Assembly (NCBI GenBank): GCA_963666515.2
Contig: OY762897.2
Location: 3,264,001 to 3,328,000, forward strand
Length of the DNA stretch: 64,000 nt
Origin: Candidatus Binatia bacterium
GTDB taxonomy: Bacteria > Desulfobacterota > Binatia > UBA9968 > JAJDTQ01
Direction of reading: 5' to 3'
Shown: positions 1 to 64,000 of the stretch, in pieces
How positions within the stretch are numbered: the stretch's first letter is position 1
Layout of the letters: every line of letters starts with the position of its first letter
Program-made: the position numbers and the translations under genes
Notes under the pieces: generated by a model
The model's input: only the letters and a program-made list of their open reading frames with translations
Database searches by the model: none
What the model was told of the DNA's origin: nothing

Positions 1-753
1 GCCCAGCGTGCGGAAACGCACCTTCTTCATCTCCGGCTCTTCGCCGGGCTCGAGCTTCATGCGCTCGTCCGCCACCATGATCAACGTTCCCGAGCGGGGC
101 ACCACCGGGCGCGGAGCGGCGAAGTAGAGCGGCACCACCGGAATGTTCTCCCGGTCGATGTAGTTCCACACATCCAGCTCGGTCCAGTTGGAAAGCGGGA
201 AGACCCGCATGGACTCGCCCTGGCGGATGCGGGTATTGTAGAGGCGCCAAAGCTCCGGGCGCTGGTTCTTGGGATCCCACCGGTGCGACTGCGAGCGCAA
301 CGAGAACACCCTTTCCTTGGCTCGGGACATCTCCTCGTCACGCCGCGCCCCGGCCAGCGCCGCATCGAACCCGTGCTTGTCGAGCGCCTGCTTCAGCGCC
401 TGGGTCTTCATGACGTCGGTGTGGAGCGCCGAACCGTGAGTGAAGGGGTTGATGCCCCGGGCCACTCCCTCCTGATTGATATGGACGATCAGCTCCATTC
501 CGGTCTCGCGGGCCGTGCGCTCGCGGAACTCGTACATTTCCGGAAACTTCCAGGTCGTATCTACGTGCAGCAGGGGGAAGGGGGGCGGCGCCGGATGAAA
601 GGCCTTCTGCGCCAGCCGCACAAGGACCGAGCTGTCCTTGCCGATGGAGTAGAGCATGACCGGCTTCGAGAACGCGGCCACCACCTCGCGCATGATGTAG
701 ATGGATTCGGCCTCAAGCTGGTCAAGATGGCCTGGGCCGTGGTGCTTGGCCAT
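1..753 (-). CDS. cysD: Sulfate adenylyltransferase subunit 2 (3' end runs off window)
   Basis: Manual translation: [24 protein letters not shown]...[11 protein letters not shown]...[18 protein letters not shown]...VRFRTLG; ATG at 753; absent from ORF track because no stop in window. Confidence 0.95.
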
Positions 754-851
754 GCGGAAGTCCTCGCAGATGACCCTGACGATGTTTGACCATCCTGCAC
801 GCCACGGCAAGGAGCCATTGACGTTGAATGGAACGGGATCGGACCCCCGGC

Positions 852-1769
852 TCACACGAGCGTCAGCCAGTGAAGGTAGCCTTCGTCCCGGCCCCGGATG
901 ACGTCGAAGAAGGACTGCTGCAGGTCGAGGGTCACCGGCCCCGGCTTCCCCTCGCCGATGGTGCGGTCATCCACCTCGCGGATGGGCGTCACCTCGGCCG
1001 CGGTGCCGGTGAGGAAGGCCTCGTCGGCGATGTAGAGGGCGTCCCGGGCAAAGCGCTCCTCGCGGACCATGTATCCCTTGGCGCGCGCCAGCTCGATGAC
1101 GCTGGCGCGGTTGATGCCGGGGAGGATGGAGGTCACCGGCGCGGTCCTCAGCTCACCGTCCTTGACGATGAAGAGGTTCTCGCCGCTGGCCTCGGAGACG
1201 CATCCCTCAGGGTCGAGCATGATGGCCTCGTCGTAGCCCGCCTGCTTCACCTCGTGCTTGGCCATCACCGAGTTCACGTAGTTGCCGGAGATCTTGCTGT
1301 TGGTCATCATCACGTTGACGTGATGCCGCGTGTAGGACGAGACCTTGGCGCGGATGCCCTGCTTGAGTCCCTCGTCACCCAGGTACGCCCCCCAGGCCCA
1401 CGCCGCCACGATGACCCGCACCGGGTTGTTGAGCGCGTACAGCCCCATCTCGCCGTCGCCCACGAACGCCAGCGGCCGGATGTAGCACTCCTTCAGCCGG
1501 TTGACCCGGATCACCTCCAGCACGGCCTCGGTCATCTGCCCGATGCTGTACGGCAGCGGCGTGCCGAGGATGTGCCCCGAGTCCCGGAGGCGCTGGACGT
1601 GCTCGGCCAGCCGGAACACCGCCGAGCGGTCATCCTCCAGCGCATAGCAGCGGATCCCCTCGAAATAGGCGGTGCCGTAGTGGAGCGCGTGGCTCATGAC
1701 GTGGAACCGGGCGTCGTCCCAGTCCACCATCTCGCCGTCGACCCAGATCTTTTCACTCCTCACAGACAT
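852..1769 (-). CDS. ilvE: Branched-chain amino acid aminotransferase
   Basis: [43 protein letters not shown]; start set at MSVRSEKIW behind a GGGGAG SD. Confidence 0.95.
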
Positions 1770-1884
1770 CGGCACTCCCCGTATCGCTTTCCCCGCGCGC
1801 AAGCACAAGAACGACAAAAGGCCGCCACGCCAACGCGATGGCGGCCGCTACAGACTCATATTTCTTCAGATTCGGTGTGGAATG

Positions 1885-2949
1885 TCAATCTTCGGACGGC
1901 GCGGCGGCGCAGGGGAACACGACGACGTTGGCGGGACGGACGGTGACCTTCACCCGGGCGCCGGCGGAGAGGATGCGGGTGGACGGCTGGCTGCTGCGGA
2001 CCTGCGCGCCGGACCGAAGCGTGAGGAGGTAGATGTTCTCGGCGCCGCGAAACCGCCGCCGCGCCACCACCGCGGCGCCGTCCTCGGCGGGCTCGATCTC
2101 CACCTCGTCCGGCCGCACCAGCAGCTCGACCCTGGCGCCTTGGGGCAGACCGGCGTCATTGGGAAAACTCCCCACCTCGGTCTCGATGGCGTCCCCCACC
2201 ACGCCCGGAATGAAGTCCGACTTTCCCACGAACTCGGCGACGAAGCGGGTCCGGGGCCGGCGGTACAGCGCCTCCGGCTCGGAAAGCTGCTCCAGCACGC
2301 CGTTGTTGAGGACGCCCACGCGGTCGGCCACCGCAAGGGCCTCTTCCTGATCGTGGGTCACCATGACCGCGCTGGTCTCGGACGCGCTCAGGATCCGCAG
2401 CAGCTCGTCGCGCATCTCGGCTTTCATGTCGACGTCGAGGTTGCTGAAGGGCTCGTCGAGGAGCAGCACCAGGGGCTTGGGCGCCAGCGCCCGGGCCAAG
2501 GCCACCCGCTGCTGCTGGCCGCCGGAAAGCTCGTGGGGATAGCGTTGCGCCAGCTCTTTCATCCCCACCACGTCCAGCACCTCCCGCGCGGAATCGGCAC
2601 GCGATGTCCGCGGCCCGTTCCGAAGCCCGAACATGACGTTGTCCAGCAGGGTCAGATGCGGGAACAGGGCGTAGTCCTGGAAGACCATGCCGATGCGCCT
2701 CTGCTCGGGCTCGATCCACATGCCTTCGCCGGATACCGGGGCTCCGTTGAGCAGGATCCGGCCGCTGTCGGGCCGGTCGAAGCCCGCGATCAGGCGCAAC
2801 GTCGTGGTCTTGCCGGAGCCGCTGGGGCCCAGAAGCGCCAGGATCTCACGCTGGTTCAGGGTGAAGCTCACTCCGGAGACCGCGGCCGGACTGCCGCGCG
2901 CGTGGCTCTTCCAGACGTCTTCGAGGGTGATAAGGCCGGCGGCGTCCAT
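1885..2949 (-). CDS. ABC transporter ATP-binding protein, Fe3+/PotA-like with C-terminal TOBE-type domain
   Basis: GPSGSGKTT, VFQDYALFPHL, LSGGQQQR, LLLDEPFSNLD; start trimmed to MDAAG. Confidence 0.9.
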   Translation of the reverse strand: MDAAGLITLEDVWKSHARGSPAAVSGVSFTLNQREILALLGPSGSGKTTTLRLIAGFDRPDSGRILLNGAPVSGEGMWIEPEQRRIGMVFQDYALFPHLTLLDNVMFGLRNGPRTSRADSAREVLDVVGMKELAQRYPHELSGGQQQRVALARALAPKPLVLLLDEPFSNLDVDMKAEMRDELLRILSASETSAVMVTHDQEEALAVADRVGVLNNGVLEQLSEPEALYRRPRTRFVAEFVGKSDFIPGVVGDAIETEVGSFPNDAGLPQGARVELLVRPDEVEIEPAEDGAAVVARRRFRGAENIYLLTLRSGAQVRSSQPSTRILSAGARVKVTVRPANVVVFPCAAAPSED

Positions 2950-2954
2950 CGGAC

Positions 2955-4289
2955 TCACGCTTCCCGCACCGCGGCGACGCCCTCGCCCGTCTCCAGCCAC
3001 CAGCGCTCCAGGTCCCGGAGGGAGCGTTCGGCCATGAGCTCCTTCTTGCGCCGCCCCTTCGCCTTGACCGGCAGATCCGGGAAAAGGCCGAAGTTGACGT
3101 TCATGGGCTGGAAGTCTTCCCTCCCGGTATCGGAAATGTAGCGAAGCAGCGCGCCCAGGGCGGTGGTGGCCGGCGGCGTCACCGGCTTCCCGCTAGCAGC
3201 CAGGCGGGCCGCGTTGACCCCGGCCAGGAGCCCGGACGCGGCCGACTCGATGTATCCTTCGACGCCGGTGATCTGTCCGGCGAATAAGAGCCGCGGCGCC
3301 CCGCGCCATTGCAGCGTGGGCAAGAGGTGCCGCGGCGCGTTGATGAAGGTGTTGCGGTGCAGGCTGCCGTAGCGCACGAACACCGCGTCGGCCAGCCCGG
3401 GAATCAGCGAGAAGACCCGCTTCTGCTCGGGATACGTCATCTTGGTCTGGAAGCCCACGAGGTTGTACAGCGTGGCCTCGCGGTTCTCCTGGCGCAACTG
3501 CACCACCGCGTAGGGCCGCTGCCCGGTGGCCGGGTCCACCAGCCCGGTGGGCCTCAGCGGGCCGAAGGCCAGGGTCTCCCGCCCTCGCCGGGCCATCTCC
3601 TCGACCGGGAGGCAGCCCTCGAAGAAGCGCTCGAAGCTCCGCACCGGCACCTTCTCCGCAGCGGTGACCTCGTCCACCAGCCGGTAGTAGTCCTCCCGGC
3701 TGAGCGGCAGGTTCAGGTAGTCGCCGGGCTTCTCGTCGTAGCGGGAGGCGCGGAACGCCACCGACGAGTCCACGGACTCCGCGGTGACCACCGGGGAGAT
3801 GGCGTCGTAGTAGTAGAGGTGCTCGGCCCCCAGCAGCTCGCCGATGCGCTGCGAAAGCGGCTGCGCGGTGAGGGGCCCGGTGGCGATGATGGTCAGGCCG
3901 GGCGGAACCGTCTCCAGCTCGCGCCGCATCAGCCGCAGGCCCGGCAGGGACGCCACCTTTTCCGAAACGGCCTCGGCGAACCGCGTGCGGTCAACCGCCA
4001 GCGCGGAGCCCGCGGGCACCTGGTGCTCTTCGCCCACGGTGAGGATCAGGGAGCCCATGCGCCGCATCTCTTCCTTGAGCAGCCCGGCCCCCGCGGTCAG
4101 CGACCGGGAACGGAACGAGTTGCTGCACACCAACTCGGCCAGATGGCCGGTGGCGTGGGCCTCGGTCCGGGTGACCGGCCTCATCTCGTACAGGTCCACC
4201 GGCACACCCCGCCGGGCGAGCTGCCAAGCGGCCTCGCATCCGGCGAGACCGCCGCCCACGATGGTGACACGTTGGATGGCTTCGTTCAT
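2955..4289 (-). CDS. trmFO: tRNA (uracil-54)-methyltransferase TrmFO (Gid)
   Basis: [55 protein letters not shown]. Confidence 0.95.
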
Positions 4290-4296
4290 TTCCCGC

Positions 4297-5454
4297 TCAC
4301 AGGCTCCCGGCTATCGCAGAGTTTAACGCATATCTCTTTCCTGGCAACTGCCTGAGCAGGCCCTGCAGCTCCATCTCCAGAAGCACCTCGCAGACCTGCT
4401 GCGCCGGCAGGCCCGTCCGGTGAATGACCTCGTCCATCTGCAGCGGTCCGGCCTCGAGGTCCCGCAGGATCGCTCCGGCCGGGCCTTCGAGGGGTGCCCC
4501 TCCGCCGGAAACGCCGCCGGAGCCGGTTGCCGTCGGGGTGGACGCAAGCGCCGAGGCAGGCAACTGCGGCGCGATCTCCTCGATGACGTCGGTCACGTCC
4601 TCCACCAGCTTGGCTCCCTGACGGATCAGCCGGTGGGGACCCCGGCTGCGGGCGGCGCCGGCCGGGCCGGGGACCGCGAACACCTCCCGGCCCTGCTCCA
4701 ACGCCCAGCGGGCAGTGATCAACGAACCGCTCCGCTCGGTGGCTTCCACCACCACCACGCCCAGCGAGAGGCCGCTGATGATCCTGTTGCGGGCGGGGAA
4801 GTGTCGCGACAAGGGAGCAGTCCCCATGGGATGCTCGGAAAGCACCGCGCCGCTCTCCTCGATGCGGCGGCAGAGGTCACGGTGCTCCGGCGGATAGGGC
4901 ACATCCACGCCCGAGCCCAGCACCGCCAGGGTGCGGCCGCCTCGGGACAGCGCCGTTTCATGCGCTTCGCCGTCGATGCCGCGGGCCATGCCGCTGACCA
5001 CGGCGACGCCGGCGGCCGCCAGACCCCGGCACAGCAGACGGGTCATCTCGCGGCCGTACTCGCTGGGCGCGCGGGTGCCGACCACCCCCACCGCCGCACG
5101 CCCGGCCGCGTCCGGCGAACCCTTGACGTAAAGCACAGGAGGCGGGTCGGGAAGGACGCGCAGGCGCTCGGGGTACGAGGCGTCGGAGTAGCGCAAGAGC
5201 AGGCATCCCGCGTCCCGCACCCGACGCATCTCGTCCGCCAGACGGTCCCAGCCCGAAAACGCCAGCAGGCCCTCGACCGCGGCGCGGCTCAGCCCGGGAA
5301 CCTCGCGCAACGCCACGCGACCGCCGAAGAAGGCATCGGTGGGGTCGGCGAAGAACTCCGCGATGCGCCGGAACCCGACGCACCCGAGCCCCGGCGTCTG
5401 TCCGAAGGCCAGCCACGCGAGGTCCCGCCGGCTCTCACCCGGCGCCCGGCTCAC
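4297..5454 (-). CDS. dprA: DNA-processing protein DprA
   Basis: [45 protein letters not shown]-terminal winged helix; GTG start overlaps the der stop. Confidence 0.92.
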
Positions 5455-6926
5455 CGTTGGCCCCGGCCCGCCCGCGGCCGCAGGGCCAGCCGCACCGGCG
5501 TGTGCTCCAGACCCAGCTCCGCGCGCAACGCCTTGACGAGGTAGCGCCGGTAGCCCGCGCCCACGCCTTCCGGATGGTTGACAAACAGCGTGAACGTCGG
5601 CGGCTGCACGTCCGTCTGGGCGCCATAGTAGAACTTCACCGGACGCCCGCGGAATTGCGGCGCGGCGTGCCTTTCGGTGAGGCGGCGCAACGCCCGGTTG
5701 AGCGCCGGCGTCCTGATCCACCGGCGCGTGGCGTTGCCCACCCGTATGACCGTATCCATGAGCTTCGTCATGCCCGACCCTTCCAATGCCGATAAGGATA
5801 CTATCGGCACGTGGTCGGCAAACGGTAGCCGCCGGTGCAAAAAATCCTGGTACACCCGAAGGCTCGACCGGTCCGTGTCCAGGAGGTCCCACTTGTTGAT
5901 GCCCAGGACCATGGCCTTGCCGCGCTGGAAGCCGTAGGACATGACCTGCGCGTCCTGGTCCGTCACCCCTTCGGAGCCGTCCAGCAGGTGGATCACCACG
6001 TCGCCGGCGTCCACCGAGCGCAACGCGCGGCTTACGCTGTAGCGTTCCACCGGGTCGACCACCCGTGCCTTGCGCCGGATTCCGGCCGTGTCCGTCAGGC
6101 GGCACGGGGTCTCGCGCCAGGTGAAGTCGGCCTGCAGCGCGTCCCGGGTGGTGCCCGGCCGCGAGTCCACCAGCGAGCGGTCGTAGCCCAACAGCCGGTT
6201 CACCAGCGTCGACTTGCCGACGTTGGGACGGCCCACGACGGCCAGCGCAAGAGGCTCGGCGGAATCGGGGTTCCCCTCCCGGCCGCGGGCGCCGGCGGCA
6301 TCCGGCGTGCCCTCCCGACCACGGGCGCCGGCGGCATCGAGGGTGTCCTCCCGACCCCGTGCCCGAGCGGATTCCGGTGAGGAGGCGGAAGGCATTGCCG
6401 GCGCCCGGTCCGGCCCCGGCGGCAACGCGTCCACCACCTCCTGCATCAGGTCCGCCACCCCCAGCCCGTGCTCGGCGGATAGCGGGAACAACCGCTCCGC
6501 GCCGAGCCGGAAGAACTCGTAGAGGTCGCTCTCGCGGGGGCCGGTGTCCAGCTTGTTCACCGCGTAGAACACCGGCTTGGGTGCCTGCCGCAGCAGCTCC
6601 GCCGCAGCCGTATCCAGCGGCGTGGGCCCAGCGCGGCCGTCCATGAGGAATACGATGACGTCGGCCTCGTCCACCGCGGTCAGGGTCTGCTTGAATATCC
6701 GGCCCTTGAGCCCCTCGCGCTCGTCCGGCTCCAGTCCGCCGGTATCCACCAGCATGAAGCGGTGGCGGCGCCACGCCACCGGGTTGTAGTTGCGGTCACG
6801 GGTCACACCGGGCTGGTCGTCCACAATGGCGCGCCGCGCCCGGCTCAGGCGGTTGAACAGCGTGGACTTGCCCACGTTGGGCCGCCCCACGATGGCCACC
6901 ACCGGCATGTTTTCGGGAGTGCTCAT
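5451..6926 (-). CDS. der: Ribosome biogenesis GTPase Der (EngA)
   Basis: Two GRPNVGKST G-domains, DTGG/DTAG, NKLD/NKWD, KH-like C-terminus. Confidence 0.96.
   Translation of the reverse strand: MSTPENMPVVAIVGRPNVGKSTLFNRLSRARRAIVDDQPGVTRDRNYNPVAWRRHRFMLVDTGGLEPDEREGLKGRIFKQTLTAVDEADVIVFLMDGRAGPTPLDTAAAELLRQAPKPVFYAVNKLDTGPRESDLYEFFRLGAERLFPLSAEHGLGVADLMQEVVDALPPGPDRAPAMPSASSPESARARGREDTLDAAGARGREGTPDAAGARGREGNPDSAEPLALAVVGRPNVGKSTLVNRLLGYDRSLVDSRPGTTRDALQADFTWRETPCRLTDTAGIRRKARVVDPVERYSVSRALRSVDAGDVVIHLLDGSEGVTDQDAQVMSYGFQRGKAMVLGINKWDLLDTDRSSLRVYQDFLHRRLPFADHVPIVSLSALEGSGMTKLMDTVIRVGNATRRWIRTPALNRALRRLTERHAAPQFRGRPVKFYYGAQTDVQPPTFTLFVNHPEGVGAGYRRYLVKALRAELGLEHTPVRLALRPRAGRGQR
6264..6371. 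repeat. In-frame 36-bp degenerate tandem repeat x3 in the Der inter-G-domain linker
   Basis: Units start at 6264, 6300, 6336; protein ARGREDTLDAAG/ARGREGTPDAAG/ARGREGNPDSAE. Confidence 0.85.
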
Positions 6927-6948
6927 GATCGGGGGAAGTTGTCGTCGA

Positions 6949-7884
6949 TCACAACCCGAAGGCCTCGAGGCTCCGGGGGTCCCGGCTCCAGCCGGGCGCG
7001 GCCTTGACCGCCAGATCGAGGTAGACGCGGCAGCCGAGCAGGCGCTCCAGGTCCTCCCGGGCCGCGCTGCCGATCTCCTTGAGCGCCGCGCCGCGCTTGC
7101 CGATGAGGATCGGCTTGTGGCTCTCCCGCTCGGTGTGGATGGTGGCGGCGATGACCACGAGGCCGCCGCCGTTCTTCTCCTCGAAGCTCCGTACCGACAC
7201 CGCGGTGCCGTAGGGGATCTCCTGGCGGGTGTGCAGGAAGACCTTCTCCCGGACGATCTCCGCGGCGATGAACCGCTCCGTCTGGTCCGTCAGCTCGTCC
7301 TCCGGGAAATAGCGGGGACCGGGCGGCAGCCGCTTCAGCATCCCCTCCAACAGCAGCGGGACGTTCTCCCCGGTCCGGGCGCTGATGGGTACGATCTCCC
7401 GCTCCGGCAGCAGCTCGGCCAAGCGCGCCATCACCGGCAGCAGCCGTCCCTTGGACACCGCGTCGATCTTGTTGAGCGCGATCACGGTCTCGCGCCGGCT
7501 GCCGGACAGTATCCCGGCGATGTCCTCATCGTCCCCCCGCAGGCCGCCGCGGGCGTCCACCACCCACACCACCGCCTCCACGTCCCCCAGGGAACGTCTG
7601 GCCACGTCCACCATGCGCCGGTTCAGCAACGACCGCGCACGGTGGATACCCGGCGTGTCCAGCAACAGGATCTGCCCCTCCGGCAGGGTCTTGATGCCCA
7701 TGATCCGGTTCCGGGTAGTCTGGGGCCGGGGCGAGACAATGGCGATCTTCTCCCCCAGGAGCTGGTTCAGCAGCGTGGACTTCCCCACGTTGGGCCGGCC
7801 CAGGATCGCGACGAAGCCCGAGCGGAAATCCTCCGGAACAGGCGCTTCCTTCTGCTCTCCGCGCGTAGGGTCGATGGCGGCCAT
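6949..7884 (-). CDS. era: GTPase Era
   Basis: GRPNVGKSTLLN, PQTTRNRI, DTPGIH, NKID, EIVREK, KH domain IGKRG. Confidence 0.96.
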   Translation of the reverse strand: MAAIDPTRGEQKEAPVPEDFRSGFVAILGRPNVGKSTLLNQLLGEKIAIVSPRPQTTRNRIMGIKTLPEGQILLLDTPGIHRARSLLNRRMVDVARRSLGDVEAVVWVVDARGGLRGDDEDIAGILSGSRRETVIALNKIDAVSKGRLLPVMARLAELLPEREIVPISARTGENVPLLLEGMLKRLPPGPRYFPEDELTDQTERFIAAEIVREKVFLHTRQEIPYGTAVSVRSFEEKNGGGLVVIAATIHTERESHKPILIGKRGAALKEIGSAAREDLERLLGCRVYLDLAVKAAPGWSRDPRSLEAFGL

Positions 7885-7890
7885 CGGTCC

Positions 7891-7918
7891 ATTATGGCAC
7901 GGACGAAGGGCAGGTCAA
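7891..7918 (-). promoter_or_regulatory. Putative sigma70 promoter of era (possibly leaderless)
   Basis: TTGACC-16-CATAAT with TG extension, 6 nt before the ATG. Confidence 0.5.
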
Positions 7919-8032
7919 TCCACAGTCCTGACGAGCGCAGACCGGCATGGAGTGGGCGTTTCACCCCGGTGCTCACGGCACGACCACCGGCGTTGACTTC
8001 GTGATGGCCCATATTTTGCGGCGAAGTAGAGG

Positions 8033-8341
8033 ATGCAATGGTACAGGTACATCGAAGACTCCGAATGGGAGGATATAACCAATAGCGGGATGCTGAAACC
8101 GGGGCGCAATAGCTGCGGATCCGGCAAGTGGTTGGCCAGCAGCGAAGAGGCTGCATGGCGGTGGGGGAGAGCACTCGACGAGCGTTTTCCCGGTCGGGTT
8201 GTGGTTCTGGATCTGGACGATGACATCGCCGAGAGGGCCAGGCTCGTTGCCAACCTTGACGGCATTGGACATGCAGCGTACATTGACTCCGACGACTTGT
8301 GGCGGCTTCGGATTGTGGACATACGGAGGTACGAAGGATGA
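8033..8341 (+). CDS. Small hypothetical protein, possible ADP-ribosyltransferase-fold toxin domain
   Basis: SD GAGGA; lower GC than flanks; YRxxxxxEWxxIxxSG...GKWLA...VVVLDL...LDGIG pattern recalls Rhs C-terminal toxin domains. Confidence 0.55.
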   Translation: MQWYRYIEDSEWEDITNSGMLKPGRNSCGSGKWLASSEEAAWRWGRALDERFPGRVVVLDLDDDIAERARLVANLDGIGHAAYIDSDDLWRLRIVDIRRYEG

Positions 8342-8664
8342 GACGTCCCGGACAACACGCGGTGTTCGCCACCTTCCGTCCCGCAGACGATCGGACCCGG
8401 GCGGTACTGCGTCGGGGCAAGCCCGTGAGCAGTCTTGCCCGCTTCACGGGCACGGACACGCCGCCAGCCAGCCTGTTGATGGATGCCTGTCAAAAGAGCG
8501 ACAACCTTGTCCGTATCGAACTTCTGGTACACGCCGAGCGAACGGAACAATTGCCCGTAGGCAGCAACTTCGAACTGGTGGCCGGAGATGCGTTGTTGGG
8601 ATACGGGACGATCCTTCCCCGTGCTACGGGGAAGGATCCGGCTGATGTGAAACCGCCAGGCTAA
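8338..8664 (+). CDS. Small hypothetical protein, possible immunity/antitoxin with EF-Tu domain III-like C-terminus
   Basis: ATGA overlap with upstream gene; GSNFELVAGDALLGYGTIL resembles EF-Tu GLRFAIREGGRTVGAGVV. Confidence 0.5.
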   Translation: MRRPGQHAVFATFRPADDRTRAVLRRGKPVSSLARFTGTDTPPASLLMDACQKSDNLVRIELLVHAERTEQLPVGSNFELVAGDALLGYGTILPRATGKDPADVKPPG

Positions 8665-8752
8665 CGAAACCCCGCCCTGAACGTTCGCTGAATCGAATTC
8701 TGTCCCCAGAAACGTTTGCTGGCGGTCTCGCCGGGAATCCTCGTCCGCCGCC

Positions 8753-11700
8753 TCACCCTGCCCGCCGCACGTGGATGAACGTGCGCAGCGCCAGATCCAG
8801 CAGGAAGACGCCCAGGCCGGCGGCGGCCAGCGCCCACCAGATGCCCCGGGCGGAACCGGCGGCGTCGGGGTCGGCGGTGAACAGGCGCTCGATGTCCTCG
8901 GCCAGGGTTTCCTCCCGCAACACCTTACCGCCGGTCTCCTGGGCCAGCCGTTCCATCAGCCCGGTGTCGGCGTCCATTTCGCGGTACTCCCTGGAGAAGG
9001 GCACGATGAAGGGGACGGTGAGGGCCACGGGGGGCGCGCCAGAAGGGCCCGGCGGCTGCTTCACGGTGAGCAGGTTGATGCCCCGGCGCGGCGTGGCGAA
9101 GCTCGTGCGGTAGCGGCCGGGAGCCACCTGCCGGAACGCTTCCTGTTGCAGGGTCTCGTCGGCCCGTGTCAGCAGCCCTTGCAGCTTCAGGTGGTTCACC
9201 GGCCGTCCCGAGGCTGAGAAGAGGTCCACCACCGCCCTCATGACCTCTCCCTCCCTCACGAAGTCCGTCCGCAACCGCTGGTCCGACACGCTCCTCACCG
9301 CCAGCCGGGCCATCTGCGCGGCCCACCTGGGGAACGCCGGCCACTGCACCCAGTGGCGCCCCCACCTGCCGGAAACGTCGGAGGTGAACGCGTACACCCG
9401 GCCCAGGCCGTAGCGCCACGAGACCAGCAACGGGTCCTCGCCGGCGCGCGCGTGGACCTCGGCTCCGGGCTTCACATGGGTCAGGACGTAGCCCAGTATC
9501 CGCGGCAACGGCTCGCCCGAGAGGCCGCGCATGGGGCCCGCCGGCCCCGCTGCCACCGGGGTCACGGTCTTTTCCACCAGCAGGTCCCGGGAGATCAGCA
9601 GCGTCTCGGTGGTGAAGATCTGCGGGATGGTCCGCGGGTCCACGCTGGCATAGCTCCGGCCCTTGCCGCCCTGCGCGAGCTGGGTCATGAGACGGCGGTT
9701 GGCGTCGCCGCCGATGGACACGGTGGAGACGGTGATCCGCTCCCGGGCCATGCCGCTCACCTGTTCCAGCAAGTCCTCCTTTTCGGTGAGCCCGTCCGAC
9801 AGCACCAGCACGTGCTTGATGGCGGCCTCCTTGGCCGCCAGCGCCCGGCGGCCTTCCACCATGGCCTTGTGGAGGTCGGTGCCGCCGTCGGAGCTGAGCG
9901 CGGCCACGTCGTCGGCGATGCTCTCGCTGCCGCCGGCCGCGCGGAACGGCACCACCCACTGCCACTGGGAGTCGAACGCCAGGATGCCCACCTCGTCGGT
10001 GGGGTTGAGCAACTCCGCGGACGCCATGGTGGCCGCCTTGGCCAGGTCCAGCTTGGTGGTGCCGTAGGGGCCGCTGCCCATGCTCCCCGACTTGTCCACC
10101 ACGAAGAGCAGCGCCACGTGGGGCAGCTCCATGCGCGCCGGCGGCCGCATCTCCACCGGGAGCGTCTGCTCCAGCGGCGTCCGGTAGTAGCCCCCGGCGC
10201 CGTAGCTCCGGGTCCCGCCCAGCACGATGAGGCCGCCTCCGAGGTCGCGCACGAACCGCTCGATGCGTTCCATCTTCACCTGCGAGAGCTGGTAGGCGGG
10301 CACGTTGTCGAGGATCAGCAGGTCGAAGCCCGACAGCTCGGGCAGCGTGAGGTTGGCCCGCGCCGGGGTCTCCTCCACCACGTCGTACCCTTGCACCTGC
10401 AACGCCTCGGCCATGAAACGCCGCCCCGCGTCGGCGCCGTGGAGGTACAGGACCCGCGAGGGTCCCTTGACGCTCACGATGCCCTGCAGCAGGTTGTTCT
10501 CCGCCAGCACGTCCGCGGCCGCGTCCACCATCAACTCGTAGGTATGGGCGCCGCGGCGCTCCAGGCTGTCGGTGAAGCTGAGCCAGTTGGCGCCCGGCGC
10601 CAGCTCCCGGCGGGCGGAGCGGATGACGCGCCCGTCCCGCAGCAGGGTGACGGCCGCGGACGACGCCCGGGCGCTGGTGAGCGCGGCCTTGATCTCGAAG
10701 GTCTCGCCGCTGTCCACTACCGAAGGCACGGTGAACTCCGACAGGTAGACCTCGTTCCTGCCCTCGGCGAGGCTCACGGGATACGGCCACACCGCCACCC
10801 CGTGGGACCGCAGCATGGGCAGCACCCGCTCCACCGAGCCGCGGTTCTCGTTGGCGTCGGAGATGAGCAGGATGCGGCTCTCGCGCTCCTCGCTCAACTC
10901 GCCCAGGGCGCCCTGGAGCGCCGCTCCGAGATCGGTGGCGTCGCGCTCCGGCGGGGGCGGAAGGTCGCTCACCGGAAGCTCGTGGGTGGGCAGGAACTCC
11001 CACTGCGGACGGCGCGCGAAGGAGAACAGGCCCAGCCGCACCTTGGGGTCCACCAGTTCCCCGGCCTGCTCCAGCACGTCCGCGGCCCGCACACGGGCCT
11101 CCTCCCCGACGCTGTGGGAAAGGTCCACGGCCATCACCACGTCCAGCTCGGGATCCTCGGCGAGGACCCGCGGGTTCACCAGCGCCACCACCAGCAGCGC
11201 CACCGCCGGCGCCCGCAGCCACAGCGGGAGCAGCGAACGCCGGGCGCGGCAGACCACCACGCTCTCCGCCAGCAGCAGCGCCAGGGCCAGGACCAGCAGC
11301 GCCGGCCACAGGTCGAGGCGGGCGCCGCGGCCGCTCTCGGCCACGCGCGCGGCCGCCGAGGCCGGCGGCTCCGCCCGGTAAGCGGGACGGATGCGGGACT
11401 CCTCCTCGCTGAACAGGTTCACCCCGAACTCGCCCTCCCCGTGCTTTCCCCGGAACCGGTAGAAGCCGACCTCCGCGGTGTCGGCGTAGGCGCCCTGGCG
11501 CTCCCGGATACGCACCGGGCTGCTGTCGCCGGAGGGGTTCACGAACACGAGAGCCTCCTCGTCCACGCCGACGTCGGCGACGAACGGCAGGCCCGCGGCC
11601 ACTTGGCTGGCGGGAAACTCCCGGGCCGTGGGCCGGAACCAGGAGAAGGCGTTGCGCACCAGCAACGGGAACGAGACCCGGAACGGCAGGTCCGACCGGG

Positions 11701-13090
11701 TGAGGTCGAAGGCGAAGACCAGGGCCTTGAGATCGCCGGACTCCACCGCGTGGATCAGCGGCCCGCGTTCGGATTCGGCCAGCGACACGCCCCCGCCGTC
11801 CGCCACCAGCTCCAGCGCGTCGCGCACGTAGAGCCCGTCCAGGCGCACGCCCGCGGCCAGCGGGTGGTCGGAGCCGGTGGAGACCAGCGCTGGCCGCGGG
11901 GTCTCTCCGGCCACGCGCAGGGGCAGACCTTCGGCCACCGTGCGGATGAGGATGAAGTTGCCGCGGGCCAGCGGCGGCGCCGGCACCCGGTCCAGCATCA
12001 CCACGTCGTAGGCGGCCACCTGCTCGGTCACGCGGTCCACCGGGATGCGGTCGATGCGGGCCAGGGTGACGTGGGGGAAATAGCGCAGCAGGCGCTCCAG
12101 GAACGGGTTGCCGGGCCCCACGTACAGCACCCGCGTGGGGCGCTCGTCGGGAAAGGCCAGGAAGGCGCGGTTGTCGGTGCGCAGGTCGTCATCCACCGCC
12201 AGCAGCGCGGTGGCGCGCCCCCGCAGGGGGCCGGGGACGCCGTAGATCAGCACCTCCCGCGCCAGCGGCTCCAGCGACAACAGCGCCCGGCTCACCACCC
12301 GGTCCGACACCGTCACGACGAGGGGCGCGTGCACCGTCCGCTCGGTGAAGTTCTGCACCACCACCATGGCCTCGTACTCGTCGGCCCGCCCGGCCACCCG
12401 GCGGAACTGGAAACCCAGGATGCCGACGTTGTCGACGCCTCCGCGGACCTGCACGACCTCCAGGTAGGACGCCTCCAGCGGCAGCTCCTCGATGCCCTTG
12501 AAGGCGCCGTCGGTGATCACCACCACCCGGTGCGGCCCCTGGCGCTTGAGGAACGTGTGCGCCAGCAGCACCGCCTCCTTCACCGGGGACTCGGCGTCGG
12601 TGGCCGACAACCCCTCGGCGGCGCGCCGAAGCCCGGCCCGGTCCCTCGTGAAGGGCTGGATCACCCGGGGCTGCGCCGCCGCGCCGATGATCATCATGCG
12701 GTCGCCGGCGCCCAGCGCGTCGATACGCCGCAGCAGCTCGCCGCGGGCCGCATCCCAGCGCGAGCCCGACTCCCCCGCCGCCTTCATGCTGGCGCTCAGG
12801 TCCATCACCACCACGAGGTCGCGGCCGCCGCTGCCCACTCCCAGGAGCGCCGGCCACGCCAGCGCGGTGACGACCGCGGCGGCGGCCAGGAGCTGCAGGA
12901 TCAGCGGCAGGTTGCGGCGCCAGAGCCAGCCCAGGCGCCGGCCCACGGGCCTTTCACGCAGCACCTTCTCCAGCAGGAAGAGCGCGGTGACCGGGACCCT
13001 CGGACCCCTGGGCCGGAGGCTGTTGAGCAGCAGGATGAGCGGGACGGCCCCCAGCAGGATGAGAAAAGCCGCGGGAAAGAACCACAGCAT
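8753..13090 (-). CDS. Large membrane-anchored multi-VWA protein (BatA-type N-terminus, VWA and glutamine amidotransferase-like domains)
   Basis: N-terminal TM/BatA-like segment; MIDAS-like DLSASM, DLSHSV, DKSGSM; ITDG/ISDA/LSDG; internal and C-terminal TM helices. Confidence 0.85.
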   Translation of the reverse strand: MLWFFPAAFLILLGAVPLILLLNSLRPRGPRVPVTALFLLEKVLRERPVGRRLGWLWRRNLPLILQLLAAAAVVTALAWPALLGVGSGGRDLVVVMDLSASMKAAGESGSRWDAARGELLRRIDALGAGDRMMIIGAAAQPRVIQPFTRDRAGLRRAAEGLSATDAESPVKEAVLLAHTFLKRQGPHRVVVITDGAFKGIEELPLEASYLEVVQVRGGVDNVGILGFQFRRVAGRADEYEAMVVVQNFTERTVHAPLVVTVSDRVVSRALLSLEPLAREVLIYGVPGPLRGRATALLAVDDDLRTDNRAFLAFPDERPTRVLYVGPGNPFLERLLRYFPHVTLARIDRIPVDRVTEQVAAYDVVMLDRVPAPPLARGNFILIRTVAEGLPLRVAGETPRPALVSTGSDHPLAAGVRLDGLYVRDALELVADGGGVSLAESERGPLIHAVESGDLKALVFAFDLTRSDLPFRVSFPLLVRNAFSWFRPTAREFPASQVAAGLPFVADVGVDEEALVFVNPSGDSSPVRIRERQGAYADTAEVGFYRFRGKHGEGEFGVNLFSEEESRIRPAYRAEPPASAAARVAESGRGARLDLWPALLVLALALLLAESVVVCRARRSLLPLWLRAPAVALLVVALVNPRVLAEDPELDVVMAVDLSHSVGEEARVRAADVLEQAGELVDPKVRLGLFSFARRPQWEFLPTHELPVSDLPPPPERDATDLGAALQGALGELSEERESRILLISDANENRGSVERVLPMLRSHGVAVWPYPVSLAEGRNEVYLSEFTVPSVVDSGETFEIKAALTSARASSAAVTLLRDGRVIRSARRELAPGANWLSFTDSLERRGAHTYELMVDAAADVLAENNLLQGIVSVKGPSRVLYLHGADAGRRFMAEALQVQGYDVVEETPARANLTLPELSGFDLLILDNVPAYQLSQVKMERIERFVRDLGGGLIVLGGTRSYGAGGYYRTPLEQTLPVEMRPPARMELPHVALLFVVDKSGSMGSGPYGTTKLDLAKAATMASAELLNPTDEVGILAFDSQWQWVVPFRAAGGSESIADDVAALSSDGGTDLHKAMVEGRRALAAKEAAIKHVLVLSDGLTEKEDLLEQVSGMARERITVSTVSIGGDANRRLMTQLAQGGKGRSYASVDPRTIPQIFTTETLLISRDLLVEKTVTPVAAGPAGPMRGLSGEPLPRILGYVLTHVKPGAEVHARAGEDPLLVSWRYGLGRVYAFTSDVSGRWGRHWVQWPAFPRWAAQMARLAVRSVSDQRLRTDFVREGEVMRAVVDLFSASGRPVNHLKLQGLLTRADETLQQEAFRQVAPGRYRTSFATPRRGINLLTVKQPPGPSGAPPVALTVPFIVPFSREYREMDADTGLMERLAQETGGKVLREETLAEDIERLFTADPDAAGSARGIWWALAAAGLGVFLLDLALRTFIHVRRAG

Positions 13091-13096
13091 CGGAGG

Positions 13097-13984
13097 CTAA
13101 CCCGTATCCTGCGTCAGGTAACGCAGGACGAAGTCGTCGAAGGGGACGTCGCTGGTGGTGCGCCGGTAGTCCATCTCCCGGCCCTCGCAGAACCGCTCGG
13201 TGGCGGCGAAGAACTCCTCCACCTCCCGGTGGAACCGGTCCGCCAGGTCGCGGTCGAGGAAGACCCGCCGCTCCCGCGCGGACTCGACGTCCACCAGCGA
13301 CACGTCGCCGCCCGGCTCCAGCCGCGTCTCCCCTTCCCTGAGAACGTGCACCAGCAGGACGTCGTGGCGTTTCCGCGCCAGCTCTTCGAGGGCCGCGCGG
13401 CAACCCGCGGCGTCCAGCAGGTCGCTGAACAGCACCACCAGCCCCGGCCGCGGATAGAGCCGCGTGAAAGTCTTCACCGAGGTCTCCAGGTCGGTGCGGC
13501 CGGCGCAGGACAGCCCGGCGAGGAAATCGAACAGGGCGAGGATCTGGCGGCGCGACCGGGCCGGCGGCAACTGCGCCGCCACGTCCTCGGCCAGACCCAC
13601 GGCCCCCACCCGGTCGTGGGTCTTGAGGCCGATGTAGCCCAGGGCCGCGGCCACGCTCTTGGCGAACTCCAGCTTGGGCGGCGAGCCTTCCGCCATGGAC
13701 AGGCTGGTATCGAGCAGGAGGTAGACCGTGATCTCCTCTTCCGCGGTGAACACCTTGAGCAGCAGCCGTTCCAGGCGCCCGTAGACGTTCCAGTCCACGT
13801 AGCGCAGGTCGTCGCCGCGGCTGTACTTGCGGTAGTCGGAGAACTCCAGGCTGTAGCCCTTGCGCACGGTGGGATGCTCGCCCCGCGCCATGCCCCAGTT
13901 CAGCCGCTTGGCCACGAGACGCAGCTTGTCCAGCCGCGCCAGGAAGTCGGGCTCCAGGAAGCGGTGCGCCTCGGCCTCGGCCAT
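13097..13984 (-). CDS. DUF58 domain protein
   Basis: EFSDYRKY..GDDLRYVDWN, LLDTSLSM, VLFSD; adjacent to MoxR. Confidence 0.92.
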   Translation of the reverse strand: MAEAEAHRFLEPDFLARLDKLRLVAKRLNWGMARGEHPTVRKGYSLEFSDYRKYSRGDDLRYVDWNVYGRLERLLLKVFTAEEEITVYLLLDTSLSMAEGSPPKLEFAKSVAAALGYIGLKTHDRVGAVGLAEDVAAQLPPARSRRQILALFDFLAGLSCAGRTDLETSVKTFTRLYPRPGLVVLFSDLLDAAGCRAALEELARKRHDVLLVHVLREGETRLEPGGDVSLVDVESARERRVFLDRDLADRFHREVEEFFAATERFCEGREMDYRRTTSDVPFDDFVLRYLTQDTG

Positions 13985-14994
13985 CAGGACGGCACCTCCG
14001 GCACCCGCTCCACCACCTCCTCCAGCACCCGCTCCGGGGCGACGCCGGAGGCTTCGGCGGCCAGGTTGAGCAGCAGCCGGTGCCGCAGGCTCGGCATCAG
14101 GTCCCGGCGGATGTCGTCGAACGAGACGTTGGGCCGGCCCGAGAGCAGCGCCCGCGCCTTGGCCGCCAGGATCACCGCCTGCAGGCCCCGCGGGCTGGCG
14201 CCGTACTGCACGTACTTGCGCGCCGTCTCGGTGCTGTGCTCGGTCTCCGAATGGGTCGCCCGCACCAGCCGCACCGCGTAGTCACGCACCGGGCCCGCCA
14301 ACGGCACGGCCCGCACCGCCTCGCGCATCTCCAGCACCGACTCCGCCGCCAGCACCTTGGCCAGGGCGCCGGAAGGCGCGGCCGTGGTCAACTCCGCGAT
14401 CCGCCCCATCTCCTCGTACGACGGGTAACGGACCACGAGCTTGAAGAAGAAACGGTCCACCTGGGCCTCCGGAAGCGGATAGGTCCCCTCCATCTCGATG
14501 GGGTTCTGGGTGGCGAGCACCATGAACGGGCCGGGGATGGGATGCACCGCGCCGCCGGCGGTGACGCTCTGCTCCTGCATGGCCTCCAGCAGAGCCGACT
14601 GGGTCTTGGGGGTGGCCCGGTTGATTTCGTCCGCCAGCACGATGTTGGCGAACACCGGACCGGCCTCGAACTCGAACACCTTCCGCCCCGAGGCGTCCTC
14701 GTTCACCACGTTGGTGCCGGTGATGTCCGCGGGCATCAGGTCGGGAGTGAACTGGATGCGCGAGAAGCTCAGGTCCATCAGCTCTCCGAGCGAACGCACC
14801 ATCAGCGTCTTGCCCAGCCCCGGCACCCCCTCCAGCAGACAGTGGCCGCCGCACACCAGCGCGATGAAGATGCCTTCGATGAGGTCCTCGTGGCCCACCA
14901 CCGCCTTGCGCATCTCGCCCATGACTTCCTCGAACGCGCGCTGGGCGCTCAACATGCGGCGCCGTACCCCGTCGGTCGATGCTTCCGTCGTCAC
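13984..14994 (-). CDS. MoxR-family AAA+ ATPase
   Basis: EGVPGLGKT, RIQFTPDLMPADITG, LADEINRATPKTQSALLEAMQE, ATQNPIEMEGTYPLPEAQ, GASPRG. Confidence 0.95.
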   Translation of the reverse strand: MTTEASTDGVRRRMLSAQRAFEEVMGEMRKAVVGHEDLIEGIFIALVCGGHCLLEGVPGLGKTLMVRSLGELMDLSFSRIQFTPDLMPADITGTNVVNEDASGRKVFEFEAGPVFANIVLADEINRATPKTQSALLEAMQEQSVTAGGAVHPIPGPFMVLATQNPIEMEGTYPLPEAQVDRFFFKLVVRYPSYEEMGRIAELTTAAPSGALAKVLAAESVLEMREAVRAVPLAGPVRDYAVRLVRATHSETEHSTETARKYVQYGASPRGLQAVILAAKARALLSGRPNVSFDDIRRDLMPSLRHRLLLNLAAEASGVAPERVLEEVVERVPEVPS

Positions 14995-15010
14995 TCCCGC
15001 TCCACTTCTA

Positions 15011-16420
15011 CTACGGCCTTTCCCGGGTCACGCCCAGGGACAGGAAATAGTTCTTGATGGTTTCCTTGAACTCGGCGGGGATCTCCTCGGAGGAGAGGTC
15101 CGCCTCCAACTGCCGCCGGTATTGCACCACCACCGCCTCTTCGGACACGGTGCTGTCGCCCGCGCGCGCCTCGCCCCTGAAGCCGAACCCCCGGCTCCGG
15201 CCCTGCCCCAGGAGCCCTTGCAGATGCGTGCGCACGCGCGCCTGGAAGGCGGGGTCGTAGGGCTGCTCCTGCCGGTCCGTCCCGGGCTCGTTTCCCGGCT
15301 GCCGGCCGGCCGGCGGCGACTCTTCCGAGCCGTCCTGGGGCTTTCCGGGCCGGGCCGCTTCGGCCATGGACTCGTCGGGCGCGTCGCCGAGCAGCATCTC
15401 GGTGAGGAACTGCTGCGTGGCCCCCAGCGCCCGGCGGTCCTGCTCCTGTCTGGCCTCCCGCTCCACCCGGTCGAGGAACTGCTGCACTTCCTCCGCGCTC
15501 ATGTCCGCGGAGCCGTCCGGCCGGCGGTCGAGGGAGGACAGCCCCAGGGACTCCAGCAGGTCGGACCGGCTCTGTCCCTGGAACGCGCCGTCCGGCCTGC
15601 CGGCCTCCGACCGCCGCAGATGCTCCCTCAGCCGCTCCAGGGCGGCGTCGGAGAGCGCCGGCCACTCCAGGCCCGCGCCCGCCGGCCACGACCGGGTCAT
15701 GTCTTCCAGCACGTCCACCATGGCCCCCACCGACGCCTCCAGGCGCGACTTCTCCGCGCCGGCCTCGCCCACTTGCCGCTCGGCCATCTCGCGCAGGGCC
15801 TCGGCCATGCGCCGGCTCTCGGTGAGGTCCTGCTCCCGCGCCTGCCGTTCCAGCTCCCGGGCGTGCTCCCGGATCGCTTCGGCCATGCGCGACGGCGCCG
15901 AGGCCGCCTGGGGAGCGCCGCCCGGCGGCAGCCACAGTCCCGCCGCCGCCAGCAGCGCCAGCACCGGGCCGGCCACCGCGCGCCAGTCGAACCGGCGACG
16001 GCTGAGCGGCCGGAGCGCCGCGGCCGCGACCTTCTGCGCGGCTTCCTCCACCACCAGCGACTCTTCCGGCGGGACGCGTTCCTCCGGCGCCTCCCGCGAG
16101 CGGGAAAGGACCTCCCACGCCGTCAGCACCCGCTCCTTGAGGTCGAGCCCGTCGTCCACCCGCTTGAGCGAGGCGATGAACGCCTGCTCGCGCCACGGCC
16201 GAAGCAGAAAGATCAGGGCCGCGGCGACGGCGAACACCACCGGCGCGAACCACAGGAAACCCGCGTCCACCGGCAGCAGGGCGCGCGCCAGCACCAGCGC
16301 CGCGGCCGCCGACGCGGTATAGAAGAAGCTCTCCAGCAACAGGCGTTCGCGGCGCTTGCGCCGCTCCCAGCGGCGCAGGTCGGCCAGCTTCTCCTTCAGG
16401 ATCGCTTCCGGATCGGTCAC
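15011..16420 (-). CDS. Hypothetical membrane protein with coiled-coil region (MoxR operon)
   Basis: GTG start overlapping upstream stop; about 3 TM segments; C-terminal IPAEFKETIKNYF of the type seen in MoxR/VWA-operon proteins. Confidence 0.75.
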   Translation of the reverse strand: MTDPEAILKEKLADLRRWERRKRRERLLLESFFYTASAAAALVLARALLPVDAGFLWFAPVVFAVAAALIFLLRPWREQAFIASLKRVDDGLDLKERVLTAWEVLSRSREAPEERVPPEESLVVEEAAQKVAAAALRPLSRRRFDWRAVAGPVLALLAAAGLWLPPGGAPQAASAPSRMAEAIREHARELERQAREQDLTESRRMAEALREMAERQVGEAGAEKSRLEASVGAMVDVLEDMTRSWPAGAGLEWPALSDAALERLREHLRRSEAGRPDGAFQGQSRSDLLESLGLSSLDRRPDGSADMSAEEVQQFLDRVEREARQEQDRRALGATQQFLTEMLLGDAPDESMAEAARPGKPQDGSEESPPAGRQPGNEPGTDRQEQPYDPAFQARVRTHLQGLLGQGRSRGFGFRGEARAGDSTVSEEAVVVQYRRQLEADLSSEEIPAEFKETIKNYFLSLGVTRERP

Positions 16421-17178
16421 GAGTAGCCTTTCTGGATGCGCTTCAGGCCCCGGGCCATGAAGGCCAGGCCCACGGCGAACACGAGCCCCTGGAAAGTCCA
16501 GTGGACGAGGGCCGGCGACCAGTCCGGACCCCACGGCGCGCTCATTTCCAGCGTGCCGAGATGATAGAGCAGAAACGCCACCGGATTCAACGTTTGCGCC
16601 CATGCCCCGAAGGCGCCCGAGATCAGGAAGAAGCAGACGAAGATCCAGCGGATGAAGACCCGGCGGCTGTCCGCCTTGCGCTCCCACCAGGCGAGGCCCA
16701 CGAGTCCCCAGATGCCGTAGCCCACCGCGTACAGGAAGAGCATGGGCAACGTGGTGGCCATGTCGCCCGGCGGCGTGCGGGCGATGCCCGCCGACCACGC
16801 CAGCAGCGGCGCCGCGAGGCACAGCAGGATCAAGCCGTGGACCGCCAGGATGGACAGCAGACCGGACGCCACGGCCACGACTCCGAGCCGCTCCTCCTCG
16901 AGCCAGTGCCGTAGCGGCGAGAACCGCCAGGCGAGGAATTCCAGACCCGCGAAGCGCAGGGCGAGGTAGACGATCAGCAACAGCGTGGCCACCGCGGAGA
17001 ACTTGAAGAGGAAAGCGGGCCCGATCCAGAAACTCGCCTCACCCGAGGGCAGCACCAGCGCCAGCACCTGCAGCGCGCCCAGGATGGCCACGTAGAAAAG
17101 GTAGGTGACGCAGGCCTGTCCCTCCTCCCAGTAGACGGCCGCGCCCTCCCGGAACACCGGGTTGGCCCAGGGTCTCAC
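16417..17178 (-). CDS. Multi-pass membrane protein (ABC-2 permease-like)
   Basis: NPVFRE N-terminus, about 6 hydrophobic helices, 4-bp overlaps on both sides. Confidence 0.7.
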   Translation of the reverse strand: MRPWANPVFREGAAVYWEEGQACVTYLFYVAILGALQVLALVLPSGEASFWIGPAFLFKFSAVATLLLIVYLALRFAGLEFLAWRFSPLRHWLEEERLGVVAVASGLLSILAVHGLILLCLAAPLLAWSAGIARTPPGDMATTLPMLFLYAVGYGIWGLVGLAWWERKADSRRVFIRWIFVCFFLISGAFGAWAQTLNPVAFLLYHLGTLEMSAPWGPDWSPALVHWTFQGLVFAVGLAFMARGLKRIQKGYS

Positions 17179-19190
17179 AGGTCCTCCTCCTCGGCGCCCA
17201 GCGGGATGGCCACGCGGAACAGCTTGAAGTGGTGCGCCGTGACCCGCGGGTCATCCATCCGCAACTCCGGCTCCTCTCCGCGAATCCAGCAGATGACGAA
17301 AGCCGTCGCCGGGTCCGCGGCCGGCCCTTCCGGGAATACCGAGCGCCGCAGCAGCACCTCGCGCACCCCCTCGTCGAACCGCACGTCCTGCGGCTGGAGG
17401 CCCTCCGCGTCACCGGCTTCGCCGGCGCGGCGAGCCTCGGGCAGTTCCCGTCGCAGGGCGCCGCCGGGCGGCACGTCCCCCAGCCGGTAACCGCCGTCGC
17501 CGACCAGGAGCCAGCACTCCCGAAGGCTTCCGGGGCCGCGGTTGGCGATGCCGATGCGGTAGGTCCGGCGGGACTGCTCCCACTCGATGGCCCCCGGCGA
17601 CGGCCGGACGGCGCGCAGCCGGAACAGCGCCGCGTTCCATTCGGCCAGGGGGACGTGAACGCGGTTGCGCGGCCGTCCCTCCCGCAGCACCAGCGAGGCC
17701 TCCGCGTCAGCGGCGGGCGCCGGCACCAGGTCGAGCTGCGTGAGGTCCCGGCTCAGGCTGAAGGAGAAGTCCTTGTTCCGGGTGGCGAACAGGCCGACGT
17801 TGGAGTGCAGCGGCGCAACGTCCGACCACAGGGCGCCGTCCACCACCGTGGAAGAGATCAGGATGCCGTCCGGCACGTGGCCGCCCCGGTCGAAGTACCA
17901 GTAGCCGCCCAGCGCCCACGCCAGCATCAGCCCCGCCGGCGCGAGGACCAGCCCGTACCGGGACGGCCCGGCGCGCCCCCGGTAGCGGAACCAGAGCAGC
18001 AGCGACCCGACGTAGAGCGCCAGCGCCAGCAGCAGCGACAACATCGGGGAACGCAGGCTGGAGAAGCCGAAATCCTGGAGCAGAGCCGTGAAGATGTCCC
18101 GGCTCCAGGCGGTCCACGGGTCCGAGCGCCGGGAAGGCGGAGCGCCCAGTATCTCCCCGAACAGGCCCGGGAGGCCCGCCCAGTCCGACGCCGGCGGCCG
18201 GCCCACGTCCAGCGCCAGGTACACCACCCTGCCCTCGCCATGCCTCTTCTCCACCAGGATGGGGGTGTCCTGCTCCGCCAGGAGCACCTGGCCGCCGCCT
18301 GTCGGACCGGCTTCCTGGACCAGCGCGTCCTCCAGGACGCCGCCGAACCGGGCCGACAACTCCGGCAGCGCGTCCACCCGCTTCAGGCCGCGCACGGCGG
18401 CCGGCAGCAACCCGGCGGTGGCCCGGTCCTGGTACAGGGCGAAGTGCGCGCCCCCCAGCACCACCAGGATCCCTCCCCCGGAAAGCCAGCCCTCCAGCGC
18501 GCGCCGCTGGCCCCGCGACAGGCCCCGCAGGGACTGCTCGTAGAGCATGACGCTCCAGACGCCGCCGTAGGCTCGGGCGTCCTCGGGAAGGTCGCCCAGG
18601 GGAAGGGAGACCACCGGCACCGGGGTCTGGTAGGACAGGGGGATAGCCGGGGCGACGTTGCTCCGGGTCAGCAGCAGGATCAACGGCTGGCCGGTGAACC
18701 GGCCGCGCAGGCTGACGGCGGTTTCATGGCTTCGGCCGCCGCCGGTGAAACGCAGCAGCAGCGGTTGCGCCACCGAGTCGGGATCGACGGTGACGAAGAC
18801 GACCTTGCGCGCGTGGGTGGAGAGGAAGACGTCCCGCCGCTGGATGAACGAGTAGGGCTCCATGCCCCGGGTGGGCCCGCCGCGGGACTCCACCACCTCC
18901 AGGACGCCGCGGACGGCGACACCGGAGTTGACCAGCTCGATGCGCAACGGCAACGGCTCGCCGAGACGAAAGATGCCTCCGAAGCCCGGCTGCGCCCTTA
19001 TGGAGACCTCGGCCGGCGCGCAAGCGGGCCAGAGAAGCAGCAGCCCCGCGAGAACCGCGGCCCACCCCGCCGGCGCCGGGCGCGGCGAAACGCCGGCGGA
19101 GCGAAGTCGAAGGAAGCTATTCGATGAAAGAGACGTCCAGTACCTCGAAGTTCCGCACGCCCGCGGGCGTGCGCACCTCCACCAAGTCAC
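17175..19190 (-). CDS. Exported/membrane hypothetical protein with glutamine amidotransferase-like region; start uncertain
   Basis: Signal-like WAAVLAGLLLLWPACAPA, LEGWLSGGGILVVLGG, two TM helices; no canonical start seen between the greA stop and the signal-like segment. Confidence 0.7.
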   Translation of the reverse strand: MTWWRCARPRACGTSRYWTSLSSNSFLRLRSAGVSPRPAPAGWAAVLAGLLLLWPACAPAEVSIRAQPGFGGIFRLGEPLPLRIELVNSGVAVRGVLEVVESRGGPTRGMEPYSFIQRRDVFLSTHARKVVFVTVDPDSVAQPLLLRFTGGGRSHETAVSLRGRFTGQPLILLLTRSNVAPAIPLSYQTPVPVVSLPLGDLPEDARAYGGVWSVMLYEQSLRGLSRGQRRALEGWLSGGGILVVLGGAHFALYQDRATAGLLPAAVRGLKRVDALPELSARFGGVLEDALVQEAGPTGGGQVLLAEQDTPILVEKRHGEGRVVYLALDVGRPPASDWAGLPGLFGEILGAPPSRRSDPWTAWSRDIFTALLQDFGFSSLRSPMLSLLLALALYVGSLLLWFRYRGRAGPSRYGLVLAPAGLMLAWALGGYWYFDRGGHVPDGILISSTVVDGALWSDVAPLHSNVGLFATRNKDFSFSLSRDLTQLDLVPAPAADAEASLVLREGRPRNRVHVPLAEWNAALFRLRAVRPSPGAIEWEQSRRTYRIGIANRGPGSLRECWLLVGDGGYRLGDVPPGGALRRELPEARRAGEAGDAEGLQPQDVRFDEGVREVLLRRSVFPEGPAADPATAFVICWIRGEEPELRMDDPRVTAHHFKLFRVAIPLGAEEEDL
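19101..19114 (-). repeat. Fragment of REP-like repeat (TCCTTCGACTTCGC)
   Basis: 14-nt match to the repeats at 26792 and 51276, immediately after the greA stop. Confidence 0.5.
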
Positions 19191-19605
19191 CCACCCGGCG
19201 GCCGATCAGCGACCGCGCCACCGGGGATCCCAGGGAGATCCTCCCTTCCCTGGGCTCCGCCTCGTGCTCGCCGACGATCTTGTAGATGACGTTCTCGTCG
19301 GTGTCGTCGTCCGCCAGCTCCACGGTGGCGCCGAAAACGATCTTGTCGCCGGAGAGCTTGGACACGTCGATGACCTGAGCGCGCGCGATCCTGTCCTCGA
19401 GCTCTCGAATCTGGACGTCGAGCAAGGACTGGCGTTCCTTGGCCGCGTGAAACTCGGCGTTCTCCGACAGGTCGCCGTGGGCCCGGGCTTCCTCGATGTC
19501 GCGAACGTTCCTGGGTCGCTCAACGGATTTGAGTCGCTGGAGATCCTCCAGCAATTGTTGATGCCCCTGCGCCGTCATCGGCACCGGGCCGTCATTGTCT
19601 GCCAT
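19117..19605 (-). CDS. greA: Transcription elongation factor GreA
   Basis: EARAHGDLSENAEFHAAKE, IVFGATV, ISLGSPVARSLIG. Confidence 0.96.
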   Translation of the reverse strand: MADNDGPVPMTAQGHQQLLEDLQRLKSVERPRNVRDIEEARAHGDLSENAEFHAAKERQSLLDVQIRELEDRIARAQVIDVSKLSGDKIVFGATVELADDDTDENVIYKIVGEHEAEPREGRISLGSPVARSLIGRRVGDLVEVRTPAGVRNFEVLDVSFIE

Positions 19606-19738
19606 CTACTGCACCTCTGAAAAAATTTCCGGGCAAGCCGAGGCACCGCCTCGGCCTGCCCGTGATTTCAGGTCGGGTAGTGTAACACCGGGCCACGAGA
19701 AATCAAAGAACGGGCGGAGATCCCGGAATCAGGCGGGG

Positions 19739-19814
19739 GGTGGGGTCGGGGTCAGGCCCTGGGACTCCGAAGGGCGGACCCAACGTCGCCCCAGGGCCTG
19801 ACCCCGACCCCACC
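19739..19814. repeat. Conserved-core palindrome, copy 1
   Basis: 25-bp perfect arms (19739-19763/19790-19814) around core CGAAGGGCGGACCCAACG (19768-19785). Confidence 0.9.
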
Positions 19815-19876
19815 TTTCGTCGTCGCTGGCTTGACCGGGGGCGGAGGGGCAGAGGTGACGGGAACGGGCCGTCGGT

Positions 19877-20878
19877 TCAGGACTCGCGCGGCGGGTTGGG
19901 CCAGGAGCGCTTGCCGGGGCCGAAGACGTGGCAGGCGGTGCCGTGGCCGCCGAGGGAGAAGTCCAGCTCCGGCTCCACCTCGGTGCAGACCTGCTCGCGG
20001 TACGGGCAGCGCGGGTGGAAGTTGCAGCCGGTCGGCGGGTTGACGGGGCTGGGCACGTCGCCTTCCAGCACCATGCGGTCCTTCTTGGGATTGGGGTCCG
20101 GCATGGGCACCGCGGACAGCAGCGCGCGGGTGTAGGGGTGCCGGGCGTCGGTGTAGATGGCCTCGCTGGGCGCGATCTCGACCACCTTGCCCAGGTACAT
20201 GATGGCCACCCGGTGGCTCACGTGCTCCACCACCCGGAGGTCGTGGGAGATGAAGAAGAAGGTCAGGCTCATGCTCTCCTGCAGCTCCTGCAGGAGGTTG
20301 ATGATCTGTGCCTGAATGGACACGTCCAGAGACGACACCGGCTCGTCCGCGACGATGAACTTGGGCGACACGGCCAGCGCCCGGGCGATGCCGATGCGCT
20401 GGCGCTGGCCGCCGCTGAACTCGTGGGGGTAGCGGTCGTAGTGGTCTTCTCTCAGCCCCACCTTGTCGAGCAACCCCATCACCTGGTCCTTGCGGTCGTT
20501 GCCGGAGGCCATGCGATGGATCTTGAGGCCCTCGCCGATGATCTCGCCGACTCTCATGCGGGGGTTGAGCGACGCGTAGGGGTCCTGGAAGATGATCTGC
20601 ATGCGCCGGCGCAGGTCGCGCATCTCGGCGCTGGAGATCCGCATGATGTCCTTGTCCTCGAACAGGATCTCGCCGTCGGTGGGCTCGATCAGGCGGAGGA
20701 TGGTCCGGCCCAGCGTGGACTTGCCGCAGCCGGACTCGCCCACCACGCCCAGGGTCTCGCCGTCCTCCACCGTCAGGCTGACGCCGTCCACCGCCTTGAC
20801 GTCGCCCTTGCGCCGGGCGAGCAGCCCTTCCTCCACCGGGAAGTACTTCTTCAGGTTCCTGACTTCGAGCAAGCTCAT
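19877..20878 (-). CDS. Oligo/dipeptide ABC transporter ATP-binding subunit (OppF/DppF-like)
   Basis: [42 protein letters not shown]. Confidence 0.93.
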
Positions 20879-20908
20879 GGGATCAGTCGTCCTGTAGCGG
20901 GGACACCC

Positions 20909-21871
20909 CTAGTTGGTTCTGTAGCACGCTACCCACTGGTTGCGCGCCTTCTCCTCCAGAGTGGGCTCGTGACCGGCGCATATCCCGGACGCCTTGAAGC
21001 AGCGGTCCCGGAAACGGCACCCGCTGGGAAGGTCCAGCGGACTCGGCACCACGCCGGGGATGGCGTCGAGGCGCCGCTTGCTGGTGCCGCTGGGCAGCGA
21101 GTTCAGCAGGCCGATGGTGTACGGGTGCAACGGCTTGCTGAAGATCGCCTCGGGCTTGGCGCGCTCGACCATCCGGCCGGCGTACATGATGGCTACGTCG
21201 TCGGCCTGCTCGGCCACCACCCCGAGGTCGTGGGTGATCAGCAGCAAGGCCATGCCTAGCTGGGTTTGCAGCTCGCCCATCAACTCCAGGATCTGGGCCT
21301 GGATGGTCACGTCCAGCGCCGTCGTGGGCTCGTCGGCGATGAGCAGGCTCGGGTTGCATGACAGCGCCATCGCGATCATCACGCGCTGGCGCATGCCGCC
21401 GCTCATCTGGTGGGGGTAGTCGTTGACCCGTATATCGGGATCGGCGATCTTCACCAGCCGCAGCATCTCCACCGCCTTGTCCTTCGCTTCGCGCCGGGAC
21501 ACCTTCTGGTGGAGCCGGACGGCCTCCATGATCTGGTCGCCGACGGTGAACACCGGGTTCAGCGAGGTCATGGGCTCCTGGAACACCATGGAGATCTCGT
21601 TGCCGCGGATCTGCCGCATCGACTCGTCCGAGAGCTTGAGCAGGTTCTCGCCGCGATAGAGTATCTCGCCCTCCGCCACCCGTCCGGGAGGGGACGGGAT
21701 GAGCCGCATGATCGAGAGGGCGGTGACGCTCTTGCCGCAGCCCGACTCGCCCACGAGGCCGAGGGTCTTGCCCGCTTCGATGGTGAGGTTGAGTCCGTCC
21801 ACCGCCGGGAACTCGCCGTCGGCGGTGACGAAGGAGGTGTGGAGATTCTTGATTTCGAGCAGTGTCGCCAT
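20909..21871 (-). CDS. Oligo/dipeptide ABC transporter ATP-binding subunit (OppD/DppD-like)
   Basis: [46 protein letters not shown]; start MATLLEI. Confidence 0.93.
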
Positions 21872-22068
21872 GCCCAGATGCCGCTCCCTGCCGGCAGGCC
21901 CCATCGGACCCGCACGCGCGAACTTTACCAAAAAAGGGCCGGGGTGCAAACGAGTTTGCGGCTCTCCGCGGCTGTCCGTACTCACACCCCACGCGGCCGG
22001 AACCTTCCAGTCCTCGTCGGTGAACGCGCGACCATGCGAAAACGGGCGCGGTCTGGCATACTCGCCCC

Positions 22069-23661
22069 ATGCGCTTCTTCAACACGACCGGCCCCGTCCG
22101 TCTTGACGAACACTACGGGATCCCGCCGCTCGAACGCCTCGACCTCGACGAGGTGCTGGCCCTCGTTCACCAGAAGAAATACTTCGTCCTGCATGCACCC
22201 CGCCAGACCGGGAAGACGTCCGCCCTGCTCGCCCTCCGGGACCTGCTCAATGGCGGAACCGCGGGCGGGTACCGCGCGGTCTACGTCAACGTCGAGCCCG
22301 CCCAGGCCATGCGCGAGAACGTCCACGAGGCCATGCGCACCATCCTGAGCGCCCTTGCCTCCCGGGCGCTCCAGACACTCGGCGATCCCTTCGTGGACGA
22401 GAACTGGCCCGACATCCTGGCCCGCTCCGGCGCCGGCGCCGCCCTCGGCGAAACACTGTTGCGCTGGGCGCGTTCCGACCCCCGCCCAATCGTACTGTTC
22501 ATCGACGAGATCGACTCCCTCATCGGCGACACCCTGATCTCGGTGCTGCGCCAGCTACGGGCCGGCTACGACCAACGCCCGCGACACTTTCCCCAGAGCG
22601 TCGTCCTGTGCGGCGTGCGCGACGTGCGCGACTACCGCATCCACGCGAGATCGGAAAAGGAGATCGTCACCGGCGGCAGTGCGTTCAACGTCAAGGCCGA
22701 GTCGCTGCGTCTGGGGGACTTCACCGAGGCCGAGACCCGCGCCCTGCTTACGCAGCACACCGAGGAGACCGCGCAGGCGTTCGCCCCGGAAGCCCTCGAC
22801 ACCGTGTGGCGCCAGACGCGAGGCCAGCCGTGGCTGGTCAACGCGCTCGCCTACCAAACCTGTTTCCGGGACCGGGCCGGGCGCGACCGTTCCCGGCCCA
22901 TCACCCGGGAGGCCATCCTCGCCGGGCAGGAGGCGCTCATCGTGCGGCGCGAGACGCATCTGGACCAACTCGCCGACAAGCTCCAGGAGGAACGCGTGCG
23001 GCGGGTGGTCGAGCCCTTGCTGACCGGCGCTGCCCACCAGGTCGCCAGTCGGGACCTCGAATACGTGCGCGACCTCGGCCTCGTGGCGCCCGACGACCCC
23101 CCGCGCATCGCCAACCCCATCTACGCGGAGGTCGTTCCCAGAGAGCTGACCTGGGGCACTCAGGCCAGCCTGCTCCACGAGACTGCCTGGTACGTCACCG
23201 CCGACGGCGGCCTCGACATGGAGAAGCTCCTCGAAGCGTTCCAGCGTTTCTTCCGCGAGCACTCCGAACACTGGGCCGAGCGCTTCCAGTACCGGGAGGC
23301 GGGGCCGCAGCTTCTGTTGCAGGCGTTCGCCCAGCGCATCGTGAACGGCGGAGGGCGCATCGAGCGCGAGTACGGTCTGGGGCGCGGGCGGGTGGACCTG
23401 CTGCTGCTCTGGCCGCGCGGCTCGGCACCCGGCGCCGCGGTGGAGCGGCACGTGGTGGAGTGCAAGGTCCTGCACAAGAGCCTGGAGACGACGGTGGCGG
23501 AGGGGGTCGAGCAGACCGTCGGGTACATGGACCGGTGCGAGGCGGACTCCGGGCACCTGGTGGTGTTCGACCGCACCGATGGCAAGTCCTGGAAGGAGAA
23601 GGTCTTCCGCCGCCAGGAGACCGCGCCCGACGGGCGCCCCGTCACGGTGTGGGGCATGTAG
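22069..23661 (+). CDS. AAA/P-loop ATPase with C-terminal PD-(D/E)XK nuclease-like domain
   Basis: [18 protein letters not shown] Walker A, LFIDEID Walker B, C-terminal REY..GRGRVDL...VVECK. Confidence 0.85.
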
Positions 23662-23778
23662 CCGGGGACGGCGGCTGACAGTGCCGCCCGCGTAACGCGT
23701 CACGAATGGACTCCCGGAGTCCGTGCGCGTTTCATTGATCGACCCCAGGAATCCTGTTAGACGCCAAAATCGGGTCCT

Positions 23779-24081
23779 ATGCGCTCACGAGCCATGGAAG
23801 CGCCTCACCAAAGCCACACCGGGAACACCGACGCCCTCATCGAGCAGCTCGCCTGCGCGGTGCATGCCCGCCGCATGACGGTGCCGGCGGTCCTGTTCCT
23901 GGAAGCCCACAAGCCGCTGACTTCCCTGTTCCATACCGCCGCGGTCATGAGCCTGCCGATGCTGCTGCCGCTGTTCGGGGCGCGGGCGCGGGAGCTGCCG
24001 GCGTTCCTGCAGTCCCGCGACAACGTCGAGCGGCTGATCCGGCGGATCGAAGAGCTGGCCGGGGAGGGCGGGGACGGCTGA
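23779..24081 (+). CDS. Small hypothetical protein, first gene of the membrane/GlmL-like operon
   Basis: VPAVLFLEAHKPL...RDNVERLIRRIEE; TGATG coupling to next gene. Confidence 0.75.
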   Translation: MRSRAMEAPHQSHTGNTDALIEQLACAVHARRMTVPAVLFLEAHKPLTSLFHTAAVMSLPMLLPLFGARARELPAFLQSRDNVERLIRRIEELAGEGGDG

Positions 24082-24887
24082 TGCCGGGGTTCGAGAACGC
24101 CACCCCCGCGGTGCTGGTGATCATGGCGCTCATGATCGGGCCGGTGCTCTACTACATCCGCGTCGCCCGCCGGCGAAGGGACCTCTACGTCCGGCGCCTG
24201 GCCGGGGTGGACGCCATCGACGAGGCCGCCGGCCGGTCCGCGGAGCTGGGCCGGCCGCTCTCCTTCTGCACCGGCATCACCAACATCAGCCCGGTGCTGT
24301 ACGCGTGCCTCGGGGTGCTCTACTACGTCGCCCGCAAGGCCGCGCAGTACAAGTCGCGCCTGCTGCTGCCGCAGAACAACCCCGAGGTCATGGCCATCGC
24401 CGAGGACGTGCTGCGGGACGCGTACCGCGCCGAGGGCCGGTCGGCCCAGTTCGACCCGCGCAACGTCCGCTTCCTCTCCGAGGAGCAGTTCGCCTTCGCC
24501 GCCGGCTACATCGGCCTGGTGCAGCGGGAGCGGGTGGCCGGCGCCTTCCTGTTCGGCCACTTCGCCGCGGAGTCGCTGATCCTGGCGGAGGCCGGACAGC
24601 AGGCGGGGGCCATGCAGGTGGGCGCCTCGGTGAGCCCCGAGCAGGTGGCCTTCTTCATCGCCGCCTGCGACTACACCCTCATCGGCGAGGAGCTGTTCGC
24701 GGCCTCGGCCTACCTGACCCGTGAGCCGATCCAGCTCGGCAGCCTCTACGGGCAGGACCGCGCCAAGCTCTTCCTGTTCCTCATGATCGTGGCCGGCGTG
24801 GGCATCGCCACCGCCAACGCGGTCTGGCCGGAGCTGGGCCTCACCAACCTCGACACGCTGATGACGCAGGGCTGGGGGGCCGGATGA
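24081..24887 (+). CDS. Membrane protein, DUF6754-like
   Basis: N- and C-terminal TM; IDEAAGRSAELGRP, QFAFAAG, AESLILAEAG, CDYTLIGEELFAASAYL; family name from recall. Confidence 0.75.
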   Translation: MPGFENATPAVLVIMALMIGPVLYYIRVARRRRDLYVRRLAGVDAIDEAAGRSAELGRPLSFCTGITNISPVLYACLGVLYYVARKAAQYKSRLLLPQNNPEVMAIAEDVLRDAYRAEGRSAQFDPRNVRFLSEEQFAFAAGYIGLVQRERVAGAFLFGHFAAESLILAEAGQQAGAMQVGASVSPEQVAFFIAACDYTLIGEELFAASAYLTREPIQLGSLYGQDRAKLFLFLMIVAGVGIATANAVWPELGLTNLDTLMTQGWGAG

Positions 24888-25930
24888 CGCGGACGCGCCT
24901 GATCAAGCTCGTCACCTTCCTCGGCGGCATCTACTTCTTCCTGGAGTTCGTGCTCCCGGGCACCGTGTTCGGGGTGAAGATCGACGCCTGGCACGACCCG
25001 ATCACCAACGGCTTCATCACCGTCGGCGCCATGGCCGCGGGCCTGGGCCTCATCAACCTGGTGCTGCAGCACGGCTCGAAGATCATCTTCCGGCGCAGGG
25101 AGTGGGTCTACAGCTTCGCCCTGCTCGCCGGCCTGGCGGTCATGATGGTGGTCGCCTACCAGGACTGGGCGGGCACGCGCGCGGTGGCGGAGGAGGTGGC
25201 GCAGATCTCCCGCCTGGCGGACTTCGCGGAGCGCATCCGATCGGACCACGGGAAGCGGACCGAAGGCGTGCTGCCGGCGGCGGAACGCAACCGCAGGCTC
25301 AAGGAGGCCGCGGACCGGCTGCTGGCGCGCATCGAGGCCGCGACGGCCAGCTTCGACCTCGAACGCTTCGGCGCCGGCAGCGCCGACCAGGGGCTGGCGC
25401 GAAACTACCTGGCCGAGGCCGGCGCCGGCGTGGGCGCGGTCCGGGCCGCGGCGGCGACGCTGACGGCAACCGACGGCGCGCCCGTGGACACGGCCGCCAA
25501 CACCGGCACCGCCCGCGCCCTGAGAAGGCTCGCCGAATCCTGGCTCAACCTGCGCAACCTGGAGTACGAGCACTCCACCCCGAAACACGTCTACCACCTG
25601 CTCTTCGAAGGGCTGTTCGTGGCCCTGGGATCGGCCATGTTCTCGCTCCTGGGGTTCTACATCGCTGCCGCGGCCTACCGCGCCTTCCGGGTGCGCTCCG
25701 CCGAGTCCTCGCTGATGATGATCGCCGCGGTGCTGGTGATGCTGGGCCAGATCCCCTTCGGCGTGTGGATCTGGTCGGGCCTGCCGGACGTGCGGCTGTG
25801 GCTCCTGGAGGTGCCCAACTCCGCGGCGTTCCGGGCCATCACCCTGGGCGCCGGCGTGGCCGGGCTGGTGATGGCGTTCCGCATGTGGTTCTCCATCGAA
25901 TCGGAGTCCTTCGACGGAGAGGAACGGTAG
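24884..25930 (+). CDS. Multi-pass membrane protein of unknown function
   Basis: About 6 TM with a long helical soluble insert; SAMFSLLGFYIAAAAYRAFRVRS; ATGA overlap. Confidence 0.8.
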   Translation: MTRTRLIKLVTFLGGIYFFLEFVLPGTVFGVKIDAWHDPITNGFITVGAMAAGLGLINLVLQHGSKIIFRRREWVYSFALLAGLAVMMVVAYQDWAGTRAVAEEVAQISRLADFAERIRSDHGKRTEGVLPAAERNRRLKEAADRLLARIEAATASFDLERFGAGSADQGLARNYLAEAGAGVGAVRAAAATLTATDGAPVDTAANTGTARALRRLAESWLNLRNLEYEHSTPKHVYHLLFEGLFVALGSAMFSLLGFYIAAAAYRAFRVRSAESSLMMIAAVLVMLGQIPFGVWIWSGLPDVRLWLLEVPNSAAFRAITLGAGVAGLVMAFRMWFSIESESFDGEER

Positions 25931-25931
25931 G

Positions 25932-26915
25932 ATGAATCTCGCACGGCTGGACCGCCGCTGGATCTACCTGCTGGTCTTCCTGGCGTTGAGCGTGCCCATC
26001 CTCACCCAGTACACGGTGCAGCCGGCGCGCATGGACGACGCCGAGCGGTTCTTCGAGGTGGTGGACGGCATCGAGACCGGACCAGGCCGCTACGCCTTCG
26101 TGGCCATGGACTTCGGCCCCAGCACCAAGGGCGAGAACCAGCCCCAGGCTCGTGCGGTGGTGGAGCACCTGATGCGCCGGCGCGTCCCGGTGATCCTGTT
26201 CTCGCTCTACTACCTGGCCGAGCCGTTTCTCAAGTCCGTCCCCGAAGAGGTGGCGCGGCAGCTAGAGCGCGAGCACCCCGGCGAGACCTGGGAATACGGC
26301 CGCGACTGGATCAACCTGGGCTACCGTCCGGGCGCCGGCGTCCTCATCCAGGCGATCCCCAAGTCGGAGAACCTGGCCGAGCTGTTCGGCAAGGACGCCC
26401 GCGGCAACCGCATCTCCGGGCTGCCCGCGTTCAGCGGACTGCGCACGCTGCGCCAGATCGTGTTCCTGGCCGAGTTCACCGGGCTGGTGGGCGTCTTCGA
26501 CAACTACGTCCAGTACTTCACCAGCAAGGACTACACGCCGGCGTTCGGCCACGGCTGCACCTCCATCACCATCCCGGAGGCGTTCATCTACCTCGACTCC
26601 GGGCAGATCCAGGGACTGCTGGGCGGCCTGGCCGGAGCGGCCTGGTACTCCGAGCTGCTGCGGCAACGTTATCCCCGGCGGCCGGCGGACGAATCGCTGA
26701 TGCTCAACACCGGGCTGGGAGTGGCCCAGCTCGTGGTCATCGCCTTCATCGTGCTGGGCAACCTGGCCGGGCTGCTGCGCCGTTCGAGTTCGCGTCCTTC
26801 GACTTCGCTTCGCTACGCTCAGGACGGACGGGGGAAGGGGTCGGAACGGGGGAAGGGTTTCGCACGGAAGGAGTCTGGACGGGGGCAGGGGCCGGGACAG
26901 GACTCGGAGCCATGA
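25932..26915 (+). CDS. Membrane-anchored protein with large soluble domain, unknown function
   Basis: LDRRWIYLL, DFGPST, YGRDWINLGY, SGQIQGLLGGLAGAAWY; C-terminal tail includes a REP-like repeat. Confidence 0.8.
   Translation: MNLARLDRRWIYLLVFLALSVPILTQYTVQPARMDDAERFFEVVDGIETGPGRYAFVAMDFGPSTKGENQPQARAVVEHLMRRRVPVILFSLYYLAEPFLKSVPEEVARQLEREHPGETWEYGRDWINLGYRPGAGVLIQAIPKSENLAELFGKDARGNRISGLPAFSGLRTLRQIVFLAEFTGLVGVFDNYVQYFTSKDYTPAFGHGCTSITIPEAFIYLDSGQIQGLLGGLAGAAWYSELLRQRYPRRPADESLMLNTGLGVAQLVVIAFIVLGNLAGLLRRSSSRPSTSLRYAQDGRGKGSERGKGFARKESGRGQGPGQDSEP
26792..26826 (+). repeat. REP-like repeat embedded in CDS 3' end
   Basis: GCGTCCTTCGACTTCGC...GCTCAGGACG; first 17 nt identical to 51276-51292. 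Confidence 0.75.
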
Positions 26916-27622
26916 CCGCCCTGGACACTTGGCATACCGCCACGGTTCTCGTGGGCGGCATCGGGACGCTGGCGATCTTCAGCTTCCTGATCCGGGAGAA
27001 CCCGTTCTTCCGCCTGTTCGAGCACCTCTTCATCGGCATCGCCGCCGGCTTCGGGCTGGTCTTCGGCGTCAAGAACTTCCTCTGGCCCAAGGTGCTGGTG
27101 CCGATGCTGGGCCTGGACATCGTGACCTGGCCCGACGGCAGCCTCTCCCACGAGTACGACCCGCGGCTGCTGCTCTACCTTTTCCCCATGGTGTTCGGCC
27201 TCTTCTACTACTTCATCTACTCGCGGCGTCACGCGTGGCTGGCCAAGCTGGTGATCGGCTTCTCCCTGGGCATGAGCGGCGGTCTGGCCTTCAAGGGGTT
27301 CTTCAACCAGATCATGCCCCAGGTGACGAGCAGCTTCCGGCCGCTGGCGGTGTTCGAGGACGGCGCCCTGGCCCTGGGCCCCAGCCTCGAGAACGCGTTC
27401 TTCATCTTCACCCTGCTGGCGGTGATGTACTACTTCTTCTTCTCGTTCCGGCAGGGGAACCCGGCCGCCAGAGGCATCTCCCTCTCCGGCCGCTGGCTCC
27501 TGATGGTGTGCTTCGGCGCCTTCTTCGGCTCCACGGTCATGGCCCGCACCGCGCTCCTGGTGGAGCGGGTGCAGTTCCTGCTCATCGACTGGTACGGGAC
27601 CCTGGCGACCCTCGTCTCATGA
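26912..27622 (+). CDS. Multi-pass membrane protein of unknown function
   Basis: TLAIFSFLIRENPFFRLFEHLFIG, GRWLLMVCFGAFFGSTVMAR; ATGA overlaps. Confidence 0.8.
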   Translation: MTALDTWHTATVLVGGIGTLAIFSFLIRENPFFRLFEHLFIGIAAGFGLVFGVKNFLWPKVLVPMLGLDIVTWPDGSLSHEYDPRLLLYLFPMVFGLFYYFIYSRRHAWLAKLVIGFSLGMSGGLAFKGFFNQIMPQVTSSFRPLAVFEDGALALGPSLENAFFIFTLLAVMYYFFFSFRQGNPAARGISLSGRWLLMVCFGAFFGSTVMARTALLVERVQFLLIDWYGTLATLVS

Positions 27623-29457
27623 ACACCGATCCCGCAACGCTCCGCACCGTGCTGGTCACCGACTGCGGCTCCACCACCACCAAGGCGCTGCTGTTCGAGA
27701 AGACGGACGCCGGCTGGCGCCAGACGCACCGCGGGGAGGCGCCCACCACGGTGGAGCAGCCGGTGGCGGACGTGACGGTGGGGGCGCTGAACGCCTTCGC
27801 CGAGGTGGAGGAGGTGAGCGGCCGGAAGATCCTGGCGGCGGATGCGGCTCCGGGCGGCGCGGCACCGTTTCTCGAAACCGGCGACGACGGCGACCGCGGC
27901 ATCGACCTCTATCTCTCCACCAGCTCCGCCGGCGGCGGATTGCAGATGACCGTGGCGGGGGTGGTGCGGCAGATGAGCGCGGAGTCCGCGGAGCGGGCGG
28001 CGCTGAGCGCCGGGGCCATCGTGATGGACGCCATCTCCGCGGACGACGGCCGCGAGGACCACGAGCGCATCCAGCGGCTGCGCCACCTGCGGCCCGACAT
28101 CGTGCTGCTCACCGGCGGGGTGGACGGCGGCTCCCAGGAACACGTGGTGGAGATGGCCGAGACCCTGGTGGCGGCGGCGCCCCGGCCCCGGTTCGGCGAC
28201 TCGCTGCGGCTGCCGGTCATCTACGCCGGCAACGGCGACGCCACCGACGACGTCCGCGGCATCCTGGAGAAGGCCGCCCAGGTGGCGGTGGTGGACAACG
28301 TGCGCCCGACCCTGGAGGCCGAGAACCTCGGCCCGGCGCGGGAAGCCATCCACGAGTTCTTCCTGACCCACGTCATGAGCCACTCGCCGGGCTACGACAA
28401 GCTGCTGCAATGGACTCCGGCGCCGGTGATGCCCACGCCCGCGGCCGTAGGCGACATGGTGCGCGGCTACGCCGAGGGCAGCGGCAAGCCGCTCCTGTGC
28501 GTGGACATCGGCGGCGCCACCACCGACGTCTTCAGCGTCTTCGAGAACCGGGACGGCGAGCCGGTGTTCAACCGCACGGTGAGCGCCAACCTGGGCATGA
28601 GCTATTCGGTGGCCAACGTGCTGATCGAGGCCGGGGCCGAGTCCATCGGCCGCTGGCTGCCCTACGAGATGGAGGCCGCGGAGCTTCGCGACCGGCTGCG
28701 CAACAAGATGATCCGGCCCACCTCGATCCCCCAGACCCTGGAGGACCTGTGGCTGGAGCAGGCGGTGTGCCGCGAGGCGCTGCGGCTGGCGCTGGCGCAT
28801 CACCGCTCCCTGGCGGTGGGGCTGAGCGGCGTGCAGCAGCAGCGCGGCATCGCCGACATCTTCTCGCAGACCGCCGGCCGCTCGGACCTGGTGGACATGA
28901 TGAGCCTCGACCTGGTCATCGGCTCCGGCGGCGTGCTGAGCCACGCCCCGGACCGCATGGCCGCGGCGCTCATGATCCTGGAGGGTTTCGAGCTTCAGGG
29001 CTTCACCGGGATCGCGGTGGACTCGATCTTCATGATGCCCCACCTGGGCGTGCTGGCGTCGGTGCACCCCGAGGCCGCCCGGGAGATCTTCCTGCACGAC
29101 TGCCTGGTGAACGTGGCCCACGCCGCGGTCCCCGTGTTCAGGCGCCAGCCGCCCGCGGGGTCCGTGGTGGCGGAGGTGTCCGTGGACGGCCGCCCGGCCG
29201 GCACCGTCAAGGCCGGCCGGGTCGGCCGCATCGAGCTGGAGCCCGGTGCCGCCGCCCGCATCGCCGTCAAGCCCATGGCGGGGAACATCGACGTGGGCGC
29301 CGGCGCCGGCGCGACCCTGGAGCGGGACATCACCGCGGGCCTCTGCGGCCTGATCCTCGACGGCCGCGGCCGCCCGCTCCGGGCCCCGGCGTCGCCGGAG
29401 CGGCGGGTCGCGGAGCGCCGGGCCGTCATGGAGGAGTTGGGGCTCGCCGGATCATGA
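27619..29457 (+). CDS. GlmL/MutL(glutamate mutase L)-like ASKHA-fold ATPase
   Basis: TDCGSTTTKA phosphate-1, STSSAGGGL, LTGGVDGG, YAGN, MPTP, VDIGGATTDVFS phosphate-2, RTVSANLGM, IGSGGVLSH; ATG overlaps upstream stop. Confidence 0.85.
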   Translation: MNTDPATLRTVLVTDCGSTTTKALLFEKTDAGWRQTHRGEAPTTVEQPVADVTVGALNAFAEVEEVSGRKILAADAAPGGAAPFLETGDDGDRGIDLYLSTSSAGGGLQMTVAGVVRQMSAESAERAALSAGAIVMDAISADDGREDHERIQRLRHLRPDIVLLTGGVDGGSQEHVVEMAETLVAAAPRPRFGDSLRLPVIYAGNGDATDDVRGILEKAAQVAVVDNVRPTLEAENLGPAREAIHEFFLTHVMSHSPGYDKLLQWTPAPVMPTPAAVGDMVRGYAEGSGKPLLCVDIGGATTDVFSVFENRDGEPVFNRTVSANLGMSYSVANVLIEAGAESIGRWLPYEMEAAELRDRLRNKMIRPTSIPQTLEDLWLEQAVCREALRLALAHHRSLAVGLSGVQQQRGIADIFSQTAGRSDLVDMMSLDLVIGSGGVLSHAPDRMAAALMILEGFELQGFTGIAVDSIFMMPHLGVLASVHPEAAREIFLHDCLVNVAHAAVPVFRRQPPAGSVVAEVSVDGRPAGTVKAGRVGRIELEPGAAARIAVKPMAGNIDVGAGAGATLERDITAGLCGLILDGRGRPLRAPASPERRVAERRAVMEELGLAGS

Positions 29458-30575
29458 CCCAGGCGCTCACACCCGGACTCCAGGTGTTGGCCGGCACGGT
29501 GGTGCGGAAGACCCGCGAGCTTCCGGTGCCGGGGCAGACCCTGTGCGAGCGCGGCGACGCCGTGACGCCGCACGCCGTGGTGGCCCGGGCCGAGCTGCCG
29601 GGCGACGTCACCATCATGCGCATCCCCGAAAGCCTCGGCATCGAGCCGTTCGAGGCGCTCAAGGGGCTCAAGGTGGACGAAGGCGACGTGGTGGCCGAGG
29701 GTGACGTGGTGTGCGAGCACGCGGGCCTGTTCGGGCTGTTCCGGTCGCGCCTCCACGCGCCCGTGGACGGCGTCGTGGAGTTCGTCGCCCGGCGCACCGG
29801 CCACGTCGGGCTCCGGCTGGCGCCCCATGCCGTCGAGTTGCGCGCCTACGTGCCCGGCAAGGTGGTGGACGTCGATCCCGGCAAGTCCGTCACCATCGAG
29901 AGCCGCGGGGCGTTCATCCAGGGGATCTTCGGCGTCGGCGGCGAACGCTACGGCACCATCCGCATGCTGGACGGCGGACCCAGGACGGTGGTGGGCACGA
30001 GGAAGATCCCCGCGGACGCGGCCGGCCAGATCCTGGTGGGAGGCACCCGCCCGACCTTCGAAGCGCTGGAACGGGCCGCGGAGGTGGGGGCCGTCGGCAT
30101 GGTGGTGGGCTCCATCGACGACCAAGCCCTCACCGCCTACCTCGGGTATGAACTCGGCATGGCCGTCACCGGCCACGAGGAGGTCCCCCTCACCGTCATC
30201 GTCACCGAGGGCTTCGGCTGGCTGCCCGTGGCCGAGCGCACCCATTCCCTGCTCCGCAGCCTCGAAGGCCGCGCCGCCTCCCTCAACGGCGCTACCCAGG
30301 TGCGCGCCGGCGCGGTGCGCCCGGAGATCATCGTCGCCCGCGACGACGTCGAGCCCGGCGCCGCAAGCGGACGGCAGGGCGCGGAGGCCGGCCTGCGGGT
30401 CGGCGCCGCGGTCCGCATCATCCGGGCGCCCTACTTCGGCGCCACCGCCGAGGTGGTGGCGCTGCCCCCCGAGCCCCGGCGCATCGAGACTGGCGCCCGT
30501 ACCCGGGTCCTGGAAGCCCGGCTGCCGGACGGCGCGGTCGTCACCGTGCCCCGGGCCAACGTCGAGCTGCTGTAG
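29454..30575 (+). CDS. Hypothetical soluble protein (barrel-sandwich-hybrid-like N-terminus, KOW/SH3-like C-terminus)
   Basis: KVDEGDVVAEGDVV...APVDGVV, IQGIFGVGGE, TEGFG, SLNGATQVRAGAVRPE, VRIIRAPYFG, VPRANVE. Confidence 0.8.
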   Translation: MTQALTPGLQVLAGTVVRKTRELPVPGQTLCERGDAVTPHAVVARAELPGDVTIMRIPESLGIEPFEALKGLKVDEGDVVAEGDVVCEHAGLFGLFRSRLHAPVDGVVEFVARRTGHVGLRLAPHAVELRAYVPGKVVDVDPGKSVTIESRGAFIQGIFGVGGERYGTIRMLDGGPRTVVGTRKIPADAAGQILVGGTRPTFEALERAAEVGAVGMVVGSIDDQALTAYLGYELGMAVTGHEEVPLTVIVTEGFGWLPVAERTHSLLRSLEGRAASLNGATQVRAGAVRPEIIVARDDVEPGAASGRQGAEAGLRVGAAVRIIRAPYFGATAEVVALPPEPRRIETGARTRVLEARLPDGAVVTVPRANVELL

Positions 30576-30600
30576 CTGAAGGAGGCGAACGAAGGAGGGG

Positions 30601-30684
30601 CGCCCGCAGGACCGCGGGTCGGACCCGGGACGCCGAAGGGCGGACCCAACGGCGTCCCGGGTCCGACCCGCGGTCCTGCGGGCG
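30601..30684. repeat. Conserved-core palindrome, copy 2
   Basis: 35-bp perfect arms (30601-30635/30650-30684), loop AAGGGCGGACCCAA. Confidence 0.92.
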
Positions 30685-30787
30685 GGGACATTATCGCTTT
30701 GCGCTGACGGACATTGTTGCAATGGGGTCTCCCGGCCAGCATACTTGTTTTCGGGACGATGGTTTCCGCCTGGGCGAGGGAGGTTCC

Positions 30788-32635
30788 ATGAGATCGAGTT
30801 GGCTATGGGTGTCAGCCTTGTGGGTGCTGGTCCTGGTTGCCGCGCCGGGGCTTGCGGCGTCGAGCGGCGAGGGCGTCACCAGCCACGGCATCGCCATGCA
30901 CGGCGACCTCAAGTACCCGCCGGACTTCAGGCACTTCGATTACGTGAACCCGGAGGCGCCCAGGGGCGGCTCGGTGCGGCTCCAGGCCATCGGCACCTAC
31001 GACAGCTTCAACCCCTTCATCGTCAAGGGCAGTCCGGCCGCGGGCATCGGGCGCATCTACGAGACCCTGATGGCCGGGTCCGCGGACGAGCCCTTCAGCG
31101 AGTACGGCCTGCTGGCAGAGAGCATCACCGTGCCCGAGGACCGCTCCTGGGTGCAGTTCAGGCTGCGGAAGGAGGCGCGCTGGCACGACGGCAAGCCGGT
31201 GACCGCGGACGACGTCGTCTGGACCTTCGAGACCCTGCTGACCAAGGCCGTGCCCTTCTACCGCGGGTACTACGGCGACGTGAAGAAGGTCGAGAAACTC
31301 GACCAGCGGACCGTGCGCTTCACTTTCGCCAGCGGCACCAACCGGGAGCTGCCGCTGATCCTCGGACAACTGGTGGTGCTGCCGAAGCACTACTGGGCCG
31401 GGCGGGACTTCAGCAAGACCACCCTGGAGCCGCCGCTGGGCAGCGGTTCGTACAAGATCGGCGCCTTCGAGCCCGGACGCCACGTGGAATACGAGCGCGT
31501 GGAGGACTACTGGGGTCGGGACCTCCCGGTGAACGTGGGGCGCGACAACTTCGACCGCATCCGGCATGACTACTACCGCGACGGCACGGTGTCGGTGGAG
31601 GCGTTCAAGGCCGGGGAGTACGACTTCCGCTATGAGAACAGCTCCAAGAACTGGGCCACGGCGTACGACTTTCCGGCGCTGAATCAGGGCTTGGTCAAGA
31701 AGGAGGAGATCCCCCACGACCGCTCCACCGGCATGCAGGCGTTCGCCTTCAACACCCGCCGTCCGCTGTTTCGGGACCGGAAGGTGCGGCAGGCGCTGGC
31801 CTACGCGTTCGACTTCGAATGGTCCAACCGGACCCTGTTCTATGGGCAGTACAGGCGCACCCGCAGCTACTTCGACAACTCGGAGCTGGCGGCCACCGGG
31901 CTTCCGGGGCCGGCCGAGCAGGCGATCCTGGCCCCCTACCGCGGGCGGTTGCCGGAGGAGGTCTTCACCAAGGCGTACGAGCCGCCGGCCACCGACGGTT
32001 CGGGCCGCATCCGCGCCAATCTCCGGGAGGCGTCGAAGTTCTTGCGGGAGGCCGGCTGGGGCATCGACAAGACCACCCGCAAGCTCACCCACAAGGCCGG
32101 CGGCCGGACCATGGAGTTCGAGATCCTGCTGGTGAGCCCGCTGTTCGAGAGAATCGTCCTGCCCTTCAAGAAGAACCTGGCCCGGCTCGGCATCGCCGCG
32201 GCCGTGCGCACGGTGGACAGCGCCCAGTACCGGCGCCGGCTGGACGACTTCGACTTCGACGTGGTGATCGGGAGCTGGGGCCAGTCGCTGTCGCCGGGGA
32301 ACGAGCAGCGCGACTTCTGGGGCTCGGACTTCGCCGGCCGGCCCGGCAGCCGCAACCTCATGGGCATCGAGGACCCGGTGGTGGACGCCCTCATCGAGGG
32401 CGTGGTCAAGGCGCCGGACCGCAAGAGCCTGGTGACCCACGTGCGCGCGCTGGACCGGGTGCTCCAGTGGGGCCACTGGGTGATCCCCCAGTGGCACATC
32501 CCCTACGATCGCCTGGTCTACTGGGACCGGTTCGGCCGCCCCGAGGTCACCCCCACCCAAGGGGTGCAGTTCGACACTTGGTGGATCGACACCGGGAAGG
32601 CCGAAGCGCTGGAGGCAAAGCGCAAGGGCGGTTAG
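30788..32635 (+). CDS. yejA: Peptide ABC transporter substrate-binding protein, YejA-like
   Basis: Signal peptide; [55 protein letters not shown]. Confidence 0.88.
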
Positions 32636-32657
32636 CGGCCGACCGGCCCCTCCCCTC

Positions 32658-33773
32658 ATGTTCGCGTACATCATACGCCGGCTGCTGCTGATCGTGCCGA
32701 CGCTGATCGGGATCATGGTGCTGAACTTCGTGATCATCCACTCGGCGCCGGGGGGGCCGGTAGAGCAGCTCCTGGCGAAGCTCCAGCAGACCGACGTGTC
32801 CGCCACCGAACGGTTCAGCGGCGGCGGCGACCAGCGGGAGGTGGAGTCCTCGGCCCAGCAGTCGCGGGACGCGGGGAGCGGCACGGCCGGCAGGTATCGC
32901 GGCGCCCGGGGCATCGATCCGGAGTTCATCAAGGAAATCGAGCGGCAGTTCGGCTTCGACAAGCCGGCCCACGAGCGTTTCCTGCTCATGATGGGCAACT
33001 TCCTGCGCTTCGACTTCGGCGACAGCTTCTTCCGCGACCGCTCGGTGGTGCAGCTCGTGGTGGACAAGTTGCCGGTATCCATCTCGCTGGGACTCTGGAC
33101 CACACTGCTGGTCTACCTGGTCTCCATTCCCCTGGGGGTGGCCAAGGCGGTGCGCGACGGCTCGCGCTTCGACGTCTGGAGTTCCGGCGCGGTGATCATG
33201 GGCAACGCGGTGCCGGGGTTCCTGTTCGCCATCCTGCTGATCGTGCTGTTCGCCGGCGGCCGCTACCTCGACTGGTTCCCGCTGCGCGGCCTGGTGTCGG
33301 ACAACTGGAGCGACCTGGGCTTCTGGCAGCGCATCACCGACTACCTCTGGCACATCACCTTGCCGGTGGTGTCCATGGTCATCGGCGGCTTCGCCGGCCT
33401 CACCATGCTCACCAAGAACTCGTTCCTGGACCAGATCAACCAGCAGTACGTGATGACCGCCCGGGCCAAGGGGCTGAGCGAGCGCCGGGTGCTGTACCGC
33501 CACGTGTTCCGGAACGCCATGCTCATCGTCATCGCCGGCTTTCCCGGCGCCTTCGTCGGGGTGCTGTTCACCGGTGCGCTCCTGACCGAAGTGATCTTCT
33601 CGCTGGACGGGGTCGGCCTGCTGGGTTTCGAGGCGGCCATCAACCGGGACTACCCGGTGATGTTCGGCACGCTCTACTTCTTCACCCTGCTGGGGCTCGT
33701 GATGAAGCTGGTGGAGGACCTCACCTACGTGGTGGTGGATCCGCGCATCGACTTCGAGAGCCGGGAGACCTGA
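32658..33773 (+). CDS. yejB: Peptide ABC transporter permease, YejB-like
   Basis: [49 protein letters not shown]. Confidence 0.9.
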
Positions 33774-33822
33774 CCGCGCGCCCGGACCCGCCCGCCGGAA
33801 ACCAACGCACTCTGCTGCCCGC

Positions 33823-36612
<2,790 letters not shown>

Positions 36613-37383
36613 CGACGCCCTCGGGAAGGTCCTGGACGAAGTGGGACTCCGGCAGGGTGACGTTCAGTTCGGGTTTGTCGTAGCGGATCTGGTAGGAGCG
36701 CCGAAGCGGCGGGGTCTCCAGCGTTATCTTCAGCGGGAAACGCCCGAACGGCGTGTCGGAGAGGTCCTCGAAGGTCGCGACGTACCAGGGCTTTCCGGAC
36801 GGCCCGATGCGTTGCCAGCGGACGGGCGCGGTGACCTCCGCATCGAAGGTGAGGACGTCGGTGCTACCGTCCGCGCGGACGCGCCGCAACGCGAGCGCTC
36901 CGGCGTCCCAGGACGCTTTCGCATCGACCGGCGGAAGGCCCATCATCAACGCCACCATTTCGTCCAGCTCCAGGAGCATCTGGGTGGCGCGGTACAGGTT
37001 CTGCCGGGAAGCTTTGCCGCGGTAGAACCGCGCCTTGGAGGGCAGGAAACCGGTGACCTCGCCGTCGTCCACCGTGAGGATCAGCGCCGCGCCCACGACG
37101 GAAAACGCCTCGAACCTCAGCCGGCCGGGCCTGCGGACCAGCACCGCGGCATTGAACGCGCCTCTCCCGGCGCCGGTCCGGTAGCTGATCCGCGCCAGGC
37201 TCCGCAGCGACCGGAGCGCCTTGTCCCGTTCGCCCAGGAGCGCGGCAAGGCGGGGGTTGGGACCTTGGGGCTGGGGCACGGGCTTCGGCTCGGGAGCGCT
37301 CTCCTGGACCGAGCAACCCGCCAGCAGGCCGGCGACGCACAGCCCCGCCGCCATCGTGCGGATTCGTTTCCACTGCGACCGCT

Positions 37384-39105
37384 TCAAACCCCTCGCTCCA
37401 ACTCCGCGATCTTCGACCGGATCCGCTGCACCTGCTCGTCCTCGGTGGCCGACTTCAGCGCGTCGCGATAGCTCCGCAACGCCTTGCCGGGCTTGCCGAC
37501 CTTGAGATAGGCGTCGCCGAGGTGCTCGATGATGACGGGGTCGTCCACCACCAGGTGCACGGCCTTCTCCAACTGCTCGATGGCGCGCCGGTAGTCGCCC
37601 TTCTGGTAGTAAACCCAGCCGAGGCTGTCGATGTAGAAACCATCGTTGGGCGCGATCTCCAGCGCGCGGATGATGAGCCGTTCCGCCCGGTCCAGCTCCA
37701 CGCCCATGTCGGCGTAGGTGTATCCCAGGTAGTTCAGCGCCGCAGCGTAGTCCGGGTTCAGCTCGATGGCCTTCTGCATGTACTCGATGGTCTTGTCCTT
37801 GTTCTTGCTCTCGTCGTAGAGCGCTCCCAACGCGAAGTGCACGCGGTCGCTTCCCGGATCCAGCTCGACCACCGTGTGCATGGCCTCGATGGCATTGGGG
37901 TAGTCCTTGGCCTGACGGTATATCTCGGCCAGAAAACGGAACAGCTCCTTGCGCCGCCGGTCGTCCTTTTCGATGGCGGCGCGGATGGCGGCCACCGCCT
38001 CGGAATACTTCTCCTGTTTCTCGTAGAGCGAAGCGAGCTGCACCCGGGAATCGACGAAATACTCGCTGTCTGCGGCGACGTGCCGGAACTGGCGCGCCGC
38101 CCCCCCGGAATCCTCCAGCCGGCTGTAGGTCAGGCCCAGGAAGAACCGTACACGGTCGTCGTCAGGCCGCTCCGCGAGGGCCAGATTGAACTCCGTGACC
38201 GCGGCCTCCAGGTTGCCGAGCTCGTAGTGGACCAGCGCCACCTTCATCCGGGCCACGCCGGGCGCGGCCTCCCGGGAGCGCAGGCGGTCGAACTCGGCGC
38301 GCGCGCCCGCCAGGTCCCGGTCGCCCGAGCGAAGGGCCTCGACGCGGCTGCCGGCCCAGCCGTTGCGCGGATCGGCCTTGAGGAGCTTCTCGTAGGTCTC
38401 CAGCGCGGCGCCGGGGCGGCCGCGGAACTCGCGGACCAGTCCCAGTTCCGTGAGCAACGGCACCGACGACGGGTGCAGCTTGAGGGCCGTCTCGTAGCTC
38501 TTTTCCGCGTCCGCCAGCTCCCCGGACTCCGCCAGGGTCCGTCCAAGGTAGTAGTGGCCCAACGGCGATACGGGATTGCGTTTCGCGTACCGCTCCAGGT
38601 GCTCCCGCGCGGGTTCGTATTGCGCCCGGTCGAAATGGATGGCGCCAAGGTAGAGGAGTGTCCGGGCGTCGTCCGGGTCGGTTTCCAGCAGCTCCCGGTA
38701 CACCCGGATTGCCTCCGATACCTTTCCCGAGGCGCTGTAGAGCCCGGCCAGCAACCGGCGGCTTTCCCGGTCCTCGCCATCGAGCCGCACCGCGGCCTCC
38801 GCCTCGCCCAGGGCGTTGTCGATCTCGCCGAGGCCGAGATGGGACCTGGCCAGACGCGCGCGCAGGAAAGCGCTGGAGGGATCGTGACGGGCCGCCGCCT
38901 CGTAGTGCTCGTGGGCCGCGTGGGAATCGCCGGCAAGCAGGTCCATCCGAGCCCTCAGGTATCGGTACATGGCCTGGGCTTCCGGCGGGACCGTTACCGC
39001 CTCCGCGTTTGCAAGGGGACCGGGCGATGGCTCGGAAACCGGCTCGGCGGGACCGCAACCCGCGAGCAGCAGTGCGAAAACGATTCCCCAGCCAAGGTTG
39101 CGCAT
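37384..39105 (-). CDS. TPR-repeat lipoprotein
   Basis: Lipobox LAGC; many TPRs; ALNYLGYTYAD...YIDSLGWVYY...EHLGD. Confidence 0.9.
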   Translation of the reverse strand: MRNLGWGIVFALLLAGCGPAEPVSEPSPGPLANAEAVTVPPEAQAMYRYLRARMDLLAGDSHAAHEHYEAAARHDPSSAFLRARLARSHLGLGEIDNALGEAEAAVRLDGEDRESRRLLAGLYSASGKVSEAIRVYRELLETDPDDARTLLYLGAIHFDRAQYEPAREHLERYAKRNPVSPLGHYYLGRTLAESGELADAEKSYETALKLHPSSVPLLTELGLVREFRGRPGAALETYEKLLKADPRNGWAGSRVEALRSGDRDLAGARAEFDRLRSREAAPGVARMKVALVHYELGNLEAAVTEFNLALAERPDDDRVRFFLGLTYSRLEDSGGAARQFRHVAADSEYFVDSRVQLASLYEKQEKYSEAVAAIRAAIEKDDRRRKELFRFLAEIYRQAKDYPNAIEAMHTVVELDPGSDRVHFALGALYDESKNKDKTIEYMQKAIELNPDYAAALNYLGYTYADMGVELDRAERLIIRALEIAPNDGFYIDSLGWVYYQKGDYRRAIEQLEKAVHLVVDDPVIIEHLGDAYLKVGKPGKALRSYRDALKSATEDEQVQRIRSKIAELERGV

Positions 39106-39268
39106 GATATTTTCCGGAACGGAAAATGCACAAGATAGCTATCACAGGCGCCGGGACCGGTCAACGACGGACGCGATCCGGCATCGTCACCGGCAGAGGG
39201 AGGTCGCAGGGCAACTGCTTGAATTCCCTGGATGATATTCTATCTTCCTATCAAGGCTACGGAATTGA

Positions 39269-41299
<2,031 letters not shown>

Positions 41300-41308
41300 C
41301 GGGCGGGG

Positions 41309-41384
41309 GGACGGCGGCGGGACAAGCCCCCGGATGACGAAGGGCGGACCCAACGTCATCCGGGGGCTTGTCCCGCCGCCGTCC
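41309..41384. repeat. Conserved-core palindrome, copy 3
   Basis: 31-bp perfect arms (41309-41339/41354-41384), loop AAGGGCGGACCCAA. Confidence 0.92.
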
Positions 41385-41429
41385 GTAGAGGATGAAAACC
41401 GGCCTGCATGACCGGGCATTGGCTGGAAC

Positions 41430-42251
41430 ATGCTGTACGTGGTGGCAACGCCAATCGGGAACCTGGAGGACGTCACGTTGCGGGCGTTGCGCGTGCTGCG
41501 GGAGGTGGACCTCATCGCTGCGGAGGACACCCGCCACACCCGGAAGCTGCTGGAACGGTACGACATCGACACGCCGCTGACGAGCTACCACGACCGCAAC
41601 GAACGGACCAAGGCCGCCGCGTTGGTGCGGCGGCTGGAGGTGGGCGAGAGCATCGCGCTGGTGTCGGACGCGGGCACGCCGACGATTTCGGACCCGGGCT
41701 ACCACCTGATCCGGGCAGCGGTGGAGAGGGGTATGCCGGTGACCCCGGTGCCGGGGGTGTCCGCGGCCACCGCGGCGTTGAGCGTGTGCGGGTTGGCCAC
41801 GGACCGGTTCGTGTTCCAGGGGTTCCTGCCGGCGCGGCAGAGCCGGCGGAGGGAAGCGTTGCGGCAACTCCAGGGCGAGGAGCGCACCCTGGTGTTCTAC
41901 GAGGCGCCGCACCGGATCCGGCAGGCGCTGGCGGATATGCACGAGGTGCTGGGGGACCGGGCCGCGCTGGTGGGGCGCGAACTGACCAAGGTGCATGAAG
42001 AGTTGCTGCGCGGGACGCTGTCTCAACTGGCTGCGGGACCGGAAGAGGCGGCGGCGCGCGGGGAGTTCGTCATCGTGGTGGCCGGCCGCGACGGGACGCC
42101 CGAGGTGGACGAGAAGACACTGCGGGCGGAGGTCGAAAGGCTGCTTGAAGCCGGACATACGGCCAACGAGACGGCCAAAGTCCTGGCGAAGACGTTCTCA
42201 CTGGCGAAACGCGATGTCTACAAGCTAGTGCTGAAGGTGGCCAAGAGGTGA
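41430..42251 (+). CDS. rsmI: 16S rRNA C1402 2'-O-methyltransferase
   Basis: LYVVATPIGNLED, AEDTR, VSDAGTP.ISDPG, FYEAPHR, RELTKVHEE. Confidence 0.96.
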   Translation: MLYVVATPIGNLEDVTLRALRVLREVDLIAAEDTRHTRKLLERYDIDTPLTSYHDRNERTKAAALVRRLEVGESIALVSDAGTPTISDPGYHLIRAAVERGMPVTPVPGVSAATAALSVCGLATDRFVFQGFLPARQSRRREALRQLQGEERTLVFYEAPHRIRQALADMHEVLGDRAALVGRELTKVHEELLRGTLSQLAAGPEEAAARGEFVIVVAGRDGTPEVDEKTLRAEVERLLEAGHTANETAKVLAKTFSLAKRDVYKLVLKVAKR

Positions 42252-42301
42252 TGACGGTGGAAGAGTGACGGCACCATCAGTTGAGCCGACTCATCGTCCC
42301 C

Positions 42302-42526
42302 TCACTCGCGGTTGCCTCGTATCTCGCCTCGTAGTTCTGAAAGCTCCCGCGCCAAAGCGTGAAACTCCTTCCGCAACCCCTCCAAACCAAGCTCCAACCG
42401 GTTGATCCGGTCGTCCAACCGGTCGATTCGGCCGTCCAGCCGGTTCTCCAGCCGAACCATCACGCGCCAGTTGAATGCCACAACGGCTATCCCAACGCTG
42501 ACTATCGCGATGATCTCACCCGTCAC
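42302..42526 (-). CDS. Small protein: N-terminal TM plus heptad coiled coil
   Basis: IIAIVSVGIAVVAF then RLDGRIDRLDDRINRLE; SD GAGGA; AT-rich upstream region. Confidence 0.65.
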   Translation of the reverse strand: MTGEIIAIVSVGIAVVAFNWRVMVRLENRLDGRIDRLDDRINRLELGLEGLRKEFHALARELSELRGEIRGNRE

Positions 42527-42672
42527 GTCTCGTCCTCGCAGGCCCCGTGCGATTGTGTCTCATACATAATAGTTTCGGCCTTTGCCGTCAATTCTTTAAT
42601 CATTGTTCTTCTTCAAAATAAAATATGTCCTTTCTCGGACCGGCTCCCGGCGTCCGGGCCCTTGGCGCGGGT

Positions 42673-43488
42673 CTACCTGCCCCAGTCCCGGGAATACCGG
42701 AAGTCGCGGTCGATGGTGCGGTGGGAGACCTTGGCGATGACCGGGAGGCGGCGCTTGAACTGGGAGGTCTGGATGCGGCGGGCGATGTCGTCGACGAAGT
42801 CGGGGGTGAAACCCGCGTCGATGAGTTCCGGGCGGCCGTAGCGCTGGTCCACCATCAGGTAGAGCAGCTCGTCCACCTCGCGGTAGCTGAAGCCCAGTTC
42901 GGCCTCGTCGGTCTGGCCTTCCCACAAGTCGGCCGAAGGTTTCTTGTCGACGATCGCGCCGGGAACGCCGACGGCCCCGCTCAGAGCCCAGACCTGAGTC
43001 TTGTAGAGGTCCCCCAGGGGGTTGAGGGCGGAGGCCATGTCGCCGTGGAGGGTGCCGTAGCCCAGCAGCAGCTCGGTCTTGTTGCTGGTGCCCGCCACCA
43101 GGGCGTTCCAGCGCGCGGAGTGGTCGTAGAGGATGGTCATCCGTTCGCGAGCCATCTTGTTCCCCCGGCGCTTGGGGTCGGCGTCCGGGAACCTTTCGAA
43201 ATAGGCGTCGATCTGGGGGGTGATCTCGACGGTGGCGGAGCGGATGCCGCTCTTCTCCACCACCAACCGGGCGTGCTCCAGGCTCTCGGCGCTCGAGGTC
43301 CGGTAGGGCATCATGATGCCCAGCACCTGGTCCGGACCGAGGGCTTCCGCCGCCAGCATGGCGCTGAGGCTCGAATCCACTCCGCCGGACAGGCCAACCA
43401 CCACGCGTTCGAGGCCGACCTTGCGCACCTCGTTGCGGATGAACGCCACCAGGATGCGGCGCATCAGCGAGACGTTGGTGGGGATCAT
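42673..43488 (-). CDS. nadE: NAD+ synthetase, synthetase subunit
   Basis: [50 protein letters not shown]. Confidence 0.93.
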
Positions 43489-43493
43489 CGGAA

Positions 43494-44339
43494 CTACTCG
43501 TTGCGGATCCGCTCCAGCTCGCGGATGGTGAGGTCCACGTCCTCGTCGCGCATGAGCGGGGCGCGCGTGCGCTTGCGCCGCACGACCTCGTGCGCCACGT
43601 CGCCGAAAACGAACTCCTCCTCGTAGTAGCCGGCCTTGCACACCGTGCGCCCAAAGGGGTCGAGGATGCCGGAACCGCCCCAGAAGCCCACGCCATCCTC
43701 GAAGCCGACCCGGTTGGCGTGGACCACGAAGACGCCGTAGGTCTCGGCATAGCTCCGGGTGATCAGCTCCCAGTAACGCGCGTTGTCGTCCTGGTCCGCG
43801 CCGTCGGTGACGCCCCGTAGCGGGCTGGAAGACGGACAGAGGATGGAAAGCGCCCCGTCGAGCGCCGCCAGGTAGACCGTGGAGGGGTGCCACATGTCCT
43901 CGCAGACCAGCAGCGCGAGGCGGCCGTGCCGGGTGTCGAACGCCCGCAGCCGGTCGCCCCGGGCGAAGTAGCGCTGCTCGTCGAACATGCCGTAGGTGGG
44001 CAGGTACGCCTTCCGGTGGACATGACGGACCTCGCCGTCCTCCAGGTACACCGCGGCGTTGAAGAACCGGTGGTCCCGGCTCTCCAGCACCAGTCCCGCC
44101 ACCAGCGACACCTCCCGGCTCAGTGCTTTGAGCCGCTCCATCTCCGGGCTCGACGGCCGCACCGCCACGTCCGGCACCATGTCGCGCAGGAAGTAACCCG
44201 TGAGGCTCAGCTCCGGGAAGACCACGAGGTCCGCGTCCCGGCCGGCCGCCTCCCGCACGCCGGCCTCGTAGAGGGCCATGTTCGCGGCGACGTCGCCCAG
44301 TTTCGGGTTGATCTGCGCCATGCCGACTCGGAACGACAT
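43494..44339 (-). CDS. Carbon-nitrogen hydrolase, probable glutaminase subunit of NAD synthetase
   Basis: Triad motifs [29 protein letters not shown]; 5 nt upstream of nadE. Confidence 0.88.
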
Positions 44340-44450
44340 GAAGGGGTGGCTACCACATTTCCGCGAGGGGAGAAAGCGGCGACCGACCGGCGCGGACCCG
44401 GTCTCAGGGACTCCTGGAATTCGGCAGGGCTATTGGCTACATCAAGGCTC

Positions 44451-45521
44451 ATGGACGGGTTCAAGGACGTGGTGGCCGGGAAGGTGGCAGAGGCATTCGG
44501 CGCGGACGCGCGGGTGACGGGACTGGACGCGCTGGCCGGGGACGCGTCGTCCCGGCGCTATTTCCGGGCCCGCATCGATGCGCCGGAAGCGCCGGTTTCG
44601 GCCATCGTGATGAGCTGGAGCGACTCGGGCCTGCCGGTCTCGTCGGAGGAGCTGGCGGTGTTCAAGAAGCCGCCGGAGGAGTTGCCGTTCCTGAGCGTGC
44701 ACCGGTTCCTCGAGAGCGTCGGGGTGCGGGTGCCGGCGGTGTACGGGCAATGGGCGGAGCAGGGGCTGTTGCTGCTGGAGGACCTGGGAGACGTGAGCCT
44801 TTGGGACCGGGTGCGGGCGGCGCCGGAAGCGGATGTGATCGGGTGGTACTGCAAGGCCATCGACGAGCTGCTGGTGCTGCAGGTGGCCGGCACCAGGACC
44901 CGGGACGACCGCTGCGTGGCTTTCAGCCAGGCATTCGACCGGCGGCTTTACCTATGGGAATTCGCCCACTTCGTCGAATACGGTCTGGAGGCGGGAGACA
45001 ACGGCAGCCTGCCGAGGACGGAAAGGCGGCTCCTGGACCAGGCCTTTGAAGGCATCGCCGGGCACCTTTCCAACCGGCCGCGTGTGCTCAATCACCGGGA
45101 CTACCATAGCTGGAACCTGATGGTGCACGGCGACGCGGTGGCGGTCATCGACTTTCAGGACGCGCTGCTGGCGCCGGCGCAATACGATCTGGCGTCGCTG
45201 CTGAACGACCGGGAGACCGACCAGGTGGTCACGCCCGCGGTGGAAATGCGGCTGGTGGACTACTATATCCTGCGCCTGGAGGAATGGGGAGAGCCCCGGC
45301 CGACCCGGGACGAGTTCTGGGAGACCTACCTGCTTTCGGCCCTCCAGCGGGACTTCAAGGTGGTCGGCCGGTTCCGGTACCTCGACGTGGTCAAGGGCAA
45401 ATCCGGCTACAAGCGGTACATCGCCCCGACATTGAAACGGATCGGGAGGAACCTCCGGCGGGTGCCAGGGCTGGAACGCCTGATCCCGGTCCTGGCGGCG
45501 CACTTCGCGGATATCTCGTGA
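44451..45521 (+). CDS. Phosphotransferase, AmgK-like MurNAc/GlcNAc kinase
   Basis: GDASSRRYFR, LLEDLGD, HRDYHSWNL, IDFQDA, YDLASLL; coupled to nucleotidyltransferase. Confidence 0.85.
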   Translation: MDGFKDVVAGKVAEAFGADARVTGLDALAGDASSRRYFRARIDAPEAPVSAIVMSWSDSGLPVSSEELAVFKKPPEELPFLSVHRFLESVGVRVPAVYGQWAEQGLLLLEDLGDVSLWDRVRAAPEADVIGWYCKAIDELLVLQVAGTRTRDDRCVAFSQAFDRRLYLWEFAHFVEYGLEAGDNGSLPRTERRLLDQAFEGIAGHLSNRPRVLNHRDYHSWNLMVHGDAVAVIDFQDALLAPAQYDLASLLNDRETDQVVTPAVEMRLVDYYILRLEEWGEPRPTRDEFWETYLLSALQRDFKVVGRFRYLDVVKGKSGYKRYIAPTLKRIGRNLRRVPGLERLIPVLAAHFADIS

Positions 45522-46255
45522 AGGCGATGCTCTTCGCCGCGGGTCTGGGAACCCGGCTGCGGCCCCTCACCGACACCTTGCCCAAGTGCCTCGTCCCGGT
45601 CAACGGCCGACCCATGATCGACTACCCGCTGATGCTGCTGCGCCACTACGGGATCCGCGAGATCGTGGTCAACGTCCACCATCACGCCGAAAAGGTGGAG
45701 GAACACCTGGGCGACGGCTCGCGTTTCGGCGTGGACATCGTCTATTCCCGGGAACCCGTGCTGCTGGATACCGGCGGCGGCCTGCTGGGGGCGAAGCAGT
45801 TTCTGGACCAGGACACCTTCGTGATCGTGAACAGCGACGTGCTGATCGATCTGCGGCTGGACGAGACCCTGCGGTTTCACCGCGAGCACGGGGCGGCGGC
45901 CACCCTGGTGCTGCGCAAGGACCCGCTGGCGGAGGCCTACGGGGCCATCTGGACCGATGCGGAGGGAAGGATACGGAAGCTGCTGCACCATGATGCGCCC
46001 GGAGGCGGCGCCGGCGCTCTGGAGCAGTACATGTTCACCGGAGTTCAAGTGGTGGAGCCCCGGATATTCCGGTACATGGAAGGCCCCGAACCCTTCAGCA
46101 TCACCCGCACCACCTACCCGCGAATGCTCGCCAGTTCCGAGCGCCTTTGCGGCTTTCCGTTCGACGGAGAGTGGCAAGACATGGGGACCCCGGAGCGGCT
46201 GGCGGCGACGGAAATGAAATTGCGAGACGGTGGCCTCAGGCCCCACTATCTCTAA
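45518..46255 (+). CDS. Nucleotidyltransferase, MurU-like
   Basis: KAMLFAAGLGTRLRPLT..PK, LLDTGGG, VNSD, WQDMGTPE; GTG start overlapping upstream stop. Confidence 0.88.
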   Translation: MKAMLFAAGLGTRLRPLTDTLPKCLVPVNGRPMIDYPLMLLRHYGIREIVVNVHHHAEKVEEHLGDGSRFGVDIVYSREPVLLDTGGGLLGAKQFLDQDTFVIVNSDVLIDLRLDETLRFHREHGAAATLVLRKDPLAEAYGAIWTDAEGRIRKLLHHDAPGGGAGALEQYMFTGVQVVEPRIFRYMEGPEPFSITRTTYPRMLASSERLCGFPFDGEWQDMGTPERLAATEMKLRDGGLRPHYL

Positions 46256-46938
46256 TCGTCCTTCCTATCCCGCCGGGAATCCAGATACTCGCTGAGGCGT
46301 TGGTCCTCCTCGGCGTCGTAGAGTTCGCGGTCGACGCGGTGCAGCAGGAGTTCACCCGACTGAATGATCCGGCGTTTCTCCACGACGCCCTTACGGGCCA
46401 ATGAAATGCTTCGCCGGAGGGCGCGGCGCACGACCCCTCTGCCGTCCCAGAACTCGTCCGGGATTTCCTGGTAGCCCTCTTTCGTCGCCTTGACCAGCAA
46501 CGTCAGGCCTCCCTTGAAGCTCTCCAGGCCGGCCTCGTCGTCGCCCTGCCGCATCTGCGTCAAACCCAGGACGATCCAGCCTATCTCGTCCTCGCGATTC
46601 AGGGCCAGTGCGCGTTTCAACACTTCGAAAGACGAGCCGTACCTGCCCGCATAGTAGTAGGCACGCCCTAGCTGCGTGAGGCTGTCCTTGTACTTGGGGT
46701 TCCTGCGGACCACGTACTCAAGGTGCACGATGGCCTTCTTGACGTTCCCGCCCCGCTGTGTCTTGCCCAACTCCAGCAACGCGTCGTTGTAGTTGCCGCC
46801 GACGCCGATGCCTGGAGGCCTCCAACAGCCCGAAAGGGACGTCACCAGAATACTCGAAAACACAACCGCACCGAGCAGTCCCCAAGTCATGTGCCCGAAT
46901 CGCACCATTTGCTCCCCCATGAACCCTTGCTTCACCAA
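46252..46938 (-). CDS. TPR-containing lipoprotein
   Basis: Lipobox LSGC, TPR-like helices (LGRAYY, LGLTQ); start uncertain. Confidence 0.7.
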   Translation of the reverse strand: MVKQGFMGEQMVRFGHMTWGLLGAVVFSSILVTSLSGCWRPPGIGVGGNYNDALLELGKTQRGGNVKKAIVHLEYVVRRNPKYKDSLTQLGRAYYYAGRYGSSFEVLKRALALNREDEIGWIVLGLTQMRQGDDEAGLESFKGGLTLLVKATKEGYQEIPDEFWDGRGVVRRALRRSISLARKGVVEKRRIIQSGELLLHRVDRELYDAEEDQRLSEYLDSRRDRKDD

Positions 46939-47030
46939 CCGTAACCGACCAAGTATCGACCGTGCCGCCGTTGCGAGTATCTATTCCACTTATCGCTGTT
47001 CGTCAAGCGAATCTGGTCTCTCTTTCGTTC

Positions 47031-47072
47031 AAACAAAAAACAGGGCCGCCCCGTGGCGGAGCGGCCCTGTTT
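47031..47072 (-). terminator. Intrinsic terminator of the left porin gene
   Basis: Stem AAACAGGGCCGC/GCGGCCCTGTTT with U-tract on the minus strand, just past stop at 47096. Confidence 0.85.
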
Positions 47073-47095
47073 GCTATTCGGTTCGGGATGAACCG

Positions 47096-48478
47096 CTAGA
47101 ACTTGTATTCGATGACGAAAGTGAAGACGTTGAAAGAGTCCTTGCCGTCTTCGGTTATCACGTCCTTGAAGTTCTGGCCGGGGCAGGCGCCCTCACAACC
47201 GAAGGTATCCCACACACCGTGGATCTGCATCCAACCGCCGGGAACGTTGTAGACAACCGCCACTCCGGTGTTGGTCACGTCGGAGCTGTCGCCCGCATAT
47301 TCGACCTCGGCCGCGCTGTAGAGCGGAGCTATGTAGACACCGCCTTCACCCTTGCTTCCACCCATAATGCCGCTCTTGGGCCCCCACAGCCATACCCGTG
47401 CCGCAAGCCGAATGTCCGAAGCTTCGACATCGACGCCGCCGCCCGGATCCCTCTCATAGGTAGCGTAATTGGCGGAGAGCGACAGCCAGTTCAACGGGGA
47501 CCACCCCAAGCCGTGGGACATATACGTGATGTCATAGTTAGTGCCCGCCGTCCCCTCGATATCGATCAAGGTCGCCCTTTTCGCCAAGTTGGGGGTACGG
47601 GCTCTCACACGGACCGCATCATCAAAGGTCTTGCCATCGGAATGAGCCAATTGATCGGTATAGGCTGTGTAACCCACGCTGTACGAAAGGCTCGATACGG
47701 CGAGGCCGCCCATTTCCTTGGCATTTGCGAGAGGCTTCAGACCCAGCGCGAAACTTACGCTATTGCCGCTCTCTCCGGCCTCTGCTGCTTCGTTCTTACC
47801 GTCCTGGCCCCACGCCAGTTGCAGGTGACTGATCTTGGAAATACCCATACCGGGCAACTTCTTCCAGGACAGCACGAAACTTCCGTCTTGCTGTCCGCCG
47901 ATTCCCAAGCCATCCAGAAGCGGGCTGTCTTCCGTACGGAAAGCGCCTGCCTGCGTATTGCCACTAAAGGACGGACTGTAGCCCCAGCCGAAGCTCGGGA
48001 GCCACGGGCTCATCTTGTCGAAATTGATGTATCCGTCGCCACCGAAGCTGGTGCCAGTGCCACCCTCGTTGAGAAGCCAAGTGACCGCGTAGAACCCCTG
48101 CTGGGACGTGACGTTGATCGTCGGCCGAAAACGCCGCACGCGAAGCTCCAGGTTCTGGTAGCCCTTCTCTTTATTCTCGTTGCTCAGCCATACGCTGTGG
48201 TAGACCTGCAGCCTCTGCGTGAAACGGATGCTCCAGTTGTTGTCCGCCGCGGCGATCGTCAGACCACCACCCGGCTTATACTTGAACGACGGCCCCTTCA
48301 TCTCGGCGGCCAGTGCACTCTCCTGGTTCTGCTTCAGTTGCGCCAGTTCCCGTTCCAGGGCCTGGATCCGCGTGTCCACGTCAGACGCCTGGACCGGCGA
48401 TGCCGCCAGCGCGAGGGCTCCCGTCAAGACCACGGCGCTTGCGAGACCGAGCGCCCTTTTCAGAAACACCATATTCAT
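47096..48478 (-). CDS. Outer-membrane beta-barrel porin-like protein, copy A
   Basis: Strong SD AAGGAGGAGG, signal peptide (VQA), coiled coil, ELRVRRFRP (OprO/P-like), alternating beta strands, C-terminal IEYKF. Confidence 0.8.
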   Translation of the reverse strand: MNMVFLKRALGLASAVVLTGALALAASPVQASDVDTRIQALERELAQLKQNQESALAAEMKGPSFKYKPGGGLTIAAADNNWSIRFTQRLQVYHSVWLSNENKEKGYQNLELRVRRFRPTINVTSQQGFYAVTWLLNEGGTGTSFGGDGYINFDKMSPWLPSFGWGYSPSFSGNTQAGAFRTEDSPLLDGLGIGGQQDGSFVLSWKKLPGMGISKISHLQLAWGQDGKNEAAEAGESGNSVSFALGLKPLANAKEMGGLAVSSLSYSVGYTAYTDQLAHSDGKTFDDAVRVRARTPNLAKRATLIDIEGTAGTNYDITYMSHGLGWSPLNWLSLSANYATYERDPGGGVDVEASDIRLAARVWLWGPKSGIMGGSKGEGGVYIAPLYSAAEVEYAGDSSDVTNTGVAVVYNVPGGWMQIHGVWDTFGCEGACPGQNFKDVITEDGKDSFNVFTFVIEYKF

Positions 48479-48505
48479 GACCTCCTCCTTGGTAATCAGA
48501 GTTAT
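48042..48505. repeat. Left arm of 464-bp perfect inverted repeat
   Basis: Reverse complement of 48735-49198, compared line by line. Confidence 0.92.
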
Positions 48506-48627
48506 TGCAAACAGCGAATCTGCTTTACGCTTTCTACGTTTTTGGCGGTTTCTGTGCAATTGTACATAAGTATGCTTTTCTATCAACGAAAGGGGGCATA
48601 CGTTAACTAAGTAGTACTTGAGTATTA

Positions 48628-48656
48628 AATCTTGGGGCGAATCTGAGAGTTGTCAA
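48628..48656 (-). promoter_or_regulatory. Putative sigma70 promoter pointing at porin copy A
   Basis: TTGACA-17-AAGATT on the minus strand in the AT-rich spacer; -10 is weak. Confidence 0.5.
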
Positions 48657-48734
48657 CAACGACATGAGCCCACAACCCCCACATCTTCCCTGACCCTTCT
48701 CCGCCTGGGCACCACACGAGACCCGAAGAACGCC

Positions 48735-49198
48735 ATAACTCTGATTACCAAGGAGGAGGTCATGAATATGGTGTTTCTGAAAAGGGCGCTCGGTCTCGCA
48801 AGCGCCGTGGTCTTGACGGGAGCCCTCGCGCTGGCGGCATCGCCGGTCCAGGCGTCTGACGTGGACACGCGGATCCAGGCCCTGGAACGGGAACTGGCGC
48901 AACTGAAGCAGAACCAGGAGAGTGCACTGGCCGCCGAGATGAAGGGGCCGTCGTTCAAGTATAAGCCGGGTGGTGGTCTGACGATCGCCGCGGCGGACAA
49001 CAACTGGAGCATCCGTTTCACGCAGAGGCTGCAGGTCTACCACAGCGTATGGCTGAGCAACGAGAATAAAGAGAAGGGCTACCAGAACCTGGAGCTTCGC
49101 GTGCGGCGTTTTCGGCCGACGATCAACGTCACGTCCCAGCAGGGGTTCTACGCGGTCACTTGGCTTCTCAACGAGGGTGGCACTGGCACCAGCTTCGG
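48735..49198. repeat. Right arm of 464-bp perfect inverted repeat
   Basis: Starts 27 nt upstream of the ATG; first mismatch at 49199/48041. Confidence 0.92.
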
Positions 49199-50099
49199 CG
49201 GCGACGGATACATCAACTTCGACAAGTTGAACCCGTGGCTCCCGAGCTTCGGTTGGGGCGCCAGTCCGAGCTTGGACGTTGATACGCAGGCAGGCGCTTT
49301 CCGTACTGAAGACAGCCCGCTTACGAGTGCCTTGGGCATGGGCGGAGGGCAAGACGGGAGTTTCGTGCTATCCTGGAAGAAGTTGCCGGGTATGGGTATT
49401 TCCAAGATCACCCACCTGCAAGTGGCGGTGGGCCAGGACAATCAGGAAGAATGGAAAGCGGGAGACGACGGCAATAACGTAGGTTTCGCGCTGGGTCTGG
49501 AGCCTCTCGCAAATGCCAAGGAAATGGGCGGCTTCGCCGTATCGAGCCTTTCGTACAGCTTCGGTTACCAGGCCCATACCGACACGTTGTCCTCTGTGGA
49601 AGTCGTAGCCCCCAACTTGGCGCACAAGCCGATGTTGATCAATATCGACGAGGTGAACGCCGACACCACGTATATGTCCCACGGCTTGGGGTGGTCCCCG
49701 TTGAACTGGCTGTCGCTCTCCGCCAATTACGCTACCTATGAGAGGGATCCGGGCGGCGGCGTCGATGTCGAAGCTTCGGACATTCGGCTTGCGGCACAGG
49801 TATGGCTGTGGGGGCCCACGAGCGGCATTATGGGTGGAAGCAAGTCTGAAGGCGGTATCTCCATAGCTCCGCTCTACAACGTGGCCGATATCGACTTTGA
49901 CGGCGGAAACTCCGAGGTAACCAACACCGGAGTGGCGGTCGTCTACAACGTTCCCGGCGGTTGGATGCAGATCCACGGTGTGTGGGATACCTTCGGTTGT
50001 GAGGGCGCCTGCCCCGGCCAGAAATTCAAGGACGTCATAACCGAAGACGGCAAGGACTCTTTCAACGTCTTCACTTTCGTCATCGAATACAAGTTCTAG
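48762..50099 (+). CDS. Outer-membrane beta-barrel porin-like protein, copy B
   Basis: Paralogue of copy A: identical N-terminal third, divergent internal loops, C-terminal IEYKF. Confidence 0.8.
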   Translation: MNMVFLKRALGLASAVVLTGALALAASPVQASDVDTRIQALERELAQLKQNQESALAAEMKGPSFKYKPGGGLTIAAADNNWSIRFTQRLQVYHSVWLSNENKEKGYQNLELRVRRFRPTINVTSQQGFYAVTWLLNEGGTGTSFGGDGYINFDKLNPWLPSFGWGASPSLDVDTQAGAFRTEDSPLTSALGMGGGQDGSFVLSWKKLPGMGISKITHLQVAVGQDNQEEWKAGDDGNNVGFALGLEPLANAKEMGGFAVSSLSYSFGYQAHTDTLSSVEVVAPNLAHKPMLINIDEVNADTTYMSHGLGWSPLNWLSLSANYATYERDPGGGVDVEASDIRLAAQVWLWGPTSGIMGGSKSEGGISIAPLYNVADIDFDGGNSEVTNTGVAVVYNVPGGWMQIHGVWDTFGCEGACPGQKFKDVITEDGKDSFNVFTFVIEYKF

Positions 50100-50117
50100 C
50101 AGTTTATCCCGCACCGC

Positions 50118-50159
50118 AAAAAAAGGGGGCCGTTCCACCTTCGGAACGGCCCCTTTTTT
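50118..50159. terminator. Bidirectional-type intrinsic terminator after porin copy B
   Basis: A7-GGGGGCCGTTCC / GGAACGGCCCC-T6. Confidence 0.88.
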
Positions 50160-50315
50160 GGTGCCGGTCCGACCGTTTGTTCAACAATATTTGTTTTGTC
50201 AAACTCCCTCCCGAACACGACTCCTCGCGTTGAGAGCAATCCCCCCGCACCGTTTTCCCCAAGGCGCACCCTCCCGGAATGCAGGGAATGTGTCGGTATC
50301 CAATGAGCTTCCACA

Positions 50316-51272
50316 ATGACTACCGAATCCGACATTCACAACCTCGTCCTGTCATCGGCGGTTGCGCCCAACACGCGACTGGCCTACCGCAAGGGCTGGA
50401 ACTGCTTCACCGCGTATTGCGCGAAGGAACGGATCGCCGACCCGCTATCCGCCTCTCCGGAGACGGTCGCCCGCTTTCTTCTGGACTGCGCCACGCGGCC
50501 CCGTTCGGAACGAGGCACACCGTTGTCCATGGGAACGGTCTTCCTCTACAGCAGTGCCATTGCCAAACGATTCACCGACGCCGGAAGGACCGCACCCACC
50601 CATCACCCCACCGTCCGGGCGACGCTCAAGGGTCTAAGCCGTCTGAGGGGCACGGCCCCGCGGCGGGTCAAGGCATTGCGCGAGGGGCACGTGAGGGCGA
50701 TGATCGCCCAGTGTCCGAACTCGGTGATCGGGACGCGCGACGCCGCGGTCCTCGCGCTCGGTTTCGCCGCCGCCCTGCGCCGGTCCGAGATCTGTGCGCT
50801 GCACGTCGACGACGTGACCATCCTGTCGCCGCCTCAGGAACACCCCCGGCGGATGTTGCTCAGCATCCGCCGATCCAAGACCGATCCAAACGGCAAGGGT
50901 CAACCGATCGCCGTCCCGGAAGGCAAGACGGTCAAGCCCATCGACTGGGTGCAGGCGTGGCTGGCGGTATCGGGCATCACGCACGGACCGCTGTTCCGGA
51001 CCATGAAACGGGGCGGGGCGGTGCAGGAGAGACCGCTGCATCATTCCGATGTCCCGCGCCTGGTCAAGCGCTACGCAGCATTGATCGGGCTGGACCCGAA
51101 AGAGTTGTCCGGGCATTCCCTGCGGGCGGGCTTCGTCACCAGCGCCGCGGCGCACCATGCCCGGCTCGACAAGATCATGGCGGTCACCCGCCATACCAAC
51201 CCAGCCACGGTCATGGAATACATCCGTGACGCCGATGCGTTCTGCGATCACGCGGGTAGCGCATTTCTGTAA
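50316..51272 (+). CDS. Tyrosine recombinase, Cre-like
   Basis: NTRLAY..GW..F SAM-like domain; RDAA..LRRSEI, RSKTD, GHSLRAGF, TRH...MEY catalytic set. Confidence 0.92.
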   Translation: MTTESDIHNLVLSSAVAPNTRLAYRKGWNCFTAYCAKERIADPLSASPETVARFLLDCATRPRSERGTPLSMGTVFLYSSAIAKRFTDAGRTAPTHHPTVRATLKGLSRLRGTAPRRVKALREGHVRAMIAQCPNSVIGTRDAAVLALGFAAALRRSEICALHVDDVTILSPPQEHPRRMLLSIRRSKTDPNGKGQPIAVPEGKTVKPIDWVQAWLAVSGITHGPLFRTMKRGGAVQERPLHHSDVPRLVKRYAALIGLDPKELSGHSLRAGFVTSAAAHHARLDKIMAVTRHTNPATVMEYIRDADAFCDHAGSAFL

Positions 51273-51275
51273 TGT

Positions 51276-51323
51276 GCGTCCTTCGACTTCGCCTGTCCTG
51301 AGCCTGTCGAAGGGCTCAGGACG
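51276..51323. repeat. REP-like repeat with nested inverted unit
   Basis: GCGTCCTTCGACTTCGC-[CTGTCCTGAGCCTGTCGAAGG]-GCTCAGGACG directly after the recombinase stop. Confidence 0.75.
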
Positions 51324-51371
51324 AGCGGGTTGGTTGACATCGGGGCTGCCGGGAAGAAATAGTGTCACTTC

Positions 51372-52091
51372 ATGGCCGAGCCCATCAGGATAGTGCTGGC
51401 GGATGATCACGCCCTGTTTCGGGAGGGCTTGAAGGGCCTCCTGGCGCGGGAACGCGACCTGCTGGTGACCGCGGAGGCGGCGCGGGCGGAGGAGGTGGAA
51501 CCCGCGGTGGTGAAGGGCAACGGCGACGTGCTGCTGCTGGACCTCCGGATGCCGGGAGGGGAAGCGGTCCAGACGCTCCTGCAACTCAGGGAAAGCCGTC
51601 CGGAGACCCGGACGATGATCCTCACCGCGTACGAGGACGCGGACAGCATCGTCAACACGGCCAAGGCCGGCGCCCGCGGCTACCTCTTGAAGGACGTGGC
51701 CGCGGAGACGCTGTTCCAGGCGGTGCGCAACGTCCACGGCGGCGGCGTGTGGATCGACCGGAACCTGCCCCGGGCCGGCGATTTCGCCGCCATTGCCGCC
51801 CAGTCCAACGCCGATCCGCCGGGGGACGAGGCGGACGGGATACAGAGCCTGACCCGCCGCGAGATGGAGGTCCTGAAGCTCCTGGCCGAGGGGCTCAGCA
51901 ACGACGAGATCGCCGCCAGCACGTTCATCAGCGAGCGCACGGTCAAGGCCCACGTCACCAGCATCTTTTCCAAGCTCAAGGTCAACAACCGCGTCAAGGC
52001 CGCTCTGGCGCTCATCCGGAGAGGCCCGGCGCCACCTTCTCCCGTTGCCGCCCCCGCGCCTCGACGATCCCGCGCAACAGCGAAGCCATGA
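51372..52091 (+). CDS. NarL/LuxR-family response regulator
   Basis: LADDH, LLDLRMP, GYLLKD, LTRREMEVL..LAEGLSN..IA, TVKAHV. Confidence 0.93.
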   Translation: MAEPIRIVLADDHALFREGLKGLLARERDLLVTAEAARAEEVEPAVVKGNGDVLLLDLRMPGGEAVQTLLQLRESRPETRTMILTAYEDADSIVNTAKAGARGYLLKDVAAETLFQAVRNVHGGGVWIDRNLPRAGDFAAIAAQSNADPPGDEADGIQSLTRREMEVLKLLAEGLSNDEIAASTFISERTVKAHVTSIFSKLKVNNRVKAALALIRRGPAPPSPVAAPAPRRSRATAKP

Positions 52092-53368
52092 TGCCGACCC
52101 ACCGCCGCACCGTCCTCGCCTGGTGCCTCTACGACTTCGCCAATTCGGCCTTCACCACCCTGGTGGTCACGTTCATCTACTCGGCGTTCTTCACCAAGGT
52201 CATCGCCCCGGACGAGATGACGGGCACGTGGCTGTGGTCCCGGAGCGTCAGCATCACCGCCATCGCTGTGGCCCTGCTGTCGCCGCTTCTCGGCGCCCTG
52301 GCCGACCGGGGCGGCTACCGCAAGCGCTTCCTGGGGTTCTTCACCCTGGTCGCGGTAGCCGGGTCGGCCGTCCTCTACACGGCCGCGCCAGGGGAAGTGG
52401 TCAAGGCGCTGCTCTGGTTCACGGCAGCCAACATCGCCTTCGAGATGTGCGGCGTGTTCTACAACGCTTTTCTGCCGGACGTGGCGCCGCCGGACCGGAT
52501 CGGGCGCGTCTCGGGTTACGGCTGGGCCCTGGGCTACGTCGGCGGCCTGTCCGCCCTGGGGCTGGCCCTGGTGGGGTTCGTCGACGCCGAGGTCCCGTGG
52601 TTCGGCTTCGAGAAGGAGGGCTACCAGCACATCCGCGCCACCAACCTGCTGGTGGCAGGCTGGTTCGCCGTCTTCAGCCTGCCACTGTTCCTGTGGGTGC
52701 CGGAAAGCGCGGCCCGACCCGGCGTCTCCGGCTCGCTTCTGTCCGACCCCTTCCGGCGCTTGGCCCGCACCATCCGTGAGATCCGGCGCTATCCCGACAT
52801 CTTCCGCCTGTTGCTCGCCCGCCTCTTCTACGCCGACGGCCTCAACACGGTCTTCGCCTTCGGCGGGATCTACGCGGCCGGCACCTTCGGCTTCACCTTC
52901 GAGGAACTGCTGGTCTTCGGCCTGGTGCTCAACGTGGCCGCGGGCATCGGCGCCTTCGCCCTGGGGTTCGTGGACGACTGGCTGGGCGGCAAGCGCACCG
53001 TACAGATCAGCCTGCTGGGCTTCATCGCCGCCACCCTGACCGCGGTGCTCACCGGCCGGCGCGCTCTCTTCTGGACCGCCGGCATCCTCAGCGGCATCTG
53101 CGCCGGGCCCAACCAGGCGGCGAGCCGCTCGCTCATGGGCCGTTTCGTGCCCGCGCACAAGCAGAACGAGTTCTACGGCCTGTTCGCCTTCTCCGGCAGG
53201 GCCACGGCCTTTCTGGGCCCCTTTCTGCTGGGCGAGTTGACGCGCCTGTTCGGCTCGCAACGCGCCGGCATGACGGTGGTGCTGGTCTTCTTCGTCATCG
53301 GCCTCGCGCTGTTGCAGCGGGTGGACGAGGAGCGCGGAAAGCAGCCCGAGAACGGGACAGGAGATTAG
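52088..53368 (+). CDS. MFS transporter (UMF1/ATG22-like)
   Basis: WCLYDFANSAF, FYNAFLP, GWALGYVGG, QAASRSL, EFYGLF; about 12 TM. Confidence 0.9.
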   Translation: MMPTHRRTVLAWCLYDFANSAFTTLVVTFIYSAFFTKVIAPDEMTGTWLWSRSVSITAIAVALLSPLLGALADRGGYRKRFLGFFTLVAVAGSAVLYTAAPGEVVKALLWFTAANIAFEMCGVFYNAFLPDVAPPDRIGRVSGYGWALGYVGGLSALGLALVGFVDAEVPWFGFEKEGYQHIRATNLLVAGWFAVFSLPLFLWVPESAARPGVSGSLLSDPFRRLARTIREIRRYPDIFRLLLARLFYADGLNTVFAFGGIYAAGTFGFTFEELLVFGLVLNVAAGIGAFALGFVDDWLGGKRTVQISLLGFIAATLTAVLTGRRALFWTAGILSGICAGPNQAASRSLMGRFVPAHKQNEFYGLFAFSGRATAFLGPFLLGELTRLFGSQRAGMTVVLVFFVIGLALLQRVDEERGKQPENGTGD

Positions 53369-54099
53369 TGCTCACGCAGGAGCCTGCCGTAGCCCTCGAT
53401 ACGGTCCTGGATGCCCAGCGTGCGTAGCGCCCACCACAGGATGGCCTGGCTTCCCTGGACGACGTTGACGTCCAGTTCCTGCTCCAGCGTTTCGATGACG
53501 GCTCCGGTGGCCCAGTGGGGGGAGCCCAGGTGGATGGTGTCGATCTCCGGGTGTTCCTGCTTGAGCTCCCGGGCGAGTTGCAGGGGCACCTCGGAAGGAA
53601 TGGCGCCGACCTCGATGAACGGCACGCCGGCGAACTTCTGGCCCACCAGCGCGGTCTTGTCCGGGTCGGTGAAGCGCTCGTTGGGCAGGTGCTCGGAGCT
53701 TCCCGGCGCCGAGGCGTAGGTGACCGAGCCCACCACGCGCGCGCCCAGCGCGGCGTCGGCCTGGTGGTACGCGGTGGTGCTGTTGGTGACCGGGATGCCG
53801 AACTCCTGCTGCAGGTCCCGCATGGTGTCGTGGGCCCGTTGCGAGCCCCCGGAATAGACCACGGGTCCGCCGCCGAAGACGATGATGTCGACCTTGGCGC
53901 GGGCCATCTCCCGGACCGCGCGCACGGCGTGGTTCCAGCTTTCCTGGGCCTCCCCGGATTCGGCCGAGTGCCGGGCCACCATCAGGGTGGTCAGCGCCAG
54001 GGTGACGCCGGGCGGCGCCATCTTGTAGAACTCGCAGGGAAAGACTTCGGTGACGATGGGCGGGGAGGTGTAGCCGATGCGCGCGCGATGGCCGTACAT
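53365..54099 (-). CDS. Maleate isomerase/arylmalonate decarboxylase-like (Asp/Glu racemase superfamily) protein
   Basis: MYGHRARIG, IETLEQELDVNVVQGSQAILWWALR, GYGRLL. Confidence 0.8.
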   Translation of the reverse strand: MYGHRARIGYTSPPIVTEVFPCEFYKMAPPGVTLALTTLMVARHSAESGEAQESWNHAVRAVREMARAKVDIIVFGGGPVVYSGGSQRAHDTMRDLQQEFGIPVTNSTTAYHQADAALGARVVGSVTYASAPGSSEHLPNERFTDPDKTALVGQKFAGVPFIEVGAIPSEVPLQLARELKQEHPEIDTIHLGSPHWATGAVIETLEQELDVNVVQGSQAILWWALRTLGIQDRIEGYGRLLREH

Positions 54100-54188
54100 G
54101 TCTTACCTCCGCTCCTGGGCTGCGGACGGAAAGTCGGGGGTCCCGGCGCCGCGCGGGCGCCGAAACCCTCGACGGATTCAGTGCGGGG

Positions 54189-55181
54189 TTACAGACCCGC
54201 CTTGACCTTCTCGGCCACGTCCGCGGGCACCCACTTCGACCACACCGCCTCGTTGTTCTTCAGGAAGTGCTCAGCGGTCTCACGGGCGTCGGCCTTCTTG
54301 TCGGACTTCCACGCCAGCAGCTTGTTCAACACGCTGTTGGCCCAGGACACGCCTGACACGAACTTGAACGCCTCCGGCTCTCTTTCCGGGAAGTTGCCCA
54401 CCACGTAGGTCAGCACCGCGGACTTCGGGTACATGTTCGGCTTCGGATCGGCGCAGTCCTTGTCGGTGATGCACGCGTAGGTCGCAGGGTCGTGCTTCAT
54501 GCCGCCGAGCTTCACCATCGGGTACTTGCCGAGCACCGAGGTGGGCGCCCAGTAGTAGGTGAAGATGGGTTGCTTCCGCTCGTACGCTTTGGCGATGGCC
54601 GCGGCCAGGCCTGCCCCGGACCCCGGATCGAACAGCGTGAAATTGGCCTTGTCGAGCCCGTACGCCTTGAACAGGTTCTTGTTGATGATCTGGCAGGCCC
54701 AGCCCGAGGGACAGCCGTAGAAGCGGCCCTTGCCGGGCTCTTCCTTGTCCTCGAACAGGTCCGGGCGCTTCATCACCGCCTGCAGCGTGGTGAGATCGGG
54801 GTTTTCCTTGACCACGTAGTCGGGCACCCACCAAGCCTCCTCGCCGCCGTCGCTCAGGATCTCCCCGGCCTTTTTCAGCCGTCCCTCCTTCTCCGCCTTG
54901 GTCACCACCTCCTTCACCGAGTTGAACCAGATCTCCGGGGCGATGTCGGGTTCGCCCTTCTCGGTCATCGACGTCACCGTGGGCACGGTGTCGCCCGGCA
55001 CCAGCTCGGCGTCACATCCGTAACCCTTCTTGAGGATGATGGCCTCGACGTGGGCCGCCACCGCGGCCGAGTCCCAGTTCATCTCGGAGATGGTGACCTT
55101 GCCGCACTTGGCCTGGGCCGACGCGCCCAGAGCCAGCACCAGAAACGCGCCTGCCAGCAAGCCCGCTATTCGCAACTTCAT
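54189..55181 (-). CDS. Glycine betaine/proline-type ABC substrate-binding protein
   Basis: Signal peptide, MNWDSA, PDIAPEIW, GCPSGWAC, YYWAPT; SD AGGAGG. Confidence 0.9.
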   Translation of the reverse strand: MKLRIAGLLAGAFLVLALGASAQAKCGKVTISEMNWDSAAVAAHVEAIILKKGYGCDAELVPGDTVPTVTSMTEKGEPDIAPEIWFNSVKEVVTKAEKEGRLKKAGEILSDGGEEAWWVPDYVVKENPDLTTLQAVMKRPDLFEDKEEPGKGRFYGCPSGWACQIINKNLFKAYGLDKANFTLFDPGSGAGLAAAIAKAYERKQPIFTYYWAPTSVLGKYPMVKLGGMKHDPATYACITDKDCADPKPNMYPKSAVLTYVVGNFPEREPEAFKFVSGVSWANSVLNKLLAWKSDKKADARETAEHFLKNNEAVWSKWVPADVAEKVKAGL

Positions 55182-55284
55182 GTCATGCCTCCTTTTCTCT
55201 CTCCGTCCACGCGGTTCCCGATGGCCCCGGCGCGGACTCCAACCGCCCCCTTGTTTCAGTGCAGGGGATCCATTTATGCGGGGG

Positions 55285-55313
55285 ATTATCTCCCAAGCGG
55301 ACGGGAGTGGCAA
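55285..55313 (-). promoter_or_regulatory. Putative sigma70 promoter of the betaine-binding protein gene
   Basis: TTGCCA-17-GATAAT. Confidence 0.55.
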
Positions 55314-55317
55314 CCCC

Positions 55318-56271
55318 TCAGACCGTCAACCCGCACCCCTCGAACGCCTCCCTGGTGCGCTCCTTCTCTTCCTCGGTAAGCTGGAGGAACGGCGGGCGGG
55401 TGGGGCCGCCGACCTGTCCCAGGAGTTCCTGCCAGTATTTCTGATGAGCATGGGGCTTGCCGCCGGGACGGGACGACGACAAGGCCTCGCGGACGGGGTC
55501 CAGGCTGTCGCGGACCTGGCGGGCCTTCTCGGCCTGGCCGTCGAAGGCGAGTTGGGTGTACTCGTGCATGCGCCGGTCGTTCGCGGTCTGGAGCAGGTAG
55601 GGCGGCGAGGAGCACAGGTAGAGTTGCCAGCCCAGCTCCACGATGTTGTCGAGCCATTCCTCCTCCGAGGCGGTGCTGACGATGAGCCGGTCTCCGGCCA
55701 GCCGGGTCAGGTCGGCGTACATGGGTCGCGGCACCGAGTACTTGATGGCCACGACGTTGGGCAGCTCGGCCATCCGCGCGCACAACTCCGGGCTCATCAG
55801 GTAGCCGGAGTCCGGGTGGCTCCACATGGCGATGCCGATGTCCACCCGGTCGCACACGGCCTTGTAGTAGTTGTAGATCGTGTCGTCCCGGTCGCTGATG
55901 AAGTGCAGCATGGGGGCGTGCACCACGATGTAGTCGGCGCCCACGGCCTCGGCGTGGCGCGCCAGCTCCACCACCGTGTCGAAGTTCTGGTCCGAGCAGG
56001 ACATGATGGTGCCGGCCTTGTCGCCGGTCTCCTCCACGGCGATCTCGAAGTTGCGCTTGCGCTCTTCCAACGACATGGAGAAGAACTCTCCCTGCTTGCC
56101 GGCGATGAACAGCCCCTGGATCGCCAGGTCGTCGATCCAGTGCCGGATGTTGCGCCGCAGCCCTTCCTCGTTGAACGAGAAGTCCTCGTTGAAGGGGTTC
56201 ATGGCCGCGGCCCAGACGCCCTTCATGTTCTCGCGGGCGTAGTCCTTGGCGTCGAGCTTCGAGTATTTCAT
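55318..56271 (-). CDS. DapA/N-acetylneuraminate lyase-family aldolase
   Basis: GKQGEFFSMSLEERK, LARHAEAVGAD, LPNVVAIKYS Schiff-base Lys. Confidence 0.85.
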   Translation of the reverse strand: MKYSKLDAKDYARENMKGVWAAAMNPFNEDFSFNEEGLRRNIRHWIDDLAIQGLFIAGKQGEFFSMSLEERKRNFEIAVEETGDKAGTIMSCSDQNFDTVVELARHAEAVGADYIVVHAPMLHFISDRDDTIYNYYKAVCDRVDIGIAMWSHPDSGYLMSPELCARMAELPNVVAIKYSVPRPMYADLTRLAGDRLIVSTASEEEWLDNIVELGWQLYLCSSPPYLLQTANDRRMHEYTQLAFDGQAEKARQVRDSLDPVREALSSSRPGGKPHAHQKYWQELLGQVGGPTRPPFLQLTEEEKERTREAFEGCGLTV

Positions 56272-56295
56272 GGCGGGTCCGTTCGGCCCCGGCCG

Positions 56296-56766
56296 CTATT
56301 TGCCGGCCAGCAGCTTGGGCCAGTTGACATCGCCCTTGGCGATGTTGCCCGGGATGTCCTGAGACCACTGGTCCCGGACGCCCAGGCTGTAGTTGAGGTA
56401 GAGGGCGCCGTCCACGATGCTCCACGCATCCGGGTCGATGGATGCGGTATAGCCCCGGCTCACCGCGAACGCGCAGTATCCGCCGTACCTGGGCGCGTAT
56501 TTCTCGGGGTCGGCCTTGAAGAGGCCCCTGTTCTCGGCGCTCGCGAACGACCAGGTGGCCCCCTTCCATTCCAGCCGGTGCGCCCTCTTGCCCTTAACCG
56601 GCTTTCCATCGGTGTGGTAGGCCACGGGATCGTATCCGCGGATGGCACCGCCCAGATAGGTCGAGAACACCGGGTCGAGGGCCCAGGCCGTGCCCGCGGT
56701 CCCCGCCAGGACTGCCGTGAAGAGCACGGGAATGACCGCGAGTCGGATTCGCCTGTTGAAATGCAT
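56296..56766 (-). CDS. Secreted YHS-domain protein
   Basis: Signal peptide, AIRGYDPVAY, F.SAEN..F..DPEKYAP.YGGYCA, LYLN. Confidence 0.88.
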   Translation of the reverse strand: MHFNRRIRLAVIPVLFTAVLAGTAGTAWALDPVFSTYLGGAIRGYDPVAYHTDGKPVKGKRAHRLEWKGATWSFASAENRGLFKADPEKYAPRYGGYCAFAVSRGYTASIDPDAWSIVDGALYLNYSLGVRDQWSQDIPGNIAKGDVNWPKLLAGK

Positions 56767-56855
56767 GGATACCTCCGGAACCCCTGAAGGCGGTAGAGCC
56801 CATTTCAGCCCATTCCGGGCGAGTTTGCAACACGCGTTACGGATCACGATCACGG

Positions 56856-56887
56856 TGTAGGGGCGACCCGCGGTCGTCCCCTGCACA
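56856..56887. repeat. GTAG-type REP-like palindrome
   Basis: TGTAGGGGCGACCCGCGGTCGTCCCCTGCACA; a GCTCAGGACGAACGG half-repeat follows at 56913-56927. Confidence 0.6.
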
Positions 56888-56946
56888 TCGCTGGGGCATA
56901 TCGCGTCGCTCCGCTCAGGACGAACGGATGCAGGAATGGAAGTGAA

Positions 56947-57023
56947 TGGTCGGGGCGACTGGATTTGAACCAGCGACTTCACGGACCCGAACCGTGCGCT
57001 CTACCAGGCTGAGCCACGCCCCG
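56947..57023 (-). tRNA. tRNA-Pro(CGG)
   Basis: CGGGGCG acceptor stem, D-arm, CACGG-TT-CGG-GT-CCGTG anticodon arm, GGTTCAAATCC, encoded CCA; 77 nt. Confidence 0.97.
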
Positions 57024-57088
57024 ACACTCGGTTGGACTGAATCTCGGCTAGTCTCTAGAAACCTAACACAGGATCGGTACGAGGTAAA

Positions 57089-58528
57089 TCACGCAGCCGC
57101 CGGAAGCCTGCTCATCCGAGCGGCGAAGAAACCGTCGGTGTCGTGGCGGTGCGGGAGCGCGAGGAGGTAGCGTCCGGCGGTCATGGGGCGCATGGATTCC
57201 GGGAGGTGGGCGCCGGCGACCTCGACTGCGAAGTCGCCGTGACGCTCCAGGAAGCCCTCCACCACCTGTTCGTTCTCGACGCGGGAAAGGGTGCAGGTGG
57301 CGTAGACGAGCACCCCGCCGGGGCGCACCCGGAGGGCGGCCTGATCCAGTATCCGCGCCTGCAGCGCGGCGAGACGCCGGAGGTCCCGTCCTGTACGCCG
57401 CCAGCGGATCTCCGGGTGCGCGCGCAAGGTGCCCAGGCCCGAGCACGGTGCGTCCACCAGCACGCGATGAAAGGCGCCGGGTTCTCCGGGAAGGGCTTCG
57501 GTCGCGTCACCGACCTCGGGACGGATGCAATCGAGCCCCAGGCGGCGGGCGTTCTCGGCCAGCCTCGCGAGCCCGCGCTCCGAGACGTCGCAGGCGACGA
57601 TCTCCCCCCGGCCGTCCATCAGTTCCGCCATGTGCGTCGTCTTCCCGCCGGGGGCGGCGCATACGTCGAGCACCCGCATCCCCGGCCTGGGATCGACCAG
57701 GAGACCCACCGCCTGGGAGGCCTCTCCCTGCACCTGGCACAACCCCTGGCGGAACTCCGCCAGCTCCGCCGGCGACGCCGACCCGCGCAGGCGCACCGCG
57801 GCCGGCGACCACCCGCCGGGACGGGCATCGACCCCGCCGGCGCACAGCCGCTGCACCAGCGCGTCGCGGGTGATCCGCAGGCGGTTGGCGCGCAGCACCA
57901 GCGGCGCTTCCCGGTTGTTGGCTTCCATGAGCCGCCGGCTTTCCCCGGCGCCGAACTGCTCCCGCCACATCTCGATGAGCCACGGCGGGTGAGACACCAG
58001 GGCGGCCATTTCCTCGACGGTCCCGGACGCTGCCGCAGGGGACATCGAGCGTTCCTTGACCTCGGCAGCGTCTGCCGCAGCCATTTCCTCGGCCGTCCCG
58101 GACGCTGCCGGCGGAGACCATGCATCGCGCTCCCGGCGCGCGATCTCCCGCAAGACCGCGTTGACCAGCCGCGCCTTCCCCGGCCCGGCGCGTCTCCGGG
58201 TCAACGCCACCAACTCGTTGACGGTGGCGTAGGCGGGGACCCGATCCAGGAAGAGAAGCTCGTAGGCCCCCAGCCGGAGCAGGTTTCGGACCACCGGGTC
58301 GAGGTCGTGCAGGGGTTTCCGCAGCAGGCGGCCGAGCACCCAGTCGAGGCGCCCGCGCCAGCGCAGGACGCCGTAGACGGTGCGGGTGAGCAGCGCGCCG
58401 TCGGCCTGCGGCAGGGCCGCCTCCTCCAGCCGCGCGTTCAGCAGCACGTCGGCATAGGCCTTCCGCCGCTCGACGCGGTCCAGGATGGCGAGGGCGATCT
58501 CACGCGGGTTTGTGGTGTGCCGGGTCAC
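57089..58528 (-). CDS. rsmB: 16S rRNA m5C967 methyltransferase
   Basis: NusB-like N-terminus, SHPPW, LDVCAAPGGKT, LVDAPCSGLG, YATCT..EN, DGFF; GTG start approximate. Confidence 0.93.
   Translation of the reverse strand: MTRHTTNPREIALAILDRVERRKAYADVLLNARLEEAALPQADGALLTRTVYGVLRWRGRLDWVLGRLLRKPLHDLDPVVRNLLRLGAYELLFLDRVPAYATVNELVALTRRRAGPGKARLVNAVLREIARRERDAWSPPAASGTAEEMAAADAAEVKERSMSPAAASGTVEEMAALVSHPPWLIEMWREQFGAGESRRLMEANNREAPLVLRANRLRITRDALVQRLCAGGVDARPGGWSPAAVRLRGSASPAELAEFRQGLCQVQGEASQAVGLLVDPRPGMRVLDVCAAPGGKTTHMAELMDGRGEIVACDVSERGLARLAENARRLGLDCIRPEVGDATEALPGEPGAFHRVLVDAPCSGLGTLRAHPEIRWRRTGRDLRRLAALQARILDQAALRVRPGGVLVYATCTLSRVENEQVVEGFLERHGDFAVEVAGAHLPESMRPMTAGRYLLALPHRHDTDGFFAARMSRLPAAA
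58005..58120. repeat. In-frame 75-bp-period duplication inside rsmB
   Basis: SPPAASGTAEEMAA ... SPAAASGTVEEMAA; units at 58005 and 58080. Confidence 0.8.
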
Positions 58529-58562
58529 AAGCAGGCAGGCTTGGCGGCGTGCGGACAGGACA

Positions 58563-59513
58563 CTACGCCGGAGGTCCCTCGAACCGCGCCCCCGCTTGAA
58601 TTCCGGCGCCCCGGAGGAAGGCTGCCACCGGCAGGCGCTGGCGGCCCTCCATCTGCAACTCGGTGAGACGCAGCACGCCCGCGCCGGTGGCGACCGATAT
58701 ACCGTCCGCGCCGGCCCGCACCACGGTTCCCGGTGCGTCCGCACCCTGCGCCCGGTCCGCCGGCGCCGGCCTTGCGCCATGCACCTTGACGCGCTTGCCG
58801 CGCCAGTAGCTGAACGCCGAGGGCCAGGGGGTGAAGGCGCGGATGCGCCGCTCGATCTCCTGCGCCGGCCGCGTCCAGTCGATCATTCCGTCGTCCTTCC
58901 TGAGCATGGGAGCGAAGGTGACGGCCGAGGGGTCCTGCGGGCGCGGCGTGAGCGAGCCCCGTTCGACTCCGGCCACGGTCGCCGCCAGCAGCCGCGCGCC
59001 GACCGGAACGAGCTTGGCCTCCAGCGAGGCCGCGGTCTCGTCCGGGGCCAGGGCGACCTCTTCCGCCAGCAGGACCGGGCCGGCGTCCATCTCCGCCACG
59101 AGCTGCATGGTGGTCACCCCGGTGACCGCCTCCCCCCGGAGTATGGCCCACTGCATGGGGGCCGCGCCGCGGTACCGGGGCAACAGCGAGTAGTGGACGT
59201 TGATGCAGCCCAGGGGCGGCAGGTCCAGGATCGCCTGGGGCAGGATTCGCCCGTAGGCCACCACCACCACGAGGTCCGGACGCCAGCCCCGGAGCCGTTC
59301 CAGCAGGCCGGGATCTTTCATCTTCCGGGGCGTCAGCACCGGAATGCCGGCCTCCCCGGCCCTTCGCCGCACCGGCGAGGGTGTGGTGGCCTGGCCGCGC
59401 CCGGCGGGACGGTCGGGCTGGGTCATCACGCCCACCACCTCATGCGGGCCGCGGAGCAGGGTTTCGAGCGACGACGCCGCCGAGGCCGGCGTCCCCATGA
59501 AGACGATACGCAT
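58563..59513 (-). CDS. fmt: Methionyl-tRNA formyltransferase
   Basis: MRIVFMGTP, TQPDRPAGRG, VVAYG.IL, NVHYSLLPRYRGAAP, MDAG. Confidence 0.96.
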   Translation of the reverse strand: MRIVFMGTPASAASSLETLLRGPHEVVGVMTQPDRPAGRGQATTPSPVRRRAGEAGIPVLTPRKMKDPGLLERLRGWRPDLVVVVAYGRILPQAILDLPPLGCINVHYSLLPRYRGAAPMQWAILRGEAVTGVTTMQLVAEMDAGPVLLAEEVALAPDETAASLEAKLVPVGARLLAATVAGVERGSLTPRPQDPSAVTFAPMLRKDDGMIDWTRPAQEIERRIRAFTPWPSAFSYWRGKRVKVHGARPAPADRAQGADAPGTVVRAGADGISVATGAGVLRLTELQMEGRQRLPVAAFLRGAGIQAGARFEGPPA

Positions 59514-59535
59514 GTGTGTGGACGGGTGGCGGGAG

Positions 59536-60072
59536 TCAGATGACGACGCCGCGGTTCTCCGGCAGCTCCTTGCCGGTGCGGATGGACTTCTTGAGCTTGC
59601 GCACGTAGAGGTCGCGCTTGAGCCGGCTGATGCGGTCGATGAAGAGCTTGCCGTCGAGATGGTCGATCTCGTGCTGCAGCGCCACGGCCAGGAGCCCGTC
59701 CGCGTCGATCTCCACCTCCTCGCCGTTCTCGTCGTATCCCGACACCGCCACCCGCTCGGCCCGCCTTACCTCCGCGGTGAACTCCACCACGCTGAGGCAG
59801 CCCTCCTCGAAGACGACCTCTCCCTCGGCCTCGCGAATCACCGGGTTGACCAGCTTGATGACGTTGGCGCCGCGGTTCTCGTGATCGAGGTCCAGGACGA
59901 TGATGCGCCGGGACACCCCCACCTGGGGCGCGGCCAGACCGATCCCCGGCGCCGCGTACATGGTCTCCAGCATGTCGTCGATGAACTCGGCGACTTGGCC
60001 GGTGATGGCCTCCACCGGCCGCGCCGGCGCGCGCAGGACCGGGTCGGGAAACTTGAGAATGTCGAGGATCAT
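59536..60072 (-). CDS. def: Peptide deformylase
   Basis: GIGLAAPQVG, EGCLS, QHEIDHLDG. Confidence 0.96.
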   Translation of the reverse strand: MILDILKFPDPVLRAPARPVEAITGQVAEFIDDMLETMYAAPGIGLAAPQVGVSRRIIVLDLDHENRGANVIKLVNPVIREAEGEVVFEEGCLSVVEFTAEVRRAERVAVSGYDENGEEVEIDADGLLAVALQHEIDHLDGKLFIDRISRLKRDLYVRKLKKSIRTGKELPENRGVVI

Positions 60073-60109
60073 GTCTTCACTGGGGGCTGCGCTGCCGTTT
60101 TCACAGGAT

Positions 60110-62335
60110 TCATAACATGTTGTACGGATCCACATCAACGTGGATACGGGTGGCCCTGCCCCTGGGCGCGAGCGCCACGGCGCGCCGGGCCAGGGCCAGG
60201 AGCGCCGGCCGGCTCTTCCCCTTCAGCAGGATCTGCCAGCGGTAGCGGTTGCGCAACCTGGCAATGGGCGCCGGCGCCGGACCGAGGATCTCCAGCGGCG
60301 CCGGCGTCCTCTCGCGCCGGAGCGCCCGGGCCAGGTCGCGGGCGCCGCGCGCCACCTTGTCCTCGTCGGTCCCGTCGAGACGCAGGTGCACCAGGTGCTG
60401 GAACGGCGGGTAGCCCAACTCGCGGCGGAACGCGGTCTCGGTGGCGAAGAACGACGGGTAGTCGTGCAGCCTGGCGTGGTCGAAGCAGTAGTGGCCCGGC
60501 ACCAGCGTCTGCACGATGACGCGGCCGGGCTGCCGCGCGCGCCCCGCCCGGCCGGCCACCTGGCTGATGATCTGGAACGTCTTCTCCGCGGCGCGGAAGT
60601 CGGGGAGGTTCAGCGAGGAGTCGGCCAGCACCACCCCGACGAGGGTGACGCCGCCCACGTCGTGTCCCTTGGCCACCATCTGGGTGCCCACCAGGACGTC
60701 GAGATCACCCTTCTCCCACGACCGGAAGATCCGTTCCTGGGCGCCCCGGCTGCCGGTGGTGTCCCGGTCCATGCGCCCGATGCGGGCCTTGGGCAAGAGC
60801 CGCCGCAGCTCGTGCTCGATCCTTTCCGTGCCGAAGCCCACCTCGCTCAGGGACAGGTTGCCGCACGCGGGGCAGGCGTCCGGCTTGCGTTGGCGGAAGC
60901 CGCAGTGGTGGCAGAACGTGCCGTTGCGCCCGAGGTGGTAGGTGAGGGTGATGCTGCAGCGCGGACACCGGAACACGAAGCCGCAGGACCAGCACTGGAG
61001 GAACGACGCGAAACCGCGCCGGTTGAGGAACACCAAGCTCTGCCGGCCGCGCTCGTGGTTCTCCTGGAGCGCGCGCAGGAGCGGGGCGGAAAAGAGCCGG
61101 TCCACGGCCGACGGCTCGGGCGCGGTCTTGACGTCGACGATCTCGACGCGGGGCATGGGCCGGGCCTGCACCCGTTCGGTGAGCTCCAGCATGCGGTACC
61201 GGCCGCTGCGGGCGTTGTGATAGCTCTCCACCGACGGCGTGGCCGACCCCAGGATCACCGGACACCCGACGATGCGTCCGCGCACCACCGCCAGGTCGCG
61301 TCCGTGGTAGCGGACCCCCTCCTCCTGCTTGTAGCTGGTGTCGTGCTCTTCATCGACCACGATGAGCCCGAGATCCCGCACCGGGGCGAAGACCGCGGAG
61401 CGGGCGCCCGCCACCACCTTCACCGCGCCGTGGGCGATGCGCCACCAGTGACGCCACCGCTCCGCCGCGCTGAGGCCGCTGTGGAGCACGGCCACGTCGC
61501 CCGGAAAGCGCCCCTCCAGACGGTCCAGCAACTGGGGGGTCAGGGCTATTTCCGGCACCAGGATCAGGCTTTGCCGGCCCTGCCGGCGCACCTGCTCCAT
61601 GGCCCGGAGGTAGACCTCGGTCTTGCCGCTGCCGGTGACGCCGTGGAGCAGCAGGGTCTCGAAGCCGCCCTCGCCGAGGCGCGGCCCCATGGCCCGGAGC
61701 ACCTGCTCCTGCTCTTCGGTGAGCACGGGAGCGCGGCCGGCGGCCGCGGCGCCGGCGGCCTTTTCCGGCCGGGGCTGCCGCTTGCGCCGGGCCTCGCGCA
61801 CGTGGCCCCGGAGCCGGTCTTCCATCGCCACGGCCCCGGCCCCGGCCAACCGGTCCAGGGCCGCCCTGACGCCCCGGCGCGGGAACAGGCGGCTCAGCGC
61901 CGCCGGCGTCATCGGTCCGCGGCGCCGCACCGCATCCAGCACCTCCCGGTCCAGGGTTCCATGGAGGCTTTCCGGTTCCCGGGCAAAAGCCGCCACCAGC
62001 CGGCTTTCGGTGCGCAGCAGCGGCGGCAACGCCGCGGCCAGCACCTCCCCCAGGGAGGCGACGTAGTAGTCCGCGGCCCAGCGGCACAAGTCCAGGAACG
62101 CCGGATCCAGGAGCGCCTCGTCGTCCAGCGCCTCGGCGACCTGCTTGACCCCGGCCACGGGTGACTTCCGCTGGAACCCCACCACCACTCCGGTGACGCG
62201 CCGCCGGCCCAGCGGCACCAGCACCCGCATACCCACTTCGAGGCGCCCGTCCAGAGCCTCGGGCACGGCATAGGTCAAAGGCTCCTGGAGCGGCGCCGGC
62301 ACCGCCACCAGGGCAAATCTGTCGCTCTGCTCCAT
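60110..62335 (-). CDS. priA: Primosomal protein N'
   Basis: GVTGSGKTEVY, VPEIALT, DEEH, SATPS, Cys clusters, GTQMVAKG, QVAGRAGR, DVDP. Confidence 0.96.
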   Translation of the reverse strand: MEQSDRFALVAVPAPLQEPLTYAVPEALDGRLEVGMRVLVPLGRRRVTGVVVGFQRKSPVAGVKQVAEALDDEALLDPAFLDLCRWAADYYVASLGEVLAAALPPLLRTESRLVAAFAREPESLHGTLDREVLDAVRRRGPMTPAALSRLFPRRGVRAALDRLAGAGAVAMEDRLRGHVREARRKRQPRPEKAAGAAAAGRAPVLTEEQEQVLRAMGPRLGEGGFETLLLHGVTGSGKTEVYLRAMEQVRRQGRQSLILVPEIALTPQLLDRLEGRFPGDVAVLHSGLSAAERWRHWWRIAHGAVKVVAGARSAVFAPVRDLGLIVVDEEHDTSYKQEEGVRYHGRDLAVVRGRIVGCPVILGSATPSVESYHNARSGRYRMLELTERVQARPMPRVEIVDVKTAPEPSAVDRLFSAPLLRALQENHERGRQSLVFLNRRGFASFLQCWSCGFVFRCPRCSITLTYHLGRNGTFCHHCGFRQRKPDACPACGNLSLSEVGFGTERIEHELRRLLPKARIGRMDRDTTGSRGAQERIFRSWEKGDLDVLVGTQMVAKGHDVGGVTLVGVVLADSSLNLPDFRAAEKTFQIISQVAGRAGRARQPGRVIVQTLVPGHYCFDHARLHDYPSFFATETAFRRELGYPPFQHLVHLRLDGTDEDKVARGARDLARALRRERTPAPLEILGPAPAPIARLRNRYRWQILLKGKSRPALLALARRAVALAPRGRATRIHVDVDPYNML

Positions 62336-62494
62336 CTTCCCGGATTATTGATGAGACGGCGTCAGAATGCCACGTCTTTGACGCTGCTGGTGGATCTCAA
62401 TCACCACGCCACGAGCAAACCTGCCGTTCGATACGATTCAGTCCCCGCCGGCGGGCGCCGGGGATTGGCCCGCGATTTGCGTCTACCACGGTCC

Positions 62495-63508
62495 ATGGGC
62501 CGCCTTTTCCCCTTTGGACGAACGCGAAGCTGGTTCGCGGTGGACGTGGGCTCCAGCTCCGTCAAGATCGCCGAGGCCGTGGGCGCGCGCGGCGGCGCGC
62601 GGGTCCTGCGGGCCGCCGTGCTCCCGACCCCGGCCGGGGCGGTGGAGAACGGGCTCGTGCGCCGGGTCGAGGCGCTTGGCAGCGCGATACGGGAATTTGC
62701 CGGACCGGCCCGCGGAAAGCCGCACCGGGCCGTGGCGTCGATCCCGGGCCGGAGGGTTATCATCAAGCGGTTGCGGCTATCCCGCCGGGACACGGCCAAC
62801 CTCGACCCGGCGGTCGAGTTCGAAGCCATGGACGCCATCCCCGAGGAGCTGGACAACGTCAACCTCGACTACCACGTCATCGGGCCGTCGGATGACGGCG
62901 ACGGGCTGGAGGTGCTGCTGGTCGCCGCCAGGAAGACCCTGGTGGCGAACTACGTCGATCTCATGGAGGCCGCCGGCCTGGTTGCGGCCGTCGTGGACGT
63001 GGACCACTTCGCCCTCCGGTCCGGCGGCGCGCGCGAAGGCGCCGACGTGCTGGTCCACGTGGGCGCGTGCACCACCACGGTGCACGTCCCCGCGGGCGAC
63101 CCTCCCGGCTACACCACGGACCTGCCTCTGGGCGGCGAGCGGTTCACCGAGAGTCTGGCCGAACGGCTTGGCGTCTCCCGTGACGAGGCCGAGGCCGTCA
63201 AGTGCAACGGGCCGTCGCCGGAGGCCGCCGGCCTGCTGAACGTCCTGTGCGACGAATTCGCCGCGAAGGTGGAGCGCAGCCTCGACCTGTTGGGCGTGCG
63301 CGGCGAGGGGACCGGACCGCGCCGGGTGTCCCTGAGCGGAGGCAGCGCGTTGCTGCCCGGTCTCGGCCCGAGCCTGACCCGAGCCCTGAAGGCCGAGGTC
63401 CGGGTCTGCGGACCCGTTTTCGGCGGAGACCGGGGATCGGAGGACATCCATGCGGGACCGGCTTTTGCCCTGGTGGCCGGTCTGCTGACGCGGAGTCCGT
63501 TCGAATAG
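62495..63508 (+). CDS. pilM: Type IV pilus assembly protein PilM
   Basis: VDVGSSSVK, VNLDY, VLLVAA, VDVD.FAL, LSGGSA; upstream of pilN. Confidence 0.85.
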   Translation: MGRLFPFGRTRSWFAVDVGSSSVKIAEAVGARGGARVLRAAVLPTPAGAVENGLVRRVEALGSAIREFAGPARGKPHRAVASIPGRRVIIKRLRLSRRDTANLDPAVEFEAMDAIPEELDNVNLDYHVIGPSDDGDGLEVLLVAARKTLVANYVDLMEAAGLVAAVVDVDHFALRSGGAREGADVLVHVGACTTTVHVPAGDPPGYTTDLPLGGERFTESLAERLGVSRDEAEAVKCNGPSPEAAGLLNVLCDEFAAKVERSLDLLGVRGEGTGPRRVSLSGGSALLPGLGPSLTRALKAEVRVCGPVFGGDRGSEDIHAGPAFALVAGLLTRSPFE

Positions 63509-63531
63509 GCGCGTCGATGACCGTTCCGGCG

Positions 63532-64000
63532 ATGATTCGCATCAACCTGCTGCCGACGCGGCAAACGCGGGCGCAAAGACGCAGACGCCGGACGGTCACG
63601 GCCGGCGCCGCGGCGCTCTGCCTCGCCGGCGTCGCGCTGGCCGCGGTCAACGTCTCGCAATGCCGCCGGCAGGCCGCGCTGGAGTCCGGCCTGACCGAAA
63701 GCCGGCGCGTCGCCGACGGGCTTCGTATCGAGACCGAGGTCCTGAAGGAGCTGGAAGATCAGGTCCTGCGACGGCGACGGAACAACGAGGCCGTCAAGGC
63801 GTGGCTCCGGCAACGGGCGCGGCATCCCCGCATCCTGCGCGACCTCTCGGCCGCGGCGCCGGAGCGGTTGTGGCTGACCCGCTACGCAGAATCCGGGGGC
63901 ACGACGATCCTCGAAGGCCGCGCCACCGACGACGAGTCCATCGCGCGGTTCCTGCGCAGCCTCTCCCGCGTCTTCAAGAGCGCGCAGCTCATGCAAGCGG
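63532..64000 (+). CDS. pilN: Type IV pilus assembly protein PilN (runs off window)
   Basis: MIRINLLP, one TM, coiled coil, PERLWLT, LEGRA; alternative ATG at 63517. Confidence 0.85.
   Translation, partial: MIRINLLPTRQTRAQRRRRRTVTAGAAALCLAGVALAAVNVSQCRRQAALESGLTESRRVADGLRIETEVLKELEDQVLRRRRNNEAVKAWLRQRARHPRILRDLSAAAPERLWLTRYAESGGTTILEGRATDDESIARFLRSLSRVFKSAQLMQA

Follow-up and report, generated by a model that had tools for sequence, protein, structure and literature searches.

The window, by which we mean the whole 64,000-nucleotide stretch of the Binatia contig analysed here, contains two porin-like genes, porA and porB, that point away from each other on either side of a short unique spacer, and a tyrosine recombinase gene located downstream of porB (Table 1). 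The sequence-only reading of this DNA had described 464 bp of perfect inverted identity between the two porin genes, covering the SD sequence, the signal peptide and the first strands, and the arms are indeed exact reverse complements with zero mismatches and the contents described. The ungapped inverted match is broader than that reading said (47789-48508 / 48732-49451, 720 nt, 94%), and a second inverted match of 455 nt (94%) lies close to the 3' ends of the genes; therefore, porA and porB are inverted paralogues over their whole length. Outside the perfect arms ~6-8% of the bases differ between the copies, so the difference-free run of 464 bp is not due to chance, and the perfect identity of the arms points to a recent homogenisation of the porA and porB 5' ends. 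A separate terminator had been assigned to each porin gene, and hairpins were found 3' of both. The genome contains these two porin copies only, and this copy only of the recombinase.

Table 1. Features of the divergent porin locus (positions in the window).
Feature	Coordinates	Strand	Basis or description
Terminator-like hairpin after porA	47038..47072	-	16-pair stem then T-run
porA, 460 aa, recombinase-distal porin	47096..48478	-	ORF; signal peptide, coiled-coil helix, beta-barrel
Left arm, perfect inverted repeat	48042..48505		27-nt 5'UTR with Shine-Dalgarno + porA codons 1-146
Unique spacer, candidate invertible segment	48506..48734		229 bp, 48% GC
Conserved promoter/5'UTR module (P-module), toward porA	48506..48590	-	Alignment of 9 pair genomes, promoter scan
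TTGACA-17-AAGATT, second semi-conserved sigma-70-like block, faces porA	48628..48656	-	Sequence
Right arm, perfect inverted repeat	48735..49198		5'UTR + porB codons 1-146
porB, 445 aa, recombinase-proximal porin	48762..50099	+	ORF
Bidirectional terminator hairpin after porB	50120..50162	+	Hairpin 50126-50153, T-run on plus strand
Tyrosine recombinase, 318 aa, candidate invertase	50316..51272	+	PF00589 match

The two porin proteins are identical at 383 of 460 residues (83%), and their differences and indels are clustered beyond residue 155. Over residues 156-460 the dN/dS ratio is 1.04, and dS in three segments along the genes is 0.018, 0.233 and 0.043, that is, a patchy conversion over the whole gene. 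A profile search against Pfam and NCBIfam at E up to 0.01 revealed no family for either protein, Porin_O_P (PF07396) included; in an Atlas feature search with the porin, 23 of 30 hits fell in PF07396 clusters. The AF2 model of porA (mean pLDDT 74.8) had its best Foldseek matches in OprO (4rjx, 4rjw) and OprP (2o4v) of Pseudomonas aeruginosa, with E values from 2e-13 to 1e-12 and TM of 0.61-0.70 over ~450 columns at 13-15% sequence identity, followed by OmpT, OmpF and PorB. The DSSP strand pattern of the model agrees with a porin barrel, predicted as sixteen-stranded from a rough count, and the proteins have a signal peptide and end in YKF, with an aromatic residue at the C-terminus. The predicted fold of porA and porB is that of an OprO/OprP-like porin; hence the fold bears out the label porin-like given in the sequence-only reading, although neither Pfam nor NCBIfam has a family that matches. 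The window proteins differ from OprO and OprP in carrying an extra N-terminal helix (residues 32-59), and the likeness to these closest structural matches is one of predicted fold.

The recombinase ORF begins 216 nt past the porB stop, where an intact tyrosine recombinase had been read at about 215 bp. It matches Pfam Phage_integrase (PF00589) with 54.3 bits against a cut-off of 27.1 over residues 121-307, and its motifs ALRRSE, RRSKTD, GHSLRAG, TRHTN and MEYIR align with XerD (1a0p) and Cre (1pvp) and are invariant columns in a 14-sequence alignment. By this alignment the catalytic residues, which we take to be Arg, Lys, His-x-x-Arg, His/Trp and Tyr in tyrosine recombinases, are intact. The matches to XerD (E 8.5e-6) and Cre (E 4.4e-5) in the PDB cover the catalytic domain alone, and the label Cre-like is no better founded than XerD-like. 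Orthology with Cre or XerCD was considered and rejected for want of equivalog-level full-length similarity, the NCBIfam XerC, XerD and XerA models scoring 18-46 bits against cut-offs of 220-371.

We compared the locus across 28 species genomes of the genus. Nine contain a divergent porin pair, and in all nine the recombinase lies directly downstream of one copy (in the eight other genomes as orthologues of 80-87% identity), such that the synteny of pair and recombinase, which the sequence-only reading had proposed to look at in relatives, is conserved in every pair-bearing congener. In a tenth genome, G019, an orthologue in the same identity range lies beside a porin 3' end where the contig stops. 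No recombinase was found beside the porin in the 13 single-porin genomes, 8 of whose loci were viewed directly, the other 5 being inferred from a genome-wide search that found no orthologue. Ten genomes encode an intact recombinase with all catalytic residues, at a core-gene-like divergence (the flanking core genes are 69-94% identical). By position, porA is orthologous to the porin of the single-porin relatives, and compared with their genomes the second porin and the recombinase make up a single inserted block, which has neither an adjoining tRNA gene nor a flanking att-like direct repeat. The porin ORFs of the pair genomes are intact in 18 of 18 cases (443-530 aa), and the two copies are sister to each other in six of the nine genomes. 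Their inverted arms have high identity over 133-930 bp, with perfect stretches of 115-701 bp, and in each of the 18 arms the repeat stops at one invariant 19-mer, 26-28 nt before the ATG; G009 and G042, whose homogenised 5' stretches measure just 304 and 210 bp, respectively, are no exception. This 19-nt stretch of the 5'UTR is different in the single-porin genomes. In G010 and G023, a 5'-truncated inverted porin cassette is present, which would work by exchange of coding segments.

The unique spacer was confirmed as AT-rich, its GC content being well below that of the whole genome (65.8%), and it has homologues of 229-403 bp in the nine pair genomes. A single -35 box facing porA only, that of TTGACA-17-AAGATT, had been recognised in it; the block is present and the sigma-70-like consensus scan of the spacer found no site facing porB, but it did find a second porA-facing site, TTGATA-16-TACAAT (48586..48559), inside the P-module. 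In the relatives the block matching TTGACA-17-AAGATT reads TTGGAA-N16/17-TAAAAT, in an alignment judged by eye. The P-module occurs once per pair and is kept at one spacer end only in all nine pair genomes; the opposite end (Q), adjoining porB here, is partly conserved too. In single-porin relatives the module lies ~100-110 bp upstream of the porin and is directed toward it (BLAST matches of 118-121 nt at ~80% in G003, G013 and G024a), and by this comparison it is the putative native porin promoter region of these relatives. As expected of an inverton, inverted repeats surround a segment with predicted promoter sites, and these sites and the module are one-sided.

Both orientations of the spacer, also expected of an inverton, occur among the related genomes. 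When all loci are drawn with the recombinase at the right, the P-module adjoins the recombinase-distal porin in six pair genomes (G000, G020, G007, G002, G009 and G042) and the recombinase-proximal porin in three (G011, G006 and G005); therefore, the spacer segment was inverted during evolution. For instance, the G002 spacer matches the reverse complement of the G006 spacer over 224 nt (80% identity). A quartet test on informative coding sites gave 3 positional versus 0 crossed sites for G002/G011 and 2 versus 5 for G002/G006, so some orientation changes may stem from crossovers in the 3' homology. A crossover there inverts the promoter and its attached gene body as one unit, so that nothing is switched; the expressed variable region changes only if crossovers fall in the 5' arms. 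A search of the arms for a dyad core site gave none that was convincing or above chance.

Relatives of the recombinase were also found at other loci. In G012 an orthologue with 83% identity, and in G011 a paralogue with 67%, adjoin inverted repeats of 112-131 bp. The repeats consist of TaqI_C specificity cassettes, present in duplicate, of a Type IIG restriction enzyme of the Eco57I family, and these contexts support a tie of the recombinase lineage to another inversion locus, that of restriction-specificity cassettes. In a blastn comparison, the porin arms had no sequence in common with the restriction-enzyme repeats. Distant relatives of 35-52% identity on metagenome contigs have heterogeneous gene neighbours, and none of the 56 loci examined of 80 had an inverted repeat of at least 40 bp nearby, a negative result weakened because short-read contigs are biased against long repeats.

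Since both spacer orientations occur in the relatives and the recombinase is a constant neighbour, the locus is probably a flip-switch that chooses the displayed porin, and we give a little better than even chances to its being a real inversion switch of the sap/vpma kind. The promoter-inversion switch between porins proposed in the sequence-only reading thus keeps its core, with the conserved architecture, the one-sided module, both orientations among species, the intact ORFs and the recombinase lineage beside another inversion locus in its favour; what it loses is the preference for Cre as the nearest likeness of the enzyme. In the proposed mechanism, the 229-bp spacer would be an invertible promoter cassette between two divergent OprO/P-like porin genes. 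The long inverted repeats on its two sides are the homogenised starts of these genes, from the 5'UTR through the signal-peptide codons to those of the first barrel strands. In this assembly the P-module adjoins porA, which is therefore predicted to be ON, and porB adjoins the promoter-less Q end and is therefore predicted to be OFF, or silent. If the two arms recombined, the spacer would be reversed, the module would come to lie before porB and neither ORF would be damaged, such that the cell would display a porin with different loops. The neighbouring tyrosine recombinase would be the most likely catalyst, and gene conversion of the RecA type may maintain the identical arms. In this reading, the spacer module would have promoter activity and the spacer would flip within a population, presumably by a crossover located in the 5' arms; given the co-occurrence, inversion may depend on the recombinase, and the benefit of switching may be escape from phage or host recognition.

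A real switch might also owe its inversions to general homologous recombination of the long arms, the route known from sap, with the recombinase acting elsewhere or as an accessory. The patchy conversion along porA and porB indicates that homologous recombination acts on the genes, so it could invert the spacer without the recombinase; likewise, the arms are far longer than a site-specific enzyme needs, no core recombination site was found, and the copies are sister in most pair genomes. We nevertheless consider this explanation quite improbable, given that the recombinase adjoins the porin in every resolved pair genome versus none of the single-porin ones, that the repeat ends at the identical nucleotide in all arms, and that the same recombinase lineage adjoins the inverted restriction-specificity cassettes.

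Alternatively, there may be no working switch. Each porin would then have its own regulation, and the similarity of the 5' ends would be maintained by gene conversion together with selective constraint on the signal peptide and the N-terminal helix; the recombinase would be what is left, in domesticated form, of the agent that delivered the second copy, and the spacer would differ in orientation through rare accidents of evolution. The single inserted block fits such an arrival, the partly conserved Q end could hold an unrecognised promoter, and the quartet test is ambiguous; however, the block lacks the tRNA gene and att-like repeats, the scan detected no promoter-like site facing porB, the native module is present once per pair in all nine genomes, the spacer is present in both orientations among species, and the recombinase has stayed catalytically complete. 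We regard the absence of a switch as rather unlikely. An assembly artefact has also to be weighed as the source of the spacer orientation or of the perfect match between the arms, because collapsing or polishing can make inverted repeats identical; in fact, Logan contigs of four runs, three of which are DNA, break at the arms, and one of 289 nt consists of the spacer plus 30 nt on either side and nothing more. Against it, contigs of three runs match the spacer and arms with zero differences from the assembly and the same architecture, with its perfect stretches, recurs in nine separate assemblies, which makes the artefact extremely improbable. Inversion, for its part, yields no novel sequence shorter than the arms.

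The inversion switch that we favour has several known counterparts. In the sap S-layer locus of Campylobacter fetus, opposed homologues with long conserved 5' regions have a unique promoter between them, and inversion changes the expressed homologue and leaves the ORFs intact; the Binatia locus shares the opposed homologues, the long conserved 5' regions, the (predicted) promoter on the intervening segment and the intact ORFs. Inversion in sap is largely RecA-dependent, the locus is not known to have a dedicated neighbouring recombinase, and its cargo is an S-layer with more than two homologues, whereas the Binatia locus is a porin pair with a neighbouring recombinase. The ivr hsdS locus of Streptococcus pneumoniae has inverted repeats within coding sequence beside a tyrosine recombinase, the same arrangement seen with the recombinase orthologue and paralogue in G012 and G011; ivr shuffles coding segments, whereas the locus in the window would move a promoter. 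The recombinase HvsR has the restriction-modification specificity (hsd) loci as second targets, and its two targets parallel the two contexts of the Binatia recombinase lineage. [quoted passage not shown] The Binatia locus differs from vpma in having two genes only, in a cargo that is a trimeric-porin-like beta-barrel of a diderm and not a lipoprotein, and in arms that reach hundreds of bp into coding sequence. In M. agalactiae a xer1 knockout locked the phase (PMC2268961), whereas for the Binatia recombinase a role in inversion is predicted from gene context.

More broadly, and tentatively, one resident recombinase lineage of this sponge-associated uncultured Binatia genus may have been retargeted between two kinds of inversion switch, the major porin locus and the specificity cassettes of restriction enzymes. 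The porin locus would exist in graded forms: one porin gene alone, a promoter toggle between two genes, and an expressed gene accompanied by a silent, inverted and 5'-truncated cassette. Variation in porin display would then be programmed, presumably as a defence against recognition by phages or hosts; we hold this wider picture as possible yet doubtful. A word search of the literature, which can miss papers, found no description of two porins toggled by an inverting promoter. Being small and self-contained, the locus lends itself to an inversion assay on a clone. Porins often serve as phage receptors and as targets of recognition by the host. If the spacer flips, a lineage known only from metagenomes would have a programmed switch between two versions of its major outer-membrane channel, the sap/vpma principle, in which a single mobile promoter serves genes with conserved 5' ends, would extend to beta-barrel porins, and the toggle would offer a handle on phage and host pressure in unculturable symbionts.

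The porin genes porA and porB face away from each other and carry at their 5' ends the two arms of an inverted repeat, exact reverse complements over 464 bp as the sequence-only reading had stated, and the spacer between them, which it had called AT-rich, has a clearly lower GC content than the genome. The repeat is part of a larger ungapped inverted match of 720 nt (94%), and a second ungapped inverted match of 455 nt (94%) lies near the ends of the genes; since these matches reach far past the arms, the structure consists of two whole divergent genes, whose proteins have 383 of 460 residues in common. Hairpin terminators were found 3' of both genes, one for each as had been proposed, and the tyrosine recombinase gene, placed by that reading about 215 bp after porB, starts 216 nt past it. 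Within the genome (4.66 Mb, two contigs), porA and porB are the sole porin copies and the recombinase is single-copy. A tRNA scan of the window found no tRNA closer to the locus than position 56947, and the sole match of an Rfam search was a sub-threshold Thr_leader, located on the porA terminator.

Coordinates of the porin locus (window positions) and of related loci fetched from congener genomes (L numbers)
Feature	Position	Strand	Size or description
porA	47096-48478	minus	460 aa
Arm of inverted repeat, porA side	48042-48505		464 bp
Unique spacer	48506-48734		229 bp, 48% GC (genome 65.8% GC)
Arm of inverted repeat, porB side	48735-49198		464 bp
porB	48762-50099	plus	445 aa
Tyrosine recombinase ORF	50316-51272		318 aa
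Full porin with truncated inverted cassette	L038 (G010) 3402-11455		second architecture
Full porin with truncated inverted cassette	L039 (G023) 3630-11125		second architecture
Eco57I-family enzyme with inverted TaqI_C cassettes	L053 (G011) 6775-12470		
Eco57I-family enzyme with inverted TaqI_C cassettes	L055 (G012) 7842-10422		

A profile search of the porins against Pfam and NCBIfam returned no family at E up to 0.01, and their database relatives, where named, are all annotated as hypothetical protein. In the AlphaFold2 model obtained from a 28-sequence alignment (mean pLDDT 74.8), the signal peptide and a helix (residues 32-59) are followed by an extended series of antiparallel strands that finishes in YKF. 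Its nearest Foldseek matches were OprO (4rjx, 4rjw) and OprP (2o4v), with E values of 2e-13 to 1e-12 and TM scores of 0.61-0.70, followed by OmpT, OmpF, Omp32 and PorB; an Atlas feature search, in which PF07396 clusters made up 23 of 30 matches, agreed with this, so that the term porin-like is right by fold. Between the two genes, 62 codons carry replacements and 14 differ only silently, with 15 gap columns besides, every one of these past residue 145, and past residue 155 the changed positions amount to 46 of 140 outside the predicted strands versus 31 of 165 inside. The variable parts occupy 47096-48041 in porA and 49199-50099 in porB. Over residues 156-460 dN/dS is 1.04, with dS unevenly distributed (0.018 in the arm, 0.233 at residues 156-320 and 0.043 at residues 321-460). 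Taken together, these differences are compatible with gene conversion in patches and with selection on the loops that is either relaxed or diversifying. In the congener G042, the proximal porin (the copy nearer to the recombinase, as porB is here, porA being the distal one) is lengthened to 530 aa by about 250 bp inserted in frame past residue 64 (locus L051, 6625-8214).

Synteny in relatives, a comparison that the sequence-only reading had proposed, was followed through 28 species genomes of the genus, which are kin, such that the counts are not independent trials. A divergent porin pair occurs in nine of them (G000, the genome of the window, and G002, G005, G006, G007, G009, G011, G020 and G042), and all nine have a recombinase orthologue (80-87% identical) directly downstream of one porin; in G019, the recombinase adjoins the final 14 codons of a porin at a contig end. 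Thirteen genomes have one porin without an adjacent recombinase (G003, G004, G012-G018, G021, G022, G041 and G043), as seen directly in eight fetched loci and from the lack of any orthologue genome-wide in the other five; among the thirteen, only G012 has a recombinase orthologue, away from the porin. The gene order of the single-porin loci is TPR and porin on one strand, a response regulator on the other and an MFS gene again on the first, and the pair genomes have a further porin and the recombinase, both in the direction of the regulator, interposed between that porin and the regulator gene. G024 carries a tandem duplication of the porin and TPR genes on one strand, without recombinase (L040, 3478-9734), and no match was found in a porin search of G001 and G008. 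A second architecture appears in G010 and G023, where a full-length porin and an inverted cassette truncated at its 5' end (from about residue 96) lie 4-5 kb apart; the recombinase adjoins the truncated cassette in G010, not in G023. In G000, the transporter-like gene that comes after the response regulator (52100-53368) shares the regulator's strand, and all 17 relatives in whose loci both can be seen have it on the opposite one; this is an inversion of about 1.3 kb specific to G000, for which no flanking inverted repeat was found.

The inverted repeat of every one of the nine pair genomes stops 26-28 nt upstream of each ATG, and a 19-nt 5'UTR stretch including the Shine-Dalgarno site is invariant in the 18 arms, while the 5'UTR of single-porin genomes differs from it, with G021 as a near-match exception. 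An exact scan for this 19-mer gave no match in metagenome contigs and, in genome contigs, seven pair genomes plus four single matches, about the chance expectation. A dyad noticed by eye around the Shine-Dalgarno site, with two 8-nt halves separated by 8 nt and symmetric at 6 of 8 positions, is not claimed. Porin copies of one genome share 92-99% DNA identity over long stretches and are sisters in six of the nine pair genomes, against 50-86% protein identity between species; despite widely diverged gene bodies, homogenisation persists at the 5' end over 304 bp in G009 and over 210 bp in G042. The claim that both ORFs are intact extends to the whole set, with 18 of 18 porin ORFs open (443-530 aa).

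The -35 box reported to face porA only (TTGACA-17-AAGATT) is present in the spacer, and a promoter scan added a second site toward porA (TTGATA-16-TACAAT, 48586..48559) and no sigma-70-like site in the spacer toward porB. Spacers of the pair genomes span 229-403 bp and conserve at one end about 80 nt, the P-module, which adjoins porA in the window, the opposite end (Q) being only loosely conserved. In single-porin genomes, the P-module lies about 100-110 bp upstream of the sole porin and is oriented toward it (shown in G003, G013 and G024a by BLAST alignments of 118-121 nt with about 80% identity, in G021 and G023 by the exact motif, and in the rest by variants recognised by eye), which points to the P-module as the native promoter and 5'UTR region of the family, one that would serve whichever gene adjoins it. 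A sigma-54 site toward porB (TGGC-N8-TGCA, 48543-48558) was rejected: its GG is absent in G009 and G005, and the module occurs in single-porin genomes without the motif, facing the gene in the opposite sense. With the recombinase set on the right, the P-module adjoins the distal porin in six pair genomes, the window included, and the proximal porin in three (G005, G006 and G011); the spacers of G002 and G006 have 224 nt in common at 80%, in opposite orientation. Both orientations among relatives indicate that the promoter-bearing segment has inverted one or more times during the evolution of the genus.

The recombinase matches PF00589 (54.3 bits against a cut-off of 27.1), and its Arg, Lys, His-x-x-Arg, His and Tyr residues, the Tyr in a MEYIR motif, align with those of XerD and Cre; the protein is an orthologue of neither. 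Porin-linked recombinases form one clade whose nearest outgroup is the G012 enzyme, and those of G010 and G023 and a second one of G011 branch farther out. Next to the G012 orthologue and the G011 paralogue lie inverted repeats, a perfect one of 112 bp and one of 131 bp at 98.5%, which arise from TaqI_C specificity domains present in duplicate in a restriction-modification enzyme of the Eco57I family (Type IIG). Duplicated specificity cassettes of such enzymes are a recognised kind of inversion locus. The G012 copy is interrupted by ORFs that look transposase-like by eye, and no Eco57I-family enzyme of this type was found in G000. Neighbours of five metagenome loci with recombinase relatives are unrelated to each other. 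Directly past the recombinase stop lies a REP-like palindromic element (51273-51340; 16 BLAST matches in the genome), with a contig depth about tenfold above both sides (468 versus about 40, sequencing run X1); in G010, both the recombinase and the truncated porin cassette have comparable elements at their flanks.

Runs X1-X3 contain 0.90-0.96 of the words sampled from this genome, and close homologues are also present in some ENA assemblies. Logan contigs of four runs end at the arms, one of 289 nt comprising just the spacer and 30 nt to either side, and they cannot give the spacer orientation because inversion makes no junction shorter than the arm. In run X6, an RNA library of another host organism, a 1356-nt contig covers 47057-48412 with 44 differences, and no contig covers the variable part of porB, a weak hint at most, since DNA can occur in RNA libraries and the strain differs. 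Run X3 contains four opposite-strand porA/porB joints at homologous positions 47557-47801 / 49458-49652, which may be mosaic alleles in another sample, their sides of 32-54 nt being too short to trust. A quartet test at informative coding sites gave 3 positional versus 0 crossed sites for G002/G011 and 2 versus 5 for G002/G006.

The observation is thus confirmed, and its interpretation as a switch is partly supported: the comparative data strengthen it substantially, and some results stand on the other side. A blastn comparison of the restriction-locus repeats with the porin arms gave only 9-nt words and no shared core site, and a nearby repeat of at least 40 bp was found in none of 56 metagenome loci of recombinase relatives (35-52% identity), those with enough flank among 80 fetched, on short-read contigs that tend to break at repeats. 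That the locus does not switch at all, its paralogues being regulated separately and its recombinase a mere passenger, we hold to be unlikely in view of the two spacer orientations, if a serious contender. Long arms would suit RecA alone driving the same promoter switch, which, given the recombinase beside every pair, we find rather improbable. An assembly artefact, to which contigs breaking at the arms might lend colour, is highly implausible for an arrangement recurring in nine genomes.

On balance, we lean toward a promoter toggle in which the spacer would invert by recombination between the 5' arms, probably catalysed by the recombinase next to the pair, and the P-module would drive whichever porin then adjoins it; identity of the arms would be maintained by homologous recombination, and porA is predicted to be ON in this assembly. 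The logic of the locus matches that of the Campylobacter fetus sap locus. It is also that of the Mycoplasma vpma, vsp and vsa loci, in which the 5'UTR and signal-peptide region is conserved, the locus has one promoter only and a tyrosine recombinase is encoded next to it; xer1 knockout locks the phase there, and HvsR has dual substrate specificity (PMC2268961). Unlike all of these, the window locus is a two-gene set with a porin barrel as cargo, its arms extend about 440 nt into coding sequence and its host lineage is uncultured; word searches of the literature turned up no description of promoter inversion switching a pair of porins. A crossover in the 3' homology would invert the promoter and the gene body that it adjoins as one unit and so have no effect, and the full porin with a truncated inverted cassette in G010 and G023 would vary the porin through exchange of coding segments.
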